61,700 nucleotides of DNA from a virus. Lineage: Duplodnaviria; Caudoviricetes. Under the pieces are notes generated by a model. The model was not told the DNA's origin. It did not search any database and saw only the letters and a list, made by a program, of their open reading frames with translations. How positions within the stretch are numbered: the first letter of the stretch is position 1; every line of letters starts with the position of its first letter. Below, piece by piece: positions 1-61,700 of the stretch. The position numbers were made by a program, and so were the translations under genes. The stretch lies in the IMG/VR virus record IMGVR_UViG_3300044681_000784, positions 1 to 61,700 of that record. The stretch is one strand, 5' to 3'.

Positions 1-3000
1 AACGCTTTGCCATAGCACCAACCATTCTATCCATAGCAATAGCACTCGCTAACGCTTTTATCTTGTTTTGGCCGAATAACTCCCTGTTTACTTTGTACAA
101 GTCACGAAGGTTCTTAGGACGTATTTGCGCTTTGGATGAAACCTCTTCTATCTTGGCTTCCATTTGAGCATCACTTGGCTCCTTGGCTTTAGTCTCCCCG
201 GCTTTCCGAGCTTGGGGGCCGGTCTTGGGAGCAGGCTTAACTCCGCTCTCTGTTTTTTCATCGAAGTCATATGATACAGAGAAGTCAGATAACTTGTCAC
301 CAATCTTAATAGTGCTGTAAAAATCATCTGCCGGAGCAAAAGTCTCTTCACCCTTCTTCCTTGGATTCATCTTGCCATCTTGATACACAAGGCCCTTATC
401 CGTAGCTACGCTCTCCTGAGAAAACTCCCGGGCAAACTCAACTGCATCCTCTGTGGTTAACCCATCAACAAAAAAGCTGTTCTCAGAGTTGCCATACTTC
501 CCAAAGATTCGCTGAGGATTATATCCCCGGCTACGCAACCACTCCTGAGCACGTTTATTTGCGGCTTCATTCTCCGCATCAGATACCTGTATTGCATCAG
601 GATTCTCCGCGGTAAGCATACCCCACTGACCATCACGAACAGTAGATTGAAAAGCCTCGTCACTCTCAAAGCTCGAAGCCGGAAGCTCTTCTTTTGTCTT
701 GGCATCCCAATTGGCATCCCTTGTGGTTGTAACGCCCTCTTTGGCCCGGAACTGAAACCCACCACTTTGACTCAGCATAGTTTCCAAGTCGCTGACCTCT
801 GAGCTCAAAGCCTCCTGCTCAGACTTCAACGAAACCAACTCGTCAACGCGAGCCTTGTTCGCAGAAACCAAAGCCTGCTGCTCAGGTGCCAACTCCTCGC
901 CCGAGATCACAGCGTCAGCAAGAGATGACAACACCCCATCCAACTGATCGGGAGCCAATGACTCACTCTGAACCTGCTGAATAATCTCAGGAGTGACAGC
1001 AACCGGGGCCGGGATGGATGACTTAAGCTCATCCAAACGGGACCGAGTCTCTGCTATTTTCCCTTTGGTTTCTTCGGTGCTGACTTCTTGACCTTCTCCG
1101 GCAACGACTTCTTCACCGGGTACTTGCTCTCCCACTCCTTCGCCAACTGTGGCTTCTGACTGTGTAGGAACCTGCGCTGTGCTTTGCTTTTGAATGGCAT
1201 CTTGCTTTAGCTTTAATATTAATTTTTCTGTTTCAGGATCGTTGTCAACGACAATGCGAGAACGGTTAAAACGGGAACCCCTCATGCTACTCACCGTACT
1301 CAAAAACTTTTCTTTGGTCATTGGAGTTCCATTGACCTTGTAAACCCCAACACCTTTAGGCGCAGTCGGAGCATTAATGCCCTGAAGATTCACCTGACTT
1401 TCTGCCGGGCGGAGTTTCTTGGTCTCGGCAATCTCCCTGATCTCCTCATTAACTGCGGCTATCTGATTGCGGTAAACCTCTCTTCTGTTTGTTGTGGCAG
1501 ACATCTCATCTCGAGCCTGCATCAACTCCATAATACGAGCCTGTAGCTTTGAGTCCTTGGCAGCAGTCTTACCATTCTCTCCAACAGAAAGAACGTCTCT
1601 CGCTTCTCTCCTAAGTCCAACATTCCGTTGGATTCTCTGCTCAACCTCAGCGTCAATCTGACCAAGCCTCCGCATATTGGAGGCCCAATTTGATATGCGC
1701 TCATCACTCGCTGACTCCTGAGCAACAGTGGAGACATTGGTTAACGAGTTCGCAAAATCAAGGTTGGTATTTCTCAATGCAGAAAACATGACGCCCATGC
1801 CGGCGTTCACACTGTTGTTTCCTATACCGCCCAACATCTCAGCTTCAATTTCTTTCTCGTCAATCTCTCCTGTTGACCATTTCTGAGCTACGAGCTCCCC
1901 AAAACCTTCCATGGCAGGATCGTATAGTCCACGTTCCGCAACTTGGGCCCCAAATTTCATTGGCTTACTCGCGAGTTTACTCACCTTAAAAACACCTCCT
2001 GTTAACATACTCGATAAAAGGTCTATACCGCCAATTGCAATTCCCCTTTTCACACCAATCTCGTTACCCTTTCTCCATACTTCAGGATCGTTCAATGCTT
2101 CAGCCATAGAGTTACCATCGGAGATATTATACCCCGACTCACGCGCAGCATCAAGAACAGATTGACTGTACTCTGCGGCAAAGTTTACTATTGCCATGCC
2201 GGTTTGATATCCATACTTCGCACCTGAAAGGCCTCCACCTAATGTTCCAAGACCTCCCGTTCCGGCTGCAGCAACACCTGCCCCCACAGCCGCCCCTGTA
2301 CCTATTGTTGTCGGCAAAACGCGCAAGCCAATTGGGAGCAACTGACTCATGCTCGTCGCAATCAAGGTTGAAGTAACCTCAAATGGATCAGACCAAAAAG
2401 CTCTCTGTGCCCTTTCATCACCTGAAAAAAGAGCTCCTGCTGACATAAAGGCTTGGAATGCCCGGCTCTTCGACGAAGACTCAGAGTTGCTGATGGCGTC
2501 TGAAATCATTTCAGAAGCTTCTTCAACAGTGCTCGCACCAAGCGCATACTTCATTAGTTCATACCCGGCCCTGCCGTTTTCATATGCAGAGTTTACCTCT
2601 CCCCAAAACCCGGCCATGTTCTCTTCAAACTCGTTTTGAATAGCCTTGTTTACCTTTGAGTCAAAGTAGGTCTGAGCTGAGTAGTACTTCTCCGCTGCAA
2701 TCTTATTTAGTTCGCCAAGCCCTGCAAGCCTACCCCTTATGTCATTTAAGGCAGCCACCTCTGCTTGGTTCTTTGGCTTGTATGAGTATAGATCTGCAAC
2801 CGGAACGCCAAAAGCCTCCATGGAAACTGCGTCAAGCTCTTGGTATTTAGTCTTAACTTGCTTCTTTAACTCGGTAGCCTCAGCAGAAACAACCTTGGCC
2901 CTGTTGTTAAGGTGCAAGTCAAAGTCTTCAAAAGCTGTTTGAACCTTGCCATCACTGAAAAAAGTTCTGTCTTCAACCTGAGCGAACAGCTCGTTCTTTT

Positions 3001-4603
3001 GCTCCTGCCTTTTCTCTTGGTAAGACTCAATGTCGGGACGCAAGTTGTTTCCGGAAAGGAGGTACATATACTTTGTGGCCTCCTCGGGGGAAGCGTACTT
3101 CATGTAGTACTGCTTTGCGTTATTAACCTTGCCTTCCTTTATGGCATTACTGACCTCAGATATGAACGCGGCCTCCTTGTCTATTGCCAATAGCTCGTCC
3201 CTTTGTGTTTTATAGTCGAAGTAGTTTAAGCCACGATCCTTGAAAAACTTATGCCCCTCAATGTCGGACTTGGTTACTTCTTTCCACCCTCCATTCGCAA
3301 ACTTCTCAGCCTCGGCCTTGGTCTTAAACTCAAATATTTCTCCGCGCCTCCGGGCCTCTTCAATAGCATCATTTGGAGAAAGCTCAAGCCAATCTGACGT
3401 CCTTGATCCATAGTTCAACGGATCTTTTGGGAACAAGGTGGGTGCCACCTTAAACTTCCCGTCCTCCTCAAAGCTCATGAACTTTACAGTGGATACACTT
3501 CCGTCAGCGTTAAGACGTCCAACCCTCCTCATTGTCTGCGCCCGAGCCGACTTCGTGATGTAGTCCTCGGTCATAGTCTCGTCAGCCTTCTTGGAGTTTG
3601 AGATGATGAAGTCTCTTAGCTTCTTAGCCCTCTCACCTAAAACACTCTCGCTTCCGAAAGCGGTCAGCGGTATCTCTACTGAGCTCTTGCCATCAGCAGT
3701 GCGAGCAAGAAGAACATTACGGCCACCAACGGCCTCAGAGAAAACAATACCGTACTTCTTGAATCTTTCGTTTAGCACAGGCACAGCCTGTTCCTCCGAC
3801 ATCTTTATCGTAAGGTTATCAATGCCTGACACCAACCGCATGAACTCTTCATCCTGCTGATTGGCTTTCATCCTGTCGAGCTCAGACTGCCTCTCTGACT
3901 CTTTTACTGTTTTCAGGTACTCACCGGTCTTTTCTACCTCTTTCAAGCTCCGCTTTATTGCTTCAAGTCTTTTTGGGATCTGCTCCTCAAGCTGTTGTTT
4001 GGCCTGCTCCTGCATTGTCGGCTCTACCTTAGCCGGGATAGGCTTCTCCGGTTTAGTTGGATCGTACCGGGCTGCAGCGTTGAAAGCGTTCTGTATGTTT
4101 AGATTGAAGATGTCTTTCTTGGCGTACATCTCCTCTTGAGTTTGAGGTATTTCTATCCCGTACTCAGCTATGAATTCTTCTTTGGTACCTTTGTACCCTC
4201 TTCCTTGAATAAGGTTGAAAGCTTCCTCGACCTGCATGGGAGGAGCCATCTGAGAAAAAGATCGTACATCGGGTAGCTTTCTAACCCCTATGCCAACTTG
4301 GTTAAGAGTTCTCTTTGTAGTCTCCGGCATAGATGGCTCCAATGAACCATCGGCCAATGACGATCCCATATTTGGGGCTGACTCTTTTTTTTTTAATGGT
4401 ATTGTGGATGTGGTTTGCCCCATACCCAAAAGTCCCAAGAAGTCTTCTTTGCTTTTCTTGTACCCTTGACTTTGCACATAGGCATAGTTGTCATCCTGTA
4501 CTTGTTGATTTGTTTGAATTAAGGTTCGGAAATCTTCCAATCCCTTTTTATACCCTAACGATACGGCCCTGTTGTACAGGTCTTGAAGTATTTTTTCATT
4601 CAT
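1..4603 (-). CDS. Giant virion/ejection (polyvalent) protein, N-terminal part; runs off the left edge (>1530 aa; absent from the ORF track because it has no stop in the window)
   Basis: Read manually: ATG at 4603 (MNEKILQDLYNRAVSLGYKKG...) stays open to position 1. Gly/Ala-rich hydrophobic segment near 2200-2330, acidic linker, and a LTAENP...GKYGNSENS...FSQESV domain at about 370-640. Follows the other ejection-type genes; TATCTTTG promoter at 4608-4615. Confidence 0.85.
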   Translation of the reverse strand, partial: MNEKILQDLYNRAVSLGYKKGLEDFRTLIQTNQQVQDDNYAYVQSQGYKKSKEDFLGLLGMGQTTSTIPLKKKESAPNMGSSLADGSLEPSMPETTKRTLNQVGIGVRKLPDVRSFSQMAPPMQVEEAFNLIQGRGYKGTKEEFIAEYGIEIPQTQEEMYAKKDIFNLNIQNAFNAAARYDPTKPEKPIPAKVEPTMQEQAKQQLEEQIPKRLEAIKRSLKEVEKTGEYLKTVKESERQSELDRMKANQQDEEFMRLVSGIDNLTIKMSEEQAVPVLNERFKKYGIVFSEAVGGRNVLLARTADGKSSVEIPLTAFGSESVLGERAKKLRDFIISNSKKADETMTEDYITKSARAQTMRRVGRLNADGSVSTVKFMSFEEDGKFKVAPTLFPKDPLNYGSRTSDWLELSPNDAIEEARRRGEIFEFKTKAEAEKFANGGWKEVTKSDIEGHKFFKDRGLNYFDYKTQRDELLAIDKEAAFISEVSNAIKEGKVNNAKQYYMKYASPEEATKYMYLLSGNNLRPDIESYQEKRQEQKNELFAQVEDRTFFSDGKVQTAFEDFDLHLNNRAKVVSAEATELKKQVKTKYQELDAVSMEAFGVPVADLYSYKPKNQAEVAALNDIRGRLAGLGELNKIAAEKYYSAQTYFDSKVNKAIQNEFEENMAGFWGEVNSAYENGRAGYELMKYALGASTVEEASEMISDAISNSESSSKSRAFQAFMSAGALFSGDERAQRAFWSDPFEVTSTLIATSMSQLLPIGLRVLPTTIGTGAAVGAGVAAAGTGGLGTLGGGLSGAKYGYQTGMAIVNFAAEYSQSVLDAARESGYNISDGNSMAEALNDPEVWRKGNEIGVKRGIAIGGIDLLSSMLTGGVFKVSKLASKPMKFGAQVAERGLYDPAMEGFGELVAQKWSTGEIDEKEIEAEMLGGIGNNSVNAGMGVMFSALRNTNLDFANSLTNVSTVAQESASDERISNWASNMRRLGQIDAEVEQRIQRNVGLRREARDVLSVGENGKTAAKDSKLQARIMELMQARDEMSATTNRREVYRNQIAAVNEEIREIAETKKLRPAESQVNLQGINAPTAPKGVGVYKVNGTPMTKEKFLSTVSSMRGSRFNRSRIVVDNDPETEKLILKLKQDAIQKQSTAQVPTQSEATVGEGVGEQVPGEEVVAGEGQEVSTEETKGKIAETRSRLDELKSSIPAPVAVTPEIIQQVQSESLAPDQLDGVLSSLADAVISGEELAPEQQALVSANKARVDELVSLKSEQEALSSEVSDLETMLSQSGGFQFRAKEGVTTTRDANWDAKTKEELPASSFESDEAFQSTVRDGQWGMLTAENPDAIQVSDAENEAANKRAQEWLRSRGYNPQRIFGKYGNSENSFFVDGLTTEDAVEFAREFSQESVATDKGLVYQDGKMNPRKKGEETFAPADDFYSTIKIGDKLSDFSVSYDFDEKTESGVKPAPKTGPQARKAGETKAKEPSDAQMEAKIEEVSSKAQIRPKNLRDLYKVNRELFGQNKIKALASAIAMDRMVGAMAKR

Positions 4604-4641
4604 ACCACAAAGATAAAAATAAAATGTAGACTAACGGATTG

Positions 4642-6414
4642 TTAGTCGTTGTAGTCGGAGTAGTTAATGGATTGGTCTTCCTTCGTTTTCGGTGAAGGTG
4701 AAGGTGAAGGTGCAGCCATAAGCTGATTTTGATAGGTCACAATATTGGCGTTATCCGATAAAGGATTAAAGTTGTTTTTGATAAATGCTTTGATTCCTTC
4801 GGTGTCACTTGTTTCAAATTTCTTTTTATTTCCCTTTGAATCAGTTATTTCTACATTGTCTCCCCATCCTGCTGTATCAAAAGAAAATCCTGCCGCGCCA
4901 AATTTCCCCTCTAAATAAGTAACAGCTTGATCCTCATCTGACGGAACTTTAATTGTATCGACAACAGCATTATGTTTTTGAACGATGCTTGGTTTATCCT
5001 CAACCTTTGCTGTACCTTGAGCTGTTGGGTTAAAATCACCTAAACTAATCCCACCTGCTTGGGCAAGACCACGAACATCTGCGCTTTCGTCTTTATCTAA
5101 AAGCAACGCGGATGCTTGCTCTATAAACTTGTCTTGTGGTATAAGAGTACCTGTATTGTCTTTAAATGGTATTTTAACAGTAGTATTATCTGATTTTGTT
5201 ACAATTACATCACTTCCATCTCTAACAACAGACTTAGCTCCCAATCTATCCCTAAAGTATGTCAACGCAGTCTGTAAATCCTGACCTGTATATAACCTCC
5301 CAATCATACTTACATTGTCTTTTGCATTCTGAGCTGCAGTTGCTGCGGCACGATCCGTTGCCCGAGGTGTAACCTGAGTTATTGAGAAAGTCTTCTCCTC
5401 AGTCTTCTTGTCCATCTTGGACCGGATAATATTTCTTAGCAACTCTTTGGCAGCTTCTTTTTGTTTTGGGCCATGTTTTGTATCGAAGTCAGGAACAGGG
5501 TAACCTGTCTGTGGATCGTTCTTAAGAAGTATTAAGTTTGCATTACCTGCAGCAGCATTGGGATCCCAAGTAAAAGTATAGTTTGACTGAACCGATAGAA
5601 GCGAAGTTAAATTGTACGGGTTAGCAAATGCAGAATCAATGGCAGCGTTTTCTGCAATTCTATAAGCGTCAATAGCGGCCTGATCTTTGTCATTAACCGT
5701 CCCCCTTATGCCTTGCTTAGAAAGAATTTTCCCCCAAGTAGTCCCTGCTCTTTTTGCGACCTCAAAAGTCTCAACACCAAAACCGCTTGCAACCTGTTCT
5801 GCGTAGTCATCGGCCTTAAACATATCAAACTTTCCTTTGATCCTGTTGCGAAGTGAACTCACAGAAACGTATGTGTTTGGATCTTTAACAAGCTCACCGT
5901 CTTCTATTTTACCAATATACACTTGACTTGTCATTGGATCAATAACAGGTTTGTGATTTTTAAAATTCGACAAGCCTTCTGCCTGAGCCATAAGCCAAGT
6001 CTCTAAAGGCTGAGAGTCACCTTTCCTCATCCTCTCCATCTTATCTGTGTACTCAGTTTGATACTCCTCGAGAGCGGAAAAAATTCCATCTGTACCATCT
6101 GAAAGGTTCTGCCTCATCTTGGTGTAGTCCCTCAGATTCAGTTGCCCTGAACGCAAAAGCCGGTCCTGAATAAGCCTCATCTCTTGTGCGCTTGACGCAT
6201 AGTCCAAAGACCACTGATTTAGCCCCTCATGTTCGCCCTGTGGATTGTTCTCGATGGTTATGCCCAACTGCCGGGTGTTCTCGTCAATGGTCGCAATCTT
6301 TTCCTCCCGGATCCGGGCCTCTTCCCTTAAGGTGTCGGTTATGTTGCGACCAACCTCAGCCCAATTTATTTGAGACTGAGCGTTCCTTTCTGCGTACTTA
6401 TAGAATGTTGCCAT
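4642..6414 (-). CDS. Putative internal virion/ejection protein (590 aa)
   Basis: Long ORF between a small Ala/Gln-rich ejection-like gene and the giant gene, the gp14-gp15-gp16-like order of podoviruses. Confidence 0.6.
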   Translation of the reverse strand: MATFYKYAERNAQSQINWAEVGRNITDTLREEARIREEKIATIDENTRQLGITIENNPQGEHEGLNQWSLDYASSAQEMRLIQDRLLRSGQLNLRDYTKMRQNLSDGTDGIFSALEEYQTEYTDKMERMRKGDSQPLETWLMAQAEGLSNFKNHKPVIDPMTSQVYIGKIEDGELVKDPNTYVSVSSLRNRIKGKFDMFKADDYAEQVASGFGVETFEVAKRAGTTWGKILSKQGIRGTVNDKDQAAIDAYRIAENAAIDSAFANPYNLTSLLSVQSNYTFTWDPNAAAGNANLILLKNDPQTGYPVPDFDTKHGPKQKEAAKELLRNIIRSKMDKKTEEKTFSITQVTPRATDRAAATAAQNAKDNVSMIGRLYTGQDLQTALTYFRDRLGAKSVVRDGSDVIVTKSDNTTVKIPFKDNTGTLIPQDKFIEQASALLLDKDESADVRGLAQAGGISLGDFNPTAQGTAKVEDKPSIVQKHNAVVDTIKVPSDEDQAVTYLEGKFGAAGFSFDTAGWGDNVEITDSKGNKKKFETSDTEGIKAFIKNNFNPLSDNANIVTYQNQLMAAPSPSPSPKTKEDQSINYSDYND

Positions 6415-6417
6415 TGA

Positions 6418-7245
6418 TTATCTGTATTCTCTTCCGGTTAAGCCTAACTGCCCCATCAATCTGTTAAATTCATCAGGAGTCCTCTGACTAAGCCAATCTT
6501 GAAAAGGAGCTCCGCCTTGAAGCTGTTCTGCGGAAATGTTTATACCCTGATCTAAGGCTGCACTTCCAACTGAAGCTGCAAAACCTTTTCCCGAATAGCT
6601 TTCGCCTGCCTTAGACATTCCGAGAGTGCCACCCTTATCTGCCCGGTTAAACTGACGCTCCAACCTTCCGGCTTGACGTGCACCCTTCGTCTTAGAGAAC
6701 AGTGGAACCATCTCCGCAGCCTGACCAACAGTAGAAATAACACCCTCCATGCCCTGAGCCAAAGCCATCTGCTCCATCTCCGCAGCGTTGGCCGCAGCCA
6801 ACTGAGCACCGGCAGCCTCGTCAAGATTAATCTGAGCACCAATATCCTTAAGCCTGCTCTCCTCCTCAGCAGTAAGTCTCTCCAATTCCTCCAACTTCGC
6901 AGTCTCAGCTTCACGAACACCGGCCATGGCCTCATTAACTCCTGCCTGAACCCGGCCTGCTGTAGCGGCAACACCCCTCTCAGACTCGGCACCGGCAGCA
7001 GTGGCTTGAGCAGCAGCCGAAAGGATGCCCTCTTGCTGTCTGCGGAAAGCATCTAAGTTTACGTCCAACGCCTCGTATACGTTAACGTCAAGTCGCTTCT
7101 TTGCTTCGTCCATGGCTCTTTTCGCCTCGGCTTCTGCATTCTTCATAATGCTATTCTGATCAGCGGCCTGTTTGAAAGACATTGCGGTAGAAGCCGCCGT
7201 AGCTGCCAACCCAACACCTGCCGCTATTGATGTAAATGCTGCCAT
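6418..7245 (-). CDS. Putative small ejection/pilot protein (275 aa)
   Basis: Hydrophobic Gly/Ala N-terminus (MAAFTSIAAGVGLAATAASTAMS) followed by Ala/Gln/Glu coiled coil; lies just after the GNAT gene. Confidence 0.6.
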   Translation of the reverse strand: MAAFTSIAAGVGLAATAASTAMSFKQAADQNSIMKNAEAEAKRAMDEAKKRLDVNVYEALDVNLDAFRRQQEGILSAAAQATAAGAESERGVAATAGRVQAGVNEAMAGVREAETAKLEELERLTAEEESRLKDIGAQINLDEAAGAQLAAANAAEMEQMALAQGMEGVISTVGQAAEMVPLFSKTKGARQAGRLERQFNRADKGGTLGMSKAGESYSGKGFAASVGSAALDQGINISAEQLQGGAPFQDWLSQRTPDEFNRLMGQLGLTGREYR

Positions 7246-7246
7246 A

Positions 7247-7651
7247 TCAAAATACTTTTATCATTTCAGTGTTATACCGGTCCCCCCGGATGTATCCCAA
7301 ATTCTCATAGGTTGAAATCAACCCCTCATGCTTTATCAATGCGTAGGTGATCTTAGCCCCCGAATCCTTAGCGACTTTCGTTAAGCACTCTATCAACAGC
7401 TTTATGGCATATGGCCTAAGATCACCCCTGTAATCTTTGCTCGATATAATCCAATCAACCCAAAACACTTTTGAGTTTGTGGCATAAATAAACCCTGCAA
7501 CCACAGGGACATCACCGTCATAAACGATCATGCCACCGGATCCATCCATAGGCAAGAAGTCCCTCGTTGGAGGTTCCCAACCCCAAGACTTCCACCAATC
7601 GACAAGAATCTTGTCGTAATCCTCATGGTTTAGAGCTCTGATATCAAGCAT
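7247..7651 (-). CDS. GNAT-family acetyltransferase-like protein
   Basis: GNAT-like pattern (VVAGFIY...WVDWIISSKDYRG...KLLIECL...YENLGY); start moved to the ATG downstream of the promoter at 7660-7667. Confidence 0.6.
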   Translation of the reverse strand: MLDIRALNHEDYDKILVDWWKSWGWEPPTRDFLPMDGSGGMIVYDGDVPVVAGFIYATNSKVFWVDWIISSKDYRGDLRPYAIKLLIECLTKVAKDSGAKITYALIKHEGLISTYENLGYIRGDRYNTEMIKVF

Positions 7652-7673
7652 AGTTACCACAAAGATAGCTTTT

Positions 7674-8480
7674 TTATGGATAGCTTAGCATGATTTCGCT
7701 TTCAACAGCGAACAATTCAACAGCAAATGTTGAGTTATTTTCAAGAGTGAATATGCAGTAGTGACCAAACACACCATGAGACTCAGCAACCGCATTCTTA
7801 ATAAACAAGAAGTACGGATCCTGTATCCCTATTGGAGTGGTCCCGGGAATCGTGGTGTCAATAACAATCTGATTTATACCATTCGGCAGGTCAACATTGA
7901 CAGCGGTAACCTCACCGGCCAATAACGGAGTGGAGTAGGTCGGAGGTAACGCAAAGTAAAGCATATCTCCAATGCTAATGATACCGCCAATGGATATCAA
8001 CGGAGAAATAGAAAACGAAATAACCGTAGCACCGGGAGGGCCTGACACAGAAACACTTCTCCCAATTCCATTCAAAGAACGCAAAGGAAAGTTCTGTACA
8101 GGATTGGCCGGCACAGTCCCCGAGTTTCTGACAAAAGCAAAGTAAGACTGCTCCTTCTTCTCAAACCAAGCCTTCTGAATAAAGCCGGTGTCCTGAATAT
8201 CTGTCTCCAAGTTTGCTGACCAACTGTCATCACCCTCCAAGTTTAACGTCTTGAAGATCTTATTTGAAAGAGACTCCTGATTGAATATGCTCGTCATCTT
8301 CGACGTGTACTGAACACCATAGAAGTTATTCCTTACAGCGTTCACATTATGGCGGTACAAGTTCCCACCTTTGAAGGTGTAGAAATAGTTGTTCATCCCG
8401 ATCATCCAATCAGGCTCGAAAGAGTAGAAGGAAGGCCATCCTTGTACCCCGGGATCATACGATAGTGTGTATACAGCCAT
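7674..8480 (-). CDS. Tail protein resembling the C-terminal blades of the crAss-type nozzle/stabilization protein
   Basis: TLSY...GWPSFYSF.P..MIGMNN.FYTFKGG.LY.HN and KIFKTLNLEG...W...KE..YFAF motifs; located in the tail module. Confidence 0.55.
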   Translation of the reverse strand: MAVYTLSYDPGVQGWPSFYSFEPDWMIGMNNYFYTFKGGNLYRHNVNAVRNNFYGVQYTSKMTSIFNQESLSNKIFKTLNLEGDDSWSANLETDIQDTGFIQKAWFEKKEQSYFAFVRNSGTVPANPVQNFPLRSLNGIGRSVSVSGPPGATVISFSISPLISIGGIISIGDMLYFALPPTYSTPLLAGEVTAVNVDLPNGINQIVIDTTIPGTTPIGIQDPYFLFIKNAVAESHGVFGHYCIFTLENNSTFAVELFAVESEIMLSYP

Positions 8481-10165
8481 TATACTCCGCAGTTACAGTT
8501 TGACAAAGTTACAACAATTCCTCCGGGCACAGTGTACGCACCACCCTTCACACACCTTTGAATGGTTTGAGAATCAGACAACGTGTAAGAGTAAGGCAAG
8601 TCATCACATCCTGTCCAAGTAATAGTGGCAGGACCACCGCTTACATTTTGGAATGAGAACAAGGCACAAACATCTCCGCAGGTCACAGACTCAAGAGCAA
8701 CAAACGACTCGGATGGAGCAAGGGCAGATGATGAAACAACTTGGAAGTAACATCCTGAGTATCCTGTAATGGAAACCACGTCCCCCGGATTCAATACCGT
8801 TGTTGAGTCAATGATCACAGAAAGACCGTCCCCACAACGAGTAACCTGATAGTAATAAATCGCAGGACATTCGCAGTCATCAATAACACTTGTAACTCCT
8901 TCAGGAGAAACATAGCTCGTAGCCCTCGCGCAGAACTTGTAAGTCTCCAATGGCCCCAAGGAATAAACCTGCGGAACCCCGAAGCAGTCAACAAAGTTTA
9001 AGTTCACACTTCCAACCTCAAGCTCACTTGTGGCCTCCCAATACACACACACATTCTCGCAGGTGCCGGGGAACACCGCACTAAAGGTGGCATCAGCCTG
9101 AGTTGCTTGTGGCCCGACAACGGTAAACCTACAGCCGGCATACTGAGACTCGTTCACGCTTATAAGCTGACCGGGAGTAAGTGCTGATGCAGAGTAAACA
9201 ACAATCTCAAGGTTGTCACCGCATCTTCTCACCAAGTAGTTGTCCTCGTAAGAGCAGCTACCAAATCCAATAACAACACCGTTTGCATCGACCTGAATCC
9301 AATCAAAGAGACCACTCATGCCCGACACATTATAAAAGCCTGCAGACAAAGGAGTCTGACCGTATGCATCAGCAAACACATAGTCGTACAATAAAAGAAC
9401 ACCGCCCGAACCATTGACATGGGCAACGTAGTAGGTCTGATCCAATATGTCATTACAAGCCGCAGTAGAAGATCCGTTCACATTACTTGAAGCAAAGCCC
9501 TGCAAAAGAGCCGGGCACTCAACCTCCAAGTTAAATGAGCCGGGACTACATGGCGAAACAACTTTGAAATAAACCGACGATGGAGATGCGTTTACTTTTG
9601 GTATAACCATCACACAGTTTCCGGGATTGTTGGGAGTAGTAACAACAGAGGCAGGGTTAACAGTAACGCTCGGAGTGGTGCCATCAAAAACAAAGCTTCC
9701 ACCTTGAAACCTGAAGTTATCAAGAACGTATGTTGTCCCCGAGATCCCACAGTCATCAGCCACCCGGCCAATATAAGAAGGCTCCCCGGCAACGCCACCC
9801 TGCAGCCAACCATAATTCGGAGATACAACCCCGTTGTAGTCAACACCATCATAGGTTGCCAACAACCCATCAGGAATGTTGAGCGGATCAAATCGTATCA
9901 CAATTGCTCCAACATTGAAGCCTGTGTTAAAGGTCACGTTGTATATCCCATCATCTCCGGACTGCGCCAACTGATTGTCGCACTCAATAAAGCATGATGG
10001 ACATGGAACCACAGCCTGAAGAACTCCTCCAATCTGCTGACGAACAACTCCGCCAAAAGAAAACCAACCGTCGGGTGCCGGCACAGTAAGAGCAGGATCA
10101 GTAAACACAGCAGTCGCTGATGTGAACGATGATGAATTTAAGTAGTAAAGTGATGATGTTGCCAT
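8480..10165 (-). CDS. Cys-rich beta-structured tail/receptor-binding protein (561 aa)
   Basis: Ser/Gly/Val/Cys-rich with an internally duplicated module (Y.V.RCGD...GC.F.VV...TC..VC); tail module. Confidence 0.55.
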   Translation of the reverse strand: MATSSLYYLNSSSFTSATAVFTDPALTVPAPDGWFSFGGVVRQQIGGVLQAVVPCPSCFIECDNQLAQSGDDGIYNVTFNTGFNVGAIVIRFDPLNIPDGLLATYDGVDYNGVVSPNYGWLQGGVAGEPSYIGRVADDCGISGTTYVLDNFRFQGGSFVFDGTTPSVTVNPASVVTTPNNPGNCVMVIPKVNASPSSVYFKVVSPCSPGSFNLEVECPALLQGFASSNVNGSSTAACNDILDQTYYVAHVNGSGGVLLLYDYVFADAYGQTPLSAGFYNVSGMSGLFDWIQVDANGVVIGFGSCSYEDNYLVRRCGDNLEIVVYSASALTPGQLISVNESQYAGCRFTVVGPQATQADATFSAVFPGTCENVCVYWEATSELEVGSVNLNFVDCFGVPQVYSLGPLETYKFCARATSYVSPEGVTSVIDDCECPAIYYYQVTRCGDGLSVIIDSTTVLNPGDVVSITGYSGCYFQVVSSSALAPSESFVALESVTCGDVCALFSFQNVSGGPATITWTGCDDLPYSYTLSDSQTIQRCVKGGAYTVPGGIVVTLSNCNCGV

Positions 10166-10168
10166 ATT

Positions 10169-13100
10169 TTATTCTTCAAGAGGAATTGATACGCATCCGC
10201 AGTCAACAAAGCTAATATCAACTAATCCCTCAATAATTTGAGGTTCATTGGATGCACAGATTAAAATAGTATCGTCAGGATCTACAGAAGCAAGAGTTGG
10301 AAGCTGACCTTCAGAACAGTCATTGTAAACAACCAACGCTCCGCCGGGGCCGGCTGTCAGAGACCAAGTTGAACACACGTCATCGCACTGATCACAATCG
10401 CAGCAAGCGTCCTCGGCACTTACACTTGAGTAGCAAAGCTCCTGAGATATCTGATGCCGGTAATCCCAAATCAAGTATAGATAATCGTTTGGCGAACCAC
10501 CCGGCATAATAAACTCAGCGTACCAAGCAGAACCAACATTTAAAAGTGGTGTTGCGTTTGTGGCCGCCAACAAAAGGTTCTGTATGTCAACAGGATTGTT
10601 CGCGTAAAAAACATTTGTACGGAAGTACATAAGCCGGTTATTCGAGCTGTCGAAGTTGTAGTTGTCAAACAAAATCTTGTTCGAAATAATACGGACAGTA
10701 GATCCATCAACAGGGAAATACCCCGAGCCTTGGAACCCTGCAGTGAGATCGTAGTTTGAAATCAATGGATACGAAGTCCCGGAAGCAAGCGTAACAAGAT
10801 CGGATGATGTCGGAGAAATGTAGCTTCCACTTTGGTATCGAAACTCGTTGTGAATGAACTTTCCGCTATCAGCATCATCGGAGACACAAACCTCAACCAA
10901 GTTCAATGGTATAGACTCAGGGCAGCGGACGGTGATCTCCAATATCATTGTGCCCGTACCCCCGTACTGAAGGGAGATGGTTCCCGTTGTGTTGTTTGTA
11001 GCCTTTGAAAACGTCAAAGTCCCACTTGTACTAACGGCCCCGGTAGACACAGTGCTGCCATCAAACGTCGCACCAATGTTAACGGTTGGAGATCCATCAA
11101 GAATTGATATGTTGTAGTCAACATCAACCGATCCAATAGGAAGCCCCAAGTTTACACAGTATGTGTATGGCAGCGCACTTTCACCCCTGAATGGGAGCGT
11201 AAAGGTTTGCTTTGTTCCACAGTCTATACAGTCCTTTTCAATTGGAACCGGAGTCTCGTTTGAACTCAAGACATACTCGTCCATGTACGGATCGTACCCA
11301 CCAAGTTTCTGAGTATTCATTGAGTCTATGAACAGGTCTCTAAACCATGGGCGCATACCGGCCAATGAAATAAGAGCCATCTGCTCACTATTGTACGATC
11401 CTCCGACAAGCTGAATCACAGCCCCCCTTTTGGCGTCAGTAAAGAACTTGCTCGCTCCCCACTTGGCGTAACTCTCGGGATGGAAACTAATTCCATTCTT
11501 CTCTATACGGGCAATCTGAGTCCCTAAAACCTCGGGCACAGATGTGATGGCTCCGCCGGCAGCCGCATCAGACAACAGATTCTTCCCGGCAAGAACATAG
11601 CTTATCTTATCCTCTTGAAGAACTAATACGTCAGTCTCGCGTCCATCCAATATCATGATCGGACCGAATGTATCCTCCAACGCCTTGTAGTTTAAAAGGC
11701 CAAGGTTAAACTCATTGAGCTTGTTTACGTTTGACTCGTCATTGTAAATGCCGCTGTATGTAATGTCAGCGAACCGGTGCGTCTCTTTGTAGTCTTGAGC
11801 CGAAACAGCAGTAACCCTGTTCCCCAAAAGAAACGTCTGACCTTTTAGCGAATCTCTAACCCTATAGCTTTCAGCTCCATTGCCAAAAGTAAAGCAGTTG
11901 AAAAATGATGGATACACAATCCCGGGAATCCCTAACGCAATATCTTGGTTTTGTTCCCCTGCCATAATACCCGACAAGTGATCTCCTGTCGTTGTGTCAA
12001 TAGGATATGAAAACTCGTTCTCAAAGAATATATCGGGAGATGCATCAACAGGCTCTGTCTCAAATATAAGAGTGCCACCGGCCCGTAAGATAGAAATGGT
12101 GGCAGTAATGCTCGACTGAGAATCATTATCCCACCCACAAGAAGTAGTACCTGTTATTGTAAGCGCAAGCCGGTTTGTTCCGAGATCCCTAAAGAACCTG
12201 TAGTAGTTGTACGATAAAAAATCGGGAGAAACTATGTTCGCAACAGTATTTGGATTTGTTGGTGGTGATGTATAAATAGTTGCATCGTACCTATTATTAA
12301 TCGGAGGATTATTAATTGGATCACCAACGTCCTTAACCCCTAAGTCTAAATACCCATCTATGCTGTCTCCATCAAACCAATCCTTAAAATTGGCATAGTT
12401 TCCTGAAGATATATAGCTCTGCTCAAACGTGTATATCCTTCTCTCGCAAGCTCCTCCTCCGTCACCGGGGCCTTTCCTTTCAAACTTAAAGCTTATGTTA
12501 ATTCGGCTCCCTGCAGGAATTAATGGTTCTCCCGGAGGACTGTCTATATAATTCGCGGATGCAGGATCCTTAAGGTTTACAGTGTAGTCCAACAATGGAA
12601 CATCATTGGGCTGATCTTCAATCTTTGTCTTTGTTCCAAAACTTATGTTTTTAAACTGACTACCTGATACATCAAAGTTTGGAGTTGTTGTGCTTATCTT
12701 GGCGTAAACACCCGAAGGAATCGGTATGTCCTGAGATAGATCAAGCTCATTTGGGATCGCGACAAAGTCAGCAGGCTTCGCTTCCTTCTCTAAGATGGTA
12801 ACGTATGTACACCCTGTCTTGGGGCCTGAAGCATCGGCCTTCACAATAAGCCTGTCTCCCGACTCTACCTTGCGAGCGTTCTCTCCTTCCAACAAAGCCC
12901 AAAGCGTGTTTGTTGGAGCATCCACAAAATAAAGATTAGAGTATATTGTTTCATACCGATCCTTATCCGGCTTCAAAACAAACTTGTACCTTGATGCCCA
13001 AGCAGGTGCTCTTTGAGTTGTTGGTATAGTAACCTTAATTTGATTCTTGTTTACAGATTTTCCGCAATCAAAGAACACTGTGTTGTTCTCGCTAACAAGT

Positions 13101-14941
13101 GCGGTAGATGACCTACCAAAATCGTCCATGTACACAATGCCAACCTCGTACCCACGATTACTGTGCAATGAACGCTCTCCAAACGCAGGAGTAAAATATG
13201 CTTTTGCAGAATCAATCTTTAATATCTCCCATCTAAGAACACTTCCGGGCGCAGGAGAGATATATCCGGGCATTAATATTTTAAAGTCCAACTCGTCAGG
13301 GGTTGGGTTGCCCATAGGTATAGGCTCACCCAAAGCAGGTTGCTGAGGTATTGGCCCCGAAACGCCAACACCTGAGTTGTACAAAGAAAAGTTGTAAAAA
13401 GTAAACGGAAGAACAGGAAGAAGCTCAGCATTATAAAAGTCAGTAAAAGTCTTTCCTGTTGACGCCTGAAGTATTGGCTTGATATTGGATGAAGTCCCAA
13501 TAGCATTCTTGAACTCATTGCTTAAGAATAAGGCAGTTACGTTAGAATATTCCTTTGGAAGAACAAAGTCAAACACAACAGAGAATGTATTTACACCCAA
13601 AGGGAATGGGATTGTTGATGGAGACCAAAGGTTATGAGAGAGCTTCAATTCAAAACGCAAAACAGATCCTGACTTCAGCTTTGTACTCACACCGCTTAAG
13701 TCAACAGTAAACTTTGTGTTGGGGTATGAAGATGAAGTGCCGGTATAAGGAAGGTCATACAAGCCAAAGCCAAGTGTTACAGGTAGCTCAACTTGACCAA
13801 TAACAGTTGACACAGGATCAGTGTAGTAATCAAACCTAACCTCGTTCCCATTTAAGTCAATAAGGTCATACCCCTCAACGTAGTTGCCGTACATCAGCCT
13901 GTTTCCCATCAACGTCTGCGCCTTTGCCAACTTAGGCACGTTGTCATAAAGCCTAAAGATTTCAGACTCCGGAAGCACAGTGAATATCTTGCTGTTCGTA
14001 AATGAATAAAACTGAAGCGTGTTATCAGGAAGGCCAAGCTTAGCTTTATCAAGCTTCTCAATAACCCTTATGACATTGCTCTCCATGTCCTTGTACAAAA
14101 GGTCAATACCCTTCACCAACGGACCACCTGTGTTGTATGTCACAACAACAGAGTTGTAGAGATTCTCCATGCCAACATTCAAGTAGCTGTCAGGAGATAT
14201 TCCAAATTCTTTAGGAGCAAATGCCGGGGCCGAGAACTGAGATATCGCGGAGTACTCTCCATCCTCATACCGATACCGGTAAGCAAAACAAAGGAACCGG
14301 TCCTTCATATAGTTCTCCTCTCCTCCCGTATCCTGCAAAATCAATCCGGGGGACTGCCGGGGAGGACGCTTAATAACAAGTATCGACTCCTCATCAAACT
14401 GATCCACATTAAGAGAAGGCTGAGCATACGTCCTGCCTGTGTTAATAAACCGAGGTGGGTTATAATTGTCCGTAAAGAACAGCATAAAGTTCCCCTGTGG
14501 ATTTACCTCCACCAAGTTCACCCCCGTAATAACATACAGAGGATTAAAGTTTAGCTTGGTGTTCAATCCTCCACCATCGTCAATACTTATAACGTGGTAT
14601 GTCAAAACACTTGTGTTGGTATTGTAGGATACAATAAGGTCCAACTTTCCGGTGGCACCAACAGTGAACGCAGGATCGTGAACAAACCAATACAAAGTTT
14701 CATTGGCCCCATCCTCATAGGCACCAATACACCGGGCCTGAGAAGAAAGCTGAACTCCATTGTAAGACAAAGTGGTTAACGCAATGTTACCTTTGGAGTT
14801 CTCAACGGCCCCAATCTCGGTAGCCTCACTTGAACCCAATCTGCAGTTGAGCGCATCGATGTACTCTCCATCAGGGATAAGCCGCTCATCAAGCGACTTA
14901 TTCATTTTCCCTGCAATAAAATTCCTTGTTATGTTCGCCAT
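10169..14941 (-). CDS. Tail stabilization/nozzle (muzzle) protein (1590 aa)
   Basis: N-terminus NFIAGKMNKSLDERLIPDGEYIDALN, plus FAYRYRY.DGEYS, GNRLMYGNYVEGY, YSGIYN...NKLNEFN and GGYDPY motifs typical of crAss-like/Bacteroidetes podophage nozzle proteins. Confidence 0.75.
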   Translation of the reverse strand: MANITRNFIAGKMNKSLDERLIPDGEYIDALNCRLGSSEATEIGAVENSKGNIALTTLSYNGVQLSSQARCIGAYEDGANETLYWFVHDPAFTVGATGKLDLIVSYNTNTSVLTYHVISIDDGGGLNTKLNFNPLYVITGVNLVEVNPQGNFMLFFTDNYNPPRFINTGRTYAQPSLNVDQFDEESILVIKRPPRQSPGLILQDTGGEENYMKDRFLCFAYRYRYEDGEYSAISQFSAPAFAPKEFGISPDSYLNVGMENLYNSVVVTYNTGGPLVKGIDLLYKDMESNVIRVIEKLDKAKLGLPDNTLQFYSFTNSKIFTVLPESEIFRLYDNVPKLAKAQTLMGNRLMYGNYVEGYDLIDLNGNEVRFDYYTDPVSTVIGQVELPVTLGFGLYDLPYTGTSSSYPNTKFTVDLSGVSTKLKSGSVLRFELKLSHNLWSPSTIPFPLGVNTFSVVFDFVLPKEYSNVTALFLSNEFKNAIGTSSNIKPILQASTGKTFTDFYNAELLPVLPFTFYNFSLYNSGVGVSGPIPQQPALGEPIPMGNPTPDELDFKILMPGYISPAPGSVLRWEILKIDSAKAYFTPAFGERSLHSNRGYEVGIVYMDDFGRSSTALVSENNTVFFDCGKSVNKNQIKVTIPTTQRAPAWASRYKFVLKPDKDRYETIYSNLYFVDAPTNTLWALLEGENARKVESGDRLIVKADASGPKTGCTYVTILEKEAKPADFVAIPNELDLSQDIPIPSGVYAKISTTTPNFDVSGSQFKNISFGTKTKIEDQPNDVPLLDYTVNLKDPASANYIDSPPGEPLIPAGSRINISFKFERKGPGDGGGACERRIYTFEQSYISSGNYANFKDWFDGDSIDGYLDLGVKDVGDPINNPPINNRYDATIYTSPPTNPNTVANIVSPDFLSYNYYRFFRDLGTNRLALTITGTTSCGWDNDSQSSITATISILRAGGTLIFETEPVDASPDIFFENEFSYPIDTTTGDHLSGIMAGEQNQDIALGIPGIVYPSFFNCFTFGNGAESYRVRDSLKGQTFLLGNRVTAVSAQDYKETHRFADITYSGIYNDESNVNKLNEFNLGLLNYKALEDTFGPIMILDGRETDVLVLQEDKISYVLAGKNLLSDAAAGGAITSVPEVLGTQIARIEKNGISFHPESYAKWGASKFFTDAKRGAVIQLVGGSYNSEQMALISLAGMRPWFRDLFIDSMNTQKLGGYDPYMDEYVLSSNETPVPIEKDCIDCGTKQTFTLPFRGESALPYTYCVNLGLPIGSVDVDYNISILDGSPTVNIGATFDGSTVSTGAVSTSGTLTFSKATNNTTGTISLQYGGTGTMILEITVRCPESIPLNLVEVCVSDDADSGKFIHNEFRYQSGSYISPTSSDLVTLASGTSYPLISNYDLTAGFQGSGYFPVDGSTVRIISNKILFDNYNFDSSNNRLMYFRTNVFYANNPVDIQNLLLAATNATPLLNVGSAWYAEFIMPGGSPNDYLYLIWDYRHQISQELCYSSVSAEDACCDCDQCDDVCSTWSLTAGPGGALVVYNDCSEGQLPTLASVDPDDTILICASNEPQIIEGLVDISFVDCGCVSIPLEE

Positions 14942-14942
14942 A

Positions 14943-15866
14943 TTACTTTATCCACTTGTTCTGACCACGCATATTCATAAGCAATCTTCCGGGATGGATG
15001 TTGCTAATTCTAATCTTTGCATTACGCAGCAATGCGGATTTTTCTTTGCGAGCACGAGCTATGATGTACTCCTGAACTCCGGCCTTGTTGCTCAAGATCT
15101 CAAATGATATGTAAGCGTAAACGTACTTCTCAAACAGCTTGTTCACAGAAATCAAAGAGTCATCATTACCCTCCATACCATCAGAGATGTACTCAAGGAT
15201 GCAAAGCTCGCCCGACATCTCAGAGCTGAAGTTAATAACTCCTGCCTTTTTGTCAATAGTGAATGTTGGATTCCGGTTGGCGGTCTCTGTGTTGAGGCCA
15301 AACCGGGCACCAATGCCATACTGAAAGTACCAACATCCATCTATACACCAACCCTCTTGCCCATGGAACGGATTGCCGGGATTCAAGTAAATGCTCTTTA
15401 GTGCACCATCAAGCCTATCCTTGTCAATAGTTGAATTCTGAGGCTCCAATATATTTCCGTTCTGATCAAACAAGATCTCACAGTTACTTCCTTGCAAGTA
15501 CGCCTTGGCTGAGTTAATCTGAATGTTCTCAGTCAAAGGCAACAGATACCCGTCCTTGTACATGGATATCCTTACCCAATTCACATAATCGTGTGGGAGA
15601 ACAAACCGAAGCGAATCACAAACATTCAACTCAAGAGCTTTAATCTCTTTAAACGCATCATAGTTCAACTCCTGTATTGCTCTTTTTGCATGGAACAAAA
15701 CCTTGTACCTCTCCTCGTTGTTGATCACCGAGTTGTTTCCGGAGTACATAAGCATGAAGTTATTTACAATATCTTTCAAGCTAACGTACTGATACGATCC
15801 CCAATTCTTATCTTGCGGAGCGTTACCGTTGTTCGTGTAATATTCGTATGCGGATAAAAAAGCCAT
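14943..15866 (-). CDS. Tail ring/adaptor protein (307 aa)
   Basis: FHAKRAIQELNYD...LPHDYVNWVRIS...LEYISDG motifs; sits between the other ring gene and the nozzle gene. Confidence 0.65.
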   Translation of the reverse strand: MAFLSAYEYYTNNGNAPQDKNWGSYQYVSLKDIVNNFMLMYSGNNSVINNEERYKVLFHAKRAIQELNYDAFKEIKALELNVCDSLRFVLPHDYVNWVRISMYKDGYLLPLTENIQINSAKAYLQGSNCEILFDQNGNILEPQNSTIDKDRLDGALKSIYLNPGNPFHGQEGWCIDGCWYFQYGIGARFGLNTETANRNPTFTIDKKAGVINFSSEMSGELCILEYISDGMEGNDDSLISVNKLFEKYVYAYISFEILSNKAGVQEYIIARARKEKSALLRNAKIRISNIHPGRLLMNMRGQNKWIK

Positions 15867-15875
15867 GTCCTAATT

Positions 15876-16832
15876 TTATAGTTCTTGTTCTTCTGCTTTT
15901 GCCCCGGCAACAACTCCTGCTTCGCGAATCGACAGCCCGGCCAACTGAAGGATCTTGTATACCAACTTGGGCTCATCCTCTAACGGAACCTCAAAGTCTT
16001 GGTAGTCAAGCTGAGATTGGTCAAAGGATGGCTCACCATTGGTGAGAGAAACGTAGGTCCACTTGGGATCTTTCGGGTACCGAATGTATTGACACTGAAT
16101 CTGCCCCTTAGTGTTTATCACCCTTGGGAACACAGACATTAAGTCAGACTCTTGCGTGTACGCAGGAAAATGAATCGTGGGAGATGTGAGCAAAGAGTTG
16201 TTCAGCATTGTTATCTTGCTATGACTAACCTTCTCTGCCTCATTAACCACTGACTCATCAAACACAGAGTACCCCTCGGGGAAAGCAGTAAATATATCGG
16301 CACTCAAAGTAATTGTAGTGGCTGTAACAACAGTGGCTATTGCAGTGGCACCGGTGGTGGTGTTCGTAACAACATCTCCGGGAGCAACACCAAGAGCTAC
16401 AAAGTTTGCGCCGGCATCGACCAAGCTGTTTAAAAGAACACTCGTATTATTTCCTGACGCCAATAGCACAGGGTAACATAGCACCTTATTGAGAAGGTAG
16501 TAATCGTCTCCCGTAGTCGTAAGACTTGGGAGGAAAAATAAATTGCCTGAGCTGTGAGCCAAAAACTTAGTGGTAGAAAATATCTCAATGGCCTCTTCAA
16601 TTCCTTTCTTCTTATCTGCATATCCGGAGTTTGACGCAAGAACTATGGCACTTGGAGCGTTTGATGGCCGCACGTTCTCACGATTTATAGTGTCGTTATA
16701 GTCAGCAAAATACTCTTCGAATACTTCCATCTGAGCTTGCTTTGCCATAAGGTTAAAGTCAGATGGAGATATGTACCCGTAGTTGTTCTTATTCAATACA
16801 GTAAGTACAGTGTTTCTTACCGAGTTTATCAT
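15876..16832 (-). CDS. Head-tail connector/ring protein (318 aa)
   Basis: VLNKNNYGYISPSDFNLMAKQAQ and YIRYPKDPKW motifs; TATCTTTG promoter at 16848-16855. Confidence 0.65.
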   Translation of the reverse strand: MINSVRNTVLTVLNKNNYGYISPSDFNLMAKQAQMEVFEEYFADYNDTINRENVRPSNAPSAIVLASNSGYADKKKGIEEAIEIFSTTKFLAHSSGNLFFLPSLTTTGDDYYLLNKVLCYPVLLASGNNTSVLLNSLVDAGANFVALGVAPGDVVTNTTTGATAIATVVTATTITLSADIFTAFPEGYSVFDESVVNEAEKVSHSKITMLNNSLLTSPTIHFPAYTQESDLMSVFPRVINTKGQIQCQYIRYPKDPKWTYVSLTNGEPSFDQSQLDYQDFEVPLEDEPKLVYKILQLAGLSIREAGVVAGAKAEEQEL

Positions 16833-16860
16833 CAGAATACTTTTCTACAAAGATAAATAA

Positions 16861-16890
16861 AAAAAGCACCCCCTTGCGAGGGTGCTCTTT
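16861..16890. terminator. Intrinsic terminator (bidirectional-looking)
   Basis: AAAAAGCACCC-CCTTGCGA-GGGTGCTCTTT hairpin with A/T tracts, downstream of 16911..17225. Confidence 0.7.
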
Positions 16891-16910
16891 CAATCAAAAT
16901 AAATAATTGA

Positions 16911-17225
16911 TTAGGCAATTGCAATGCCTGACACTGCGACAGGAGGAAGCACATCATAAACAACATTGTACCAAGGCTCTTGAAGAGCAGCAACAATTGC
17001 GTTTTGAATGGCATCGCGAACCGCTTCGCTTCCTGCTCCAATAGCAGCATGAGTTATGACGATATTTCTACCATACAATGGAGCTGTTCCGGCAGAAGAC
17101 ATCAAACTTGTTTCATACGAAATAGAAACTGTAGTGGTAGATGTTTGCTCCACCAAAATAATTCCATTAATTCCAACAAGCTGAGTTTGCTCGTTTGTGA
17201 CAGGGATTCTTAAATACTTTTGCAT
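16911..17225 (-). CDS. Small virion-associated protein (104 aa), function unknown
   Basis: Clean ORF with its own TATCTTTG promoter (17261-17268) and terminator. Confidence 0.7.
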   Translation of the reverse strand: MQKYLRIPVTNEQTQLVGINGIILVEQTSTTTVSISYETSLMSSAGTAPLYGRNIVITHAAIGAGSEAVRDAIQNAIVAALQEPWYNVVYDVLPPVAVSGIAIA

Positions 17226-17275
17226 ACAAAAAAAAAATTATGGGGTTAAACAATTAGACACAAAGATATGAATTA

Positions 17276-18019
17276 TTACAAGAAGTTTTCCAACATCTTT
17301 AGGTCATCAATGCCATCCTCTGACTGAAGATAGTTCATAACCATTTCGTATGGATCCTCTCCGTAAGGAATGTTCATCATCTTCTTCTTATTAGAAGGAG
17401 TGCTGTACCAAACCTCTTTGTTGTTGTTTCTGAAAGAAAGCAATCCCTTCTCAAAGAACATACGGACAGAAGAGCTTGCTTGCAATGAAGGATCATTGAT
17501 CATGTTCATGAAGCCCACAGGATCTTTCTTGGCGTACACAAGTACATCCCGGCGAAGCTCAGCGGTGGTCATTCGAGACACATCCTTTCCTAACAGAACT
17601 CTACCGACAATCTCCAACTGCTCAACAGACATTTGACGAGCCTCAATTAAAGCGTCAGCCTCATTTGCCAAAGCCTCCATTTCTTTCTGAGCGTCCTGCT
17701 CATGGTTTACTTCCTCAAAAGAAACACCATTAAGTGGATGGTAATGCAGGAACTCCTGAAGAACAGGGTTTGTGCGAGGTACGGACAAGAACCCATTCTC
17801 AAACACAACAGGCTCAATGATGGCGTTCCCATCTTGCTCATCCTCAAAAGGGGTTTTCTGATTTCGCGCATATCGTAAAGCGCGGTTTACATTTTGCTCT
17901 TCATCGAAGTACAGCAATGGCAAACTCTTAGAGTTGCGGACAGGAATGCTGAACGTAAGAGGAGCAGCGTTTCTTTTTAACCGGTAGATACGGTCTTTTG
18001 ATTCTAACTTAACTTTCAT
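17276..18019 (-). CDS. Conserved protein downstream of the capsid gene (247 aa)
   Basis: RALRYARNQKTPFEDEQ...FL..HP motif, a type I recognise following the MCP in Bacteroidetes podophages. Confidence 0.65.
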   Translation of the reverse strand: MKVKLESKDRIYRLKRNAAPLTFSIPVRNSKSLPLLYFDEEQNVNRALRYARNQKTPFEDEQDGNAIIEPVVFENGFLSVPRTNPVLQEFLHYHPLNGVSFEEVNHEQDAQKEMEALANEADALIEARQMSVEQLEIVGRVLLGKDVSRMTTAELRRDVLVYAKKDPVGFMNMINDPSLQASSSVRMFFEKGLLSFRNNNKEVWYSTPSNKKKMMNIPYGEDPYEMVMNYLQSEDGIDDLKMLENFL

Positions 18020-18051
18020 TTGATTTGAATTAAAGGGTTTACGAAGAAATT

Positions 18052-18086
18052 AAAAAGATGGGCGCACCCGAAGGTGCACCCAATCT
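18052..18086 (-). terminator. Intrinsic terminator after the major capsid gene
   Basis: Minus strand AGATTGGGTGCAC-CTTCGG-GTGCGCCCATCTTTTT: C(UUCG)G hairpin plus U tract. Confidence 0.8.
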
Positions 18087-18103
18087 TAGTGTGAATTGCC
18101 TCC

Positions 18104-19531
18104 TTATTGTTGGAACAATACGAAGTTGTTTGCGCCCAAGGTGCATACGCAACGCTCAGACAAGAAGTGAACTTCCATGGCGTCAAGGTCGCTGTTGGTA
18201 GCTCCTCCGGCAGAACCGGTGATCCAAGTTTTGTAACGACGATCTTCAGTTTCTGAAGCGCGGTACCGAACGTGTAGGAAAGGACGCTTAGCGTTTTTAC
18301 CAAGGATTTGATCATACACAGTGGTTGATCCTGCAGGAACCAACAAGCCATTGATGCGGCCTGAACCGGCAGTTGAAGGAAGACCTCCACGCATTGTTGG
18401 ATCGTTCAAATACTTCCAATCAGACTTGTAGAAATCATAGCCACGACGGAAACCGGTGAAGCCAAGATTCAAAGCCATTTGTTGGTCATTATCAAACAAA
18501 CCATAAGAGGTGCCACCTACACCGTAAGAGTTCTGAGCAGCTAACATATCGTCAATATCAAAACCAAACTCGCGGTTCAAGAAGAGTACGTTCTCTTCAA
18601 TAGCACCTTGACGGTCAAGACGAGAGATGATAGAATCAAAGTCAGACAAGGTAGAAGGGTTACCACCGGCCCATACGTTTCCGCGGTTTTCTACAACGTA
18701 GAAGATACCCTCAGAACCTTTGTTACCGAAGTTGGGGTTCAAACCGGTGTTTACAACACCTGAACCAACTTGAGCAGGAACAGCTTCGATCATGGCAGTT
18801 TCCAAGTAGTCTTCGAAACGCAAACGAGTTTCGTGCTCACTCTTCAAGTACCATAGGTATCCGGTTGCTCCGTTCTCAGTAGTAACTTCAACCCAACCAA
18901 TTTGGGCCATGTCAGAACCGCTAACAGCGTACTTGTCTTTCAGGATGATTGGGCTGTTTTCGAAGATCTCATCTTCGGCTTCCAAAGATCCAACCATTCC
19001 AACAGTTCCTTTTTTGAATTCAGAACCGTAAACGAATACAGTTACGTCAGCGTTACCGACACCTGTACCTGAAGTAACAAGACCTGCACCTTCATAGAAA
19101 GCAACATCAAATGTGTCAGGAAGGGTAACAGAGGTAACAATACCTTTATTGAATCCTGAGCCATTGTTTTGAACAACCATAACGGTTTGTCCGGGACGAA
19201 CTGCAACGCCTGTTACGTTAGCGTCATTCACTTGGAAAGTTGCGCTGTCAGATCCGGCTGCTGCTGCAGTACCAACACTTACATACTTGGTGTGCAAGCG
19301 GCCTTGTTCAGCCCATTTGATAAGGTCGGAATTAGAGGGCATCTCTGCTCCAACCATGCGTAAGAAAGATGCAATGGTACGATTACCATAGCGTTCAAAC
19401 TCCTTCTCGTAGGTATCAGGAAGATACTGATTCAAGAAGTTAAAGTTTGTGATGTAGTTTGTACTCAACGCTACCTGCTCTGCAGATGGCTGCAATGCAA
19501 ACGTAGGTGAGGGGTTTAAAATACCTGCCAT
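18104..19531 (-). CDS. Major capsid protein (475 aa)
   Basis: Follows the scaffold gene; highly biased codons; downstream terminator; YGNRTI..FL..VGAE, WAEQGRLH and C-terminal HFLSERC...GANNF motifs. Confidence 0.85.
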   Translation of the reverse strand: MAGILNPSPTFALQPSAEQVALSTNYITNFNFLNQYLPDTYEKEFERYGNRTIASFLRMVGAEMPSNSDLIKWAEQGRLHTKYVSVGTAAAAGSDSATFQVNDANVTGVAVRPGQTVMVVQNNGSGFNKGIVTSVTLPDTFDVAFYEGAGLVTSGTGVGNADVTVFVYGSEFKKGTVGMVGSLEAEDEIFENSPIILKDKYAVSGSDMAQIGWVEVTTENGATGYLWYLKSEHETRLRFEDYLETAMIEAVPAQVGSGVVNTGLNPNFGNKGSEGIFYVVENRGNVWAGGNPSTLSDFDSIISRLDRQGAIEENVLFLNREFGFDIDDMLAAQNSYGVGGTSYGLFDNDQQMALNLGFTGFRRGYDFYKSDWKYLNDPTMRGGLPSTAGSGRINGLLVPAGSTTVYDQILGKNAKRPFLHVRYRASETEDRRYKTWITGSAGGATNSDLDAMEVHFLSERCVCTLGANNFVLFQQ

Positions 19532-19551
19532 TGTTTTAGGTTTTTAAGGTT

Positions 19552-20658
19552 TTATTTTTTGTTAACACTTCGGATGCGAAGGCCACGACCTGTATCTTCG
19601 TTGACCACTCGCACTTGCATTCCCCCCTTTGTTACTGCTTCAGGTGCACGACGCTCGCCCATGTTTATGTTTTTAAGCTTGCGATCAACACCATCCACCG
19701 CATCGGCTTTGCCTTGCTCATAAAAGAACTTAGCGTATCGCTCGGGGTTCATTGCCATAGACAAAGCCCTGTGGTATCCTGCTGCGTCTTTAATCATCCC
19801 ATTCTCATCCAAATACTTTCCAATAAAGTTCATTGGGCTGTCATGAGATTTCTTAATAGACTCGCTATCTCCGGGAGAGAAAACTAACTTCTTTCCATCC
19901 AAGTCAAATTCAAAACCTTTGAACTCACTTGAAAAGATTTCATCAGTCTTCTTAGTAAAGAAGTCTCGCCTTCTTTCTGATGCCTCCTTTTCGGTCTTCG
20001 CCTTTTCAACAGACTCCTTGTAGGCGTTGTACATCTCTAACTCATCATCCGGAATACCAACCTTGCTTGACTCAAGCGGCTGCTTGTATTGCTCCTTCTG
20101 ATTGTTGAAATATTCTTTCGCCTTGTTCAGAGCCTTTTTCTTTGCCAATCGAATCTTCTTTACGTCTGATTCGTCATCGAGCTCTTCATCGTAGCTGTAC
20201 TCTGAAAGCATAGCTTCGATATCTTCAGCATCGAGTCCCTTCTCAGTTTCTACGAAGTATTCTCTGAGCAAAGTATTTTCGTCCATGGAATCAAAGTCCT
20301 GTTGTAACTTCAGGAAATCTTGGATCCCACGACCTGTTTCTTTTTTGTACTTCAAGAAAGATGCTACATCCTCCGGAAGATCTTCGTTCTGCTCACGCTG
20401 ATTGAATAACTCATCCAAAGAATTAATCTCCTTTTTGTACCGACTGCCAATATATGAAAGAACTTCTTTTTCTTTTTGCAAGAGCTCGTCTTCTTCGGAA
20501 GCACCACTACCATCAGCAGCAGCGGCAGCAGAATCATCAGCAGCGGCGGCGGCGGAGTCTGCATTCATTGATTCTTCGTGCTTTTTTAAAAGCTCTTGCT
20601 CAATCTCCTGCGTAGACTTCTCTTCCTTAAACCCGATTTCTTTTACTTTTAATTCCAT
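19552..20658 (-). CDS. Scaffold protein
   Basis: Very acidic coiled-coil protein between portal and MCP, with FYEQGKADA motif; start chosen downstream of the TAACTTTG promoter at 20674-20681. Confidence 0.7.
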   Translation of the reverse strand: MELKVKEIGFKEEKSTQEIEQELLKKHEESMNADSAAAAADDSAAAAADGSGASEEDELLQKEKEVLSYIGSRYKKEINSLDELFNQREQNEDLPEDVASFLKYKKETGRGIQDFLKLQQDFDSMDENTLLREYFVETEKGLDAEDIEAMLSEYSYDEELDDESDVKKIRLAKKKALNKAKEYFNNQKEQYKQPLESSKVGIPDDELEMYNAYKESVEKAKTEKEASERRRDFFTKKTDEIFSSEFKGFEFDLDGKKLVFSPGDSESIKKSHDSPMNFIGKYLDENGMIKDAAGYHRALSMAMNPERYAKFFYEQGKADAVDGVDRKLKNINMGERRAPEAVTKGGMQVRVVNEDTGRGLRIRSVNKK

Positions 20659-20711
20659 GTGATTATATTTTTGCAAAGTTAATAAACATTTTTTGGACTT
20701 TTTTCAGTTTG

Positions 20712-23150
20712 TTATCTTGGCTCAAATTCCGCCAAGTCAAAACCATCCAACGAGTCCTCGTTTGATTCAAAGTTTTGAGGAGGCAGGTTTAGCTTTCGCT
20801 GATTGATAAGCCGAGACTGCTCAGTGTTTTGCTGACTAATCCTTTTGGACTTACCTTCTTCTCTTGTTTTTTCTCTTTCAGCAAGCCTTTGCTCTTCAGC
20901 ATCAACCATCCTAATCTTGTAGTCAAACTCTTCAGCCATCAGTTTACTCTTAAGCTCAGCCTCAGCGTTCATCTTCTCAATAGAGAAAGCTACTCGAGCC
21001 TGCTCAATCTTAATATCCCTCTGAGTCTCCATCTCAATTTTTTGGATAGCCAAAACATTTGCCATCTCTTGAGCCTTAAGATTCTGCTGCGCCGCCATAG
21101 CCTGCTGTTGCATCTGCATCTTTTCCTCTCTCTCCTGCTTCTTAACTCTCTTCACCTTCAACAGTTGATTGGCAAGCTTAATGTTCTTGACCTCCCTAAT
21201 GTCAATGGCATCCTCCAAGTTGATGTCACCCTTCGATAATGCCATCTGAATGTTGGCCTCAAGCTGAGCTTTCTCTTCTTCGTCAGGAGAAACATCAATG
21301 AATATACCAAAGTCATAAATGTAAAGGTCCTTGATTTGGTCAAGTATGCCAACATTAAACCGGCCAATCTTATTGGCAAAGTCATCCCGGAAGTTTGCGT
21401 ACTGCAAAATGTCAGACACACGATAGGTCAACCCTTCCGCCAATGTTCTGAACATATACAAGGCCCCGTCAAGAATGTGGCGAGTAGCAGTATTAGAGTT
21501 CAACGCAGCAAGCTTCTGAAGCCCTACTAATCCCCTTGGATCAGGAGTGGAACCATCCCGAGCCTCGTTGAGCCCGGTAACAGTGCGTATCATGTCAAGG
21601 TAGTGATTGTAGTTCGCGATAAGCATCTGCGTCTTTCCTCCCCCCGAGTTAGAGTTAAGCTCCTGAATTGGAACCCGAGCATTGTTATAGTCCCCATCCT
21701 GCGTAAAGCTTCGGCCAATAACACTACCGGTTTGGAAGTATAGTCTAAGTGCATCTTCCGGATTGTACGCATTGCCGGTGCCAAGGTCAACCTCGTTAAG
21801 CCCATCAGCATCAATAAACACACCGTCAGGAACAACGCGAGAAATAACCTGCTGAAGCTTCAAGTGTGTGATCTGAATCAAATCAGCAAAAGGAATCATC
21901 CTCCGAACCAAAGACTCAATAACACCCTTGTACATACGAGGGGCAACAGCCACATAGTTTGGAAGAGCGTGTTGAGATGAAGACTTTGGCCGCACCATGT
22001 TCTCTGCCATCTCCCACTTCAAAAGGATGTTGGTGCCCATGACCATGATGCCATTATACCAAACATCAACAACCTTCTCAATTTTTTCAAAACGTCCTTC
22101 CTCCATCATCTCTGCCGGAGGATTAAAGGTATCGTCCTTCTCAATTACCCGGGAAGTTCCTGTTTCGGAAAGCTTCTTCTTGTATACAATCTTTTTTGTA
22201 GTCTTGTAGTTAAAGTACAAAAGGGTGCAGGTGTCTCTGTAAAAGATACTGTTCTCATAGAACTGAGCCACGTTGTAGTAATCGTACCAAGACTGACTGT
22301 ACTTTGAGATCTCATCCAAGTCTTCATTCGTAAGAGACTGATCAATTTTGTACAGCTCAGTAATAGGAAGAGTCTTAATCTCTCCCCAATAAAAACAGTC
22401 CTTAAAGTGTGGATCCTCAGTGTAGCTGTAAACAATGTTCGCAGGATCAACATAGGATATTTCAACTCCCGATCCGGGCAAGAACTCATGCTTACAAACA
22501 GCTATACCCAAAACAGCAAGGTCATAGTCCAACCGCTTGCGCAAATCGTAGTAGTGGTTTTCCTCAAGGATAGTGTTAATAGCCTCCTCTTCTGCTATCT
22601 CAATTGCAGGCTTATAGTTCAACTGCATATACAATGAAAGCTCCTCATCACTATTTGGAAGATCATCAGGATTCATTGTGAAGGGATCAGCACCGGTCTT
22701 TTCTTTAATCTTCAGCAAAATATCTTTAGCAACCATCTGCCCCTCAATCATGTCCTGATACTTGCTGCGCCGTTCTTGGGACATAGCATCTTGAGCGTAT
22801 GCCTTGACCTTAAACAAACGGTCAGACATTCCGTTCACAACAATGTCAACAAACTTTGGAATAATAGGAACAGGAGTCCAATCCAAGTTTAAATAGGACA
22901 GGTCTCCGTTCACAGAGATCTCGTCTTTGTACTTCTGAACAGACTGCTCACCCCTCGCATATAAACGCAAACGATGGAAGTCTCTCCATTGACTATAAAA
23001 CCTACATTGATTACCATCCTTTCTGAACCACTCGTACTGTATAGCCTGACCTATCTGAAGGCCAAACTCATCGGATGCCTTTTCCGCATCCGACACAAAT
23101 TGGCTCGGGAAACCGGCGGAACTGATATTGACTTTTATGTCCTTTTTCAT
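20712..23150 (-). CDS. Portal protein (812 aa)
   Basis: Immediately after TerL; RLYARGEQS, SYLNLDWTPVPIIPKFVDIVVNG and TGLNEARDG motifs; C-terminal coiled coil. Confidence 0.85.
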   Translation of the reverse strand: MKKDIKVNISSAGFPSQFVSDAEKASDEFGLQIGQAIQYEWFRKDGNQCRFYSQWRDFHRLRLYARGEQSVQKYKDEISVNGDLSYLNLDWTPVPIIPKFVDIVVNGMSDRLFKVKAYAQDAMSQERRSKYQDMIEGQMVAKDILLKIKEKTGADPFTMNPDDLPNSDEELSLYMQLNYKPAIEIAEEEAINTILEENHYYDLRKRLDYDLAVLGIAVCKHEFLPGSGVEISYVDPANIVYSYTEDPHFKDCFYWGEIKTLPITELYKIDQSLTNEDLDEISKYSQSWYDYYNVAQFYENSIFYRDTCTLLYFNYKTTKKIVYKKKLSETGTSRVIEKDDTFNPPAEMMEEGRFEKIEKVVDVWYNGIMVMGTNILLKWEMAENMVRPKSSSQHALPNYVAVAPRMYKGVIESLVRRMIPFADLIQITHLKLQQVISRVVPDGVFIDADGLNEVDLGTGNAYNPEDALRLYFQTGSVIGRSFTQDGDYNNARVPIQELNSNSGGGKTQMLIANYNHYLDMIRTVTGLNEARDGSTPDPRGLVGLQKLAALNSNTATRHILDGALYMFRTLAEGLTYRVSDILQYANFRDDFANKIGRFNVGILDQIKDLYIYDFGIFIDVSPDEEEKAQLEANIQMALSKGDINLEDAIDIREVKNIKLANQLLKVKRVKKQEREEKMQMQQQAMAAQQNLKAQEMANVLAIQKIEMETQRDIKIEQARVAFSIEKMNAEAELKSKLMAEEFDYKIRMVDAEEQRLAEREKTREEGKSKRISQQNTEQSRLINQRKLNLPPQNFESNEDSLDGFDLAEFEPR

Positions 23151-25396
23151 TTATTAATCTTGCTGAAAACTCCTGAGTTGTTATATGTTGCAAAGTTAAC
23201 GCTTATTTTCGATTGTTTTACTTCAGGCTGATATATATGCTTTTGATTAGCCATAATTGCTAATCCCGAACTGATTGTGGCGTCAAACAACGTCCTATTA
23301 CTTATGTCAAACTTCGCCCAATCCTCAAGCGTTCTGTTGAAGTACATCGATCCCATCTCATCTGAATCTCGGTATGTTCCCTCAAAGTCAATGCCAACGT
23401 GCTTCTCAATATAAGACTCAACAGCAGATGCATGAGCCTGCTTCACATCCTCTGAAGAGTTTGGAATACCCCCAAGCTCCCTCTCAGTTTTTGAAAGTTT
23501 TGCAAACTGTTTGTCCGGCCTGTTCATACTGAAACCTCTGTACCCCCTGTTCTTCAGATGGTACAACAACCTTGGCTTGTTGTTCTCGACAAGGATAGGC
23601 ATACCGTAAAAAACTATAGCCATCAGAACCTCCTCAAAAAATATCTCAGCGGTATCGGGCCGGGCAATGTACTCAAGAAAAAACTCATTCGACGGAGCAT
23701 CGTCCATGTTGTACTTTGTCAGCCCATGCAAAGAACCGTTAGATCCACTACCAAATCCAACTCCGGATATGTCATAGCTGTCACACCCAAAAGCTCCAAT
23801 GTGTTCGTTCAGTGGGTGCCGAATCCCGTTCCTCATTTGATATCTGTTCTGAAGATGCTTCGGAGGTATCCAACTGACAAGGAACCTACCCCTCGGGTTC
23901 GGAGTCCAAACAACCTCAGTGTCTTTCATCCCGTCCTTCCAATGAAATGAACCTCGAGTAAGAACGTGCTGCTGTATCATCGAGTCATTGTAGTCTATCT
24001 GCTGATAGATCTTCGTGAGATTAAACAACGATGCCCGGCTCTCATCCCTAAATGCATGGGACTCTGTCCTTGGATACTGACGGTAGAACTCATTCAACGC
24101 ATCAGGATCGTTCTTCAATGACTCAACCTCTGCGTCCCAATAGTCTATGGCCCCATTTGTAATCTTCTGATTATCAACCCCAAGTATGGGGGAAGGTGGC
24201 TTTCTAAACACAGGCATACCGTACCTGTCAATAAACCCTTCAAGGTTCCACTCCATCGGAATGAAAAGCTTGTACATACCACTCTTTGTTTGGCCGTTGG
24301 CGTTTCTCTTGGATATATCAGAGTCATAGTAAAGACTCTTAAAGTTACCACCACCCTTTGCTAATGCGTTACAGGTAGATCCCATCAAGCACTTGCCAAT
24401 AATCTTTCTTCCCAATCTCAAGCAAGTCTTAGTAACCCTCCAATTGTTAAGGATATTGTTTGGTTTTATCCACTTTCCACTTTCATCGTGAACAAGGAGC
24501 AACAGCTTTTCTCCGTCATAGGAGTTGTCTTCAGTGTTCTTCCAATCGATTGTAGTATCCAACCCCACGAAATCTTCGTCCTCTCCGATCTCGTGCATAT
24601 TCTTCTTGGTGATCTTCGATGCCGGAACCCGGTACGCCAACTCCGTCTTTGGCCGGTCCATACCGTCCTGTATTGGCTTGAAGAAAAATGGCAGGTTCGT
24701 ACTTATAGGAACAACCTTGTCGGTAAACATCTTCTTGGCATCACCCCCTGTCTTTGACAGGATTCCAACTCGTGCATTTTTTGCATAGGTTCCGGTGTTC
24801 ACGCACTCAGAAGATGACATATATGAAAACCCTGACCGCCGGATCTTAAGGTATATCATCCCAAAAGATCTATCGTCAGCCTTACACGCTTCCCAAAAAA
24901 TATAAAGGATCCTGTTGGCCTCCCTGTAGTCTGCATACCCAACGTCAATCTTTGACCACTGCAAGTACATCCAATGCGCCCCGGTAATGTACGTTGGCTT
25001 ACCGTTGTTCATAAACCAATACCCGTTATCCCTGAAATCAAACTGAGACTCAATGTAATCAACCCATCTATCCTTAAACTCCCTTGGCTTCTCGTTCCAC
25101 TGAAATATGGTCTGTATCTTCTCCAACTCTTTTGGATATGGCTCACGCTCAAAATACTGCTCAGCCTGCTTTTGACTCCTCGAGTAACACTCATCAGGTG
25201 CCAACGGAAGCGCAATCACCAAGTCCGATATCCTAACAATCTCTCCGATCTGACCTGTCCTCGATATGACCACAACATCATACTTCTCATTGTAGCCATA
25301 CTGCCAAGCCTTTGATCGGTTCTTGCTCGATATGACGCTCTTAGGAATATAGCCATCAAGAACTACATACAGACTATTTTGACCTTCGTTCTGCAA
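23147..25396 (-). CDS. terL: Terminase large subunit (749 aa)
   Basis: Walker A variant LKIRRSGFS, Walker B LLVHDESGK, coupling motif GST, nuclease GCDSYD...ENN...DATI. Confidence 0.9.
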   Translation of the reverse strand: MQNEGQNSLYVVLDGYIPKSVISSKNRSKAWQYGYNEKYDVVVISRTGQIGEIVRISDLVIALPLAPDECYSRSQKQAEQYFEREPYPKELEKIQTIFQWNEKPREFKDRWVDYIESQFDFRDNGYWFMNNGKPTYITGAHWMYLQWSKIDVGYADYREANRILYIFWEACKADDRSFGMIYLKIRRSGFSYMSSSECVNTGTYAKNARVGILSKTGGDAKKMFTDKVVPISTNLPFFFKPIQDGMDRPKTELAYRVPASKITKKNMHEIGEDEDFVGLDTTIDWKNTEDNSYDGEKLLLLVHDESGKWIKPNNILNNWRVTKTCLRLGRKIIGKCLMGSTCNALAKGGGNFKSLYYDSDISKRNANGQTKSGMYKLFIPMEWNLEGFIDRYGMPVFRKPPSPILGVDNQKITNGAIDYWDAEVESLKNDPDALNEFYRQYPRTESHAFRDESRASLFNLTKIYQQIDYNDSMIQQHVLTRGSFHWKDGMKDTEVVWTPNPRGRFLVSWIPPKHLQNRYQMRNGIRHPLNEHIGAFGCDSYDISGVGFGSGSNGSLHGLTKYNMDDAPSNEFFLEYIARPDTAEIFFEEVLMAIVFYGMPILVENNKPRLLYHLKNRGYRGFSMNRPDKQFAKLSKTERELGGIPNSSEDVKQAHASAVESYIEKHVGIDFEGTYRDSDEMGSMYFNRTLEDWAKFDISNRTLFDATISSGLAIMANQKHIYQPEVKQSKISVNFATYNNSGVFSKINK

Positions 25397-25652
25397 AGCC
25401 TTGTTTTGAATCAGTTTTTACGACACCTCTATCCATTTGCTCGATGGCATCCTTCTCCGCTTCTATTCTTGAAAGAATCTCAAACGCATCAAAGATAGCC
25501 ATCTTCTTTGCCTGAGCAGCGTTCTTAAGTTTGTCCGCAGACAGATCATCGTCGTTGCCAACGATTGCCTCTTCAGCCACCTTTATAAGTTGCTCTACTG
25601 CGCGATGCCCTGCGCTGATAATTCTTAGCCTTAACTCCTTTGGTGTATTCAT
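25374..25652 (-). CDS. Probable terminase small subunit
   Basis: Helical 92-aa ORF overlapping the terL start; KNAAQAKK.AIFDAFEIL motif. Confidence 0.5.
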   Translation of the reverse strand: MNTPKELRLRIISAGHRAVEQLIKVAEEAIVGNDDDLSADKLKNAAQAKKMAIFDAFEILSRIEAEKDAIEQMDRGVVKTDSKQGFAERRSK

Positions 25653-26131
25653 TCTTTCATAATTAAAAACACAACCTGTATAAGCCGGGAGTCATCTCCA
25701 TTTCCAAAGTTCTCGTACAAATTACGAGAGTGCATACAGTCCGATGGAAACACCATGGCCCTGTTAAACTTTGAATGGCCAACCAAAACAACCTTCCCTT
25801 CATCATCATAAAGCGTAGTTCCGTCCCCTTCCGGCGGACTCTCATTAAGATAAAGTATTGCCGTTAAGTCCCCCATCATCTCATCAGAGTGAATAAAATG
25901 AGGCTCGTCTTGCATATACGGAGACTTCCTTGCAAAGTTCCAAGAAGGATAAACTTTATTATCCCTGAACTCTTTGATCAAAAAATCAATAAACTCATCA
26001 CTTTGAGAAAGAGGCTGAATGTTCTTGAAAAGGTTCACCCCATCAAAAGCATCCATAAAATCCCCTGACAGAATCTTTTTCCTATAAGCTATAGGATCCT
26101 TTATTACGTTGTCAAAAAAGAATGCGTTCAC
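25649..26131 (-). CDS. 2OG-Fe(II) dioxygenase-family protein
   Basis: HxD (IHSD), TAILYLN, GT, FNRAMVF and distal H (MHSR), then R..QV of the double-stranded beta-helix fold. Confidence 0.75.
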   Translation of the reverse strand: MNAFFFDNVIKDPIAYRKKILSGDFMDAFDGVNLFKNIQPLSQSDEFIDFLIKEFRDNKVYPSWNFARKSPYMQDEPHFIHSDEMMGDLTAILYLNESPPEGDGTTLYDDEGKVVLVGHSKFNRAMVFPSDCMHSRNLYENFGNGDDSRLIQVVFLIMKE

Positions 26132-26691
26132 AGCTTGATTGTTATTTGATGGTCAAACATTCGGTACATCTTTTTATCATCAACAATAAACTCGTACTCA
26201 CTGTCCGGCTTAAAACAAACCATGTCCCCGGCGTTTACGTCAAGGGAAAGCAAACGCTCATTTGGCATCTCCATAATACCAACCAATGGCTCCTCCGATC
26301 CCGGCTTCTTAATGAAAGAATCAATCGTTGGTACAGGACTAACAAAACAGTACCTGCCATATGCGCTCCACACTCCATCTCTTTTGTAAGCAAAGTACTG
26401 ATCCTCCTCTATCAAGAAAAGATCGTCCTTTAAAAAACTGCGGCCCGACTGCCGCCGGCCCTTCATGTCATTGTAAAACTTAAATACGTTGTGGTGCACA
26501 AGAAGAATATCTCCAACCTTTATAGGCCCGGAGTAACCTCTTGGAACTTCTACTACTTCCGCATATCGATTTGAAAAGCGATGGTCTTCCTCAGATGTAC
26601 TTACGATTAGGTCTAATCCTTCTACATTCTTTGTGTTACTGTATCGCTTCCCCTCATGCGGCTTTGCAATGAAGTGGAATGGTGATTGCAT
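26128..26691 (-). CDS. Tandem double GroES-like co-chaperonin (187 aa)
   Basis: Two GroES-like halves: AEVVEVP...IKVGDILLV and GIM...VNAGDMVCF...EFIVDDKKMYRM..HQI. Confidence 0.6.
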   Translation of the reverse strand: MQSPFHFIAKPHEGKRYSNTKNVEGLDLIVSTSEEDHRFSNRYAEVVEVPRGYSGPIKVGDILLVHHNVFKFYNDMKGRRQSGRSFLKDDLFLIEEDQYFAYKRDGVWSAYGRYCFVSPVPTIDSFIKKPGSEEPLVGIMEMPNERLLSLDVNAGDMVCFKPDSEYEFIVDDKKMYRMFDHQITIKL

Positions 26692-26928
26692 TTAGATGTT
26701 GATATTGTATTCAATTGAAATAGGCATTGTACTACCGAAAGATTTCCACAAAAGAACCTCTTCCTTGTCGTTTATAATCCAAACCAAAACTTGGCCTTCA
26801 TGAAATGTAAACCCATTTACCTTATGGGTGTCACTCAAAACAGACTGCCCCAAGATGTAGTGCATAGCGGTTTTGTAGTCCGCGCCAACAGACACCTTTC
26901 TAATCTCATATGACATAGGGCTCATCAT
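26692..26928 (-). CDS. Hypothetical protein (about 75 aa)
   Basis: ORF in operon; IRKVSVGADYK.AMHY..GQ...LWK.F...MPISIEYNI. Confidence 0.7.
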   Translation of the reverse strand: MMSPMSYEIRKVSVGADYKTAMHYILGQSVLSDTHKVNGFTFHEGQVLVWIINDKEEVLLWKSFGSTMPISIEYNINI

Positions 26929-27563
26929 ATGGATGCTTTATAAACTTGAACAGCAAAGCTTGGAGTCGCAGCCCATCCGGGGGTAGACACCGCAGCCGGA
27001 TACAGCCCCCCTGCATCAACCCCTGCGCTGTCTCTTACAATTTCAAAAGTAAGCTCAAGACCTGCAGTTGGAATGTACAAAGGTACTGTACGCTCATAAG
27101 GAATCCAAGTTGCTATATTATTAATCACAATAGACTGAGTGTTTCCGGCAGGCAAACTGTTAAGCAGAGCTCTGAAGTGCAAAAAAGCAACCCCAACTGA
27201 AGAACCAACCCTCTCGAACAAACCCTGAGCAGACACCATGTACTGCCCCGTCTGATTAAATCGAATCACCCCTGTAGAAAGAAGCTGTACCGGATCAGAT
27301 GGCCCCTGCTGAGCAGGGCCAATAGTTAGCTGAAGCGGAGCGTCAAGACCTGAAGGTGCCAACGCACCCGTCTCCTTAGCATTCAAAACACTTGTATACT
27401 GCAACGGAGTTGGGGCAGGAGGAGGTGGCGTATTCGCAAGAAACAAAGCAAGCACGTCAGACAGAACAAAGTTTTCTGTTTCATTTGACGGATTAACTTT
27501 GGTACCAATAACCTTGTCATTAAGAGCAGGGCTCGCGTTAATGTATGTAGATATTTTTGCCAT
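26925..27563 (-). CDS. Putative fibre/decoration protein with C1q/TNF-like C-terminal beta domain
   Basis: MAKISTY...DKVIGT N-terminus, Pro linker, I.F..TG.Y.V beta-sandwich pattern. Confidence 0.5.
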   Translation of the reverse strand: MAKISTYINASPALNDKVIGTKVNPSNETENFVLSDVLALFLANTPPPPAPTPLQYTSVLNAKETGALAPSGLDAPLQLTIGPAQQGPSDPVQLLSTGVIRFNQTGQYMVSAQGLFERVGSSVGVAFLHFRALLNSLPAGNTQSIVINNIATWIPYERTVPLYIPTAGLELTFEIVRDSAGVDAGGLYPAAVSTPGWAATPSFAVQVYKASI

Positions 27564-27565
27564 GA

Positions 27566-27811
27566 TTAGTTGGGTAAGTCTTCTTTAGAGTATGTAATGT
27601 CTCCGGTCTTAATGTCTATGACAGCATTCTTCCCGTACTTACTAACAAGCTTTGCTTCGTTTTCCATAAAGTCAGCCTTCAAAACTTCAATCTCCTTAAT
27701 AACAGAAGCCTTCTGAAGTTCAAGGTCCGCAAGCATAAGCTTGAAACGGCTGTACTGTGTGTTCATTGCTTGAAGCATTTCAAGCTCTTGAGATGTTACG
27801 GTTGCTTTCAT
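27566..27811 (-). CDS. Small coiled-coil protein
   Basis: L..KYG....IDIKTG motif; promoter at 27827-27834. Confidence 0.65.
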   Translation of the reverse strand: MKATVTSQELEMLQAMNTQYSRFKLMLADLELQKASVIKEIEVLKADFMENEAKLVSKYGKNAVIDIKTGDITYSKEDLPN

Positions 27812-27843
27812 AAGATTTAATTTTGACAAAGATAGGATTTTTT

Positions 27844-27990
27844 TTATCTGCCCTGACGATTGTAAGGCTTTTTATAGTTCTTCGACGCCTTTATCTTTGA
27901 CGTCTTTGCCTTAGCATGAACCCCGGGCCGGTTAACGTCCGCCTTCTTTAAAAAGGATGGCTGAGCATCCGACTTCTTTTTTGCTGCCAT
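27844..27990 (-). CDS. Small basic protein (48 aa; not in the ORF track)
   Basis: MAAKKKSDAQPSFLKKADVNRPGVHAKAKTSKIKASKNYKKPYNRQGR; start overlaps the holin stop. Confidence 0.65.
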   Translation of the reverse strand: MAAKKKSDAQPSFLKKADVNRPGVHAKAKTSKIKASKNYKKPYNRQGR

Positions 27991-28445
27991 TACAACTCTG
28001 ATTTAATATCCTTTGCCTTTATGATAACCTCCTTCATGTTTCGAATAAAGCTGTTCACTCTTTCAGTGATTCCTTTGCCCGACATCCACCTTACTTTCTC
28101 GTCAACGCTTGAGTATTCCAATGATATCAAAAACAAAGTTGTTACAATCGTGAATAAATAATCTTTGTCAAACAACAACTTAACAAAGTCATTGATTATC
28201 AAATGGTCAAGAAGAAAAGCAAAGAGCAGCCCAACACTATATGTAATCATCTTTCGAATAAACCCAACGCGCGCTTTTCCTGAAGTAACAACCTCACCTT
28301 TCCACTTAGCGTGTGATATTCCAACAAACGTGTCAATAACCACAGCAATAGTAACCAACAGAACCATCCCGGCAACCGGAGTGAAAAACGCTGCCAACGA
28401 CAAAAGGTATGTCATCAAAAAAGACTTTAGTTCAAGCTTATCCAT
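27990..28445 (-). CDS. Holin (phage holin 4-like)
   Basis: Multiple TM segments; IDT..G...A...G...TS..AR.G..RK...Y and E..S..E motifs; next to the endolysin and spanin genes. Confidence 0.75.
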   Translation of the reverse strand: MDKLELKSFLMTYLLSLAAFFTPVAGMVLLVTIAVVIDTFVGISHAKWKGEVVTSGKARVGFIRKMITYSVGLLFAFLLDHLIINDFVKLLFDKDYLFTIVTTLFLISLEYSSVDEKVRWMSGKGITERVNSFIRNMKEVIIKAKDIKSEL

Positions 28446-28861
28446 ATCAAGAAAATTAGAAGGCCAATGAAAAAGAAAATGCCAAGATAAAAGAAGAACA
28501 TTTTCCAAAATGGAATAGGTTCCTTTATTGTAATCGTCTTGGTTATAACTGTAGACTTGTACTTATCCTTAAGCTTTGCAGTAAACTCACGCTCTTTCTG
28601 CTCGTAGTCAAACGTCAAAATGCTGTCTATCCTTACAACTCGTACCTTTCCTTCCTTAAAAACAACAACGGTATCCATGTCCGGACACAGGTCGGGCATC
28701 TCAAAAATAATCGTATCACCGGGAACAAATATTAAAGTATCGCGATACGCAATACTGTCTACTGTGACAGTATCAACAATAACCTTTGGCGGAAATTTCT
28801 CATAGCATCTCCTCTCGGTAATGCAAGATGATAGCACCAAAAGAATAAGTAGGTATCTCAT
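28427..28861 (-). CDS. Putative unimolecular spanin
   Basis: Lipoprotein signal MRYLLILLVLSS-C, beta-rich middle and C-terminal TM helix; lies between endolysin and holin. Confidence 0.65.
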   Translation of the reverse strand: MRYLLILLVLSSCITERRCYEKFPPKVIVDTVTVDSIAYRDTLIFVPGDTIIFEMPDLCPDMDTVVVFKEGKVRVVRIDSILTFDYEQKEREFTAKLKDKYKSTVITKTITIKEPIPFWKMFFFYLGIFFFIGLLIFLIWISLN

Positions 28862-28889
28862 TTTGCAAAGGTAATACTTTAAAATGAAA

Positions 28890-29276
28890 CTACTTAGACC
28901 AACGCGCCTTTTTACCCCTGATGTCGTAGTGAGTAAACCTTGCGTACCTGCCAACTCCGCCCTCCAAAATCTTACCCTCGTCAATAAGCCTCTCGATTAA
29001 GTCAGCCGTTTCACTTGGCTTCATGCCTGATATCACAATGTCAGCCGCCATTCCCCTTAAGTGCTGAGAATTCTTTGCCCCTCCAATCTTGGCGTTGTGC
29101 TTAGGAGATCTGTACCCGGAGTTAATTTTAATTGACCTGTCTCCTGCCTCAGACCTGATAACCTCAAGCTGTTCAGCCAACACCATTATGTTTGAAATTG
29201 CCTCAGAGCTAAAATCTTTCCCTGACCGGCAAGCAAACTCACTAAAAGAAAAGTTGCTTGTAAGCTTCATGGCCAT
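28890..29276 (-). CDS. Endolysin, peptidase M15A family
   Basis: NFS..EF, SGYRS..HN..IGGA..SQH..GMAADI and H.DIRG zinc-binding motifs. Confidence 0.85.
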   Translation of the reverse strand: MAMKLTSNFSFSEFACRSGKDFSSEAISNIMVLAEQLEVIRSEAGDRSIKINSGYRSPKHNAKIGGAKNSQHLRGMAADIVISGMKPSETADLIERLIDEGKILEGGVGRYARFTHYDIRGKKARWSK

Positions 29277-29281
29277 TAATT

Positions 29282-29491
29282 TTAATCAAATTGTGGAGGC
29301 ACCCAAGGTATAATTGGCAAGTCCTTCACCCACAAAAAATCTTCGTTTACAGTCTGATCTACTTCCTCAACTGAGATAACCCAATTGCTCGGATCATTGC
29401 CATCTTCAACAGGATTAAAATAACTGTCAGGGGCATACATCTTCCCTAAAAGATCATCTTTCTGCTCATATGTTAATACATAAACATTCAT
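29282..29491 (-). CDS. Small acidic hypothetical protein (69 aa)
   Basis: Coupled to the upstream tail-like gene; LT.EQKD.L.G..Y..D.YFNP...W.IS.EE. Confidence 0.65.
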   Translation of the reverse strand: MNVYVLTYEQKDDLLGKMYAPDSYFNPVEDGNDPSNWVISVEEVDQTVNEDFLWVKDLPIIPWVPPQFD

Positions 29492-30345
29492 CTTCCAACC
29501 GCTGTATTAAATGCGTCTACAATTTGTTTTAACAAAAGAGGTCTTGTCGTGCTACCAACATTGTTCATTACAACCTCAAAGTTTCTCCTCCTGTTAGAAT
29601 AATTTGCAGGAGCTCCATTAGAATTAATGGCACCCGAAAGCAAATCTCTGTCAGGTCTTCCTGATGATCCTGCAGAAAACGGAGTCAATACTGTATCCCT
29701 TTGAAAATACGCCTGTCCGGATATCTGAATGGATCCCCAAAATCCTATAGCACTTGTTGCCGGCGAAGCAGCAACACCATATTGATTACTTGTTAATGCT
29801 CGAGAATACCTTGTACCAAAAAAGTTAGATGCTATCAAGAAACCTGTAAAGTTGGTAAAGGTTTGACAGCCAATATCCATACCCACATCCGTATTTTCTA
29901 CAACATTACAAAATACACCACCATTAGTATTAGAACTCATATTGATTGATGGGGTGAAATTGTTACTCATGTAAGCATTTACACCATTAGGCTTTGATCC
30001 TGCTGTTGTGTGAACCCAACCACCAAAAAAGGTTCCGTAAAAATCTGATGTATTGGTTGTTGGAAGAATTGCGTTCAATGCATTTGTAGCGGCCAACGCC
30101 CCAAAATATGGCCTAACTATTTTCAAGTCAGGGTACATATTATCGGAAGAATTAACAGGGCCAATACCCTTTAAGTCTAAAAACAAATTGCTTATAGCAA
30201 CACTCTCCGGGCCACTTGGAGTATATCCTAACGCAGAGAGAGAGGCTATATAAATACTTGCATCAGGATCTAATCCGCCTCCCCCCGAAGGAACAGATAG
30301 GGACAACCCCGGAGAAATACCAATACCTATCCCTAATGGAGCCAC
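29488..30345 (-). CDS. Putative virion/fibre protein with lectin-like (LamG-like) C-terminus
   Basis: G-I-G-I-G N-terminus, DPDA..YI...GGW.H...G...NG.N.Y...F pattern; more AT-rich than its neighbours. Confidence 0.5.
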   Translation of the reverse strand: MAPLGIGIGISPGLSLSVPSGGGGLDPDASIYIASLSALGYTPSGPESVAISNLFLDLKGIGPVNSSDNMYPDLKIVRPYFGALAATNALNAILPTTNTSDFYGTFFGGWVHTTAGSKPNGVNAYMSNNFTPSINMSSNTNGGVFCNVVENTDVGMDIGCQTFTNFTGFLIASNFFGTRYSRALTSNQYGVAASPATSAIGFWGSIQISGQAYFQRDTVLTPFSAGSSGRPDRDLLSGAINSNGAPANYSNRRRNFEVVMNNVGSTTRPLLLKQIVDAFNTAVGR

Positions 30346-30346
30346 C

Positions 30347-30832
30347 TTACCAAAGAGCTATAATCTTAGCAGCAGCGACAGTTCCCGTAGCATAAACCCT
30401 CTTCACGCTCACAGGAATAAATGATCCTGCAGGGACAGCCGTAAATGTCACATCGTCGTTTCCAACAGTCAACACCCTTACGTCACCGGCAGTGCCTACA
30501 TAAAGCACACATCCGTTCTCGTTAGAACTTGCTGAGTACACACCGTAGTTCTTGGGAGAAGCAGCAAATATCGCAGCACTACAAACAAGAACTGTTGCGC
30601 TCAAAACACTTGCCACAGTAGCGGCGGTGCCGTCAGTCAAGTTGTAAACAATGTCTCCCGGGCGCACGTTCTGCGTAATAAAATTCGCAGTAGAGTCAAC
30701 AAGATGAGTGTTACCACCACCGGTCCCGGTAGTGGCACCTTCTCCAACAGGAGAAGAAATGTTAGGTATGTTGATGGTGTCGCTCAGAACAACCGGCAGA
30801 GCCCGACCAACCTGTAACTTTAAGTATGCCAT
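30347..30832 (-). CDS. Virion spike-base/decoration-like protein (161 aa)
   Basis: LYVGTAGDV.V......VTF..VPAGSFIPV.VKRV.ATGT motif with an inserted beta domain. Confidence 0.6.
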   Translation of the reverse strand: MAYLKLQVGRALPVVLSDTINIPNISSPVGEGATTGTGGGNTHLVDSTANFITQNVRPGDIVYNLTDGTAATVASVLSATVLVCSAAIFAASPKNYGVYSASSNENGCVLYVGTAGDVRVLTVGNDDVTFTAVPAGSFIPVSVKRVYATGTVAAAKIIALW

Positions 30833-31014
30833 TATCTTTGGTTTTTTACATCGTAAGGAAACATCCTGTTTAAAGAGTCACGCCTTGCCCCACAGCCACA
30901 GTCCTCAACACCAACTGCCGAAGCAGCCGCCTTTACCGCCTTCTTAATGCCGGTAACCGTCGTGAACTTCTCAACTGTATCGCCAAAACCTTTGCTCTTC
31001 TCGCTCAGTTTCAT
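30832..31014 (-). CDS. Small protein with CGC motif (60 aa)
   Basis: SKGFGDTVEKFT..TGIK...DCGC..RRD.LN..FPY; promoter TATATTTG at 31019-31026. Confidence 0.7.
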   Translation of the reverse strand: MKLSEKSKGFGDTVEKFTTVTGIKKAVKAAASAVGVEDCGCGARRDSLNRMFPYDVKNQR

Positions 31015-31026
31015 ACGACAAATATA

Positions 31027-31317
31027 CTAATATTTTCCTTTCCTTCCTTTGGGACTACTTTGTGTGGATCCCCCGGGGCCGGCCCAAAGATTCTTGCAGG
31101 CCCAATACTTTGGAGTCAACTTGTTTGTTGCAGAGTCGCAACCATGCCGGGCCTTGAAAGACTTCCTCGCAGCAGCAGAGTAGTTGTGGCCGTAGCCCTT
31201 CGCGCCATAGTGCAAAAGCTTTTCCTGACCTCCGGAGCAAGCCTTTACCATGCGCTTCTTCCCCGGCCTGTCCGATGGAACGGGCCGGTTGCAACTCATT
31301 TTTGACTTATCAGCCAT
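31027..31317 (-). CDS. Small basic protein (96 aa)
   Basis: KKRMVKAC...KLLHYG..GY..NYS..ARKSFKARH.C......PKYWAC..LW pattern seen in phage basic proteins. Confidence 0.75.
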   Translation of the reverse strand: MADKSKMSCNRPVPSDRPGKKRMVKACSGGQEKLLHYGAKGYGHNYSAAARKSFKARHGCDSATNKLTPKYWACKNLWAGPGGSTQSSPKGRKGKY

Positions 31318-31320
31318 AGC

Positions 31321-31413
31321 TTATTTTTTCTTAGAGCCGTAAGACATCTTGCTTCCCATCTTCTTGGAAGAGGTGGCAGTCTTAACTTTGCTCGTACATG
31401 GAACAGATTTCAT
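31321..31413 (-). CDS. Very small basic peptide (30 aa; not in the ORF track)
   Basis: MKSVPCTSKVKTATSSKKMGSKMSYGSKKK; downstream of TATCTTTG (31431-31438) and ends 3 nt before the next ATG. Confidence 0.5.
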   Translation of the reverse strand: MKSVPCTSKVKTATSSKKMGSKMSYGSKKK

Positions 31414-31444
31414 AGCGAAAGTTTTATATGCAAAGATAACTAAA

Positions 31445-31840
31445 TTATCTATGCCTTGCGGTCTTCTTGGCTATAGACTTTGGCTGACTGCTGAACTGCT
31501 TTCCGCTTCTCATATCCTGCCTCTTCTTCGCACTCGTTGCCGCGTACTCCTTAGATGAAAGAGACTCTCGAGCAGACTTTGGAAGGTACCTTTCCCCGGT
31601 AGCCTTTGGCCCTTGAATAGATGGCCTGCCACTCTTGGTACCCCAATCTTCCTTGGTCCACTTGCTTAGGCTTTTCTGCGACTTAGTCTTTCCGCCCGAG
31701 TATCCGCCACCCTTCTCTTCGTACTTCTTAGCAAGTATCTGAGCTTTCCGAGCTGACCATTGGCCGGGCTTACCGCCGTCTCCGGACCGCATAACTTGAT
31801 CCTTCAGCCTCTCGCGCAACTCCGGCTTTGTGTAGGCCAT
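31445..31840 (-). CDS. Basic protein, DUF5872-like
   Basis: YTKPELRER...GGKPGQWSARKAQ.LA..Y...GGGY...L.KW..E.W...GERYLP motif. Confidence 0.75.
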   Translation of the reverse strand: MAYTKPELRERLKDQVMRSGDGGKPGQWSARKAQILAKKYEEKGGGYSGGKTKSQKSLSKWTKEDWGTKSGRPSIQGPKATGERYLPKSARESLSSKEYAATSAKKRQDMRSGKQFSSQPKSIAKKTARHR

Positions 31841-32190
31841 TACTTCTTTTTTTGACTTGGAGTTCTGTAGTCTACAAACCTTGTCGCTCCACTCTTAAGT
31901 TTAGATATAACACCGGGGACATCTTGTCTTTTTACCTTACTTACAATAGGTTTTGCACCGGCATAGGATTTTGTAAATGGGAACTCCTTCTTGCCTTTAC
32001 CAAAACCTGTTGTGTCAATAGACTCCATTGGAGAATACTTTCCATAAGTTCTCAACAACTTTCCGCTGTTGAATGCCATGTATGAACCACCCTTATTAAT
32101 TGGCTCAGGCTGCTTTCCTGCAGACTTAGGGCTACCTTTGCCGGGACCTTTACCCGGACCTTTGCTTGTTGACTTTCTCATAGATGCCAT
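31840..32190 (-). CDS. Basic protein with shared MAxMxKSxSKGPGKG leader (116 aa)
   Basis: ORF translationally coupled on both sides. Confidence 0.75.
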   Translation of the reverse strand: MASMRKSTSKGPGKGPGKGSPKSAGKQPEPINKGGSYMAFNSGKLLRTYGKYSPMESIDTTGFGKGKKEFPFTKSYAGAKPIVSKVKRQDVPGVISKLKSGATRFVDYRTPSQKKK

Positions 32191-32510
32191 TACTTATTTT
32201 TTTTCATGCGAGCCATGCGAGCTCTCATACCTTCTGACATTCCGGCCATCCGATTGTAGTCCGTACTAAGAACCTTGCTCTTGCCTGAAACAGCCTTTGG
32301 CTTCTCTCCCAACACACCCCGGGTGTACCCTTGGCGGTAGGCAACGCTATCCATGGCGGTAGGCGTAACCTTCTTTCCGCCCGGGCCCATTCCTCTTAAG
32401 CCTTCGTACTTAGGGCCTACGCTTGAGGTTGTTTTTTTCGCAGATGTTTTTGCCCCATCTCCGTTTCCTTTGCCGGAGCCTTTGCTCATTGACTTTTTCA
32501 TTGTTGCCAT
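32190..32510 (-). CDS. Basic protein with shared MATMKKSMSKG leader (106 aa)
   Basis: ORF in the tandem array. Confidence 0.75.
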   Translation of the reverse strand: MATMKKSMSKGSGKGNGDGAKTSAKKTTSSVGPKYEGLRGMGPGGKKVTPTAMDSVAYRQGYTRGVLGEKPKAVSGKSKVLSTDYNRMAGMSEGMRARMARMKKNK

Positions 32511-32512
32511 GG

Positions 32513-32827
32513 TTATTTCTTTTTAGGAGAAGGCGTGTTTGCCATGTCGTTTATGAACTTGTAGCCACGACTAACCAAAGACCGTTGCGGAGCAGTTTTC
32601 TTTTTGTAAGCCTCGCTGCGCGCATCGTAAGCTTTATTGAATCGAGACTCGGCTTGCTTTTTAGACATCATGCCTCCTACAGCTTTAGGACTGTATGTAT
32701 ATGTGGTGTCACTTCCACTGATGGTGCGAGTAACTCCGCCTGCTGTTTCTTTCATAGGCTTCATTCCGTTGCCTTTGCCGGGACCTTTGCCGGGACCTTT
32801 GCTCATTGACTTTTTCATTGTTGCCAT
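32513..32827 (-). CDS. Basic protein with shared MATMKKSMSKGPGKG leader (104 aa)
   Basis: ORF in the tandem array. Confidence 0.75.
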   Translation of the reverse strand: MATMKKSMSKGPGKGPGKGNGMKPMKETAGGVTRTISGSDTTYTYSPKAVGGMMSKKQAESRFNKAYDARSEAYKKKTAPQRSLVSRGYKFINDMANTPSPKKK

Positions 32828-32839
32828 GGTTGTTTGTGT

Positions 32840-33091
32840 TTAAGAGGTTCTCTTTGATCTGCTACCAATAAACCCCTGAAGCCCTGCAAGGCCGTAAGAT
32901 CCGCCTTCCCCCTGCTTCCGGTTTTTACTTGTGGTAGATATAGCTTTTGTTTTCTTCTGCAGAACAGCAAGCCTATCCTGAGAAGCCTTAGTCCTACGAT
33001 CAGAATAAGCCTTGTTTATTTCGCGGATAGAGTCACCAAGAGTCTTCTTTGACTCCTTCTTTTCGGCAACCTTTGTTTTCTTTTCAGCCAT
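32840..33091 (-). CDS. Small basic protein (83 aa)
   Basis: Start placed at MAEKK, downstream of the minus-strand TATCTTTG at 33113-33120. Confidence 0.65.
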   Translation of the reverse strand: MAEKKTKVAEKKESKKTLGDSIREINKAYSDRRTKASQDRLAVLQKKTKAISTTSKNRKQGEGGSYGLAGLQGFIGSRSKRTS

Positions 33092-33096
33092 ATTGC

Positions 33097-33120
33097 TATC
33101 TTTGCAGTACCACAAAGATA
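33097..33120. promoter_or_regulatory. Pair of opposed Bacteroidetes -7 promoter elements
   Basis: TATCTTTG (+, 33097-33104) and CAAAGATA (-, 33113-33120) match TAnnTTTG and serve divergent genes. Confidence 0.7.
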
Positions 33121-33132
33121 AAAAAAAATCAA

Positions 33133-33573
33133 ATGAAATCTGACTACTTAAAGTATTGGAGACCTATAAAGTATTTCATAAAACGTAAATATGGCGTGTC
33201 AGAAACAAACCTCGATATCCTCCTGTTCTTGTACTCGGAGAAATACTTCATGCTCTCGGACCTCAGAAAATACAACGAAATCGTCCCATGGTGTCGTGAA
33301 AGATTTGACAACCTTCTTCGAGATGGGTTTGTCGAAGTATTCCGGGATTTTCCCGAGAAGCGAGGAAGAATCTATAGACTCACAAGGAAGAGCACAAGAA
33401 TGATAGCAAGCTTGTACAGCAAGCTCGAAGGAAACGACATCCCAATGACATACGGCAACAACCCTATGTTCAAAAAGAAAACAAAGTACACAGATAAGGT
33501 TTACAGAAACTACATAAAGGAGCTGAATGAAAAACGAAAGCAAGAGCGATTCTCAGATAACGATGGTCTGTAA
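33133..33573 (+). CDS. Winged-helix (MarR-like) DNA-binding protein
   Basis: LDILLFLYSE...F..L..DG.V......IY.LT.K wHTH pattern. Confidence 0.55.
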   Translation: MKSDYLKYWRPIKYFIKRKYGVSETNLDILLFLYSEKYFMLSDLRKYNEIVPWCRERFDNLLRDGFVEVFRDFPEKRGRIYRLTRKSTRMIASLYSKLEGNDIPMTYGNNPMFKKKTKYTDKVYRNYIKELNEKRKQERFSDNDGL

Positions 33574-34075
33574 CGACTGCCTCATTGAAAAACCTATAGA
33601 CCAATTCAGGCCATACACCAAAAAAAGAAAAAACAAAGTCTATCATAGCAGAGTTAAATCGTGCCGGCCATGCGAGAACAAGCAAAGAAGAGAAAGGGTT
33701 AAAAAGAATCCTGAAAAAACAAGAGAATCGTACAAAAGGTACTACGAAAAGAATAAATCGAACCCCCTGTTCTACCTAAAGAAAATTGCAAGGCACCACG
33801 TCTATGCCGCACTCAAAAAAAACTCATCAACAAAAAAACAAAAAACAGAAAAGTACATAGGGTGCACCATTGAGTTCCTAAAAGAACACATCGAGAAACA
33901 GTTCGATGATAAAATGACTTGGGAAAACTACGGATCCTATTGGCACATTGACCACATCATCCCCCTTGGATTGGCAACGACAGAGTCAGAACTCATGCAG
34001 CTTCTTCACTACACCAACCTGCAACCACTCGAAGCATCAGCAAACATTCTGAAAGCAATGAAGCTCGACTACTAA
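33527..34075 (+). CDS. HNH endonuclease with N-terminal CxxC/CxxC zinc finger (homing-like)
   Basis: CNDC...CRPC; M.WENYG..WHIDHIIP...HYTNLQPL...N..K; very A-rich compared with its neighbours. Confidence 0.8.
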   Translation: MKNESKSDSQITMVCNDCLIEKPIDQFRPYTKKRKNKVYHSRVKSCRPCENKQRRERVKKNPEKTRESYKRYYEKNKSNPLFYLKKIARHHVYAALKKNSSTKKQKTEKYIGCTIEFLKEHIEKQFDDKMTWENYGSYWHIDHIIPLGLATTESELMQLLHYTNLQPLEASANILKAMKLDY

Positions 34076-34169
34076 ATTCTGCCACTATTTACGTTTGTTG
34101 GCATTTTTAAGTATACCCTATCGGTGATTGTTTCGCATCTATTGGTTTGGTTTGTACCCGAACGGGCAC

Positions 34170-34198
34170 AAAAAAAGCCCCACCGAAGTAGGGCTTTT
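34170..34198. terminator. Bidirectional terminator between convergent units
   Basis: AAAAAAAGCCC-CACCGAAGTA-GGGCTTTT. Confidence 0.7.
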
Positions 34199-34474
34199 GT
34201 AATAAATAAAGCATTAATTTGTTACAACTCGTCCTTTAAGTGTTACTTTCTGTAGGCATACTGTCAGGTTTAACCTTATTAAAGAGATACATTTGATCAT
34301 GTTCACGACTCGTGAACAGGCGGAATAGGTGAACAATTCTTCTTGAGATACTCCTCTATCATATCCTTTCCATACGATACAAAGTAAAACTTGTCCTTAT
34401 CCCGGATAGCCCATAAGCACTCCAAAATAACATCAACGCTTATTTCGCTATCCACTACCCTTTATTGGATTTGG

Positions 34475-34732
34475 TTACTCAACAACAACAACGTCTCTCT
34501 CTTGGATGATCGTGTACGGCTCATCCTTGATCAACATCTTGTACGACTGACGAGTGTCATAGTATATCACGTCATCCTTCAGTATCGACTCAACCTCAGT
34601 GCCCGGCATTACAACCCGGGCCTTCCGGTAACGAAGGCTCTGAGCCTCCTCTCCGCTAAGAATCAACCCCGAAGAAGTCTTCAACTCCTCCTCAATCGTC
34701 TTAACAATAATGTTCTTTCCTATTGCTTTCAT
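34475..34732 (-). CDS. groES: Co-chaperonin GroES (85 aa)
   Basis: MKAIGKNIIV...KTSSGLIL...A.VV..G.....DDVIYY......I....Y.II.E.DV; ATGA overlap with the upstream gene. Confidence 0.85.
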   Translation of the reverse strand: MKAIGKNIIVKTIEEELKTSSGLILSGEEAQSLRYRKARVVMPGTEVESILKDDVIYYDTRQSYKMLIKDEPYTIIQERDVVVVE

Positions 34733-35184
34733 TGCTTCAATTTTTTTGCCATGTCTTCGTACCACTTTGCCTTCTCCAAGTCCCTCTCAGCAGGCTGCCC
34801 CGGCTTGGTGCCGGCCCTCATCCTGTACTTGAAAGCGTTCATCTCACAGAAAGCAACATACTTCTCAACACCCCACACAAATATCATGATCTCATACACC
34901 TCCTTGGGGAAAAACTTGTAGTGGCTCGGGTTAATAGAGTCGTAATCACCCGGTTTTTCATTCTGCTTTACCGGCCTCTCCTCCTGCTCATCCCCCTTAT
35001 CCCCATCATACCAAGTAGAAGAAAAAGAAAACGAACCACCCTCACCCCAAAAATACTCGCAGTTACCGTCAACAATGGGAGGCTTATCAAACATCTCTCC
35101 AATAAAATTCTTATTGATCGTGCTCCGTAAGCACATATTTTTTAACGGGCATCCAATGCCACTGCAGCCTTTGATCTTTGTCAT
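34729..35184 (-). CDS. DUF3310/SaV-like protein with N-terminal Cys-rich segment
   Basis: INPSHY...FCEMNAFKY..RAG.K......DLEKAKWY; N-terminal C..G.GCP....C.R...C..F. Confidence 0.7.
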   Translation of the reverse strand: MTKIKGCSGIGCPLKNMCLRSTINKNFIGEMFDKPPIVDGNCEYFWGEGGSFSFSSTWYDGDKGDEQEERPVKQNEKPGDYDSINPSHYKFFPKEVYEIMIFVWGVEKYVAFCEMNAFKYRMRAGTKPGQPAERDLEKAKWYEDMAKKLKQ

Positions 35185-35189
35185 CTCAA

Positions 35190-36815
35190 TTAACTTTGGG
35201 TTTCATATGAACGGGCCATCGTTACAATGGCGTTAGTACTCAAAATCGTAGTGGCAACACTAACCGCATTCTCCAACGCACTCCGGGTTACCTTCATCGG
35301 ATCAACAACACCAAGCTTGAACAAGTTCCCAATGGCACCCGTCTTCAAACAAATCCCCTCGTTGTACGTCAAAGCATTGTCACTATAAACCCCAAGGTCA
35401 CAGTACCCGGAGTTCAAAAGGATCTGACGCAACGGAGCACCAATAGCACTCGAGATGATCTCCCTCGCAGCCATGTGCTCTGCACCATCACGAACCCTCA
35501 CAGCATCGTTAAAGTTCTCAGAGATGTGGTGCAACGCCCTACCTGCCCCGGGAAGAATACCCTCCTCTAAAGCACTGCGAACAGCACACACCGCATCGTC
35601 CACCCGGTCAAACAACTCCTTCTGCTCAATGTCTGTGTTTCCACCAACAAAGATCACACCTACTCCACCGGATAACGAGGCAATCCTGCTCAAGATAAAC
35701 TCCCGGTCCTCCTTCCTACTCGACTCCTCATACGCATCGCGAAGCTGAGCAACCCTGCGATCAACCTCCTCGCCATCGGTCCGGTAGTCCGAGTTCACAA
35801 TAACCGTACTGTCACGACTAACCACAACCTTGGCAGCGTGGCCCAAGTCCGCGTAGGTCATCAACGACAAGTCATCACCTGTCTTCTCAGAGAAGTATGT
35901 AGCACCAACACTAACGGCAATGTCACTCATCAACTCGTGCTGCTTGTACCCAAACTGAGGTGGCTGTATCGCAACAACCTTCAAGTTGTTCTTAATCTTG
36001 TTCGCAGCCAACGTGTTCACAACATTTGTACTGCAAGGAGCAATGATCAACAACCTCTTGTTTTCAGAAATCACCGGCTTCAACACCTGCTCAATCTGCA
36101 AAATATTACTGATCTCAGCGTCCGACACCAAGATCATCACGTCCTCATAAACAACCTCGTCCCTCTTCTGATCGTTTACGAAAAGATTACTCAAGTATCC
36201 CCTCTCAACCCTAAACCCATGAGAAATCTCAGAGTAAGTCTCCGAGTTCTGAGAACGCTCAACGGTAACAATACCGTCCCGACCAACCTCGTTGTACACG
36301 TCCGCAATAATACGGCCAATCTCCTTGTCATTGTTCGCGGATATAGTAGCGACGTCTAACAGCATCTTCTTACTAACTTGTTTCTTTCGAGTCTTTAGGA
36401 CGTCGACTACCGTATCCACCAATCTTGTCATCTCCCTCAAAACCTCCGTCCTGTTCAACGAAGTGTTACTCCCCAAAACCCTCATCCCATTCTCAACCAT
36501 GGCCTCCGTCAAAACAATAGCCGTAGTGGTGCCATCACCGGCAACCGTAGCGGTACGATCCGCCGCTTGCTTCATCATACGAACAGCTAAGTTCTCAACC
36601 GGATCCAACAAGTCAACAGACTTCGCAACAGTAACACCATCCTTGGTCACCGTCATGCCACCAAGATGATTGCTCGACTCAATCAGCACAGTGTTGCCAC
36701 TCGGACCTAACGTGCTCTTCACAGCACCGGCCATCTTCTTTACACCACTTAACAGCTTTCTCCGGCCATCTTCGCCGAACACCAAGTCCTTTGGTGAGTA
36801 TCCAATTTCATTCAT
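35190..36815 (-). CDS. groEL: Chaperonin GroEL (541 aa)
   Basis: TLGP.G, TKDGVTVAK, AGDGTTTA, SAN.D, DRVDDA..A...A.EEGI..G.G and DP.KV.R.AL.NA.S.A motifs; no GGM tail; promoter at 36834-36841. Confidence 0.95.
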   Translation of the reverse strand: MNEIGYSPKDLVFGEDGRRKLLSGVKKMAGAVKSTLGPSGNTVLIESSNHLGGMTVTKDGVTVAKSVDLLDPVENLAVRMMKQAADRTATVAGDGTTTAIVLTEAMVENGMRVLGSNTSLNRTEVLREMTRLVDTVVDVLKTRKKQVSKKMLLDVATISANNDKEIGRIIADVYNEVGRDGIVTVERSQNSETYSEISHGFRVERGYLSNLFVNDQKRDEVVYEDVMILVSDAEISNILQIEQVLKPVISENKRLLIIAPCSTNVVNTLAANKIKNNLKVVAIQPPQFGYKQHELMSDIAVSVGATYFSEKTGDDLSLMTYADLGHAAKVVVSRDSTVIVNSDYRTDGEEVDRRVAQLRDAYEESSRKEDREFILSRIASLSGGVGVIFVGGNTDIEQKELFDRVDDAVCAVRSALEEGILPGAGRALHHISENFNDAVRVRDGAEHMAAREIISSAIGAPLRQILLNSGYCDLGVYSDNALTYNEGICLKTGAIGNLFKLGVVDPMKVTRSALENAVSVATTILSTNAIVTMARSYETQS

Positions 36816-36927
36816 AACAGATTAGATTTTCGACAAATATATACAAAAGAATTATACCAAACAAACACCTCAACAACGAAAGTAAAGATACCCCTTGACA
36901 ACCTCATCAACTTGGTAAAGATATACC

Positions 36928-37097
36928 ATGACAGAAATGTCGATTCCTTCCTCCCCTACTCTCTCTCTATTTTAACTTCACACGCAACTTTTTTTTATTA
37001 TTTCATTTCGCTTTTAAAATCGACATTATCGACATCTTATTGATTATCAGTACTATTTTCGACATTAAATCGACATTAAAATGTCAGTAATTGACAT
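36928..37097. repeat. Origin-like element, copy 1 (ATGTCGA/TCGACAT iterons in inverted arrangement)
   Basis: Arms at 36928-36943 and 37020-37035 flank a CTACTCTCTCTCTA/T-rich spacer; extra TCGACAT at 37059 and 37070. Confidence 0.7.
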
Positions 37098-37141
37098 ATA
37101 TAGAAGTAAAAGAGAGAAAAGTAGGTAGGTATAGATAAAAG

Positions 37142-37160
37142 AAAAGGGGCCTAAGCCCCT
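37142..37160 (-). terminator. Terminator after 37186..37419
   Basis: Minus strand AGGGGC-TTAG-GCCCCTTTT. Confidence 0.65.
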
Positions 37161-37185
37161 AATCTCGATAACCAAAAAACATATA

Positions 37186-37419
37186 TCAACGTCGCTTAAT
37201 GGGCATCGTAGTCAACATCTGATACCCTAACTCCTTCTCCATCTCAGCACGACGAATACCCTCAGCAATCATGCTCACCTTCTTCTCACGCTTCATGTCA
37301 CTCTTCAACTGAGCAGCTCTCTGAATTCCATTCATACTGCATGGACGATTATTGATCAAACGACCACCGCGAACATCCAACCCATTGGATATCGACTTCA
37401 TAATAATAGGCTTTTTCAT
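37186..37419 (-). CDS. Hypothetical protein (77 aa); first gene of the leftward arm
   Basis: Start MKKPIIMK follows the TATCTTTG promoter at 37434-37441; the upstream part of the 235-aa track ORF is repeat-derived. Confidence 0.65.
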   Translation of the reverse strand: MKKPIIMKSISNGLDVRGGRLINNRPCSMNGIQRAAQLKSDMKREKKVSMIAEGIRRAEMEKELGYQMLTTMPIKRR

Positions 37420-37459
37420 AGTAAGTGTTTTGGCAAAGATACAAAAAGGTTCAGATACA

Positions 37460-37940
37460 CAGGGGCTGAGGGTTCCCCCCTGCTTTGGCGCGGCCGGGCC
37501 CGATGCGAAACCGCCCCTGCGCGAAGGTGGGGGGGGTGCTCTCGGCTTGGCGCAGCTCGGATTTTTGGCGTTTTTCTGCCATGCCCATGCTGTGCTGTTC
37601 CCATGCCGACAAATCTGCCATGCTCCCGATATCTGCCATGCATCCGCATCCGCATCCGCTCCATGCTCCATGCTCCCATCCCCATGCTCCCAATGATCCC
37701 CATGCTCCATGCTCCATGCTCCATGCATCCGATGTGCTGCGCATCCGCATCCATGCATCCGCTGTGCATCCGATTCGTCCCATATTTCGCAAACATTAGG
37801 GACAGGCCGAGCGCACCCAATATCTGCCCAATGACTGCCAAACCAAATGCCAACAATCGGATTTCCCCCGATTATCCCTACCAAATCTGCCATTGTGTCA
37901 GGTCAAAAGAAGGATGACTACCCCCCATCCATGCTCCCGA
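37460..37940. repeat. GC-rich box followed by a strand-biased CCATGC/GCATCC short-repeat field; probable genome terminus/packaging region
   Basis: G-run near 37526-37539; about 14 CCATGC and about 8 GCATCC, all on the + strand; lies at the divergence point of the two arms. Confidence 0.6.
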
Positions 37941-38140
37941 TGACTAAACTCACAAAAAAAATTGCGCTCTACAGCCCTTTGATAGCAAGGGATTCAGAAT
38001 TTTAACATTTTTTTTTGCTTCCCACATTTGGTAGTTTAAAAACTTCTAACGTACTTTGTCATGTTGCTAGTCAAAACATGAACAAAAACTTGTATATATA
38101 TAACCACACGCACGATAATAACCACACACACGATATCACT

Positions 38141-38175
38141 AATCACTAATCACTAATCACTAATCACTAATCACT
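38141..38175 (+). repeat. (AATCACT)5 tandem repeat in the leader of the first early gene
   Basis: Five perfect copies; the same heptamer recurs before several early start codons. Confidence 0.9.
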
Positions 38176-38183
38176 TATCAATC

Positions 38184-38681
38184 ATGAAAATCGCAAGAAG
38201 AATGTATCTAAACATCGGGAAAGCTAACAATCCCTTTGGACAATTTACGGATGAACAATTTGCAGACCTTCTATATAGTCTGCCCGACATTCACAGCAAA
38301 CCACACGTCGAAACCCATGTTGGAGAATGGGAAGGTCAGCGCGAAGAGACCTTTGTGGTAGACCTTATACACTATGATGATGACGCATCATCAAGAACAG
38401 AATCATATTACAAGTTTATCAGCACATTGCTATCCTTCACTACTCAGGATGCCATTGGAGTAATTTCCTTTGATGGCAGAGTAGATGAATCTGCAGGATA
38501 TGTAGAACGCGTTTGGCTGAATGGAGCGGAATTGAGGGAGTATTACTTCAGCAGTCCTCGTCTATTTTGGCATTACGGAGTAGAGCAGAAATATGAATTT
38601 AACAATGAATTCTTCATCATGCCATCTACCATAACTGATGTAGAGCGCGAAGCACATCAAAGAACGCTAAACTTGAAATAA
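38184..38681 (+). CDS. Putative SAM lyase (T3 SAMase-like) anti-restriction protein
   Basis: G-E-W-E-G-Q-R-E-E-T and Q-D-A-I motifs align by eye with the T3 SAMase G.Y...EE.T...QDCV motifs; first rightward gene. Confidence 0.5.
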   Translation: MKIARRMYLNIGKANNPFGQFTDEQFADLLYSLPDIHSKPHVETHVGEWEGQREETFVVDLIHYDDDASSRTESYYKFISTLLSFTTQDAIGVISFDGRVDESAGYVERVWLNGAELREYYFSSPRLFWHYGVEQKYEFNNEFFIMPSTITDVEREAHQRTLNLK

Positions 38682-38685
38682 AAAA

Positions 38686-38703
38686 TGTCTCTTCGAAGAG
38701 ACA
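38686..38703. promoter_or_regulatory. Perfect 18-bp palindrome TGTCTCTTCGAAGAGACA, copy 1 of 5
   Basis: Identical copies at 40119, 40168, 41897 and 43721. Confidence 0.9.
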
Positions 38704-38716
38704 AAATTCCAAACCC

Positions 38717-38920
38717 ATGATTAAAACTAAAAAAATATCATCAGGTCATTACCAAGGTACATACAAGAGCATTGGCTTCAAGGTCATCAAATCTATTCTG
38801 CCAAGCAATGAAGTAGTATGGTATTACCAAATCGGGAATGAGAAGGTGCATGATTTCCATGGGAGCAAATTTGAAGCAATTCAGTCTTTGATATCTTGGA
38901 TAGACGAGACAAAATCTTAA
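38717..38920 (+). CDS. Hypothetical early protein (67 aa)
   Basis: ORF bounded by the palindrome and heptamer repeats. Confidence 0.7.
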   Translation: MIKTKKISSGHYQGTYKSIGFKVIKSILPSNEVVWYYQIGNEKVHDFHGSKFEAIQSLISWIDETKS

Positions 38921-38961
38921 TCACTAATCATTAATCACTAATCACTTAAATCTTATCAATC

Positions 38962-39822
38962 ATGACAAACAAACTTCAAGCAAAATTGGGAATTAACAAG
39001 GTGAATTCTCTAAAAAGCAAAATCGATGCGAGCAATGAGAAATTGGCTCAAAACTACATTGCCATTGGCAAAATCATCGCAGAAGGCTCACTATGGGCAG
39101 ACAGCAAGGAAGGGAAGGAATTGCTGAGAGCGGAAGGTTTAACCAAAGCCGATGTGCTTACTGCCTATGGATACAGCCGTTCTTGGGCATACAAGCTAAT
39201 TGCTGTGTCTAATGTTGATGACGAGACATTGGCTGCGTACCTTGGCCAAGGCAATGTGGAATTCAATGTTGCTGACCTACTGAATTTCATTAACGCTACA
39301 GCGGAAGGTGAAGGTGAAGGTGAAGGTGAAGGTGAAGGTGAAGGTGAAGGTGAAGGTGAAAGCCAATCTAAGCCATCTACCTTGGCGAATTTAACCTTCC
39401 ATTTTGCTGCTGAATCGGTAAAGGTTAGGGTTACTGATGATGGCAAAGTTCACACCAAGAGTGACCTTGATAGCATCCGATTGGCATTGGCAGAACTTAC
39501 GCGAATTGTCGCGGAAGCAGATGCTCAGGCTCAGGCAGATGCCAAGGCTAAGGCTAAGGCAGATGCTCAGGCTCAGGCCAAGGCTCAGGCCAAGCCTACT
39601 CCAATCAAAGATTTCTCCAATGCCCTTGCATATGTTGGTGTAGATGCGCTGAAGGGAAAGGGAGGAATCCTGAATGTGGATAGCTTGCAGTATGTGGAAT
39701 TCGGGAATGAGACGTTCTTCAATGAATCGGGAGAATTGGGCAATGCCGCATCCGAATTCGTAGCGTCTCATGGATGGTCTTATCAGGTCGAAGAACCCTC
39801 TCACTTCTATGTAGCAAAGTAA
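38962..39822 (+). CDS. Early protein with possible DUF3102-like HTH, (EG)9 linker and Ala/Lys/Gln linker
   Basis: IAIGKII...YGYSRSWAYKLI pattern; (GAAGGT)9 at 39304-39357. Confidence 0.7.
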   Translation: MTNKLQAKLGINKVNSLKSKIDASNEKLAQNYIAIGKIIAEGSLWADSKEGKELLRAEGLTKADVLTAYGYSRSWAYKLIAVSNVDDETLAAYLGQGNVEFNVADLLNFINATAEGEGEGEGEGEGEGEGEGESQSKPSTLANLTFHFAAESVKVRVTDDGKVHTKSDLDSIRLALAELTRIVAEADAQAQADAKAKAKADAQAQAKAQAKPTPIKDFSNALAYVGVDALKGKGGILNVDSLQYVEFGNETFFNESGELGNAASEFVASHGWSYQVEEPSHFYVAK

Positions 39823-39836
39823 GTTAGGCAGTTATC

Positions 39837-39872
39837 GGATGGCGCAGTGGATTGGTCTGCTGCCCATCCTTT
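39837..39872 (+). terminator. Hairpin/terminator after 38962..39822
   Basis: GGATGG-CGCAG...CTGCTG-CCCATCC-TTT. Confidence 0.5.
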
Positions 39873-39895
39873 AACAATCCTTAACTATTCAGCTA

Positions 39896-39926
39896 TTGCA
39901 AATGTTCACCTTTATTATAACCTTTG
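39896..39926 (+). promoter_or_regulatory. Early promoter motif TTGCAwATGTyC...CTTTG (copy 1 of 3; others at 43665-43695 and 46091-46121)
   Basis: Three copies, each spanning exactly 31 bp. Confidence 0.65.
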
Positions 39927-39949
39927 TCAAACATTCAAACACACACACT

Positions 39950-40096
39950 ATGACACGTTACCAAATCGAACAGGAATCTATCCGCATCCGCAATGAGCGG
40001 AGGGCAAACCTGAGGAGCGCATTCATCCTCGGCATTGGGATTGTGGGATTGGCATTCAGCTATGCCATCATCATGATTCACTTCCTTGGCCAATAG
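39950..40096 (+). CDS. Small membrane protein (48 aa)
   Basis: Basic N-terminus plus one TM helix; downstream of the promoter. Confidence 0.6.
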   Translation: MTRYQIEQESIRIRNERRANLRSAFILGIGIVGLAFSYAIIMIHFLGQ

Positions 40097-40102
40097 TGGC
40101 CA

Positions 40103-40163
40103 TGCTGCCAATGGTTTTTGTCTCTTCGAAGAGACAAAATCGGTTCGATTCCGATGGCAGCAC
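40103..40163 (+). ncRNA. tRNA-like minihelix (acceptor stem plus T-arm) with the palindrome in place of the D and anticodon arms
   Basis: TGCTGCC(40103-40109)/GGCAGCA(40156-40162) 7-bp stem; ATCGG-TTCGATT-CCGAT T-arm; 24-bp palindrome at 40116-40139. Confidence 0.6.
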
Positions 40164-40215
40164 AAAATGTCTCTTCGAAGAGACAAAATCGCTAATCACT
40201 AATCAATTATCAGCA

Positions 40216-40647
40216 ATGCAAACAATCGCACAGCAGCTAAACGTAACTGAATTTCCTTTCGAAATCCATGATGCTAATGGAAATCTAATATACTATGAAG
40301 AGTCAAGTTCATATTGGTGGAAGCGTGAATACGATTCTAATGGCAATCTAATCTACCATGAAGAGTCAAGTTCATATTGGTGGAAGCGTGAATACGATTC
40401 TAATGGCAATCTAATCTACCATGAAAATTCCGAAGGCTTTTGGCGGAAATATGAATATGATGCTAATGGTAATCAAATCTACTTTAAAGATTCCGATGGC
40501 TATTGGAGCAAATGTGAATACGATTCCGATGGCAATCGAATCTACTTTGAAGATTCCTGTGGATATTGGAGTAAACGTGAATGCGATTCCGATGGAAGTC
40601 TAATCTACTATGAAGATTCCGATGGACTAATCATCGACAATCACTAA
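40216..40647 (+). CDS. 21-aa tandem repeat (YD-like) protein, paralog A
   Basis: 5.5 repeats of YDSNGNLIYxExSxxYWxKxE; true start MQTIAQ. Confidence 0.8.
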   Translation: MQTIAQQLNVTEFPFEIHDANGNLIYYEESSSYWWKREYDSNGNLIYHEESSSYWWKREYDSNGNLIYHENSEGFWRKYEYDANGNQIYFKDSDGYWSKCEYDSDGNRIYFEDSCGYWSKRECDSDGSLIYYEDSDGLIIDNH

Positions 40648-40654
40648 TCAAACC

Positions 40655-40684
40655 TATAGGGGCGCAGCATCCTTCAACACTGCA
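40655..40684 (+). repeat. 30-nt intergenic element, copy 1 (pseudoknot-like)
   Basis: TATAGGGGCGCAGCATCCTTCAACACTGCA, identical at 42345-42374. Confidence 0.85.
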
Positions 40685-40708
40685 CTAATCCTTTAATACC
40701 AAATAACA

Positions 40709-41035
40709 ATGGAAAAGTTAAATCAAATCATCGAATCAATGGCCTATGCCAAATTTCAAAATGATTCATGCCCCATCAAACGCAATGAATTCATAATGGA
40801 GAATGCTACATTGGGCGAATTCATTGACTACTTTCAAACCCGAAAGACATCCGATGGCACATCTTGGCATGACCGATATCATGACCTAATTTTGGGAAAA
40901 ATGGGCGGACTAAACGAGTCCTTTGTCGAAGATGTGCTATGGCCAAAACTTAAAGACAATTACATCGAAGAAGTGGTGAAAGGTCTTGAGGATAAACTTG
41001 ATGCTCAGTATAAAATAACCATTGAACAAATCTAA
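40709..41035 (+). CDS. Hypothetical early protein (108 aa)
   Basis: ORF in the early array. Confidence 0.7.
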   Translation: MEKLNQIIESMAYAKFQNDSCPIKRNEFIMENATLGEFIDYFQTRKTSDGTSWHDRYHDLILGKMGGLNESFVEDVLWPKLKDNYIEEVVKGLEDKLDAQYKITIEQI

Positions 41036-41041
41036 TCAGCT

Positions 41042-41293
41042 ATGTCACTATCAGCGTTAATAGAGAGAAACAAAAACGTCATTCTGCCTGAGCTATATGC
41101 TTGGGCAGAGACCTTCCGATTGTCCGATTTCCCTTCTCGCTTTGATGAAGAGGAAGACAATTCATTCGATGAAGTATGGTCATTGGCCGAGAGATTGGAC
41201 AATGGTCAATGTACGGAGGATGACTACGAAGAAATCATCTTTCACATCGAACAGATTAATTATAACGAAACCAAAATCAATTTAACCATTTAA
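41042..41293 (+). CDS. Small acidic early protein (83 aa)
   Basis: ORF in the early array; Asp/Glu-rich. Confidence 0.7.
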   Translation: MSLSALIERNKNVILPELYAWAETFRLSDFPSRFDEEEDNSFDEVWSLAERLDNGQCTEDDYEEIIFHIEQINYNETKINLTI

Positions 41294-41306
41294 TCAATTA
41301 TCAGCT

Positions 41307-41876
41307 ATGGCTACATCTAATTTTATCACCAACAATGCAAGCAGAATCTTTGTCATTCCGATTCAAGAAGAATTTGATTTCGATGATGCTGCTGCCAATG
41401 TGACTGCATCCCTTATCGGCATTGGCCATGAGTCTACGAGAGAATCATGGGACAGGTACGATGGCAGATACATGACGGAGAAGTTTATGAATGAATGCGT
41501 TTGGAATCCTGAGAATGGAAAGCCAATTGAATTTGATGTCCACATTAAAACTTGCATCAGGTCAGGTTACTATTCCGATGCCAATTTGGATTGGGAGATT
41601 GGCTATTCCTTGGAAGGATATGGCGAATTGGACATCCAATCCGTTCCTGATGAGGACTACATCAAGGAGTTATTGGACAGGAATTCGTATGCTGTATCAG
41701 GCGAGACCGATTCCGATATCTTTGACCTGTTGGCATCCATGATAAGGGAGAGGATTGTCCGAATGATGTCGAGTCTTGTCGAAGAGACAGAGAATGAATT
41801 CCGGCAGAACAGCAGCGCATCACTTCGATGTGTTGGTAGATTCTCCAATGGCGAAGCAATTTACGAACAAGAGTAA
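41307..41876 (+). CDS. Acidic early protein (189 aa)
   Basis: RSGYY..ANLD and FSNGEAIY motifs. Confidence 0.7.
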   Translation: MATSNFITNNASRIFVIPIQEEFDFDDAAANVTASLIGIGHESTRESWDRYDGRYMTEKFMNECVWNPENGKPIEFDVHIKTCIRSGYYSDANLDWEIGYSLEGYGELDIQSVPDEDYIKELLDRNSYAVSGETDSDIFDLLASMIRERIVRMMSSLVEETENEFRQNSSASLRCVGRFSNGEAIYEQE

Positions 41877-41951
41877 CCATTTAATCACCACAAAAATGTC
41901 TCTTCGAAGAGACAAAATCACTAATCATTAACCATTTAATCTTTATCACTT

Positions 41952-42338
41952 ATGTTGGTAGCAATCAATTTAGACATTGACCTTGAGTCAATATTCGTAA
42001 CGGCCTTAGAAGGCGGAAGTAACTATTGGATTGACTTCAGCTCATCCACATTCAAACATCTCAAGGATAAGTATTCGCAGATGTCATTCTCCGAGCGAGT
42101 TTACAATGAATTCATCAGCGGAGGAGCCATTGATGTCTTGGATGTTGAAGGTGATGAATCGGATGTCATCGGCCAAATATCCTTGGCCACTGCACCTTCG
42201 AGACTCGCCAAGATGTTTGAAGATGGCTTCATTTGGAGTCATGCAGACATTTCAGAGTTATTGGATGGAACTGCTGATGCCATTGCGTCAGACATTGTAC
42301 TTCAGTACCTTGCGTTAGGCGAAATAGTTTACGGATAA
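41952..42338 (+). CDS. Conserved phage hypothetical protein (128 aa)
   Basis: TALEGGSNYW...DA...D..LQ...LGEIVYG pattern. Confidence 0.7.
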   Translation: MLVAINLDIDLESIFVTALEGGSNYWIDFSSSTFKHLKDKYSQMSFSERVYNEFISGGAIDVLDVEGDESDVIGQISLATAPSRLAKMFEDGFIWSHADISELLDGTADAIASDIVLQYLALGEIVYG

Positions 42339-42344
42339 CAAAAA

Positions 42345-42374
42345 TATAGGGGCGCAGCATCCTTCAACACTGCA
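42345..42374 (+). repeat. 30-nt intergenic element, copy 2
   Basis: Identical to 40655-40684. Confidence 0.85.
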
Positions 42375-42398
42375 TTAACCATTTTATCTTTATCAATT

Positions 42399-42629
42399 AT
42401 GAACATTTTCATCATTAACACTACAGCCTTTGAAGAAGAGGATTTCTTTTTGCTGACTGACCTGAGTGAGCAAGACATTGTCGAAGTGATTACACCATTG
42501 GTGAATCAGGCGCGAGACGGATACGAGGAGTATGACAATGACCTGTTGGTCAATGCTCTCATTGAGCGTTATCCGAATGCCAAGATTGAGCATTACTGCA
42601 AAGATGCGATTGATTTAATAACCTTTTAA
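42399..42629 (+). CDS. Small acidic early protein (76 aa)
   Basis: INTTAFEEEDF.L.T.L ORF in the array. Confidence 0.7.
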   Translation: MNIFIINTTAFEEEDFFLLTDLSEQDIVEVITPLVNQARDGYEEYDNDLLVNALIERYPNAKIEHYCKDAIDLITF

Positions 42630-42638
42630 TCAGCAGCC

Positions 42639-42896
42639 ATGATACATAACGAGCATTTCGATAAGGCCGACAGAACCTACGAGGTTTGGCACGACAACAA
42701 TGGCAATGCCATTCACATCTTAATCAAGGATGGGGAGGCCATCATCTACCCTACAATCTATGACCTATTTCAGCATTTCCTATGCGGAATGGATGTTGAG
42801 AGAATGTACGTTGATGATGATGTGCTGAACTCAATCTGTGAATTAAACATCTACAATTACTACGAAATCAAAAACAAAATCAATTATCAATCATGA
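42639..42896 (+). CDS. Hypothetical early protein (85 aa)
   Basis: ORF with ATGA coupling to the next gene. Confidence 0.7.
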   Translation: MIHNEHFDKADRTYEVWHDNNGNAIHILIKDGEAIIYPTIYDLFQHFLCGMDVERMYVDDDVLNSICELNIYNYYEIKNKINYQS

Positions 42897-43633
42897 AAAC
42901 AATCGCGCAGAATTTAAACATCAAGGACTTTCCCTTTGAGATTAAGGATGCTAATGGCAATCTAATCTACCATGAAGATTCCACTGCCTTTTGGTGCAAA
43001 TGTGAATGCGATTCTAATGGCAATCTAATCTACTATGAAGATTCCGATGGCTTTTGGCGGAAACATGAATACGATTCTAATGGAAATCAAATCTACCATG
43101 AAAATTCCGGTGACTATTGGAACAAATGTGAATACGATTCCAATGGTAATCAAATCTACTTTGAAAATTCCTATGGCTATTGGAACAAACGTGAGTACGA
43201 TTCCAATGGCAATGAAACCTACTTTGAAGATTCCGGTGACTATTGGAACAAATGTGAATACGATTCCAATGGCAATCGAATCTACTTTGAAGATTCCTGT
43301 GGATATTGGAACAAACGTGAGTACGATTCCAATGGCAATGAAACCTACTTTGAAGATTCCGATGGTGAAATCATCGACAATCGGATTAATGAAGATGTCA
43401 AATTGGTAAATGAAGATGAGAGCGCGAGACAAGTCCTTGAGGGCATGGGGTACTATGTCCGGAATCTATGGTCAGTAAGTGACGTGAACGGATTCAATGG
43501 CAAGGTTTCAAAAGAGGAGGCTCTTAAGATTTTGGCTTCAGCACTAACCCATCCGTACACCATGGAAGTAGTCTTTGGTTTGATTAAAGATGGAGTCAGG
43601 GATTTTGGATATAAAATCGAAGACGAGTCTTAA
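42893..43633 (+). CDS. 21-aa tandem repeat (YD-like) protein, paralog B, with extra C-terminal domain
   Basis: 6.5 repeats plus an ~80-aa C-terminal domain (GYYVRNLWSVSDV). Confidence 0.8.
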   Translation: MKTIAQNLNIKDFPFEIKDANGNLIYHEDSTAFWCKCECDSNGNLIYYEDSDGFWRKHEYDSNGNQIYHENSGDYWNKCEYDSNGNQIYFENSYGYWNKREYDSNGNETYFEDSGDYWNKCEYDSNGNRIYFEDSCGYWNKREYDSNGNETYFEDSDGEIIDNRINEDVKLVNEDESARQVLEGMGYYVRNLWSVSDVNGFNGKVSKEEALKILASALTHPYTMEVVFGLIKDGVRDFGYKIEDES

Positions 43634-43753
43634 CAACATTTAAGAATTCATGGGGCATGGCCTATTGCATATGTCCCATGTTCTTCCAACCTTTGACAAT
43701 CAAATCACATAACACAAAAATGTCTCTTCGAAGAGACAAAATTCTAAATCAAA

Positions 43754-44239
43754 ATGGAAAAATTAATCATTAACTTTCAACAGAATTTTGCGTGGACTCG
43801 CTCCGCAAATAATGTTCTTTCCGTAACATCAAACAATGAAGACATCGTGCTTATTGTAGAGCATTTCGACATCTCAAGACTCGAATACGAAGACGCACTG
43901 CCACAGATGGCTGTTGTCGGTGATGGATTCTTCTTCGTGTACGATGGTAGTGATTTCTATCTTGGAGGCCAAGAGCCTATAGAAATATCGGAGACTGAGG
44001 TGTTTTTCGAGGCCACAGGTGACGTATCAAAGCCTATCTACTACCATTACAATGAGTCATGGCACTGCTCCCTACACAACGAAGAGACCGACAAGATTCT
44101 TCGCGAGGCTAACTCCATGCTTACCAATGGCAAGGTGAGTAAGATTGTTGGTGACGAAGCTGTTGACTCCATCTACGTTAGAAGGGGAGCGTATCGTGGT
44201 GCTAAGTTTATTCAAGAACAAATAATCGCAGCCAAATGA
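43754..44239 (+). CDS. Hypothetical early protein (161 aa)
   Basis: ORF after promoter copy 2 and palindrome copy 5. Confidence 0.7.
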   Translation: MEKLIINFQQNFAWTRSANNVLSVTSNNEDIVLIVEHFDISRLEYEDALPQMAVVGDGFFFVYDGSDFYLGGQEPIEISETEVFFEATGDVSKPIYYHYNESWHCSLHNEETDKILREANSMLTNGKVSKIVGDEAVDSIYVRRGAYRGAKFIQEQIIAAK

Positions 44240-44472
44240 CATCCGAGCGTATAGTTTTTCGGGGAGTTACCTACCCATTGTACATCGTATCTGTGGATGG
44301 AATTGACCATCATCTTTCTGTTGTTGCGTTAGCAGATGCAATCTTCGATGAGAACGAAGAGTTCGTTTCGGATGAGGCATACAGAATAGACATGGGCATA
44401 TCCTACTACCTGAGTGATGACGAGTTAAATCTTTCTACAATTCAAATTCAAAACTTAATTAGAAACCTATGA
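44236..44472 (+). CDS. Small acidic protein (78 aa)
   Basis: ATGA-coupled ORF; A..ID..I.YY motif. Confidence 0.7.
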   Translation: MTSERIVFRGVTYPLYIVSVDGIDHHLSVVALADAIFDENEEFVSDEAYRIDMGISYYLSDDELNLSTIQIQNLIRNL

Positions 44473-44984
44473 GACCGATTGATTATGTAAACAGAATGGC
44501 AGAGCCATACAGAAGTGAGTTCATTGCAAACACCTTGAAGTGGAGGGGAAGGGAGGAAGGAGCAAGGTGGCTGAACGAATACTCAGATAGATGGAATGGA
44601 TTCAACCAAGTAATCTATGGAGCATTCCCTTGGAGCGTAACAGAGCAAGGCAGACGCTATTGGGCGGCAGCCTACAGGCTTTATGGCGGAAAGAGTTTCA
44701 GTCCGCTAACTGCTGAAGACTTGGCCGAGTGGTCGAACATCACTGCTGTTGGAGATGAGACAGATGAGATTACCTTTTGGCAGGTTATTTTTAATGGAGA
44801 GATTCATTCCGAACACAAGAACTACACCGATGCTTTCACTGTCTTTGACAGGCTTAAGTACGGAGAGGGAGAGGAAGTCATCGGCCTTAGAGAGTTCTTG
44901 TCTCGGTCTGTCGAGTTATTTCAAAGCAGATGGGCACTTAACAGAGGTCAGCACCACATCCAAACAACCACAATACGGAGATGA
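44469..44984 (+). CDS. Hypothetical protein (171 aa)
   Basis: ATGA-coupled ORF; AF.W..T.QG..YW motif. Confidence 0.7.
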   Translation: MRPIDYVNRMAEPYRSEFIANTLKWRGREEGARWLNEYSDRWNGFNQVIYGAFPWSVTEQGRRYWAAAYRLYGGKSFSPLTAEDLAEWSNITAVGDETDEITFWQVIFNGEIHSEHKNYTDAFTVFDRLKYGEGEEVIGLREFLSRSVELFQSRWALNRGQHHIQTTTIRR

Positions 44985-45238
44985 TTTGGAAGCACATCAT
45001 TGAGCCATTGACAGGTCAAATAGACAGATGGTTCTTCAGCCTATCGATGGCTGACAAGCGAGACATATTGGGTGAGGGGATTGGTATGTATGGGATGCTT
45101 AGGCTTTGGGGTTCTATGGACTTGGAGCAGAAGATTCGGACATACGATATGTACCATGAGACTCACCCATCCTCATCAGTAGGTATATTTGTTGGGGAAT
45201 CAAACGATTCATTAACCATTAAATTCAAAACACCATGA
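44981..45238 (+). CDS. Hypothetical protein (85 aa)
   Basis: ATGA-coupled ORF. Confidence 0.6.
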   Translation: MIWKHIIEPLTGQIDRWFFSLSMADKRDILGEGIGMYGMLRLWGSMDLEQKIRTYDMYHETHPSSSVGIFVGESNDSLTIKFKTP

Positions 45239-45735
45239 ATAACTTAATGTATATTTTTGGAGGAGTCTTAGGCTTCTTCATTGGGTTCTTTGTGATACCA
45301 AAAGACAACGGCATTTCAAAGTACATTCAAGACGAGCCTACTATTGACTCGTGTGTGTCAGTAGTCCATGAATCTCCGGAAACAAAACAATTCCCTGACT
45401 CGCTGATGACATTGGTTGATGCCATGATTCAGGTAGAGAGCAGTGGAAATCATTGTGCCTACAACAAGAGGGAGGATGCTGTTGGATGCCTACAGATAAG
45501 ACCTATCATGGTCAGGGAGGTGAACAGGCTGTTGGGTAGGGAGGAGTACACGATGAATGACAGGTGGGACTACACCAAGTCTTTGGAGATGTTCCTTGTT
45601 GTGGTGGAACACCATCATCCTGATGGATCATTTGAGGGCATAGCGAGGTGTTGGAATGGTGGCCCGAATGGTATGCGGATGGAGTCTACCAAGACGTATT
45701 GGGAAAAAGTTTTGTCAAGGATAGGTTCTTCTTAA
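45235..45735 (+). CDS. Membrane-anchored lysozyme-fold protein (i-type/destabilase or SLT-like)
   Basis: N-terminal TM; AMIQVESSG, A.GCLQI, AR.WNGGP.G...YW motifs. Confidence 0.75.
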   Translation: MNNLMYIFGGVLGFFIGFFVIPKDNGISKYIQDEPTIDSCVSVVHESPETKQFPDSLMTLVDAMIQVESSGNHCAYNKREDAVGCLQIRPIMVREVNRLLGREEYTMNDRWDYTKSLEMFLVVVEHHHPDGSFEGIARCWNGGPNGMRMESTKTYWEKVLSRIGSS

Positions 45736-45759
45736 TTTTTTCTTAGTTTTGCAGACAAT

Positions 45760-45867
45760 AGTCAGGTGGCGTAAGTGTGAATGAATAGCACTGAAAAGGT
45801 AACGCATCAGTGGGATAGCATCCCTTAATATTTCTGATAGATGCAAGTTCGAATCTTGCCCTGACTA
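45760..45867 (+). ncRNA. tRNA-like RNA with expanded D and anticodon loops
   Basis: AGTCAGG/CCTGACT acceptor, GCGT/ACGC D stem, ATCAG/CTGAT stem, GCAAG-TTCGAAT-CTTGC T-arm; promoter TAGTTTTG at 45744-45751. Confidence 0.7.
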
Positions 45868-45930
45868 CAACTTGTCATTAAAGGTGCAAAAACCAAAATG
45901 TTGTGTGCCTTTATGACCACTTAATAATAT

Positions 45931-46004
45931 TGCGGAGTAGTAGCAGTTGGTAGCTCGTCAGTTTCATAAGCTGAAGGTCGTGGGTTCGAGTCCCACCTCC
46001 GCAA
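45931..46004 (+). tRNA. tRNA-Met (CAT), initiator-derived variant
   Basis: Cloverleaf TGCGGAG/CTCCGCA, TCAGT-TTCATAA-GCTGA, GTGGG-TTCGAGT-CCCAC; no encoded CCA. Confidence 0.85.
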
Positions 46005-46234
46005 CATTTAATTCAATTTAGTATGAGCGATTTTATCAGAAGGAAGATCTTAATCTTTAAATATCTTTAACAAATAAAGTGGAACTGCGCTTGCATATGT
46101 CCATTATTATTATAATCTTTGTGTATCAATATAATAAACAATGAAGTTTTTTATTTGGTAGTTACAAACAGATTGCATATCTTTGTTGGCGAAGCGAATG
46201 CGCCCTATGTCATTCGCACACAGACACTAATCAA

Positions 46235-46537
46235 ATGAAATCAAAAGTGTTCAAACAAATCTCATCCAAGGTCATGGAAGCATTTGACTTGGATGTAGAG
46301 ACAATGTCCTCGGACAGAAGAAGGAGCAGCGTTGAGGCTCGTCAAATGCTTTACTACATCGCAAGGCGGAGGAACATCAGGCTCGTCGACATTCAAGACC
46401 TGATGAACGATGTGTTCGGGGTGAGGCCATCCCACACCTCAGTCATCCATGGCATCAAGACCACAGAGAAGAAGGTCAGGGAGGACAATGACTTCCACGT
46501 TGTAGCAAGTAGAATCAATCAATCAGTAACCATTTAA
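46235..46537 (+). CDS. DnaA domain-IV-like HTH protein
   Basis: R.R..V.ARQM.YY......I......HTSVIHG.K; TATCTTTG promoter at 46178-46185. Confidence 0.7.
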   Translation: MKSKVFKQISSKVMEAFDLDVETMSSDRRRSSVEARQMLYYIARRRNIRLVDIQDLMNDVFGVRPSHTSVIHGIKTTEKKVREDNDFHVVASRINQSVTI

Positions 46538-46547
46538 ATCCATTCAT

Positions 46548-47177
46548 ATGGCAAATCCAAAGTCGGTCTTCGAGACCTTAAACAGCGTTCCTTTCAGGGA
46601 CAAAATCGAGAACAAAGGTGGCTTAGACTACCTCTCATGGGCATGGGCATGGTCTATGCTAAAGGCAAACTACCCGAATGCCAATCGTATTGTGTACGAA
46701 GATCCGGCCACAGGCTTGAACTTCTTCACAGATGGCAAGACAGCCTACGTCAAGGTTGGTATTTCAATCGATGGCCTTGAGCATATCGACTACCTACCAA
46801 TCATGGACTTCCGCAACAACCCCATCCTAATTGACAAGCTAACAGCGACAGACGTGAACAAAACAATTCAGCGTTCTACAGCCAAGGCAATTGCCATGCA
46901 TGGATTGGGCATCCAACTATGGAGTGGCGAGGACATCCCCGGCGAAGCACCGGCTACATCTCCGGCCATGGGCACACCGAAGCAGTCTGCATCGGTTCAG
47001 CCAACACCACAAACTCAACAAGCTGAGTCGCTAAAGACCGGCACAGAGAATTGGGACAGAGTTGTAGCTTACGTTACTGCGAACAAAGAGATTGGCTTTG
47101 ACAAAATCATTGCCCAACTTAAGCGCAAGTACACCATCGCTCCATCGGTTGCCAACAAAATCAAGGAGTTGCTATGA
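46548..47177 (+). CDS. Single-strand annealing protein (Sak3/DUF1071, Rad52-like)
   Basis: YLSWAWAW, LPIMD.RN and NK..QR...KAIA.HGLG..L..GED.P motifs. Confidence 0.85.
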   Translation: MANPKSVFETLNSVPFRDKIENKGGLDYLSWAWAWSMLKANYPNANRIVYEDPATGLNFFTDGKTAYVKVGISIDGLEHIDYLPIMDFRNNPILIDKLTATDVNKTIQRSTAKAIAMHGLGIQLWSGEDIPGEAPATSPAMGTPKQSASVQPTPQTQQAESLKTGTENWDRVVAYVTANKEIGFDKIIAQLKRKYTIAPSVANKIKELL

Positions 47178-47920
47178 AGAACAAAAGTCAGATAGTCGAA
47201 AGGCTGAGAGATGACTCAGATTACTATGGGGAGTTTGGCAGGAAATTCCTGTCGAACTCCGACATAGGAGTCCTACTCTCAAACCCGAAGGACTTCCGTA
47301 ATGGGACTCGGCCCGACTCAAAGGCTCTGTTAGAAGGTAGGTACTTCCATCAGCTATTGCTTGAGCCTGAGAAGGCTTTTGATGTCATGGTGGTTGACGC
47401 ATCGTCAAGGAACACCAACATCTACAAGGAGTACATCGCATCAACAGGGTTAGACATAGTACTTCTTCAGAAGGAGAAGGAGCACATCGAGAGGCTCGTC
47501 TCAGTAATGAAGTCGAACATCTACTACTACGATGAGATCTACAAGCCATCGAACAAGTACGAAGTTCCACAGGTCAAGGAGATCATGGGAGTTCTTTGGA
47601 AGGGGAAGGCGGACATAGAGTCAGACAGCATACTTATTGATGCCAAGACCACGTCCGACATCCACAAGTTCAAGTACTCTGCGAAAGCCTACAACTATGA
47701 CTCTCAGGCTTGGCTTTACGAACAGCTATTCGGGAAGCCATTGGTGTTCTTTGTCATCGACAAGGAGACCGAACAGCTTGGAGTCTTCCGGCCTACGGAT
47801 GAGTTCCTTGAGTCAGGCAAAGACAAGGTCAGAAGAGCCGTTGAAGTTTACAACAGGTACTTCGGCCCGACAGCCTACGATAGTGTTGAAAACCACTACA
47901 TCGACTTAGAGTTAAATTAA
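47174..47920 (+). CDS. PD-(D/E)XK exonuclease (RecE/DUF3799-like)
   Basis: LS.S.I, G..FH..LLEP, KGKAD, ID.KTT and Y..QA..Y motifs; coupled to the SSAP gene. Confidence 0.8.
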   Translation: MKNKSQIVERLRDDSDYYGEFGRKFLSNSDIGVLLSNPKDFRNGTRPDSKALLEGRYFHQLLLEPEKAFDVMVVDASSRNTNIYKEYIASTGLDIVLLQKEKEHIERLVSVMKSNIYYYDEIYKPSNKYEVPQVKEIMGVLWKGKADIESDSILIDAKTTSDIHKFKYSAKAYNYDSQAWLYEQLFGKPLVFFVIDKETEQLGVFRPTDEFLESGKDKVRRAVEVYNRYFGPTAYDSVENHYIDLELN

Positions 47921-48006
47921 ATCAATCAAATCCCGAGTGCAAACTCCTCGGACACAAGGGAAGAGAAATCAATTATTAATCCGAGGAAAACAAATACCAT
48001 TTAGTT

Positions 48007-48300
48007 ATGAGCGAACAAGAAAAGATTTTCGCAGACGGCTTTTCATTTAAGCGTCAAGAGTCAGCACCCGACTTCGTTGTTGGAAGCCTATCCATGAAGG
48101 TCGACGAGGCCATTGAGTTCATGAAGACCAACTCTAAAAAGGGATGGCTGAACCTACAGATCAAGCAAGCTCGTAGTGGAAACTACTACATTGAACTTGA
48201 CACATGGGAGCCAAAGCCACAAGGCGGTCAGCGTCAGGCTCCGGCTCCGGCGGCTGTTCCCGATCAGGCTCAGGCTCAAGAAGACGAGCTGCCGTTCTAA
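48007..48300 (+). CDS. Putative single-stranded DNA-binding protein
   Basis: Small beta domain, flexible linker and acidic DELPF C-terminus; lies in the recombination module. Confidence 0.65.
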   Translation: MSEQEKIFADGFSFKRQESAPDFVVGSLSMKVDEAIEFMKTNSKKGWLNLQIKQARSGNYYIELDTWEPKPQGGQRQAPAPAAVPDQAQAQEDELPF

Positions 48301-48321
48301 GGCCAAGGCCAAACAGAATCA

Positions 48322-48353
48322 GGATGGGGGAGCACTTGTTCCCCCATTCTTTT
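48322..48353 (+). terminator. Intrinsic terminator after SSB
   Basis: GGATGGGGGAGC-ACTT-GTTCCCCCATTC-TTTT. Confidence 0.8.
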
Positions 48354-48356
48354 CTG

Positions 48357-48465
48357 ATGTCGGAAATGTCGAAATCAAACCAACACTACTCTCTCTCTAA
48401 TTTTATTGAACCCTATCTAAGTTTTTTTAAATATAGTTTGGTTTTAAAATTGACATTATCGACAT
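48357..48465. repeat. Origin-like element, copy 2, directly upstream of the primase-helicase gene
   Basis: Arms at 48357-48372 and 48450-48465, with the same internal CTACTCTCTCTCTA and TTTTAAAAT spacing as copy 1. Confidence 0.7.
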
Positions 48466-48510
48466 ATAATTAATAATCAATAACTTAAGTGTCATAAAAA
48501 AAGCATCAAG

Positions 48511-50913
48511 ATGACATCAAGCGTCACAATATTTCAGAACATCAAGGAGACATCTACCCCTTTCTTTCGTCCTGTAGAGTCTATACTCACAAGGATAAGG
48601 GATGGAGCGTCTAAGGACTTGGTAAAAAAGATCCGGAACGAAAAGCGTAAACCGGAAAGGCAAGAGATGAAGAAGCTTTTGCCGGCCATATGTTTCTCAG
48701 GAACATTCAACAAGCGCAATGACTCCTCCATCATAGACCACAGCGGAATCATCTGCTTGGACTTCGATGGATACGAGAAGCAGAAGGACTTGCTCTCCGA
48801 TAAGGAGAGTCTTTCAAAAGACAAGTACGTCTACTCGGTCTTCATATCTCCATCAGGCAACGGCCTGAAGGTGTTGGTAAAGATTCCGGCAGATCCTGAG
48901 AACCACATCAACTACTTCAACTCTCTTCAGCACCACTTCAACTCTCCGTACTTTGACAAGTCAACGAAGAACATCAGTCGGGTTTGCTACGAGTCATACG
49001 ATCCTTTGATCTACGTCAACGAGAACTCGTTCCTTTGGGACAAGATAGAGGAGGCAGAGTACAACGAGGTGATCAAGTACAGAGATGCCCCGACCATCCC
49101 AATCACAGATGAGAATAAGATTGTGGACATACTCGTGAAGTGGTGGACAAAGAAGTACCCGATGATCGAGGGACAGCGAAATCAAAATGCCTTTGTGTTG
49201 GCCATGGCATTCAATGACTTTGGTGTCAACAAAAGCTTGGCCGGATACGTCCTCAATCAATACGCAACCCAAGACTTCAGCGTATCAGAGATAGGCAGAA
49301 CCATTGACTCAGCGTATCAGAACTCAAGAAACTTCGGCACCAAGTACTACGAAGATGAGGACAGGGTAAACCAAATCAAAGCCAAGATCAGGAGAGGAGT
49401 ATCGAAGAAAGAAGTTCGGTCTCAGCTTTTGGAGTCTGACTTGGATGGAGACGTAATCGATGCCGTTCTAAACAGGATCGAGGATGAGAACACCAAGCTT
49501 ACCTTTTGGGCCAAGAACGATAAGGGAGCAATCAAGATCGTTCACATCCTGTTCAAGCAGTTCTTAGAGGACAATGGGTTCTACAAGTTCTGCCCCGAAG
49601 GAAGTAAGAACTACGTCTTTGTGAAGGTGACAAACAACCTAATCGACCATGCGTCCGAGAAAGAGATCAAGGACTTTGTCCTGAACCATCTCCTTGAGTT
49701 GGATGACGTGAACGTCTACAACTACTTCGCAGATCAAACCCGATTCTTTAAGGACGAGTTCCTGTCAATGCTTAACACCATCGACATCTACTTCATTGAA
49801 GACACAAAGGACACAGCGTACCTGTACTACCGGAACTGCGCGGTCAAGATCACAAAGGAAACGGTTCAGCCTATAGACTACTTGGACTTGGGCGGATACG
49901 TTTGGAAGGATCAGGTCATTGACAGGAACTTCATCCAATGCAAGACCACACCATCCTTTGCGTTCAAGAGATTCATCGAGAACATCTGCAACAAAGAGGT
50001 AGAAAGGATCGAGTCCATGCAGAGTACAATTGGATTCATGATGCATGGGTACAAGAACTACTCGTACTGCCCTGCCATCATCCTTAACGATGAGGTGATA
50101 TCCGACAACCCCGAAGGCGGAACAGGGAAGGGGATCGTGATGAACGCACTATCTCAGATGAAGAAGGTGGTTACCATAGATGGAAAGTCATTCACATTCG
50201 AGCGATCATTTGCTTATCAGTTGGTGTCTGCCGACACGCAGATCCTTGTGTTCGATGACGTGAAGAAGCACTTCGACTTCGAGAGGCTGTTCAGCGTTGT
50301 TACAGAGGGACTGACGCTCGAGAAGAAGAACAAGGACGCCATTAAGATTCCATTCAGCCGATCACCAAAGATTGCGATCACTACGAACTACGCTATCAAA
50401 GGAGCCGGCAACTCCTTCGCAAGAAGGAAGTGGGAACTTGAACTTCACCAATACTACACCAAGGAGTACACCCCTTTCGATGAGTTCGGGAAGCTGTTCT
50501 TCGGTGATTGGAACGATGACGATTGGTGTGAGTTCGACAACTACATGGTGTCTTGCCTGAAGAACTACCTGAGAACAGGTCTTGTTAAGAGCAAGTTTGT
50601 CAACCTCAAGGTTCGTCAGCTATCTGCTGAGACAAGCCATGACTTCATCGAGTGGTGCGGATTGGTTGATAACGCTGAGCCGGCCAAGCTATTGGAGACA
50701 GGGATCAGGGTTTACAAGCAAGAGATTTACTACGAGTTTATCTCCGAGTACCCCGACTATGGGCCGAAGAGTAGGATGACAATCTCAAGAACGAAGTTCT
50801 ACAAGTGGTTGGTATCTTATGGCCTATTCAAACATGGGATAGTTCCCGAGGAGGGAAGAGATCCGATGGGACGATGGATTATGTTTAGAACAAAAGATGA
50901 ATCAAATGACTGA
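48511..50913 (+). CDS. Primase-helicase (BT4734-like N-terminal primase domain, PriCT-like domain, SF3-type helicase)
   Basis: ICLDFD, F.SPSGNGLK, SR.CYES.D; EGQRN; Walker A GGTGKG, Walker B LVFDD, ITTN. Confidence 0.85.
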   Translation: MTSSVTIFQNIKETSTPFFRPVESILTRIRDGASKDLVKKIRNEKRKPERQEMKKLLPAICFSGTFNKRNDSSIIDHSGIICLDFDGYEKQKDLLSDKESLSKDKYVYSVFISPSGNGLKVLVKIPADPENHINYFNSLQHHFNSPYFDKSTKNISRVCYESYDPLIYVNENSFLWDKIEEAEYNEVIKYRDAPTIPITDENKIVDILVKWWTKKYPMIEGQRNQNAFVLAMAFNDFGVNKSLAGYVLNQYATQDFSVSEIGRTIDSAYQNSRNFGTKYYEDEDRVNQIKAKIRRGVSKKEVRSQLLESDLDGDVIDAVLNRIEDENTKLTFWAKNDKGAIKIVHILFKQFLEDNGFYKFCPEGSKNYVFVKVTNNLIDHASEKEIKDFVLNHLLELDDVNVYNYFADQTRFFKDEFLSMLNTIDIYFIEDTKDTAYLYYRNCAVKITKETVQPIDYLDLGGYVWKDQVIDRNFIQCKTTPSFAFKRFIENICNKEVERIESMQSTIGFMMHGYKNYSYCPAIILNDEVISDNPEGGTGKGIVMNALSQMKKVVTIDGKSFTFERSFAYQLVSADTQILVFDDVKKHFDFERLFSVVTEGLTLEKKNKDAIKIPFSRSPKIAITTNYAIKGAGNSFARRKWELELHQYYTKEYTPFDEFGKLFFGDWNDDDWCEFDNYMVSCLKNYLRTGLVKSKFVNLKVRQLSAETSHDFIEWCGLVDNAEPAKLLETGIRVYKQEIYYEFISEYPDYGPKSRMTISRTKFYKWLVSYGLFKHGIVPEEGRDPMGRWIMFRTKDESND

Positions 50914-52363
50914 GTTTATAGAGAGGAGGCCGGGATATGACAACTCAATGATGCTTGAGTTTTGCCGGCTGTTGCTTGGTGTCGCAACCAAAACCAAAAC
51001 AAGAAAGGTCAAGCAAGGCCGAGTGATGGTGGAGGTTGCGGTGCCTAAGCACGAAGTAAAAAAAGAAGTAATCGAAAAAATAAGTAGGAGCATCGACTAC
51101 TACGAAAGCAATCCTGACATGAAAGAGACAACAGATTTTCAGTACAGAGACTACCAACTTCAGATCATAGACAAGGGCAAGGACATCCTATTCTTGAATG
51201 GGTTCTTGTACTTGGCCATGGAGGTCAGGACAGGCAAGACTCTCACAAGCCTTGGCATATGCCGGAAGGTTGGGGCGAAGTCTGTCCTGTTCATTACAAA
51301 GAAGAAGGCCATCGTTAGCATTGAGCGAGACTACGCTACGCTGTCACCGGAATTCGAGATGGACATCATCAACTACGAGAGCCTCCACAAGTTGGATGGC
51401 AAGCCGTATGACGTGATCATCTGCGACGAGGCACACAGCATGGGCGCATTCCCTAAGCCAAGCAACAGAGCAAAGGATGTGAGAGACATGATTCAAAAGA
51501 TGAAGCCAATGGTTATTCTTTTGAGTGGGACTCCAACACCGGAGTCATTCTCTCAGATGTACCATCAGGTGTATGGGATACCGGGGAATCCATTTGCTAA
51601 TGTCAAGTCTTTCTACAGGTTCGCTGACAAGTACATTGACGTGAAGACCAAGATGATAAACTCTGTTGTCATTAAGGACTACAGCCGAGGAAGAGATGAG
51701 ATCATCAAGGCCATGGAGCCGTACACCATAAACTACAGTCAGAAGCAAGCCGGCTTTCTTGTAGACACAAGGGAGCACGTCCTGAGAGTGAAGATGAAGG
51801 ACTCGACTTACGCAATGATTGAGAAGCTGAAGAAAGACTTGGTGATACAAGGCAAGGAGGAAACCATCTTGGGTGACACACCGGTAAAACTAATGCAGAA
51901 GGTACATCAGATGTGCTCCGGCACCGTAAAGTTTGAGAGTGGGAAGGCCATGGCTTTTGATCTCAGCAAGGCGGAGTTCATTCGGGAAAAGTTTGCCGGC
52001 AAAAAGATCGGGATTTTTTACAAGTTCAAGCAAGAGCTGAGCGCACTAATGGAAGTGTTTGGTGACGAGCTGACAACCGAGCTGTCTGTTTTTGAGGAGA
52101 CAGGCAAGTCGATAGCACTTCAGATTGTGAGTGGTAGGGAGGGCATCTCTCTAAAGCAGGCTGATGCACTTGTGTACTACAACATTGACTTCAGTGCTAC
52201 GAGCTATTGGCAGAGCCGAGATCGGATGACAACCAAGGAGAGATTGGAGAGCGACATTTATTGGATCTTTTCTGAGGATGGAATTGAAGACCTGATCTAC
52301 AAGGCCGTAACGAAGAAAAAAGACTACACAGTTTCTCATTTTAAGAAAGAGTTTTTAACTTAG
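50897..52363 (+). CDS. SNF2-like superfamily-2 helicase
   Basis: EVRTGKT, INYESL, DEAH, LSGTP, GREGISL and Q...R motifs. Confidence 0.85.
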   Translation: MNQMTEFIERRPGYDNSMMLEFCRLLLGVATKTKTRKVKQGRVMVEVAVPKHEVKKEVIEKISRSIDYYESNPDMKETTDFQYRDYQLQIIDKGKDILFLNGFLYLAMEVRTGKTLTSLGICRKVGAKSVLFITKKKAIVSIERDYATLSPEFEMDIINYESLHKLDGKPYDVIICDEAHSMGAFPKPSNRAKDVRDMIQKMKPMVILLSGTPTPESFSQMYHQVYGIPGNPFANVKSFYRFADKYIDVKTKMINSVVIKDYSRGRDEIIKAMEPYTINYSQKQAGFLVDTREHVLRVKMKDSTYAMIEKLKKDLVIQGKEETILGDTPVKLMQKVHQMCSGTVKFESGKAMAFDLSKAEFIREKFAGKKIGIFYKFKQELSALMEVFGDELTTELSVFEETGKSIALQIVSGREGISLKQADALVYYNIDFSATSYWQSRDRMTTKERLESDIYWIFSEDGIEDLIYKAVTKKKDYTVSHFKKEFLT

Positions 52364-52374
52364 CAAAAAGAATT

Positions 52375-52596
52375 ATGAACAACAACAAACAACAAACAGC
52401 ACTAGAATGGTTGGAGGATACACTATACCCTTATTTGAATAAAGAAGATAAGGAATATACAGATGTTCTATTTAACAAAGCCAAAGAAATGGAGAAGGAA
52501 CAGATAATGAAAGCCGTTTACGATAGCATGGGGACAAATTTAGATCCCAATATTGGAAGGGCGGAGATATACTACAACGAAACCTTTAACAAATAA
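52375..52596 (+). CDS. Small AT-rich hypothetical protein (QTALEWL...AKEMEKEQI family)
   Basis: ORF in an AT-rich insert. Confidence 0.7.
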   Translation: MNNNKQQTALEWLEDTLYPYLNKEDKEYTDVLFNKAKEMEKEQIMKAVYDSMGTNLDPNIGRAEIYYNETFNK

Positions 52597-52599
52597 CTT

Positions 52600-52848
52600 A
52601 TGAACGGAATACCTAAACAAGAAACACTTGAAGAAGCATCTTTGAAATATAATCCATTAAAAAAATTTGATGGAGAATTTATAAGAGCAGCATTTATCAA
52701 TGGTGCTAAATGGCAAGCAGAAAGAATGTATAGTGAGGAAGAAGTTAAAGAAATATTAATGAAAACAGATAGATTTCTGAGAGCAGATTTAGATTTATGG
52801 TTTGAACAATTTAAAAAAAAAATCATCATTCGCCAAGAGAAACAATAA
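52600..52848 (+). CDS. Small AT-rich hypothetical protein (QETLEEA...GAKWQAERMYSEEEV family)
   Basis: ORF in an AT-rich insert. Confidence 0.7.
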   Translation: MNGIPKQETLEEASLKYNPLKKFDGEFIRAAFINGAKWQAERMYSEEEVKEILMKTDRFLRADLDLWFEQFKKKIIIRQEKQ

Positions 52849-52873
52849 TCGCAGAACCTTTAACAAATAAACC

Positions 52874-53287
52874 ATGAGCAACAAACAAAAAACATCAATA
52901 GATTGGTTGGTTGAAAGTGTAAACACAGACTGCACAAACTCAACCTACATACAGCCTAACATAATTAAAGAGGCCAAGGGAATGCACGACAAAGAGATGA
53001 GACTCAACGATCTCATTGAAAAAGTGAAAGCTTGGGGAGAAGACAAAGGGATCTGCGATCCACACAAACAGCTAATCAAGATGTTCGAAGAGTCAGGAGA
53101 ACTCGCATCAGCCATACTGAAGAACCAAACAGAAGAAGAGATCGACGCAGTAGGAGACGTACTTGTTTGCCTGATCATATACTGCAACATCCGGAACCTG
53201 TCATTAGAAGAATGCTTAAACTCAGCTTGGAATGAAATCAAAAATAGAACCGGCAAAATTAAAAGCGGTGTCTTCGTCAAAGACTGA
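52874..53287 (+). CDS. MazG-like NTP pyrophosphohydrolase with a fused N-terminal segment
   Basis: Q..K..EE.GELA...DAVGD..V.L...A..EIK.R.G; the N-terminus resembles 52375..52596. Confidence 0.8.
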   Translation: MSNKQKTSIDWLVESVNTDCTNSTYIQPNIIKEAKGMHDKEMRLNDLIEKVKAWGEDKGICDPHKQLIKMFEESGELASAILKNQTEEEIDAVGDVLVCLIIYCNIRNLSLEECLNSAWNEIKNRTGKIKSGVFVKD

Positions 53288-53522
53288 GCAGCAGATACAG
53301 TCCAAAAAGATAAAGCAACTCGAGGATCAGGGATACTACGTCATCAAACTAATGAAGACGAACAAGAATGGGATCCCTGACCTCATAGCTTTACCACCAA
53401 ACACAGACTCCTTTTTCGTTGAAGTGAAAAGGCCCGGCGGAAAGCCGAGACCACTGCAACAATACAGGATAGACGAACTTAAATCAAAAGGAATACGAAC
53501 CGAAATATACACAGGAGAATGA
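53232..53522 (+). CDS. VRR-NUC domain nuclease
   Basis: E..IQ, G.PDL, FVEVK.PGGK...LQ motifs; start uncertain. Confidence 0.8.
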   Translation: MKSKIEPAKLKAVSSSKTEQQIQSKKIKQLEDQGYYVIKLMKTNKNGIPDLIALPPNTDSFFVEVKRPGGKPRPLQQYRIDELKSKGIRTEIYTGE

Positions 53523-54022
53523 GCGCAAATATTTTTTTATACGATAAGCCACTAAAGAAGATAGTCGAGAACATTTTCAACATAGACTGCATATCCAAGA
53601 GGAGCAGGAAGCAGAACTACATATCTGCTCGTCAGGTGTACTGCGTTATACTCAGAGAGTTTGGCTACACATATGACCACATCGGGAAGACGATAGGGAT
53701 CAGCCACTCAAACGTGATGCACCACATCCGGTCATCCGAGTTTGACCTGAAGACAAAGCATATGTACGAGAAGTACATGGCCTGCAAGAAGATAATTAAT
53801 GACGATACAAAGCATCACCTTTACAGCAAGGACATTGAGTCAATCATAGACCACGTTACTGATCTTGAAGTTCAAAACGAAAGCCTTAGATTTAAGGTGG
53901 CCGAAATGGAGATGAGAGACAAGAGGTTTGAAGAAATATTCTCAGCCATCAGAAGCAGGCTGAAGCCGGGTAGGGAAGAAGAAATGCTTTCAAAAGTAAA
54001 CAGAATACTCAATGGTCTATGA
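53519..54022 (+). CDS. DnaA domain-IV-like HTH protein with coiled-coil tail
   Basis: SRK...I.ARQ.Y......YT...IG..IG..HS.V.H. Confidence 0.7.
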   Translation: MSANIFLYDKPLKKIVENIFNIDCISKRSRKQNYISARQVYCVILREFGYTYDHIGKTIGISHSNVMHHIRSSEFDLKTKHMYEKYMACKKIINDDTKHHLYSKDIESIIDHVTDLEVQNESLRFKVAEMEMRDKRFEEIFSAIRSRLKPGREEEMLSKVNRILNGL

Positions 54023-54219
54023 AAGGAAAGATTTCACCAAAAGAAGCTGAACGCGTACACAAAGTTACGAGGTTCACAAATGTTCTTCATGACTACCTAA
54101 ACGATCTCTATGAGGATATGGTAGACAAGGATTGGAAGAAGGCAAAGGCAGAAGCCCAAGCAATTATTGATGACCTAACACTAATCGTAGAAAAAGGAAA
54201 GGATGCGTTTCGAGAATGA
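54019..54219 (+). CDS. Hypothetical protein (66 aa)
   Basis: ATGA-coupled ORF. Confidence 0.65.
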   Translation: MKGKISPKEAERVHKVTRFTNVLHDYLNDLYEDMVDKDWKKAKAEAQAIIDDLTLIVEKGKDAFRE

Positions 54220-54616
54220 GCAAGACTTAGAAAGAGAGCGAAAGGCAATTGAAACTTACGTCGGTGTATTCGGCGGATCGTTTCAGAAGCTTGGCCCCAA
54301 TGACATTGACTACAAGGTATTCGATGCCAAGGGGAAGCTCGTTGCTTACGCAGAGATAAAGGGAAGGAAAAGGTACATACGAGATGCCTACCCACTACCA
54401 ATATCTCTGAACAAACTATCAAAGCTTCAGATGAAGATCCTAAACCCAATGTGCATATGGGCCTGCGACGATGGTATAATATTCGGACGCCCGGCAGACT
54501 TGACAGGGATCACAAAGTGGGGAGGCCGGAACCCGAGAGACTCGGCGGCCAATGACATGGAGCTGATGGTTTACTACGAAAAGCAGAAAGGACTTAAGTA
54601 CGTCAGGTACAAGTAA
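54203..54616 (+). CDS. PD-(D/E)XK nuclease-fold protein
   Basis: D...E...IDY.......AEIK.R motif. Confidence 0.65.
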   Translation: MRFENEQDLERERKAIETYVGVFGGSFQKLGPNDIDYKVFDAKGKLVAYAEIKGRKRYIRDAYPLPISLNKLSKLQMKILNPMCIWACDDGIIFGRPADLTGITKWGGRNPRDSAANDMELMVYYEKQKGLKYVRYK

Positions 54617-54620
54617 GAGC

Positions 54621-57600
54621 TTACTTGCCGTATGCCTCGTCCTTTATGGCCTGCATCTCCTTGTCAATCTCTCTGTCCATCTCTTTTATCTCTTCCCTGA
54701 CATCGTATCCGGGAGAGTTCGGGCCGTAAACATCATCGTACAGATCCGGGAAGTACCGCTTCATATCCCCCTTGTTCATGCCACCTTGTTGCTTTTCTTC
54801 TGTATCGGGCCGGTAAGACTCGGTAATTCCAAGCATATCGTACGTTGCAGCGTCTTCCTCCTTTTGGTCGCTCGCACCGAAGAAGTAATTGTAAATGCCA
54901 ATGAACGGATCAAGCTGAGCCCCAATTATAATCTCAATGATAGGCTGAGTCGCTCCCCAAATCTCTCCTTCAGATAAATATTGCTTAGATTTTTGGTACT
55001 TTCTGAACAGTGACATGAATGGGTTTACAGTATCGTCAGCCTTTCTGAAGTCACCTTCTGCGTAGGACACCATGGTCTCTACAGCAGATCCAATAAGTGG
55101 GATTGAGTATATCAGGTTCAAGCCAAGCATGGCATTACGCATAGCCTTCAGTGCCTCTTCCTTGTCCTCTTCATCGCCCTTGATAAACTTGGCAAGGTTG
55201 GCCCCACCAACAAACAGCGCGTTTGTAATAGCTACGTTCAACATTAATCCGCGCACATCTTTTGCTTTAGGTATTTTTCCCTTTGATATGCTCCTCATTA
55301 TGTTGGTAGAGGTCTGAGCAGTCTTGTTCATCATCAAGAAAACTGTACTTCCAAACATGGTGAACAACCTTTGGAACTCATTGTTGCTCATTTGAATTGG
55401 AGACTTCTCGGTAGCTCTTCGAGACTGCTGTGTTGCATTGTAGTTGTTGAAAGCCTCCAACGCTTCAGCTTGAGTAAAGCCTTGCTTTATCATTCTGTTG
55501 TACACAGCCATGTAACCAAGGACGCCTGTGATGTCACCAAGGACTGTAAATGATCCGCCCGATGTTTTAAAAGCCCTTCTTGCTTTGGCCCAAGCAGAAG
55601 ATGATTTAGATATAGGCCGGAACAATCCGGTGCCTGACTCCAAGCCATAAACGTCACCCTCCAAGCCTTGGTCCAACCTGTCCTTTACGTTGGCAGACAT
55701 ATTGTAAGCCTTCTTAATTTGAATTGGCAACGTCGCAATAATGTATGCCATGTCAACCATAAACATGATGTGGTCCAACACAGGAGTAGGCTTCCCTTTC
55801 CTTACTGTGTAGTCTTCAAAAGCTTGTACAAAAGAAATTCCCTGCTTAACAATTTGAATTGCCTTGAAAGCGAGTGCAAAGCCTGTGAACTTGGATGCTA
55901 TCTTACCAACAAAAGTTGATGGCTCACGAGTCATTGACTCAGGATTTATGGCGAAGTTCAGGGCCCTCATTATCATGGGCTTTGTTCCTGTCTGTTCAAG
56001 GAGTGTAACCACATCTTGAAGCTTGAAAATCTGAGCAATCTTCCGGACTCCAACCGCCATGGCCTTGTATTTCTCCATTGACCGGAAGTGAGCGTCAAGA
56101 ACTGATGTAAAGTCGGCACCATCGATATCGATCTCGCCCTTGGTGTCTGTCCTCTCCTTAAGTGCCGGAGCTGTTTCTGCATTGAACGTAGATCCAAAGT
56201 CACCGGACTCCAACACCTTGCCATCAATTCTTGTTTGAATGGTTTTGGTCGGGAAGTAGTTGCTGACGTATCCAAGGTTTACGTTATTAACGTATGAGTA
56301 CACGTTGTTTACAGAGTCGAAGTACGAGTTTGACAGGTAGTCAACCACTCCATCAGCAACAGCCTTTTGCTTATCAGTAAGAGCAGCCTCAATCTCATTG
56401 ATGTCTATGCCCATTTCAATGAGCTTCTTCCTCTGAACATCGTTCTTACTTAGAGCGTAAAGCCTTAGTATTTGATCGAGGTTAAGTGGTGACTTGTATG
56501 TTCCAACCTGAAGAAAAACAGGGGGGCCACTCAAACTTCTTGTGAAGTCCTTGTAGTTTTTAAATCCATTTGCCCGGGCCAATCCATCAAGCATTAAAAT
56601 CTGATTGAAGTATCCTCTCTTGGTAGCCTCATCCATCCTGTTTAGCGCATCGTATACGTTCTTCTTGAAGAAGTCACCTCCCTTGTCCAACACATTCAAA
56701 AGAGTACCAAGGTGGTATATCTTCTTACGCATGAAGTCATGAAAACCGGTTACAGTTTGGAAGTCTATGGTCTTTACCCAACCCTTAATCCCTTCCCAAA
56801 TCTTTAGGCTCCGGAAGTTTTCCCATATCATTCTCCTTTCTGCAGCAAGTTGGTTCTTTCCTTTCAGAGTTCCATCTTCGTTGTAAAGTATGCCAAAGTC
56901 AGCCTGAATTTGGTCCTTTGCCTGTTGGTTCAGCGATGATATCTCACTGCTAAGGACAAGCTTGTCAGCCTTCAGTCTAACGATACCTTCCGATGCGATC
57001 TCCTTCAGTCTTTGAGCAAGCATATTGAGTGCTTCCATGTGCTGCCATGGGCTCGGAGAAACACCTGTACTTGTAAAGCCTGTCAGAAAATCTCTGACAA
57101 CTTCCAACTCCTGCAAGGCAACCGTAGTGTTAAACGCAGCTCTCTCCTGAGAGGTAAGCTCCTCCCCGTTGTCTAACTTCTGCTGAACAACGTCAAGGTC
57201 AATACCCTTTAAAGCCAACACAGCCGGATCTACAGAGTCCATTATCCTGTCGATTGCGCTTGAGTCTCCGTCTCTCGCCTCCATTGTTATGGCCCTGAAC
57301 ACAGACTTCATCGTGGCGAATAGAGATTGGGTGTCGGCATCAACCCTTCCTGCCCTTCTCTTCCCTGACTGAGTAGAACTAATCTTGGCAGCCTTGTTTA
57401 TTATAGCAGAGATTTCTTTCACCTTAGCCTTGCTCATCTTTGTCAACTGCCGAGTAACAACGTCGAGAACCTTTTGAGCTTGCTCGCTAAAGTTATCAAG
57501 AGTTGTGTTGGTGATGGCTGAGATCAACCTGTTGATTTGAGCCTGAGTAAATGCTGAAGACTTTGGAAGCGTTGTCCTTATGTAGTTCTTCAATTGAATC

Positions 57601-60600
57601 TGAGCAGCAAGAAGCTGTTTTCTTCCTGTTCTCATGTCTCTTATCTCTTTACGCTGAGCTTTCAGAGTAGCTTCAATCTCCTTCTTTGCCATCAACTCCT
57701 TCTGCTTCTCAATCAAATTGAGAACGCGCTCGGCCTGAGCGTTGAAGTTATTGACATCTGTACTGCCAACCAACCTTACAAGACGCTCTATTCGGGCCGG
57801 GCTGAAGCCACTTGTTTGTGGCAACACATCGGAGATGAAGTCTATGAGCTTCTTCTGAGCAGCAGCAAGTTCTTTGATGCCCATCTTCTTGGCCGCCAAT
57901 CCCTTTTTAATCTGAGAAATCTGAGCGTCCACAGACCTGTTGGCCCGGGTAGATAGAGATTGGTCAAAGCCAATCAACAACTCGTCCTGCACAATCTTTG
58001 CTTGGGCCTTGAATATCGGATGATCCTTTAATAGTTCGATGGCCTTTTGCCGGACCTCAGACATGGTCCTTGTCCTTTCCTTGCCATCCGCTTCCTTCAC
58101 CTTCTTGCGAGCGTACTTGCTCAACTGCTGACGAACATCAGCGTACATCTTCATCCCTTCTTTTACCCCACCCTGTACGTTTGTAAATGACTGAGGTAGG
58201 TTGGTCATAAGGTCCACCTTTACCTCCAAGGCAGTGTTTATATCACCGGCCTTAAACCCACGACGCAAAAGTATTTCCTTGATGGACTGATCGGAGAAAC
58301 CATTTGCCCGGCCAAGGTCTATGATGCTCTGCATGGAGTCTTCGGCCCGGGCCATGGCGGTAAGGCTTCTCATTGACTCAAGCTGCTTGTCAGAGATCTT
58401 CATGTCCTCACCTTGAATCATGTCGGCAATAGCGGTTTCGATAAACTTATCCAAAGACAGATCCTGAATTTCTTCAATGCTCAGGTCTTTTGACATTTTA
58501 AATTTGTTACGGACATACTCCCACATGGCAAACAAGAACTCCTGAAACTTAGACTTGGTTGCCGCATCAGAAATTTGCTGTCCTTTATTACCTATGAGTA
58601 TTGCCAACATCTCGTTCAATGCTGCCGCTTCATTGCCATCGAACTCTTCCATCTGTCTTTCGAACATGGCCTTCAACTTGGGATCGGTCTTGATTCCCTC
58701 CTTTAAAACGGATATACCACGCTCAAGTAATTGCCGGCCCTTGCTGCCGGGCTCAGAGGTTGCCAACATATTAAGCCAAACGTGACCGAACTCATGTATG
58801 ACAGTATTGAACATATCAGATTCTGAGTTGTGCACGTCGGGGTTTATGTAGATGTCTCCATTGGCAGTAACACCATAGAGGATCGCATCCCCTTTCATCT
58901 GAAGCCTTGTCCCTGATTCTGCTATAATATTATTGAAAGCTTCGGCTGTTGTATAAACCGAAACATTTGGGAATGTTCTGTTGATAAGAGAAATCAACTG
59001 CATTGCTTTTGTTCTGCTGTTGCCTACAAACCTTCCCATAAACTCAGGTAACCCCATACCTACCCCAAGAGCACTTGATGGTGGTAGGGGTTTTTTCTTT
59101 GCAGACAAAGCCTCTATGTTTTTTCCAATTATAGCACCGTAGGCTGAAGGCATTACACTTTGCACAGGCAAAGGTTTACTTAAAACACCAAAAGACATTC
59201 CTTCGGCACCATATTCATAGTTTGGATGATCAACATTGATCACACCACCTGCTTCTTTGTACGATCCGTCAGGCTGTTTTTCTGCCACCTTAACTCCTAC
59301 TATTGATGTGACCGATCCGATTGGGACATTAGCTACGGATGGATCAGCTATCACATCGATTATAGACTGTATGTGCAGAAGAGCGTTATTCTTTGTCTTA
59401 CCGATGATAGCTTTTATAAATTTATTTGTAGGAGGATTAAAAGTTTTTGTTTTAGTCGATGCGCTTCCCGAGGTAATCATTTTGATTAAAGCTGCACGAG
59501 GTCCCAAAGGCATATCAAAAATAGCACTTAAAACGTCTTCAAGACTTGAAGCATCTTTTAGTATATCAGCAGCAGAATTTGAATCCTTTTCAGATTTTGA
59601 TATTGTCTTTTTCTTTTCTCCTCTTTTTTCTCTTAGCTTATTCTCCTTTTCCTGTACCGCATATTTTTCTTTTGCGTTTATTAGGATTCTTTTCAACTCT
59701 TTAAAAGCGGCTTTCTTTTTAGTTTCAGAAAGGTTCATAGAGTTAATCCTATCAACAACAACCCTTGACAAAGCCTCGTTTGAAAGGATAGAATCTTCCC
59801 CCATTTTTACAACAAGCATTGGCACCATACCGTCGTACTTCGGATTGTCTGCCCAAAACTTTTCAATTACTTCTTTGTTGTTGTTGTATATTTCACGAGC
59901 CTTTCTTACCTGTTCATTTGCTTTTGGACGCGATACATTCGCCCAAGCCGCTTTTGCAAACCGTTTAATGCCATTGAAACCTAACCCACCAAAGAGTTTC
60001 AATATCTTGTTCCCTGTCACCGGATCTGTAACTCCTTCGTTTGACGCTACGAGATAGTCGGATATGGTTGTGAGTACAGGGACACCATTTAAAATCTCTA
60101 TGCTCACCGTCTCAAGGGGTGTATCAAGCTTTGAGTTAAGCTCATCTACATCTGTTTCCACGTCAGTATCTACCTCTGTTCCTGCTGAGAACTCAACGAG
60201 TGGGCTTTCGAGATTGTTCATCTCGTCAAGTATGGCCTCAAACTCTGCGTCTTCAGTCACTCCTGAATCTTCCCCGGCTTTCCGAGCTTGGGGGGTTTCC
60301 TTGGTTTGCCCCAACAACTCCTCTACCGCTTTAACCAACTCGGGATTGCTTCCGTCTTCCTTTGCCTTGTGGTAGGCTTCGGAGATTTCTTTATTTAACT
60401 CTTTGTCCCTGTAGATATTATTTAAACCTGTGTATGTGTTTATGTTTTTAGACAAACTATACATTCTTGGCTTTTCTCCCCACCCTTCAACTTCATACAC
60501 AGAATCATCTCCTAAATAAACTGCGTAGTGCCTTGCATCATTCTTATCTCCAAATGCTATAATGTCACCAACCTTTAATATTTTTTGCAATTCGGATACA

Positions 60601-61700
60601 ACTTTTTCATTTTTTCCTCCAAATTTAATTTTAAAGTTTACCTTATCAAAAACATCTTTAAATAATCTGTTGTTTACAAGTCTATGACAGAATGCATCAC
60701 AGTTTAAGTATTCTATTTTTTTTGAAATCTCTTCAGCTTTTCTTATAATAAAATTACTTTTTATTTTATCTAAGCCATCCCCATCAATCCCCTCCAACGC
60801 CTTAGCCGTACTCTCTACATCTTGCAATGGATCCTCCCCGGCTTTCCGAGCTTGGGGGCCTTCCGCAAAAATGCTGTCGTAAATCTTACGCATCTCAGGG
60901 TTCAACTCAATGTCAATGTCACTACCAACAATACCATTGTATATCTCTGTCAACCACTCCTTAAACTTGGCAAACACCTTGTTTAACTCCGCAATAGGAG
61001 AACTACCCTCAGCTAAATAACGCTCAAAACCACGAGCAAAATACTCACTCGTTTCAGTAGTCCAACCATTCGTTCCCGCATTCCTTATCACCGCATTACG
61101 CTCAGAAGGTGTTAAATAATGCTCGAAAATATGAGCCATCTCGTGCAAAGGCGTAGATACATTCGGATCGGTTAAGGCGTAAACTACCGCCTGACCATCA
61201 AGGGAAACCATTACCGCACCACGAGCTTGACTATCTGCCTTTTGGAACAAAACAATCTGCTCATCCCTCGCCACATCTTCCGTTTCAGACAACAAAGTTC
61301 CTCTCCTTTGTTCGGGTGTCATGCCCATACGAGTTTGTACGTTTCGGGCTTCTACCTCGCCGGCAAGTTTTCTATATTTAACGTAGGCTTTAAAGTCAAA
61401 TGTTTGCCCGAAAAATGACTTTTTACTACCAACATCTCTATAGCTGCCGCCACGAGCAAACCCTTCGTGAATCTGAACTATATGAGTTAATTCATGCTCA
61501 AGTATAGAATGTATTTTTCTTTTATTCCCACCCTCTACTTCTACTTTAAATAAATACCCATCTTTTGATGGCGTTGCAATTGTAGTTCCTTCGCCAAAAA
61601 AGAAAAAGTTTCTTCCTCTTTCTAAATCAATCCTTACCGGCACTTCTTTTAAAAACGGATATACTTCTAATAACTCTCCTTTATATATTTCCCCTAATTT
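54621..61700 (-). CDS. Giant polyvalent protein, C-terminal part (>2350 aa; frame open to the right edge)
   Basis: Frame continues KLGEIYKGELLEVYPFLKEVP to 61700. LPD23-like HELTH...EGFARGG...AGEVEARNVQ, zincin HEMAH and HEFGH, an NlpC/P60-like insert and a long helical C-terminus. Confidence 0.85.
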   Translation of the reverse strand, partial: KLGEIYKGELLEVYPFLKEVPVRIDLERGRNFFFFGEGTTIATPSKDGYLFKVEVEGGNKRKIHSILEHELTHIVQIHEGFARGGSYRDVGSKKSFFGQTFDFKAYVKYRKLAGEVEARNVQTRMGMTPEQRRGTLLSETEDVARDEQIVLFQKADSQARGAVMVSLDGQAVVYALTDPNVSTPLHEMAHIFEHYLTPSERNAVIRNAGTNGWTTETSEYFARGFERYLAEGSSPIAELNKVFAKFKEWLTEIYNGIVGSDIDIELNPEMRKIYDSIFAEGPQARKAGEDPLQDVESTAKALEGIDGDGLDKIKSNFIIRKAEEISKKIEYLNCDAFCHRLVNNRLFKDVFDKVNFKIKFGGKNEKVVSELQKILKVGDIIAFGDKNDARHYAVYLGDDSVYEVEGWGEKPRMYSLSKNINTYTGLNNIYRDKELNKEISEAYHKAKEDGSNPELVKAVEELLGQTKETPQARKAGEDSGVTEDAEFEAILDEMNNLESPLVEFSAGTEVDTDVETDVDELNSKLDTPLETVSIEILNGVPVLTTISDYLVASNEGVTDPVTGNKILKLFGGLGFNGIKRFAKAAWANVSRPKANEQVRKAREIYNNNKEVIEKFWADNPKYDGMVPMLVVKMGEDSILSNEALSRVVVDRINSMNLSETKKKAAFKELKRILINAKEKYAVQEKENKLREKRGEKKKTISKSEKDSNSAADILKDASSLEDVLSAIFDMPLGPRAALIKMITSGSASTKTKTFNPPTNKFIKAIIGKTKNNALLHIQSIIDVIADPSVANVPIGSVTSIVGVKVAEKQPDGSYKEAGGVINVDHPNYEYGAEGMSFGVLSKPLPVQSVMPSAYGAIIGKNIEALSAKKKPLPPSSALGVGMGLPEFMGRFVGNSRTKAMQLISLINRTFPNVSVYTTAEAFNNIIAESGTRLQMKGDAILYGVTANGDIYINPDVHNSESDMFNTVIHEFGHVWLNMLATSEPGSKGRQLLERGISVLKEGIKTDPKLKAMFERQMEEFDGNEAAALNEMLAILIGNKGQQISDAATKSKFQEFLFAMWEYVRNKFKMSKDLSIEEIQDLSLDKFIETAIADMIQGEDMKISDKQLESMRSLTAMARAEDSMQSIIDLGRANGFSDQSIKEILLRRGFKAGDINTALEVKVDLMTNLPQSFTNVQGGVKEGMKMYADVRQQLSKYARKKVKEADGKERTRTMSEVRQKAIELLKDHPIFKAQAKIVQDELLIGFDQSLSTRANRSVDAQISQIKKGLAAKKMGIKELAAAQKKLIDFISDVLPQTSGFSPARIERLVRLVGSTDVNNFNAQAERVLNLIEKQKELMAKKEIEATLKAQRKEIRDMRTGRKQLLAAQIQLKNYIRTTLPKSSAFTQAQINRLISAITNTTLDNFSEQAQKVLDVVTRQLTKMSKAKVKEISAIINKAAKISSTQSGKRRAGRVDADTQSLFATMKSVFRAITMEARDGDSSAIDRIMDSVDPAVLALKGIDLDVVQQKLDNGEELTSQERAAFNTTVALQELEVVRDFLTGFTSTGVSPSPWQHMEALNMLAQRLKEIASEGIVRLKADKLVLSSEISSLNQQAKDQIQADFGILYNEDGTLKGKNQLAAERRMIWENFRSLKIWEGIKGWVKTIDFQTVTGFHDFMRKKIYHLGTLLNVLDKGGDFFKKNVYDALNRMDEATKRGYFNQILMLDGLARANGFKNYKDFTRSLSGPPVFLQVGTYKSPLNLDQILRLYALSKNDVQRKKLIEMGIDINEIEAALTDKQKAVADGVVDYLSNSYFDSVNNVYSYVNNVNLGYVSNYFPTKTIQTRIDGKVLESGDFGSTFNAETAPALKERTDTKGEIDIDGADFTSVLDAHFRSMEKYKAMAVGVRKIAQIFKLQDVVTLLEQTGTKPMIMRALNFAINPESMTREPSTFVGKIASKFTGFALAFKAIQIVKQGISFVQAFEDYTVRKGKPTPVLDHIMFMVDMAYIIATLPIQIKKAYNMSANVKDRLDQGLEGDVYGLESGTGLFRPISKSSSAWAKARRAFKTSGGSFTVLGDITGVLGYMAVYNRMIKQGFTQAEALEAFNNYNATQQSRRATEKSPIQMSNNEFQRLFTMFGSTVFLMMNKTAQTSTNIMRSISKGKIPKAKDVRGLMLNVAITNALFVGGANLAKFIKGDEEDKEEALKAMRNAMLGLNLIYSIPLIGSAVETMVSYAEGDFRKADDTVNPFMSLFRKYQKSKQYLSEGEIWGATQPIIEIIIGAQLDPFIGIYNYFFGASDQKEEDAATYDMLGITESYRPDTEEKQQGGMNKGDMKRYFPDLYDDVYGPNSPGYDVREEIKEMDREIDKEMQAIKDEAYGK
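60271..60860 (-). repeat. Direct repeats TCCCCGGCTTTCCGAGCTTGGGGG flanking an in-frame 564-nt cassette
   Basis: Copies at 60271-60294 and 60835-60858; third copy at 195-218. Confidence 0.9.

What the first reader, a model, noticed from the sequence alone, without database searches (positions are those of the whole stretch)
40103..40163. tRNA minihelix whose D and anticodon half is replaced by the early-region palindrome
Seen: a 7-bp acceptor stem (TGCTGCC/GGCAGCA) stacked directly on a canonical 5-bp T-stem with a TTCGATT loop. The ~29 nt between them fold as the palindrome, uniquely extended here to 24 bp (40116-40139), and another palindrome copy starts at 40168. Knowledge: acceptor stem plus T-arm is the substrate determinant for RNase P, RNase Z and CCA-adding enzyme. 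Inference: a processing signal that cuts the early transcript, or a small decoy RNA for tRNA-targeting defences. Caveat: CGATTCCGATGGCA also occurs in the downstream repeat gene (40521), so part of the match could be local sequence echo.
Basis: partly seen in the sequence, partly recalled or inferred. Interest (0 to 1): 0.78.

Follow-up and report, generated by a model that had tools for sequence, protein, structure and literature searches.

The report
Phage tRNA-like module before early gene
A 61-base stretch between two early genes of this phage folds like the top half of a tRNA joined to a hairpin, related phages keep the same fold through matching changes on both sides of the stems, and it most likely lets the host's tRNA-trimming enzymes cut the phage's early messenger RNA.

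Summary
Window 40103-40163 (+) has a 7-bp acceptor stem, a 29-nt insert holding the 24-nt palindrome, a canonical T-arm and discriminator C. It folds as a three-way junction (z -5.0).

It is not an echo of the repeat gene. Two related phage contigs (L002, L003) carry three copies each. Over the 7 copies, 6 of 7 acceptor pairs and 2 of 5 T-stem pairs change on both sides, and 96.6% of cells stay paired (0 of 500 shuffles). G·U pairs put the fold on the sense strand.

It is not a tRNA: it has no D-arm and a 4-6-nt loop, and Rfam gives no match. ARAGORN's "tRNA-Lys" is an artefact.

Every copy lies between, or ahead of, co-oriented early genes. The next start codon comes 22-52 nt after the discriminator. 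A pattern scan of viral contigs found 52 more short non-tRNA look-alikes, with the next ATG a median 21 nt downstream.

Best reading (about 0.5): a "t-element"-like signal cut by host RNase Z and RNase P. No RNA data exist, so cleavage is inferred. I rate it a new variant of a known kind.

The parts
39896..39926 (+). Promoter-like motif (TTG, 20 nt, AACCTTTG) ahead of the small ORF. It is the likely start of the transcript that carries the element.
   Evidence: family D13: three copies at 39896, 43665, 46091. The same motif lies 3 nt upstream of element c in L003 and L002. The match to the Bacteroidota -33/-7 consensus is recalled, not tested.
39950..40096 (+). Small ORF (48 aa, hydrophobic C-terminal half) that ends 6 nt before the element.
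   Evidence: A homologous small ORF precedes element a in L003 and L002.
40103..40109 (+). 5' strand of the 7-bp acceptor-like stem (TGCTGCC).
40110..40115 (+). Connector AATGGT. A, GG and T are invariant in all 7 copies. The GG may mimic the D-loop GG (inferred).
   Evidence: invariant columns A9, G11, G12, T13.
40116..40139 (+). 24-nt palindrome that folds as a 10-bp hairpin and stands in for the D and anticodon domains. Its core GTCTC/GAGAC is invariant in the 7 copies.
   Evidence: (helix 2).
40139..40155 (+). T-arm: stem ATCGG/CCGAT, loop TTCGATT. It fits GGTTCRANYCC.
   Evidence: helix 3: 2 of 5 pairs change on both sides.
40156..40162 (+). 3' strand of the acceptor-like stem (GGCAGCA).
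   Evidence: The population variant G40156A is uncompensated.
40163..40163 (+). Discriminator-like C, invariant in the 7 copies. No CCA is encoded after it.
40168..40185 (+). Second, stand-alone copy of the palindrome, 4 nt after the discriminator.
40186..40215 (+). A/T-rich leader without a Shine-Dalgarno motif (CTAATCAC repeats) up to the ATG at 40216.
   Evidence: families D3, D8, D20.
40216..40647 (+). Downstream early gene: a 143-aa protein built of 21-aa repeats (63-nt period).
   Evidence: D1, D2. One search gives a weak RHS_repeat match, E 3e-4, below Pfam's cut-off.
38686..38703 (+). Stand-alone palindrome. It sits where L003 has tRNA-like element b.
41897..41914 (+). Stand-alone palindrome between early genes.
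43721..43738 (+). Stand-alone palindrome after the promoter-like motif at 43665. It sits where L003 and L002 have tRNA-like element c.

Best explanation
The element is a tRNA-like RNA module without a D-arm. It has an acceptor stem stacked on a T-arm, a short GG-bearing connector, and the phage's own hairpin in place of the anticodon domain. It is transcribed as part of the early mRNA.

It most likely works like a plant-mitochondrial 't-element'. Host RNase Z would cut just after the discriminator (40163/40164). Where upstream RNA exists, RNase P would cut just before the acceptor (40102/40103). These cuts would separate the small upstream ORF from the downstream gene. The downstream mRNA would get a defined, short leader, which here begins with the second palindrome hairpin. 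A tRNA-like RNA of about 61 nt would be released and could receive CCA.

Shown: the fold, its conservation through compensatory changes, its strand, and its position relative to genes.

Inferred: that the host enzymes cut it, and what the cut does to expression.
For: Structure:
- Seven copies exist in three related genomes (window; L002 a, b, c; L003 a, b, c). 96.6% of the pair cells are standard pairs.
- 6 of 7 acceptor pairs and 2 of 5 T-stem pairs change on both sides. 0 of 500 shuffles reach the observed pairing or covariation score. Slid controls give 31-49% paired.
- 6 of the 7 fold on their own into acceptor, hairpin and T-arm.

Strand:
- Seven cells are G·U pairs. These would be A·C mismatches on the other strand.
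- Over 1.96 Mb of related loci, the minihelix pattern hits 47 times on the gene-sense strand and 0 times on the antisense strand.

Determinants of the tRNA-end enzymes:
- A 12-bp acceptor/T stack, the T-arm motif GGTTCRANYCC, an invariant GG, and no encoded CCA.
- None of the 8 canonical tRNA genes displayed encodes CCA, including the window's own tRNA-Met. The host must therefore trim the 3' trailer and add CCA.

Context:
- All 7 copies are intergenic and co-oriented with their genes.
- The next ATG is 22-40 nt after the discriminator in the 6 relatives. In the window it is 52 nt after, because the extra palindrome lies in between.
- In L003a and L002a a further hairpin ends 2 nt before the acceptor. 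After an RNase P cut it would sit at the 3' end of the upstream mRNA.

Generality:
- The pattern GGTTCGANTCC-N10-CTAAC gave 102 distinct matches in viral contigs, 75 of them with a 5/5 T-stem. Of the 68 of those 75 that ARAGORN does not call tRNA, 52 have an acceptor partner. A shuffled-strand control finds a partner in 332 of 1500 trials.
- Those 52 have a median length of 61 nt. 46 of the 52 have a downstream ORF start (ATG opening at least 30 codons) within 80 nt, at a median 21 nt after the discriminator, and 36 of those 46 lie at 10-35 nt.
- Canonical tRNAs occupy the same position in some contigs (L206, L223). That suggests descent from co-transcribed tRNA genes.

Precedent: t-elements defined by the same T-arm motif direct RNase P and RNase Z cuts at mRNA ends (PMC1920247, passages read).
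Against: - No RNA evidence exists. No listed run that holds the phage is RNA.
- Two of the three sites that carry the tRNA frame in L003 carry only the bare palindrome in the window. The more distant relative L001 has 12-14 bare palindromes and no T-arm. So the frame is dispensable for expressing the neighbouring genes.
- Pair 1:72 is unpaired in 4 of the 7 copies. That could weaken or shift an RNase P cut.
- Contigs of three metagenome runs carry G40156A without a matching change at 40109, which gives C·A at the innermost acceptor pair.
- Element c lies 3 nt after a promoter-like motif. There RNase P would have little to remove, so the element is not simple punctuation at that site.
- The tight spacing to the start codon is equally expected of an uncut translation or stability element.
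- The acceptor strand was partly a search criterion in my scans. This is mitigated by its fixed alignment column and by the slid and shuffled controls.
- The host, and therefore its RNase Z, is unknown.
Confidence: 0.5

Rival explanations
1. An uncut element acting in cis. The folded tRNA-like module stays on the mRNA about 20-50 nt ahead of the start codon. There it serves as a 5'-end stabiliser, as an insulator that keeps the leader unstructured, or as a docking site that helps ribosomes initiate on mRNAs without a Shine-Dalgarno motif.
For: The distance from the element to the ATG is narrow: 22-40 nt in 6 relatives and a median 21 nt in the wider set. Element c would sit at the extreme 5' end of a primary transcript. 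The leaders are A/T-rich and lack a Shine-Dalgarno motif.
Against: Such a role gives no reason to keep exactly the features read by tRNA-end enzymes: the 12-bp stack, the T-loop consensus and the GG. A host that matures CCA-less tRNAs would be expected to cut so good a mimic. Canonical tRNAs, which must be released, occupy the same position in some contigs.
Confidence: 0.2
2. The released small RNA is the product that matters. It would be a tRNA-like decoy or sponge for host tRNA-binding proteins, for example toxins or defence enzymes that act on the acceptor end or the elbow. It could also be a carrier that presents the genome-specific hairpin to a phage protein.
For: The hairpin sequence is identical among copies within a genome but differs between genomes. 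That pattern suggests a sequence-specific partner. Relatives carry three copies each. The hairpin stem is lengthened only inside the tRNA frame.
Against: There is no anticodon loop, so it cannot decoy anticodon nucleases. The window has a single copy. The position is tied to the downstream start codon. No RNA-binding or tRNA-related phage protein was recognised among the proteins scanned, though most of them have no annotation at all.
Confidence: 0.15
3. A feature of the DNA. The palindrome would be an operator for a dimeric phage regulator, or a hairpin promoter or terminator, and the tRNA-like flanks would be incidental.
For: The palindromes recur upstream of early genes in several related phages, with genome-specific sequences. 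On the minus strand the stand-alone copies are followed by T-runs and score as terminator-like.
Against: The covariation lies in the flanking acceptor and T-stems, not in the palindrome. It includes G·U pairs that only make sense in sense-strand RNA. In L002 the hairpin loop is asymmetric and occurs in both orientations while the stem is kept. Between phages the spacing between the TGTC and GACA ends varies from 6 to 10 nt. Most copies have no promoter-like motif nearby. No phage RNA polymerase was found. The element lacks a T-run on the sense strand.
Confidence: 0.1
4. Chance, or a relic. The site would be a decayed tRNA gene, or a local echo of the repeat gene (GATTCCGATGG, read as D-S-D-G), with no present function.
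For: 14 nt of the T-arm and acceptor recur in the repeat gene. The stretch is in frame with that gene and reads RFDSDGS. With G·U pairs allowed, a minihelix pattern turns up in 42 of 200 shuffled genomes.
Against: Compensatory changes across 7 copies argue against it. Relatives' T-arms lack the echo, and some of their copies precede genes without repeats. The all-Watson-Crick pattern is expected 0.002 times per genome. The hairpin and T-arm core is the only part of this intergenic and small-ORF region that still aligns with L003 at the DNA level (40120-40156, 89.7%).
Confidence: 0.05

Closest known systems
t-elements of plant mitochondria (tRNA-like processing signals at mRNA ends)
   Same: Non-canonical tRNA-like folds that were recognised through the T-arm motif GGTTCRANYCC together with an acceptor-like stem. 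They lie next to mRNA 5' or 3' ends and are taken to direct RNase Z and RNase P cuts. The excised element can persist as a small RNA (PMC1920247, passages read).
   Different: This case is in a DNA phage of bacteria, not an organelle. The D and anticodon domains are replaced by a genome-specific repeated hairpin. The distance to the next start codon is tightly fixed. Cleavage has not been shown here.
tRNA punctuation of animal mitochondrial transcripts, and tRNA-mRNA co-transcripts in bacteria (recalled, not read)
   Same: tRNA-shaped units between cistrons are removed by RNase P and RNase Z, and this frees the mRNAs.
   Different: Those units are functional tRNAs. This element cannot decode: it has no D-arm and its loop is 4-6 nt long.
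mascRNA-type tRNA-like ends of long non-coding RNAs (MALAT1) (recalled; only listed)
   Same: A tRNA-like fold inside a longer transcript is cut by RNase P and RNase Z, and the small RNA receives CCA.
   Different: That is a eukaryotic nuclear system in which the fold defines the 3' end of the upstream RNA. Here the main effect is likely on the 5' end of the downstream mRNA.
Phage and plasmid RNase P substrates that are not tRNAs (P1/P7 C4 RNA, P4 CI RNA) (recalled, not read)
   Same: Phage transcripts that carry an acceptor/T-like stack and are matured by host RNase P.
   Different: Those are antisense or immunity RNAs of enterobacterial phages. They have no canonical T-loop, no link to a start codon, and no repeated hairpin.
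D-armless mitochondrial tRNAs (recalled)
   Same: The architecture matches: acceptor, a short replacement loop, one long arm, then the T-arm.
   Different: Those keep a 7-nt anticodon loop and decode. This element does not.
RNase III hairpins between the early genes of phage T7 (recalled)
   Same: Repeated intercistronic hairpins in an early operon, which is a plausible model for the stand-alone palindromes.
   Different: The stems here are short (7-10 bp) and identical in sequence within a genome. No cleavage data exist.

Membership tests
Canonical tRNA gene | 7-bp acceptor stem and 5-bp T-stem with a TΨC-type 7-nt loop | tested here: met
Canonical tRNA gene | D-arm, and an anticodon arm with a 7-nt loop | tested here: not met
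   Only 6 nt of connector and one hairpin with a 4-6-nt loop lie between the acceptor and the T-arm.
Canonical tRNA gene | Score at or above the Rfam tRNA gathering threshold (29 bits) | tested here: not met
   The tRNA model has no match at 40103-40163 even at E up to 10, while it finds the two other sites at 45760 and 45934. ARAGORN's tRNA-Lys at 40079-40163 uses a mismatched 5' half.
t-element-like processing signal | T-arm motif GGTTCRANYCC with an adjoining acceptor-like stem in a non-canonical fold | tested here: met
   GGTTCGATTCC in the window, and GGTTCGA[GCT]TCC in the 6 relatives. The motif is the one used in PMC1920247.
t-element-like processing signal | Lies within a transcript, next to the end of an mRNA or cistron | tested here: met
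   It is intergenic and co-oriented with its genes. It lies 6 nt after a stop codon and 52 nt before the ATG at 40216. Relatives show 22-40 nt to the ATG. That it is transcribed is inferred from the promoter-like motif.
t-element-like processing signal | RNA ends coincide with the element's borders; cleavage by RNase P and RNase Z | not testable with these tools
   No RNA run holds the phage. Only DNA contigs could be laid on the region.
Intrinsic terminator | G+C-rich hairpin followed at once by a T-run on the transcribed strand | tested here: not met
   The element is followed by CAAAATG. The consensus scan lists the palindromes only on the minus strand.
attP core or tRNA-gene fragment of a temperate phage | A single copy of the 3' part of a host tRNA, without its own 5' acceptor strand | tested here: not met
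   The 5' strand is present. Relatives carry three copies with different acceptor sequences that covary.
Hairpin promoter of a virion RNA polymerase (N4-like) | The phage encodes a virion RNA polymerase | tested here: inconclusive
   The 2340-aa protein matches no polymerase family and no solved structure. No fold search was made.

The most novel reading that the evidence does not exclude
Phages that are probably of Bacteroidota (inferred from their relatives and from leaders without a Shine-Dalgarno motif) carry a widespread class of tRNA-like modules without a D-arm, for which my searches found no description. These modules sit about 21 nt ahead of start codons and use the host's tRNA-end machinery (RNase Z, RNase P, CCA-adding enzyme) to punctuate and shape phage mRNAs. 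This would be the organelle 'tRNA punctuation' principle, evolved again in a DNA virus. In this lineage the module is fused to the genome-specific early-region hairpin. One cut would then free an mRNA and also release a small hairpin-bearing RNA that may have a role of its own.
Probability: 0.4. Interest if true: 0.8.

Novelty: new variant of a known kind. Interest (0 to 1): 0.68.

Why it matters
If host tRNA-end enzymes cut these modules, phage early gene expression would depend on RNase Z and RNase P. That is a new point of contact between phage and host. It would also be a natural counterpart of the tRNA-spacer cassettes that engineers use to split polycistronic RNAs.

The class looks common in viral contigs (52 non-tRNA examples in one truncated scan). 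It is absent from Rfam. tRNA finders either miss it or mislabel it: ARAGORN calls this one tRNA-Lys.

It also gives a concrete, testable explanation for short unannotated gaps ahead of genes in Flavobacteriia phages. One example is in a cultured phage, Maribacter phage Panino.

Tried and rejected
- RNA evidence: no RNA holder is listed for window 38000-46200. The single read-laying run used four DNA contig runs and shows only DNA variants.
- More close relatives: the metagenome scan with the Sak-like protein returned only the contig already held as L002, plus relatives of 61% identity or less. The exact 23-mer of the T-arm and acceptor has no match in viral contigs. The hairpin-plus-T-arm pattern found only the L002 and L003 contigs, plus three loci that I read as ordinary tRNAs.
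- Model R1: only its 7 training sequences score 71-85 bits. The next best are 32.9 bits (a bare palindrome), then L015 at 30.4, L098 at 28.7, L115 at 24.6 and L129 at 23.8. Those are candidates, not proven members.
- A MAFFT alignment of 15 diverse elements (A2) misaligned the 5' strands. It was not used for counting or for a second model.
- L005 11138-11186 pairs mostly through G·U. I dropped it as doubtful.
- Rfam has no family for the element or for 10 loci of the wider class. Only sub-threshold tmRNA T-arm fragments appeared.
- Phage enzymes: PHROGs and Pfam scans of 38 different proteins found no tRNA-processing enzyme and no RNA polymerase. The PDB sequence search with the 2340-aa protein was empty.
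- Promoter reading of the CTAAC trailer: rejected by eye, because the spacing to any TTG-like box in the T-loop is too short. This is my reasoning, not a tool result.
- Literature: six searches found no description of such elements in phages. Subscription journals and supplements were not searchable.

Full report
**What the window is.** The 61.7-kb window is a whole phage genome. Its portal, terminase and structural genes lie on the minus strand. An early and replication block lies on the plus strand, with a Sak-like annealing protein, an exonuclease, a primase and a helicase. The nearest named record is an uncultured podovirus, MW202828, with 75% primase identity. More distant hits are phages of Flavobacterium, Cellulophaga, Polaribacter, Nonlabens, Maribacter and Bacteroides. 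A Bacteroidota host is therefore likely but not shown.

**The observation.**
- 5' acceptor strand TGCTGCC (40103-40109) and 3' strand GGCAGCA (40156-40162).
- T-stem ATCGG/CCGAT and T-loop TTCGATT (40139-40155), abutting the 3' acceptor strand.
- Discriminator C at 40163.
- A 29-nt insert that contains the 24-nt palindrome at 40116-40139.

The 18-nt palindrome core occurs five times in the window, against 0.01 expected. Only this copy has T's on its left flank, which lengthens the stem. As RNA, the 61-mer folds into acceptor, hairpin and T-arm at -26.9 kcal/mol, with z -5.03. A40139 can belong either to the hairpin or to the T-stem. Both options give a 12-bp stack.

An all-Watson-Crick minihelix of this kind is expected 0.002 times per shuffled genome. 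With G·U pairs allowed, the figure rises to 0.235. The window on its own is therefore only suggestive.

**It is not a tRNA.** The Rfam tRNA model finds nothing here even at E up to 10. It does find the true tRNA-Met at 45934-46000 and an odd tRNA-like site at 45760-45867. ARAGORN reports a tRNA-Lys(ttt) at 40079-40163. That call anchors on the real T-arm and 3' strand but invents a mismatched 5' half.

**Homologues decide the question.**
- I searched viral contigs with the Sak-like protein and obtained 80 loci.
- The two closest, L002 and L003 (82% identity), each carry three elements of the same build.
- A pattern scan of all viral contigs found the hairpin-plus-T-arm combination in those two contigs only. 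It also returned three loci that I read as ordinary tRNAs.
- L003a and L002a are positional orthologues of the window's element. They lie after a homologous small hydrophobic ORF and before a repeat-protein gene.

In the alignment of the seven copies (A1):
- The acceptor sequences are TGCTGCC/GGCAGCA, AAGCAGT/GCTGCTG, TTGTGGC/GCCACAG and AGTGGTT/AGCCACA.
- The T-stems are ATCGG/CCGAT, ATTGG/CCAAT, GTCGG/CCGAT and TTCGG/CCGAA.
- 96.6% of 119 pair cells are standard pairs.
- 6 of 7 acceptor pairs and 2 of 5 T-stem pairs change on both sides.
- No shuffle out of 500 reaches the observed pairing or covariation score.
- Sliding the partner strand by 1-3 columns drops pairing to 31-49%.

Two limits apply to this count. 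My scan required acceptor pairing, so the test is partly circular. Against that, the 5' strands all fall in the same alignment columns, directly before an invariant A-GG-T connector. Pair 1:72 is unpaired in 4 of the 7 copies.

Seven G·U cells place the structure on the sense strand. The five central hairpin pairs (GTCTC/GAGAC) never vary. In L002 the hairpin loop is asymmetric and occurs in both orientations.

A covariance model built from the seven copies scores them at 71-85 bits and nothing else above 33 bits, in 166 loci plus the window.

**The echo caveat.** The 14-nt identity with the repeat gene is real. However, relatives keep the fold with T-arms that lack it. Elements L002b and c lie upstream of genes without repeats. 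I treat the echo as incidental.

**Context.**
- All seven copies are intergenic and co-oriented with the early genes.
- In the six relatives the discriminator C is followed by TAAC and an A/T-rich leader, and the ATG comes 22-40 nt after the discriminator.
- In the window the distance is 52 nt, because a second palindrome (40168-40185) is inserted.
- L003a and L002a have an extra degenerate hairpin that ends 2 nt before the acceptor.
- Elements c start 3 nt after a promoter-like motif (TTG, 20 nt, AACCTTTG). That motif is conserved in the window at 43665, but there only the bare palindrome follows. The resemblance to the Bacteroidota promoter consensus is recalled, not tested.
- After the homologue of gene 38184-38681, L003 has element b, while the window has a bare palindrome.
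- The more distant relative L001 has 12-14 bare palindromes of a different sequence upstream of its early genes and no T-arm.

The tRNA frame is therefore a lineage-specific addition around an older hairpin, and it is dispensable at individual sites.

**A wider class.**
- Over 1.96 Mb of related loci, the minihelix pattern hits 47 times (41 distinct sequences), all on the gene-sense strand. L082-L087 were left out of this count because they duplicate contigs already held or are unrelated. ARAGORN of the 41 tRNA.
- I then scanned viral contigs for GGTTCGANTCC-N10-CTAAC.
- It gave 102 distinct matches: 27 lack a full T-stem and 75 have one. Of those 75, ARAGORN tRNA, 52 are non-tRNA with an acceptor partner, and 16 have no partner.
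- A shuffled 3' strand finds a partner in 332 of 1500 trials.
- The 52 have a median length of 61 nt, and 33 are 70 nt or shorter.
- An ATG that opens at least 30 codons follows within 80 nt in 46 of the 52. The median distance is 21 nt, and 36 of the 46 lie at 10-35 nt.
- GG occurs in the first 8 connector bases in 37 of the 52. TGG occurs there in 18 of the 52, against 11% in shuffled connectors.
- The pattern forced the T-loop and the CTAAC trailer. It did not force the acceptor, the length or the ATG distance.
- In the unbiased Sak-locus set, CTAAC is common but not universal (my reading).
- Canonical-looking tRNAs occupy the same position in L206 and L223.
- Rfam has no family for ten of these loci.
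- A cultured phage, Maribacter phage Panino, has a 91-nt non-tRNA example in an unannotated 122-nt gap. The next CDS starts 22 nt after its discriminator.

**Mechanism.** The parts that are kept are those that tRNA-end enzymes read: the 12-bp acceptor/T stack, the T-loop consensus, and a GG that could form the elbow contact. The parts that decoding needs are gone. That these features are the determinants for RNase P, RNase Z and the CCA-adding enzyme is established knowledge that I recall, not something I tested.

None of the 8 canonical phage tRNA genes displayed encodes CCA. The host must therefore trim 3' trailers and add CCA.

The closest precedent is the plant-mitochondrial t-element. It was found with the same GGTTCRANYCC motif, and its borders coincide with mRNA ends attributed to RNase Z and RNase P (PMC1920247, passages read).

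I therefore favour, at about 0.5, cleavage after 40163 and before 40103. This would free the downstream mRNA with a short leader that starts with a hairpin, and it would release a ~61-nt tRNA-like RNA.

The rivals are:
- an uncut leader element for stability or translation (0.2);
- the small RNA as the functional product (0.15);
- a DNA-level role of the palindrome (0.1);
- chance or a relic (0.05).

**Evidence against, and gaps.**
- No RNA data exist for this phage.
- Contigs from three metagenome runs carry G40156A with no change at 40109.
- The frame is absent at two of three equivalent sites in the window.
- No tRNA-related phage enzyme and no RNA polymerase was recognised, though most early proteins have no annotation at all.
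- Six literature searches found no report of such elements in phages. Subscription journals and supplementary files could not be searched.

**Verdict.** The structural interpretation is supported by covariation. The function is plausible but untested. I rate the element a new variant of a known kind: t-element-like tRNA mimicry, here in a DNA phage and fused to a genome-specific hairpin. It appears to be one member of a larger class for which my searches found no description.

Noticed in passing
window 45760-45867 (+); also L003 5696-5805 and at least 15 other loci: A second kind of tRNA-like gene lies just upstream of the true tRNA-Met (45931-46005). Its acceptor AGTCAGG/CCTGACT, a normal-looking D-arm and its T-arm are conserved in sequence across many related phages. 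The region between the D-arm and the T-arm is hypervariable in sequence and length (49-113 nt in total). Rfam's tRNA model gives 39.9 bits with 27-nt and 23-nt insertions. ARAGORN misses it.
   Followed up: partly
window 39896-39926, 43665-43696, 46091-46122; L003 945-980 and 3562-3593: A repeated promoter-like motif (TTGCA.ATGT..., then TA/AA-nn-TTTG about 20 nt later). It resembles the Bacteroidota -33/-7 consensus, which I recall rather than tested. In L003 and L002 it lies 3 nt upstream of tRNA-like element c.
   Followed up: partly
L001 (MW202828) 7746-14759; L053, L057, L079, L033, L063, L076/L077: Related phages each have their own perfect palindrome repeated upstream of early genes, for example GTGTCGTTAACGACAC 12-14 times in L001. 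Several share TGTC...GACA ends with a variable middle. These copies have no tRNA frame.
   Followed up: partly
L002 1745-1760, 2541-2556, 4043-4062, 5918-5937: The hairpin keeps its stem GTCTC/GAGAC, but the 6-nt loop occurs as TTCTCG in some copies and as its reverse complement CGAGAA (or CGACAA) in others. This amounts to small inversions of the loop.
   Followed up: no
window 40216-40647 and 42893-43633 (+): Two paralogous early genes are built of 63-nt (21-aa) repeats with the motif YDS(D/N)GN..IY. Pfam RHS_repeat matches only weakly (E 3e-4, below its cut-off). Metagenome contigs show deletions and duplications between the repeat units (table 5).
   Followed up: partly
window 38119-38190, 38904-38960, 40188-40215, 41915-41951: The leaders of early genes are made of tandem TAATCAC-like heptamers and end in ..TTATCA(N)2-3ATG. 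They contain no Shine-Dalgarno motif.
   Followed up: no
window 40156: G to A in contigs of three metagenome runs (X4, X6, X7), with no change at the pairing partner 40109. The rest of the element is unchanged in those contigs.
   Followed up: yes
PP540027.1 (Maribacter phage Panino) about 4941-5032 (+): A cultured phage has a 91-nt non-tRNA acceptor/T-arm element in an unannotated gap, followed by TCTAAT, a leader, and a CDS 22 nt on. The same genome has two tRNA clusters.
   Followed up: partly
ON950054.1 (Tenacibaculum phage Larrie) near 66220 (-): Two T-arm-like hairpins lie in tandem without an evident acceptor stem, about 27 nt before an ATG.
   Followed up: no
window 54621-61643 (-) and 35190-36815 (-): A 2340-aa protein has no recognisable family apart from one PHROG of unknown function. 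The phage also encodes a GroEL-like chaperonin (PHROG 5725, E 6e-136).
   Followed up: partly
window 45868-45930: A long imperfect inverted repeat (GTCATTAAAGGTGC ... GTGCCTTTATGAC) lies between the class-B tRNA-like gene and tRNA-Met.
   Followed up: no

Follow-up and report, generated by a model that had tools for sequence, protein, structure and literature searches.

The 564-nt unit enclosed by two identical 24-mers near the right-hand end of the window, by which we mean the whole 61,700-nt stretch of IMG/VR virus record IMGVR_UViG_3300044681_000784 analyzed here, encodes a domain cassette inside a giant phage protein. In this cassette a small two-sided holder, which we term the socket, brackets a cargo domain, and a comparison of viral sequences gives good support to the reading that the socket is constant and its cargo variable. 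The account as a whole, namely a mobile in-frame socket cassette, swaps of cargo via socket DNA, and flanking repeats as footprints, is the one that we favor, with moderate confidence.

The cassette sits in a giant open reading frame on the minus strand that is cut by the contig ends, its halves being offset in frame by 1 nt. The C-terminal 2359 codons (P0001; 54621..61700) are open at the contig end and the N-terminal 1534 codons (P0002; 2..4603) run off the contig start. In relatives both halves are joined in a single protein of about 3800 aa, and it is on these relatives that we base the assignment of one repeat, copy A, to what is probably the same protein as copies B and C. Compared across the contig junction, phage F116 gp60 aligns over the C-part at 39% identity; the tail of P0002 gives no alignment with gp60.

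Together, the two halves of the window's giant protein (1534 + 2359 aa) contain an NlpC/P60-like domain, three HExxH motifs, and DUF3293, which scores 42 bits against a cut-off of 25, so that several unrelated enzymatic domains lie within one very large polypeptide. None of the polyvalent-protein Pfam signatures (MPTase, ART-PolyVal, LPDs) scores above its cut-off in this protein. A zincin-like module, whose C-terminal part occupies 60861..61700 on the minus strand with two HExxH motifs (HELTH and HEMAH) and whose N-terminal 64 codons lie at 2-193, is missing from the related sequences L004, L070, P0004, and P0005. Pfam returns only sub-threshold matches for this module and for the additional modules found in L004 and L070, and the name LPD23 that an earlier note on this DNA had given to the module neighboring the cassette finds no naming Pfam family at E<=0.01. 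Terminase, portal, and virion structural proteins are encoded at 4642-25396 on the same strand as the giant gene, and the region is best explained as the hypervariable module array of a giant polyvalent protein whose gene closes the virion structural operon. The protein would be packaged and injected. Promoter-like motifs suggest a host in the Bacteroidota.

The 24-mer TCCCCGGCTTTCCGAGCTTGGGGG occurs exactly three times in the window, on the plus strand at 195, 60271, and 60835, and 100 dinucleotide shuffles yield 0 matches to it when up to 3 mismatches are tolerated. All three copies encode PQARKAGE in the minus-strand frame of the giant ORF (P0002 aa 1463-1470; P0001 aa 282-289 and 470-477). 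Copies A and B share 27 identical nt (194-220 and 60834-60860), copies C and B are 89% identical over 37 nt (60264-60300 and 60828-60864), and the two right-hand copies are separated by 564 nt, or 188 codons (60835 minus 60271). The three sites, the 27-bp match, and the spacing of PQARKAG(E) at domain junctions had all been described in the earlier note, and exact searches and the giant ORF frame agree with that description. Read on the minus strand, copy A (195..218) has a DUF3293-like domain on one side and the HExxH (zincin-like) module on the other, copy B (60835..60858) separates the zincin-like module from the cassette, and copy C (60271..60294) stands at the beginning of the conserved downstream backbone. 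Copy C is probably the original, because it is positionally homologous to the PQTRIDTK of relatives. A hairpin in the repeat was considered and set aside, the DNA folds of the three copies being no better than those of shuffles (z -0.39, +0.42, and -0.23). The 8-mer CGAGCTTG at 61222, previously proposed to mark a further junction, is found at chance level (3 matches outside the repeats against 1.46 expected) and therefore marks nothing by itself.

Within the 564-nt unit, sequence and structure prediction delimit socket helix 1 (DVESTAKAL; 60795..60821), an AT-rich cargo of 139 aa (60378..60794; P0001 aa 303-441), and socket helices 2 and 3 (ISEAYHKAKEDGSNPELVKAVEELLG; 60309..60386), all on the minus strand. 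The cargo is thus bracketed by DVESTAKAL and SEAYHKAK-DGSNPELVKAVEELLG, and the enclosed DVESTAKALE and ISEAYHKAKEDGSNPELVKAVEELLG are present as originally reported. GC content is as low as 0.21 at 60625-60774 and 0.27 at 60550-60699, as against 0.51-0.52 at the repeats and the 0.47-0.50 found near 57850, in keeping with the AT-rich core already noted; GC3 is 0.20-0.30 in the core and 0.40-0.57 around it. An AlphaFold2 (AF2) model of the window's cassette is confident (pLDDT 89.9, pTM 0.82), the flanking helices included.

Both the predicted fold and the alignment of the cargo family back the NlpC/P60 signature named in the earlier note. Nearly all of the 35 PDB matches listed by Foldseek are NlpC/P60-type (the exception is MagC, 7bk8), with a best E of 3e-4 and target-normalized TM scores of about 0.5-0.6 for single-domain targets. 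Among 28 aligned members of the cargo family, H391 (codon 60528-60530, P0001 numbering) is invariant, an Asn-Cys pair containing C334 (codon 60699-60701) and E403 are at least 90% conserved, and Gly-Asp and Trp-Gly are also nearly invariant. Pfam scores the cargo below its cut-offs for both PF00877 (NLPC_P60; 17.2 bits, cut-off 23) and LRAT (18.6 bits, cut-off 24.3). Structure prediction and alignment together support an NlpC/P60 fold and motifs in the cargo, which is probably a peptidoglycan endopeptidase that would help entry.

The sharp GC break at this block, in a contig of metagenomic origin, could also be explained if the AT-rich block had been stitched in through short repeats during assembly. 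We consider such an artefact scarcely credible. An 8288-nt contig from the public run X1, which may derive from the source sample, covers 59300-61005 with zero differences; L004, P0004, and P0005 independently carry the same cassette in the same gene; and the reading frame is open throughout.

Searches with the flanking peptides, which the earlier note had called for, recover a wide range of cargoes. The C-terminal half of the socket is found in 61 viral contigs, and the N-terminal half is also present upstream in 54 of these (43 by regular expression and 11 further by HMM at E<0.002). Cargo length ranges from 15 to 328 aa, and clustering by blastp sorts those of 50 aa or longer, 36 in number (the window and 35 further loci), into 23 unrelated groups. 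An ART-PolyVal domain scores above the Pfam cut-off inside the socket of L036, and most cargoes found have no Pfam family. The suggestion that variable cargo sits in a constant socket made of the flanking helical peptides is well supported, the same peptides bracketing unrelated inserts and a close relative, L070, carrying an alternative cargo. Cargo GC lies below backbone GC in 34 of the 35 loci, and mean GC3 is 0.20 in cargo, 0.30 in backbone, and 0.35 in socket, so that by composition the cargo looks foreign in origin. Since the same holder carries quite different domains in dozens of other phages, in-frame trading of enzyme modules among phages seems likely.

What is held constant in the socket appears above all to be the protein. 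The minimal 72-aa cassette, from L069, is predicted to form three helices (pLDDT 77.6, pTM 0.62), and the confidence scores suggest that helix 1 contacts helices 2-3. In a set of 40 different DNAs for the C-half, residues that are invariant throughout have codons fixed at positions 1-2 and varying at position 3 (0.6-1.9 bits); judged from these codons, socket conservation is a protein-level feature. Synonymous codons are nevertheless identical between the sockets of different phages more often than expected (0.53 observed versus 0.41), an excess seen in 614 of 741 pairs that are non-independent, which leaves room for some DNA-level constraint on the socket. Searches of Pfam, PHROGs, NCBIfam, PDB, and the ESM Atlas return no structural or sequence relative that hints at a socket function: Pfam gives 0 matches for L069, PHROGs and NCBIfam give 0 for three minimal cassettes, the best Foldseek E against PDB is 3.1, and the best Z in a wide VIA-align search is 4.8, under the meaningful level for helical models. 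The best ESM Atlas score (0.87, 103 shared features) belongs to aminotransferase fragments and was taken as chance. We found no relevant mention of the peptides AYHKAK, SNPELV, and DVESTAKAL in the literature. Bacterial genomes contain only 10 socket loci, all in MAGs with mixed taxonomic labels, and we take no host from these.

Comparisons with close relatives indicate that the cassette moves. Socket and cargo of the window (60310..60842, minus strand, 533 nt) are 94.9% identical in DNA to those of L004, differing at 28 nt and 11 aa (dS 0.19, dN 0.026), whereas the backbones of the two are 68.8-70.7% identical, with pS saturated at 0.69-0.74 and dN 0.25-0.26. A cassette identity of 94.9% against about 69% for the backbone therefore indicates recent horizontal exchange of the cassette. 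The block common to the window and L004 stops at the socket (LLG) and not at the right-hand repeat. In L070, a close relative that shares the window's backbone, the socket holds another cargo, and within the cassette the two have only socket DNA in common (52 nt at 90% and 75 nt at 77%). In all, five layouts lie between the same upstream and downstream backbone, those of the window, L004, P0004, P0005, and L070. A search of JGI metagenome contigs with the downstream backbone returned the L004 contig again and nothing else.

Breakpoints were examined in public runs X1, X3, X4, and X6 as assembled contigs, not raw reads, and contigs drop rare variants. Near-identical backbones lose homology at the outer repeat edges (60294 and 60861), as in runs X4 and X6, where homology between 97%-identical backbones stops at the repeat edge. 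A unitig of run X4 spans repeat to repeat exactly (60271-60860) at a depth of 54, compared with 244 for the backbone. Further phages from these samples have socket DNA at least 90% identical, with 508 or 439 other letters between the socket halves, where 400-406 letters are skipped in the comparison. A joint skipping the 564 nt was found in none of the contigs of these four runs, and no junction left by a deletion or a swap within a single genome type is present in the assembled contigs; since contigs drop rare variants, the missing excision joint is no evidence of absence. The breakpoints at repeat edges, and repeats of 13-28 nt around the cassettes of three other phage lineages, favor some role for the repeats.

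The earlier note went further and took the 24-mers to be maintained homology handles, at which a Sak-like protein and an exonuclease swap domains in frame as a form of programmed diversification. The phage does encode both candidate recombination enzymes, a Sak-like ssDNA-annealing protein (46548-47177) and an exonuclease (47174-47920), each on the plus strand, and the pair may take part in recombination. Three exact copies at three successive domain junctions, the X4 and X6 homology that ends at the repeat edge, and the repeat-to-repeat X4 unitig would also fit maintained handles, as would the analogous 24-28-nt repeats of L035 and L047, 24-28 nt being about the shortest homology at which recombination is efficient. 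Against this, the 24-mer has 0 matches in other viral contigs and JGI metagenome contigs (a search from which records very near the window were possibly left out), and matches to a degenerate PQARKAGE pattern among 8 loci examined are confined to the window's own. The linkers of the closest relatives at these junctions have diverged (TQARKTG-TQFRAGE and KAG-PQTRIDTK), the exchange with L004 ended at the socket and bypassed copy C, the assembled contigs contain no excision junction, and the predicted folding of the repeats is unremarkable (z -0.4 to +0.4). Exact in-frame duplications do flank cassettes elsewhere (28 nt in L035; 24 nt in L047, L049, and L051; 13-15 nt in L012 and L016), but they are unrelated in sequence to the window's 24-mer, and therefore only the duplication itself is conserved. 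We judge maintained handles to be unlikely and read the 24-mers as young recombination footprints, not conserved sites. Even so, the repeats may mediate gain and loss of modules, and three identical copies at 3 consecutive junctions could be kept so by gene conversion or selection.

Direct repeats of similar length and different sequence, always in frame, flank the cassettes of three or more unrelated lineages (the window and L047 with 24 nt each, L035 with 28 nt), and the cassette moves independently of its backbone; both observations also bring to mind a non-autonomous mobile element for which a dedicated enzyme makes 24-28-nt target-site duplications. This we hold to be very unlikely. The cassette is a single open frame that encodes no recombinase, its ends have no conserved DNA, and the codons of the socket vary freely at their third positions. 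Repeat and socket are separated by a variable distance (about 0-4 codons on the left and about 5-10 on the right), about 36 of 43 cassettes have no flanking repeat above control level, and in the window the zincin-like module, which is unrelated, is flanked by this repeat as well.

The encoded peptide, rather than its DNA, might also be what matters. The HExxH module has PQARKAGE in the inter-domain linker on either side, and this peptide might have a protein-level role, such as a cleavage site for the adjacent metallopeptidase or a prohead protease that releases modules, with DNA identity a by-product of recent duplication; autoproteolytic domain release has been proposed for polyvalent proteins (PMC5512222). 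However, the flanking repeats of other phages encode the unrelated peptides EKPTTQPD and DKGDVEVK, relatives do not have PQARKAGE, and selection on a peptide leaves identity at all synonymous sites unexplained. Such a role seems improbable to us; it is compatible with the socket-cassette explanation and no replacement for it.

We infer both a route of recombination and a function for the socket. The 564-nt unit would combine one copy of the linker with a domain cassette that is self-contained, in frame, and horizontally mobile. The cassette itself would be a small three-helix socket (helix 1, DVESTAKAL; helices 2-3, SEAYHKAK-DGSNP-ELVKAVEELL) with an insertion-tolerant loop between helices 1 and 2 that would hold, in the window, the NlpC/P60-like cysteine peptidase. 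Between co-occurring phages, socket coding DNA is 77-90% identical over 40-75 nt, and this homology could be enough for double crossovers that swap cargo. Unequal or microhomology-mediated recombination in the linkers would stack or drop whole modules and in doing so duplicate a stretch of linker. The three PQARKAGE 24-mers would be young duplications of the downstream backbone's native junction (copy C), dating from the stacking of the cassette and the zincin-like module, and for as long as they stay intact, either module could be lost or exchanged through them precisely and in frame. A bolder version, which we offer only tentatively and think doubtful, makes the two-part frame a dedicated plug-in adaptor, a small folded domain evolved to accept any effector in its loop. 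The conserved coding DNA and the 24-28-nt linker duplications, the latter made by a specific insertion route, would then form a domain-level 'integron' through which unrelated aquatic phages would continuously trade the internal effector domains of injected proteins.

Domain shuffling in phage polyvalent proteins is already known, and the present case bears on the route of in-frame exchange. Our analysis makes the conserved three-helix holder, with its insertion loop, a concrete unit to search for, and supplies direct evidence that holder and cargo move between phages whose backbones are synonymously saturated. Because most cargoes found have no Pfam family, the holder is also a handle for cataloguing unknown phage effector domains. 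It is, in addition, a natural insertion-tolerant scaffold that can be tested for protein engineering and a tractable system for measuring recombination at very short homologies in phages.

The closest known counterparts are the polyvalent proteins (Iyer et al. 2017, PMC5512222), with which the window's protein shares a giant multidomain form encoded among virion genes, disparate enzymatic domains (here HExxH peptidase-like modules, and ART-PolyVal in the cassettes of relatives), and a strongly mosaic architecture. It differs in its conserved two-sided holder around variable domains, none being described in the passages of that study that mention recombination; the words 'NlpC', 'linker', and 'shuffling' do not occur in its main text. 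LPD families are in Pfam, whereas Pfam gives no match to the socket. The cargo resembles NlpC/P60 cell-wall endopeptidases, among them enzymes of phage and tailocin baseplates (MepS/Spr, 2k1g; diffocin, 8v3w_H; phi812, 9eug_A), in its predicted fold and, judging from the alignment, in the conserved residue order Cys...His...Glu of its family, but it sits within a second domain of a giant protein and scores below the Pfam cut-off. In polymorphic toxins (CdiA, Rhs, MafB), and similarly in MuF-fused phage toxins, a conserved peptide motif demarcates a variable toxin tip. There too a short conserved peptide borders a hypervariable domain and its coding DNA can serve as homology for exchange. The socket's cargo is instead internal (P0001 aa 303-441 of 2359) and lies between the two halves of a small folded domain, there is no immunity gene after it, and the whole window has a single C-half motif and no orphan cassettes. 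Lambdoid phages undergo modular exchange at short conserved boundary sequences, and here as there mosaic joints fall at short common sequences between functional modules; in the giant gene, however, the joints lie inside one reading frame, and the units exchanged are protein domains, not genes.

The virus record is a complete 61.7-kb IMG/VR genome, classed as linear with a CheckV completeness of 100%, whose annotated structural operon on the - strand carries the terminase (23147-25396, - strand), the portal (20712-23150, - strand) and several virion structural proteins. At the end of this operon stands a giant ORF, split between the two ends of the contig, with P0002 (4603..2, - strand, 1534 aa) encoding the N-terminal part and P0001 (61700..54621, - strand, 2359 aa) the C-terminal part. 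Simple circularisation, joining ends 1 and 61700, leaves a 1-nt frame offset in the giant gene; in relatives both halves reside in a single protein (P0003, at least 3672 aa and open-ended; P0004, 3811 aa). Probably, either a few bases are missing at 1/61700 or the contig ends are not the true junction.

Elsewhere in the genome, a GroEL-like chaperonin is encoded at 35190-36815 (PHROG E 6e-136), and two + strand genes separated by about 2.5 kb hold 63-nt (21-codon) tandem-repeat arrays (40201-40650 and 42815-43380; families D1 and D2). Runs of the heptamer TAATCAC lie just 5' of + strand ORF starts (38119-38204, 38904-38982, 40172-40222, 41915-41965), and the palindrome TGTCTCTTCGAAGAGACA recurs at 38686, 40119, 40168, 41897 and 43721; both probably serve an early gene block as regulatory and terminator elements. 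A segment of about 63 nt occurs three times at a spacing of about 320 nt within 32134-32846 (family D5), suggesting three small paralogous - strand genes. Promoter-like TAnnTTTG motifs (family D14), which resemble the Bacteroidota promoter consensus, may point to a Bacteroidota host.

Along the giant protein, a DUF3293-like domain (42 bits) is followed by repeat A, a zincin-like module with two HExxH motifs, repeat B, the peptide DVESTAKAL, a 139-aa AT-rich core, SEAYHKAKEDGSNPELVKAVEELLG, repeat C and the remainder of the protein. The 24-mer reported in the earlier note at 195 (copy A), 60835 (copy B) and 60271 (copy C) is indeed present in exactly three copies (0 matches in 100 shuffles), each encoding PQARKAGE in the giant frame, as claimed. 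Copies A and B are identical over 27 nt, and B and C are 89% identical over 37 nt. The AT-richness ascribed to the core also held (GC 0.21-0.27 vs 0.47-0.52 in its surroundings; GC3 0.20-0.30 vs 0.40-0.57), but an 8-mer at 61222, proposed to mark a further junction, occurs at chance level. The repeat forms no unusual hairpin.

The proposal that the flanking peptides form a constant socket for variable cargo proved right. Scanning with the whole cassette retrieved one close relative (L004) and four distant phages that have only the C-terminal socket peptide in common and carry different inserts. A search with that peptide's alignment returned 61 viral loci, with a DVESTAKAL-like peptide upstream in 43 by regular expression and in a further 11 by HMM (E<0.002). 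The two peptides are separated by 15-328 aa, and by only 23-45 aa in eight of the regular-expression loci. By blastp, the 36 inserts that are 50 aa or longer (from 35 loci and the window) separate into 23 clusters; Pfam names few of them, ART-PolyVal scoring above cut-off in L036. Across 40 distinct socket DNAs, the codons of residues invariant among them are constant at positions 1 and 2 and show 0.6-1.9 bits of variation at position 3, so conservation acts on the protein. Identical synonymous codons between sockets are in modest excess (0.53 observed vs 0.41 expected; 614/741 pairs, which are non-independent). AlphaFold2 predicts three helices for the 72-aa minimal socket form (pLDDT 77.6, pTM 0.62), and the window's cassette is modeled as one confident body (pLDDT 89.9, pTM 0.82) with flank helices at residues 15-23, 155-169 and 173-187. 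Some phages carry at least two tandem sockets (L039, at about 3090-3130; L041, L048, L061 and L030), the second DVESTAKAL-like helix coming directly behind the first cassette.

A search of 1.84 billion proteins gives the cargo a family of 46 representatives at E<0.001; many of them lie within giant proteins with other linker types, and some are stand-alone. Its alignment has an invariant His and near-invariant Asn-Cys, Gly-Asp, Tyr (after the His), Glu and Trp-Gly. The Foldseek matches listed are almost throughout NlpC/P60 enzymes (best E 3e-4), baseplate lysins of diffocin and phage phi812 among them; the Pfam NLPC_P60 score falls under cut-off. The same NlpC/P60-like domain occurs in six other giant proteins (P0006-P0008, P0011, P0013, P0014) between other recurring linker peptides (...NPDIRF..GG... 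and ...PSIRKQK...), a hint that polyvalent proteins may use additional linker 'dialects'.

The cassette moves. Window and L004 share 94.9% DNA identity over 60310-60842 (cassette dS 0.19, dN 0.026) vs 68.8-70.7% across the giant gene (backbone pS 0.69-0.74, dN about 0.25). In L070, another relative with this backbone, the upstream domain is 92% identical in protein to the window's, the DNA common to the two cassettes is the socket only (52 nt at 90%, 75 nt at 77%), and the cargo is different and larger, with weak ART-like matches. Five layouts occur between the same backbone ends. Among the 43 regular-expression loci (within L009-L069), cargo is AT-richer than its own backbone in 34 of 35, and mean GC3 (39 loci) rises from 0.20 in cargo through 0.30 in backbone to 0.35 in socket. 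This bias is seen almost always, third codon positions included, whatever the backbone GC. Selection could cause it, as could a common AT-rich donor pool; entry of cargo from such a pool into resident sockets fits the data.

Public metagenomic runs, assessed as assembled contigs only, add further variants. In run X1 an 8288-nt contig matches 59300-61005 exactly, and no joint skipping 564 nt is listed among the contigs of these runs. Contigs of X1/X3 and X4/X6 have socket halves at least 90% identical to the window's, 508 or 439 other letters replacing the 400-406 skipped between them. In X4 a backbone unitig (depth 244) ends at the edge of copy C and a 590-nt unitig (depth 54) spans exactly 60271-60860; in X6 the backbone is 97.6% identical, and homology stops at 60294, the sequence continuing for 72 nt. 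The commoner type in X1 and X3 has the zincin-like module as far as 60861 and a different linker after it. Mosaic breakpoints thus coincide with repeat edges, as expected whether the 24-mers are handles or footprints.

The earlier view of the 24-mers as maintained homology handles is not supported as stated. The 24-mer was not found in other viral contigs or JGI metagenome contigs, and relatives have TQARKTG-TQFRAGE (left) and KAG-PQTRIDTK (right) in its place. Since PQTRIDTK occupies the position of copy C, that copy probably represents the junction native to the downstream backbone. The block common to window and L004 begins inside copy B, whose final 8 nt (GCCGGGGA) it includes; the alignment matches for one base more, and the block ends at LLG, 15 nt short of copy C. 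The native left end of the cassette thus already encodes AGE and provides a microhomology to the repeat's end; unequal crossover there would stack a module and duplicate the linker. The same kind of flanking footprint, in frame every time and with a different sequence, occurs in other lineages: 28 nt at a spacing of 504 in L035, 24 nt at 780 in L047/L049/L051, and 13-15 nt in L012/L016. Among 300 mismatched control pairs, duplications were mostly 6-12 nt; eight pairs reached at least 14 nt, probably as pairings of near-identical loci.

The socket with variable cargo appears to be undescribed: no description was found in the literature searched (supplements excluded), no family in Pfam, PHROGs or NCBIfam matches it, and its fold has no meaningful match among PDB folds or Atlas clusters. 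Overall, the system is a variant on an established theme, that of mosaic effector proteins of the polyvalent and polymorphic kinds.
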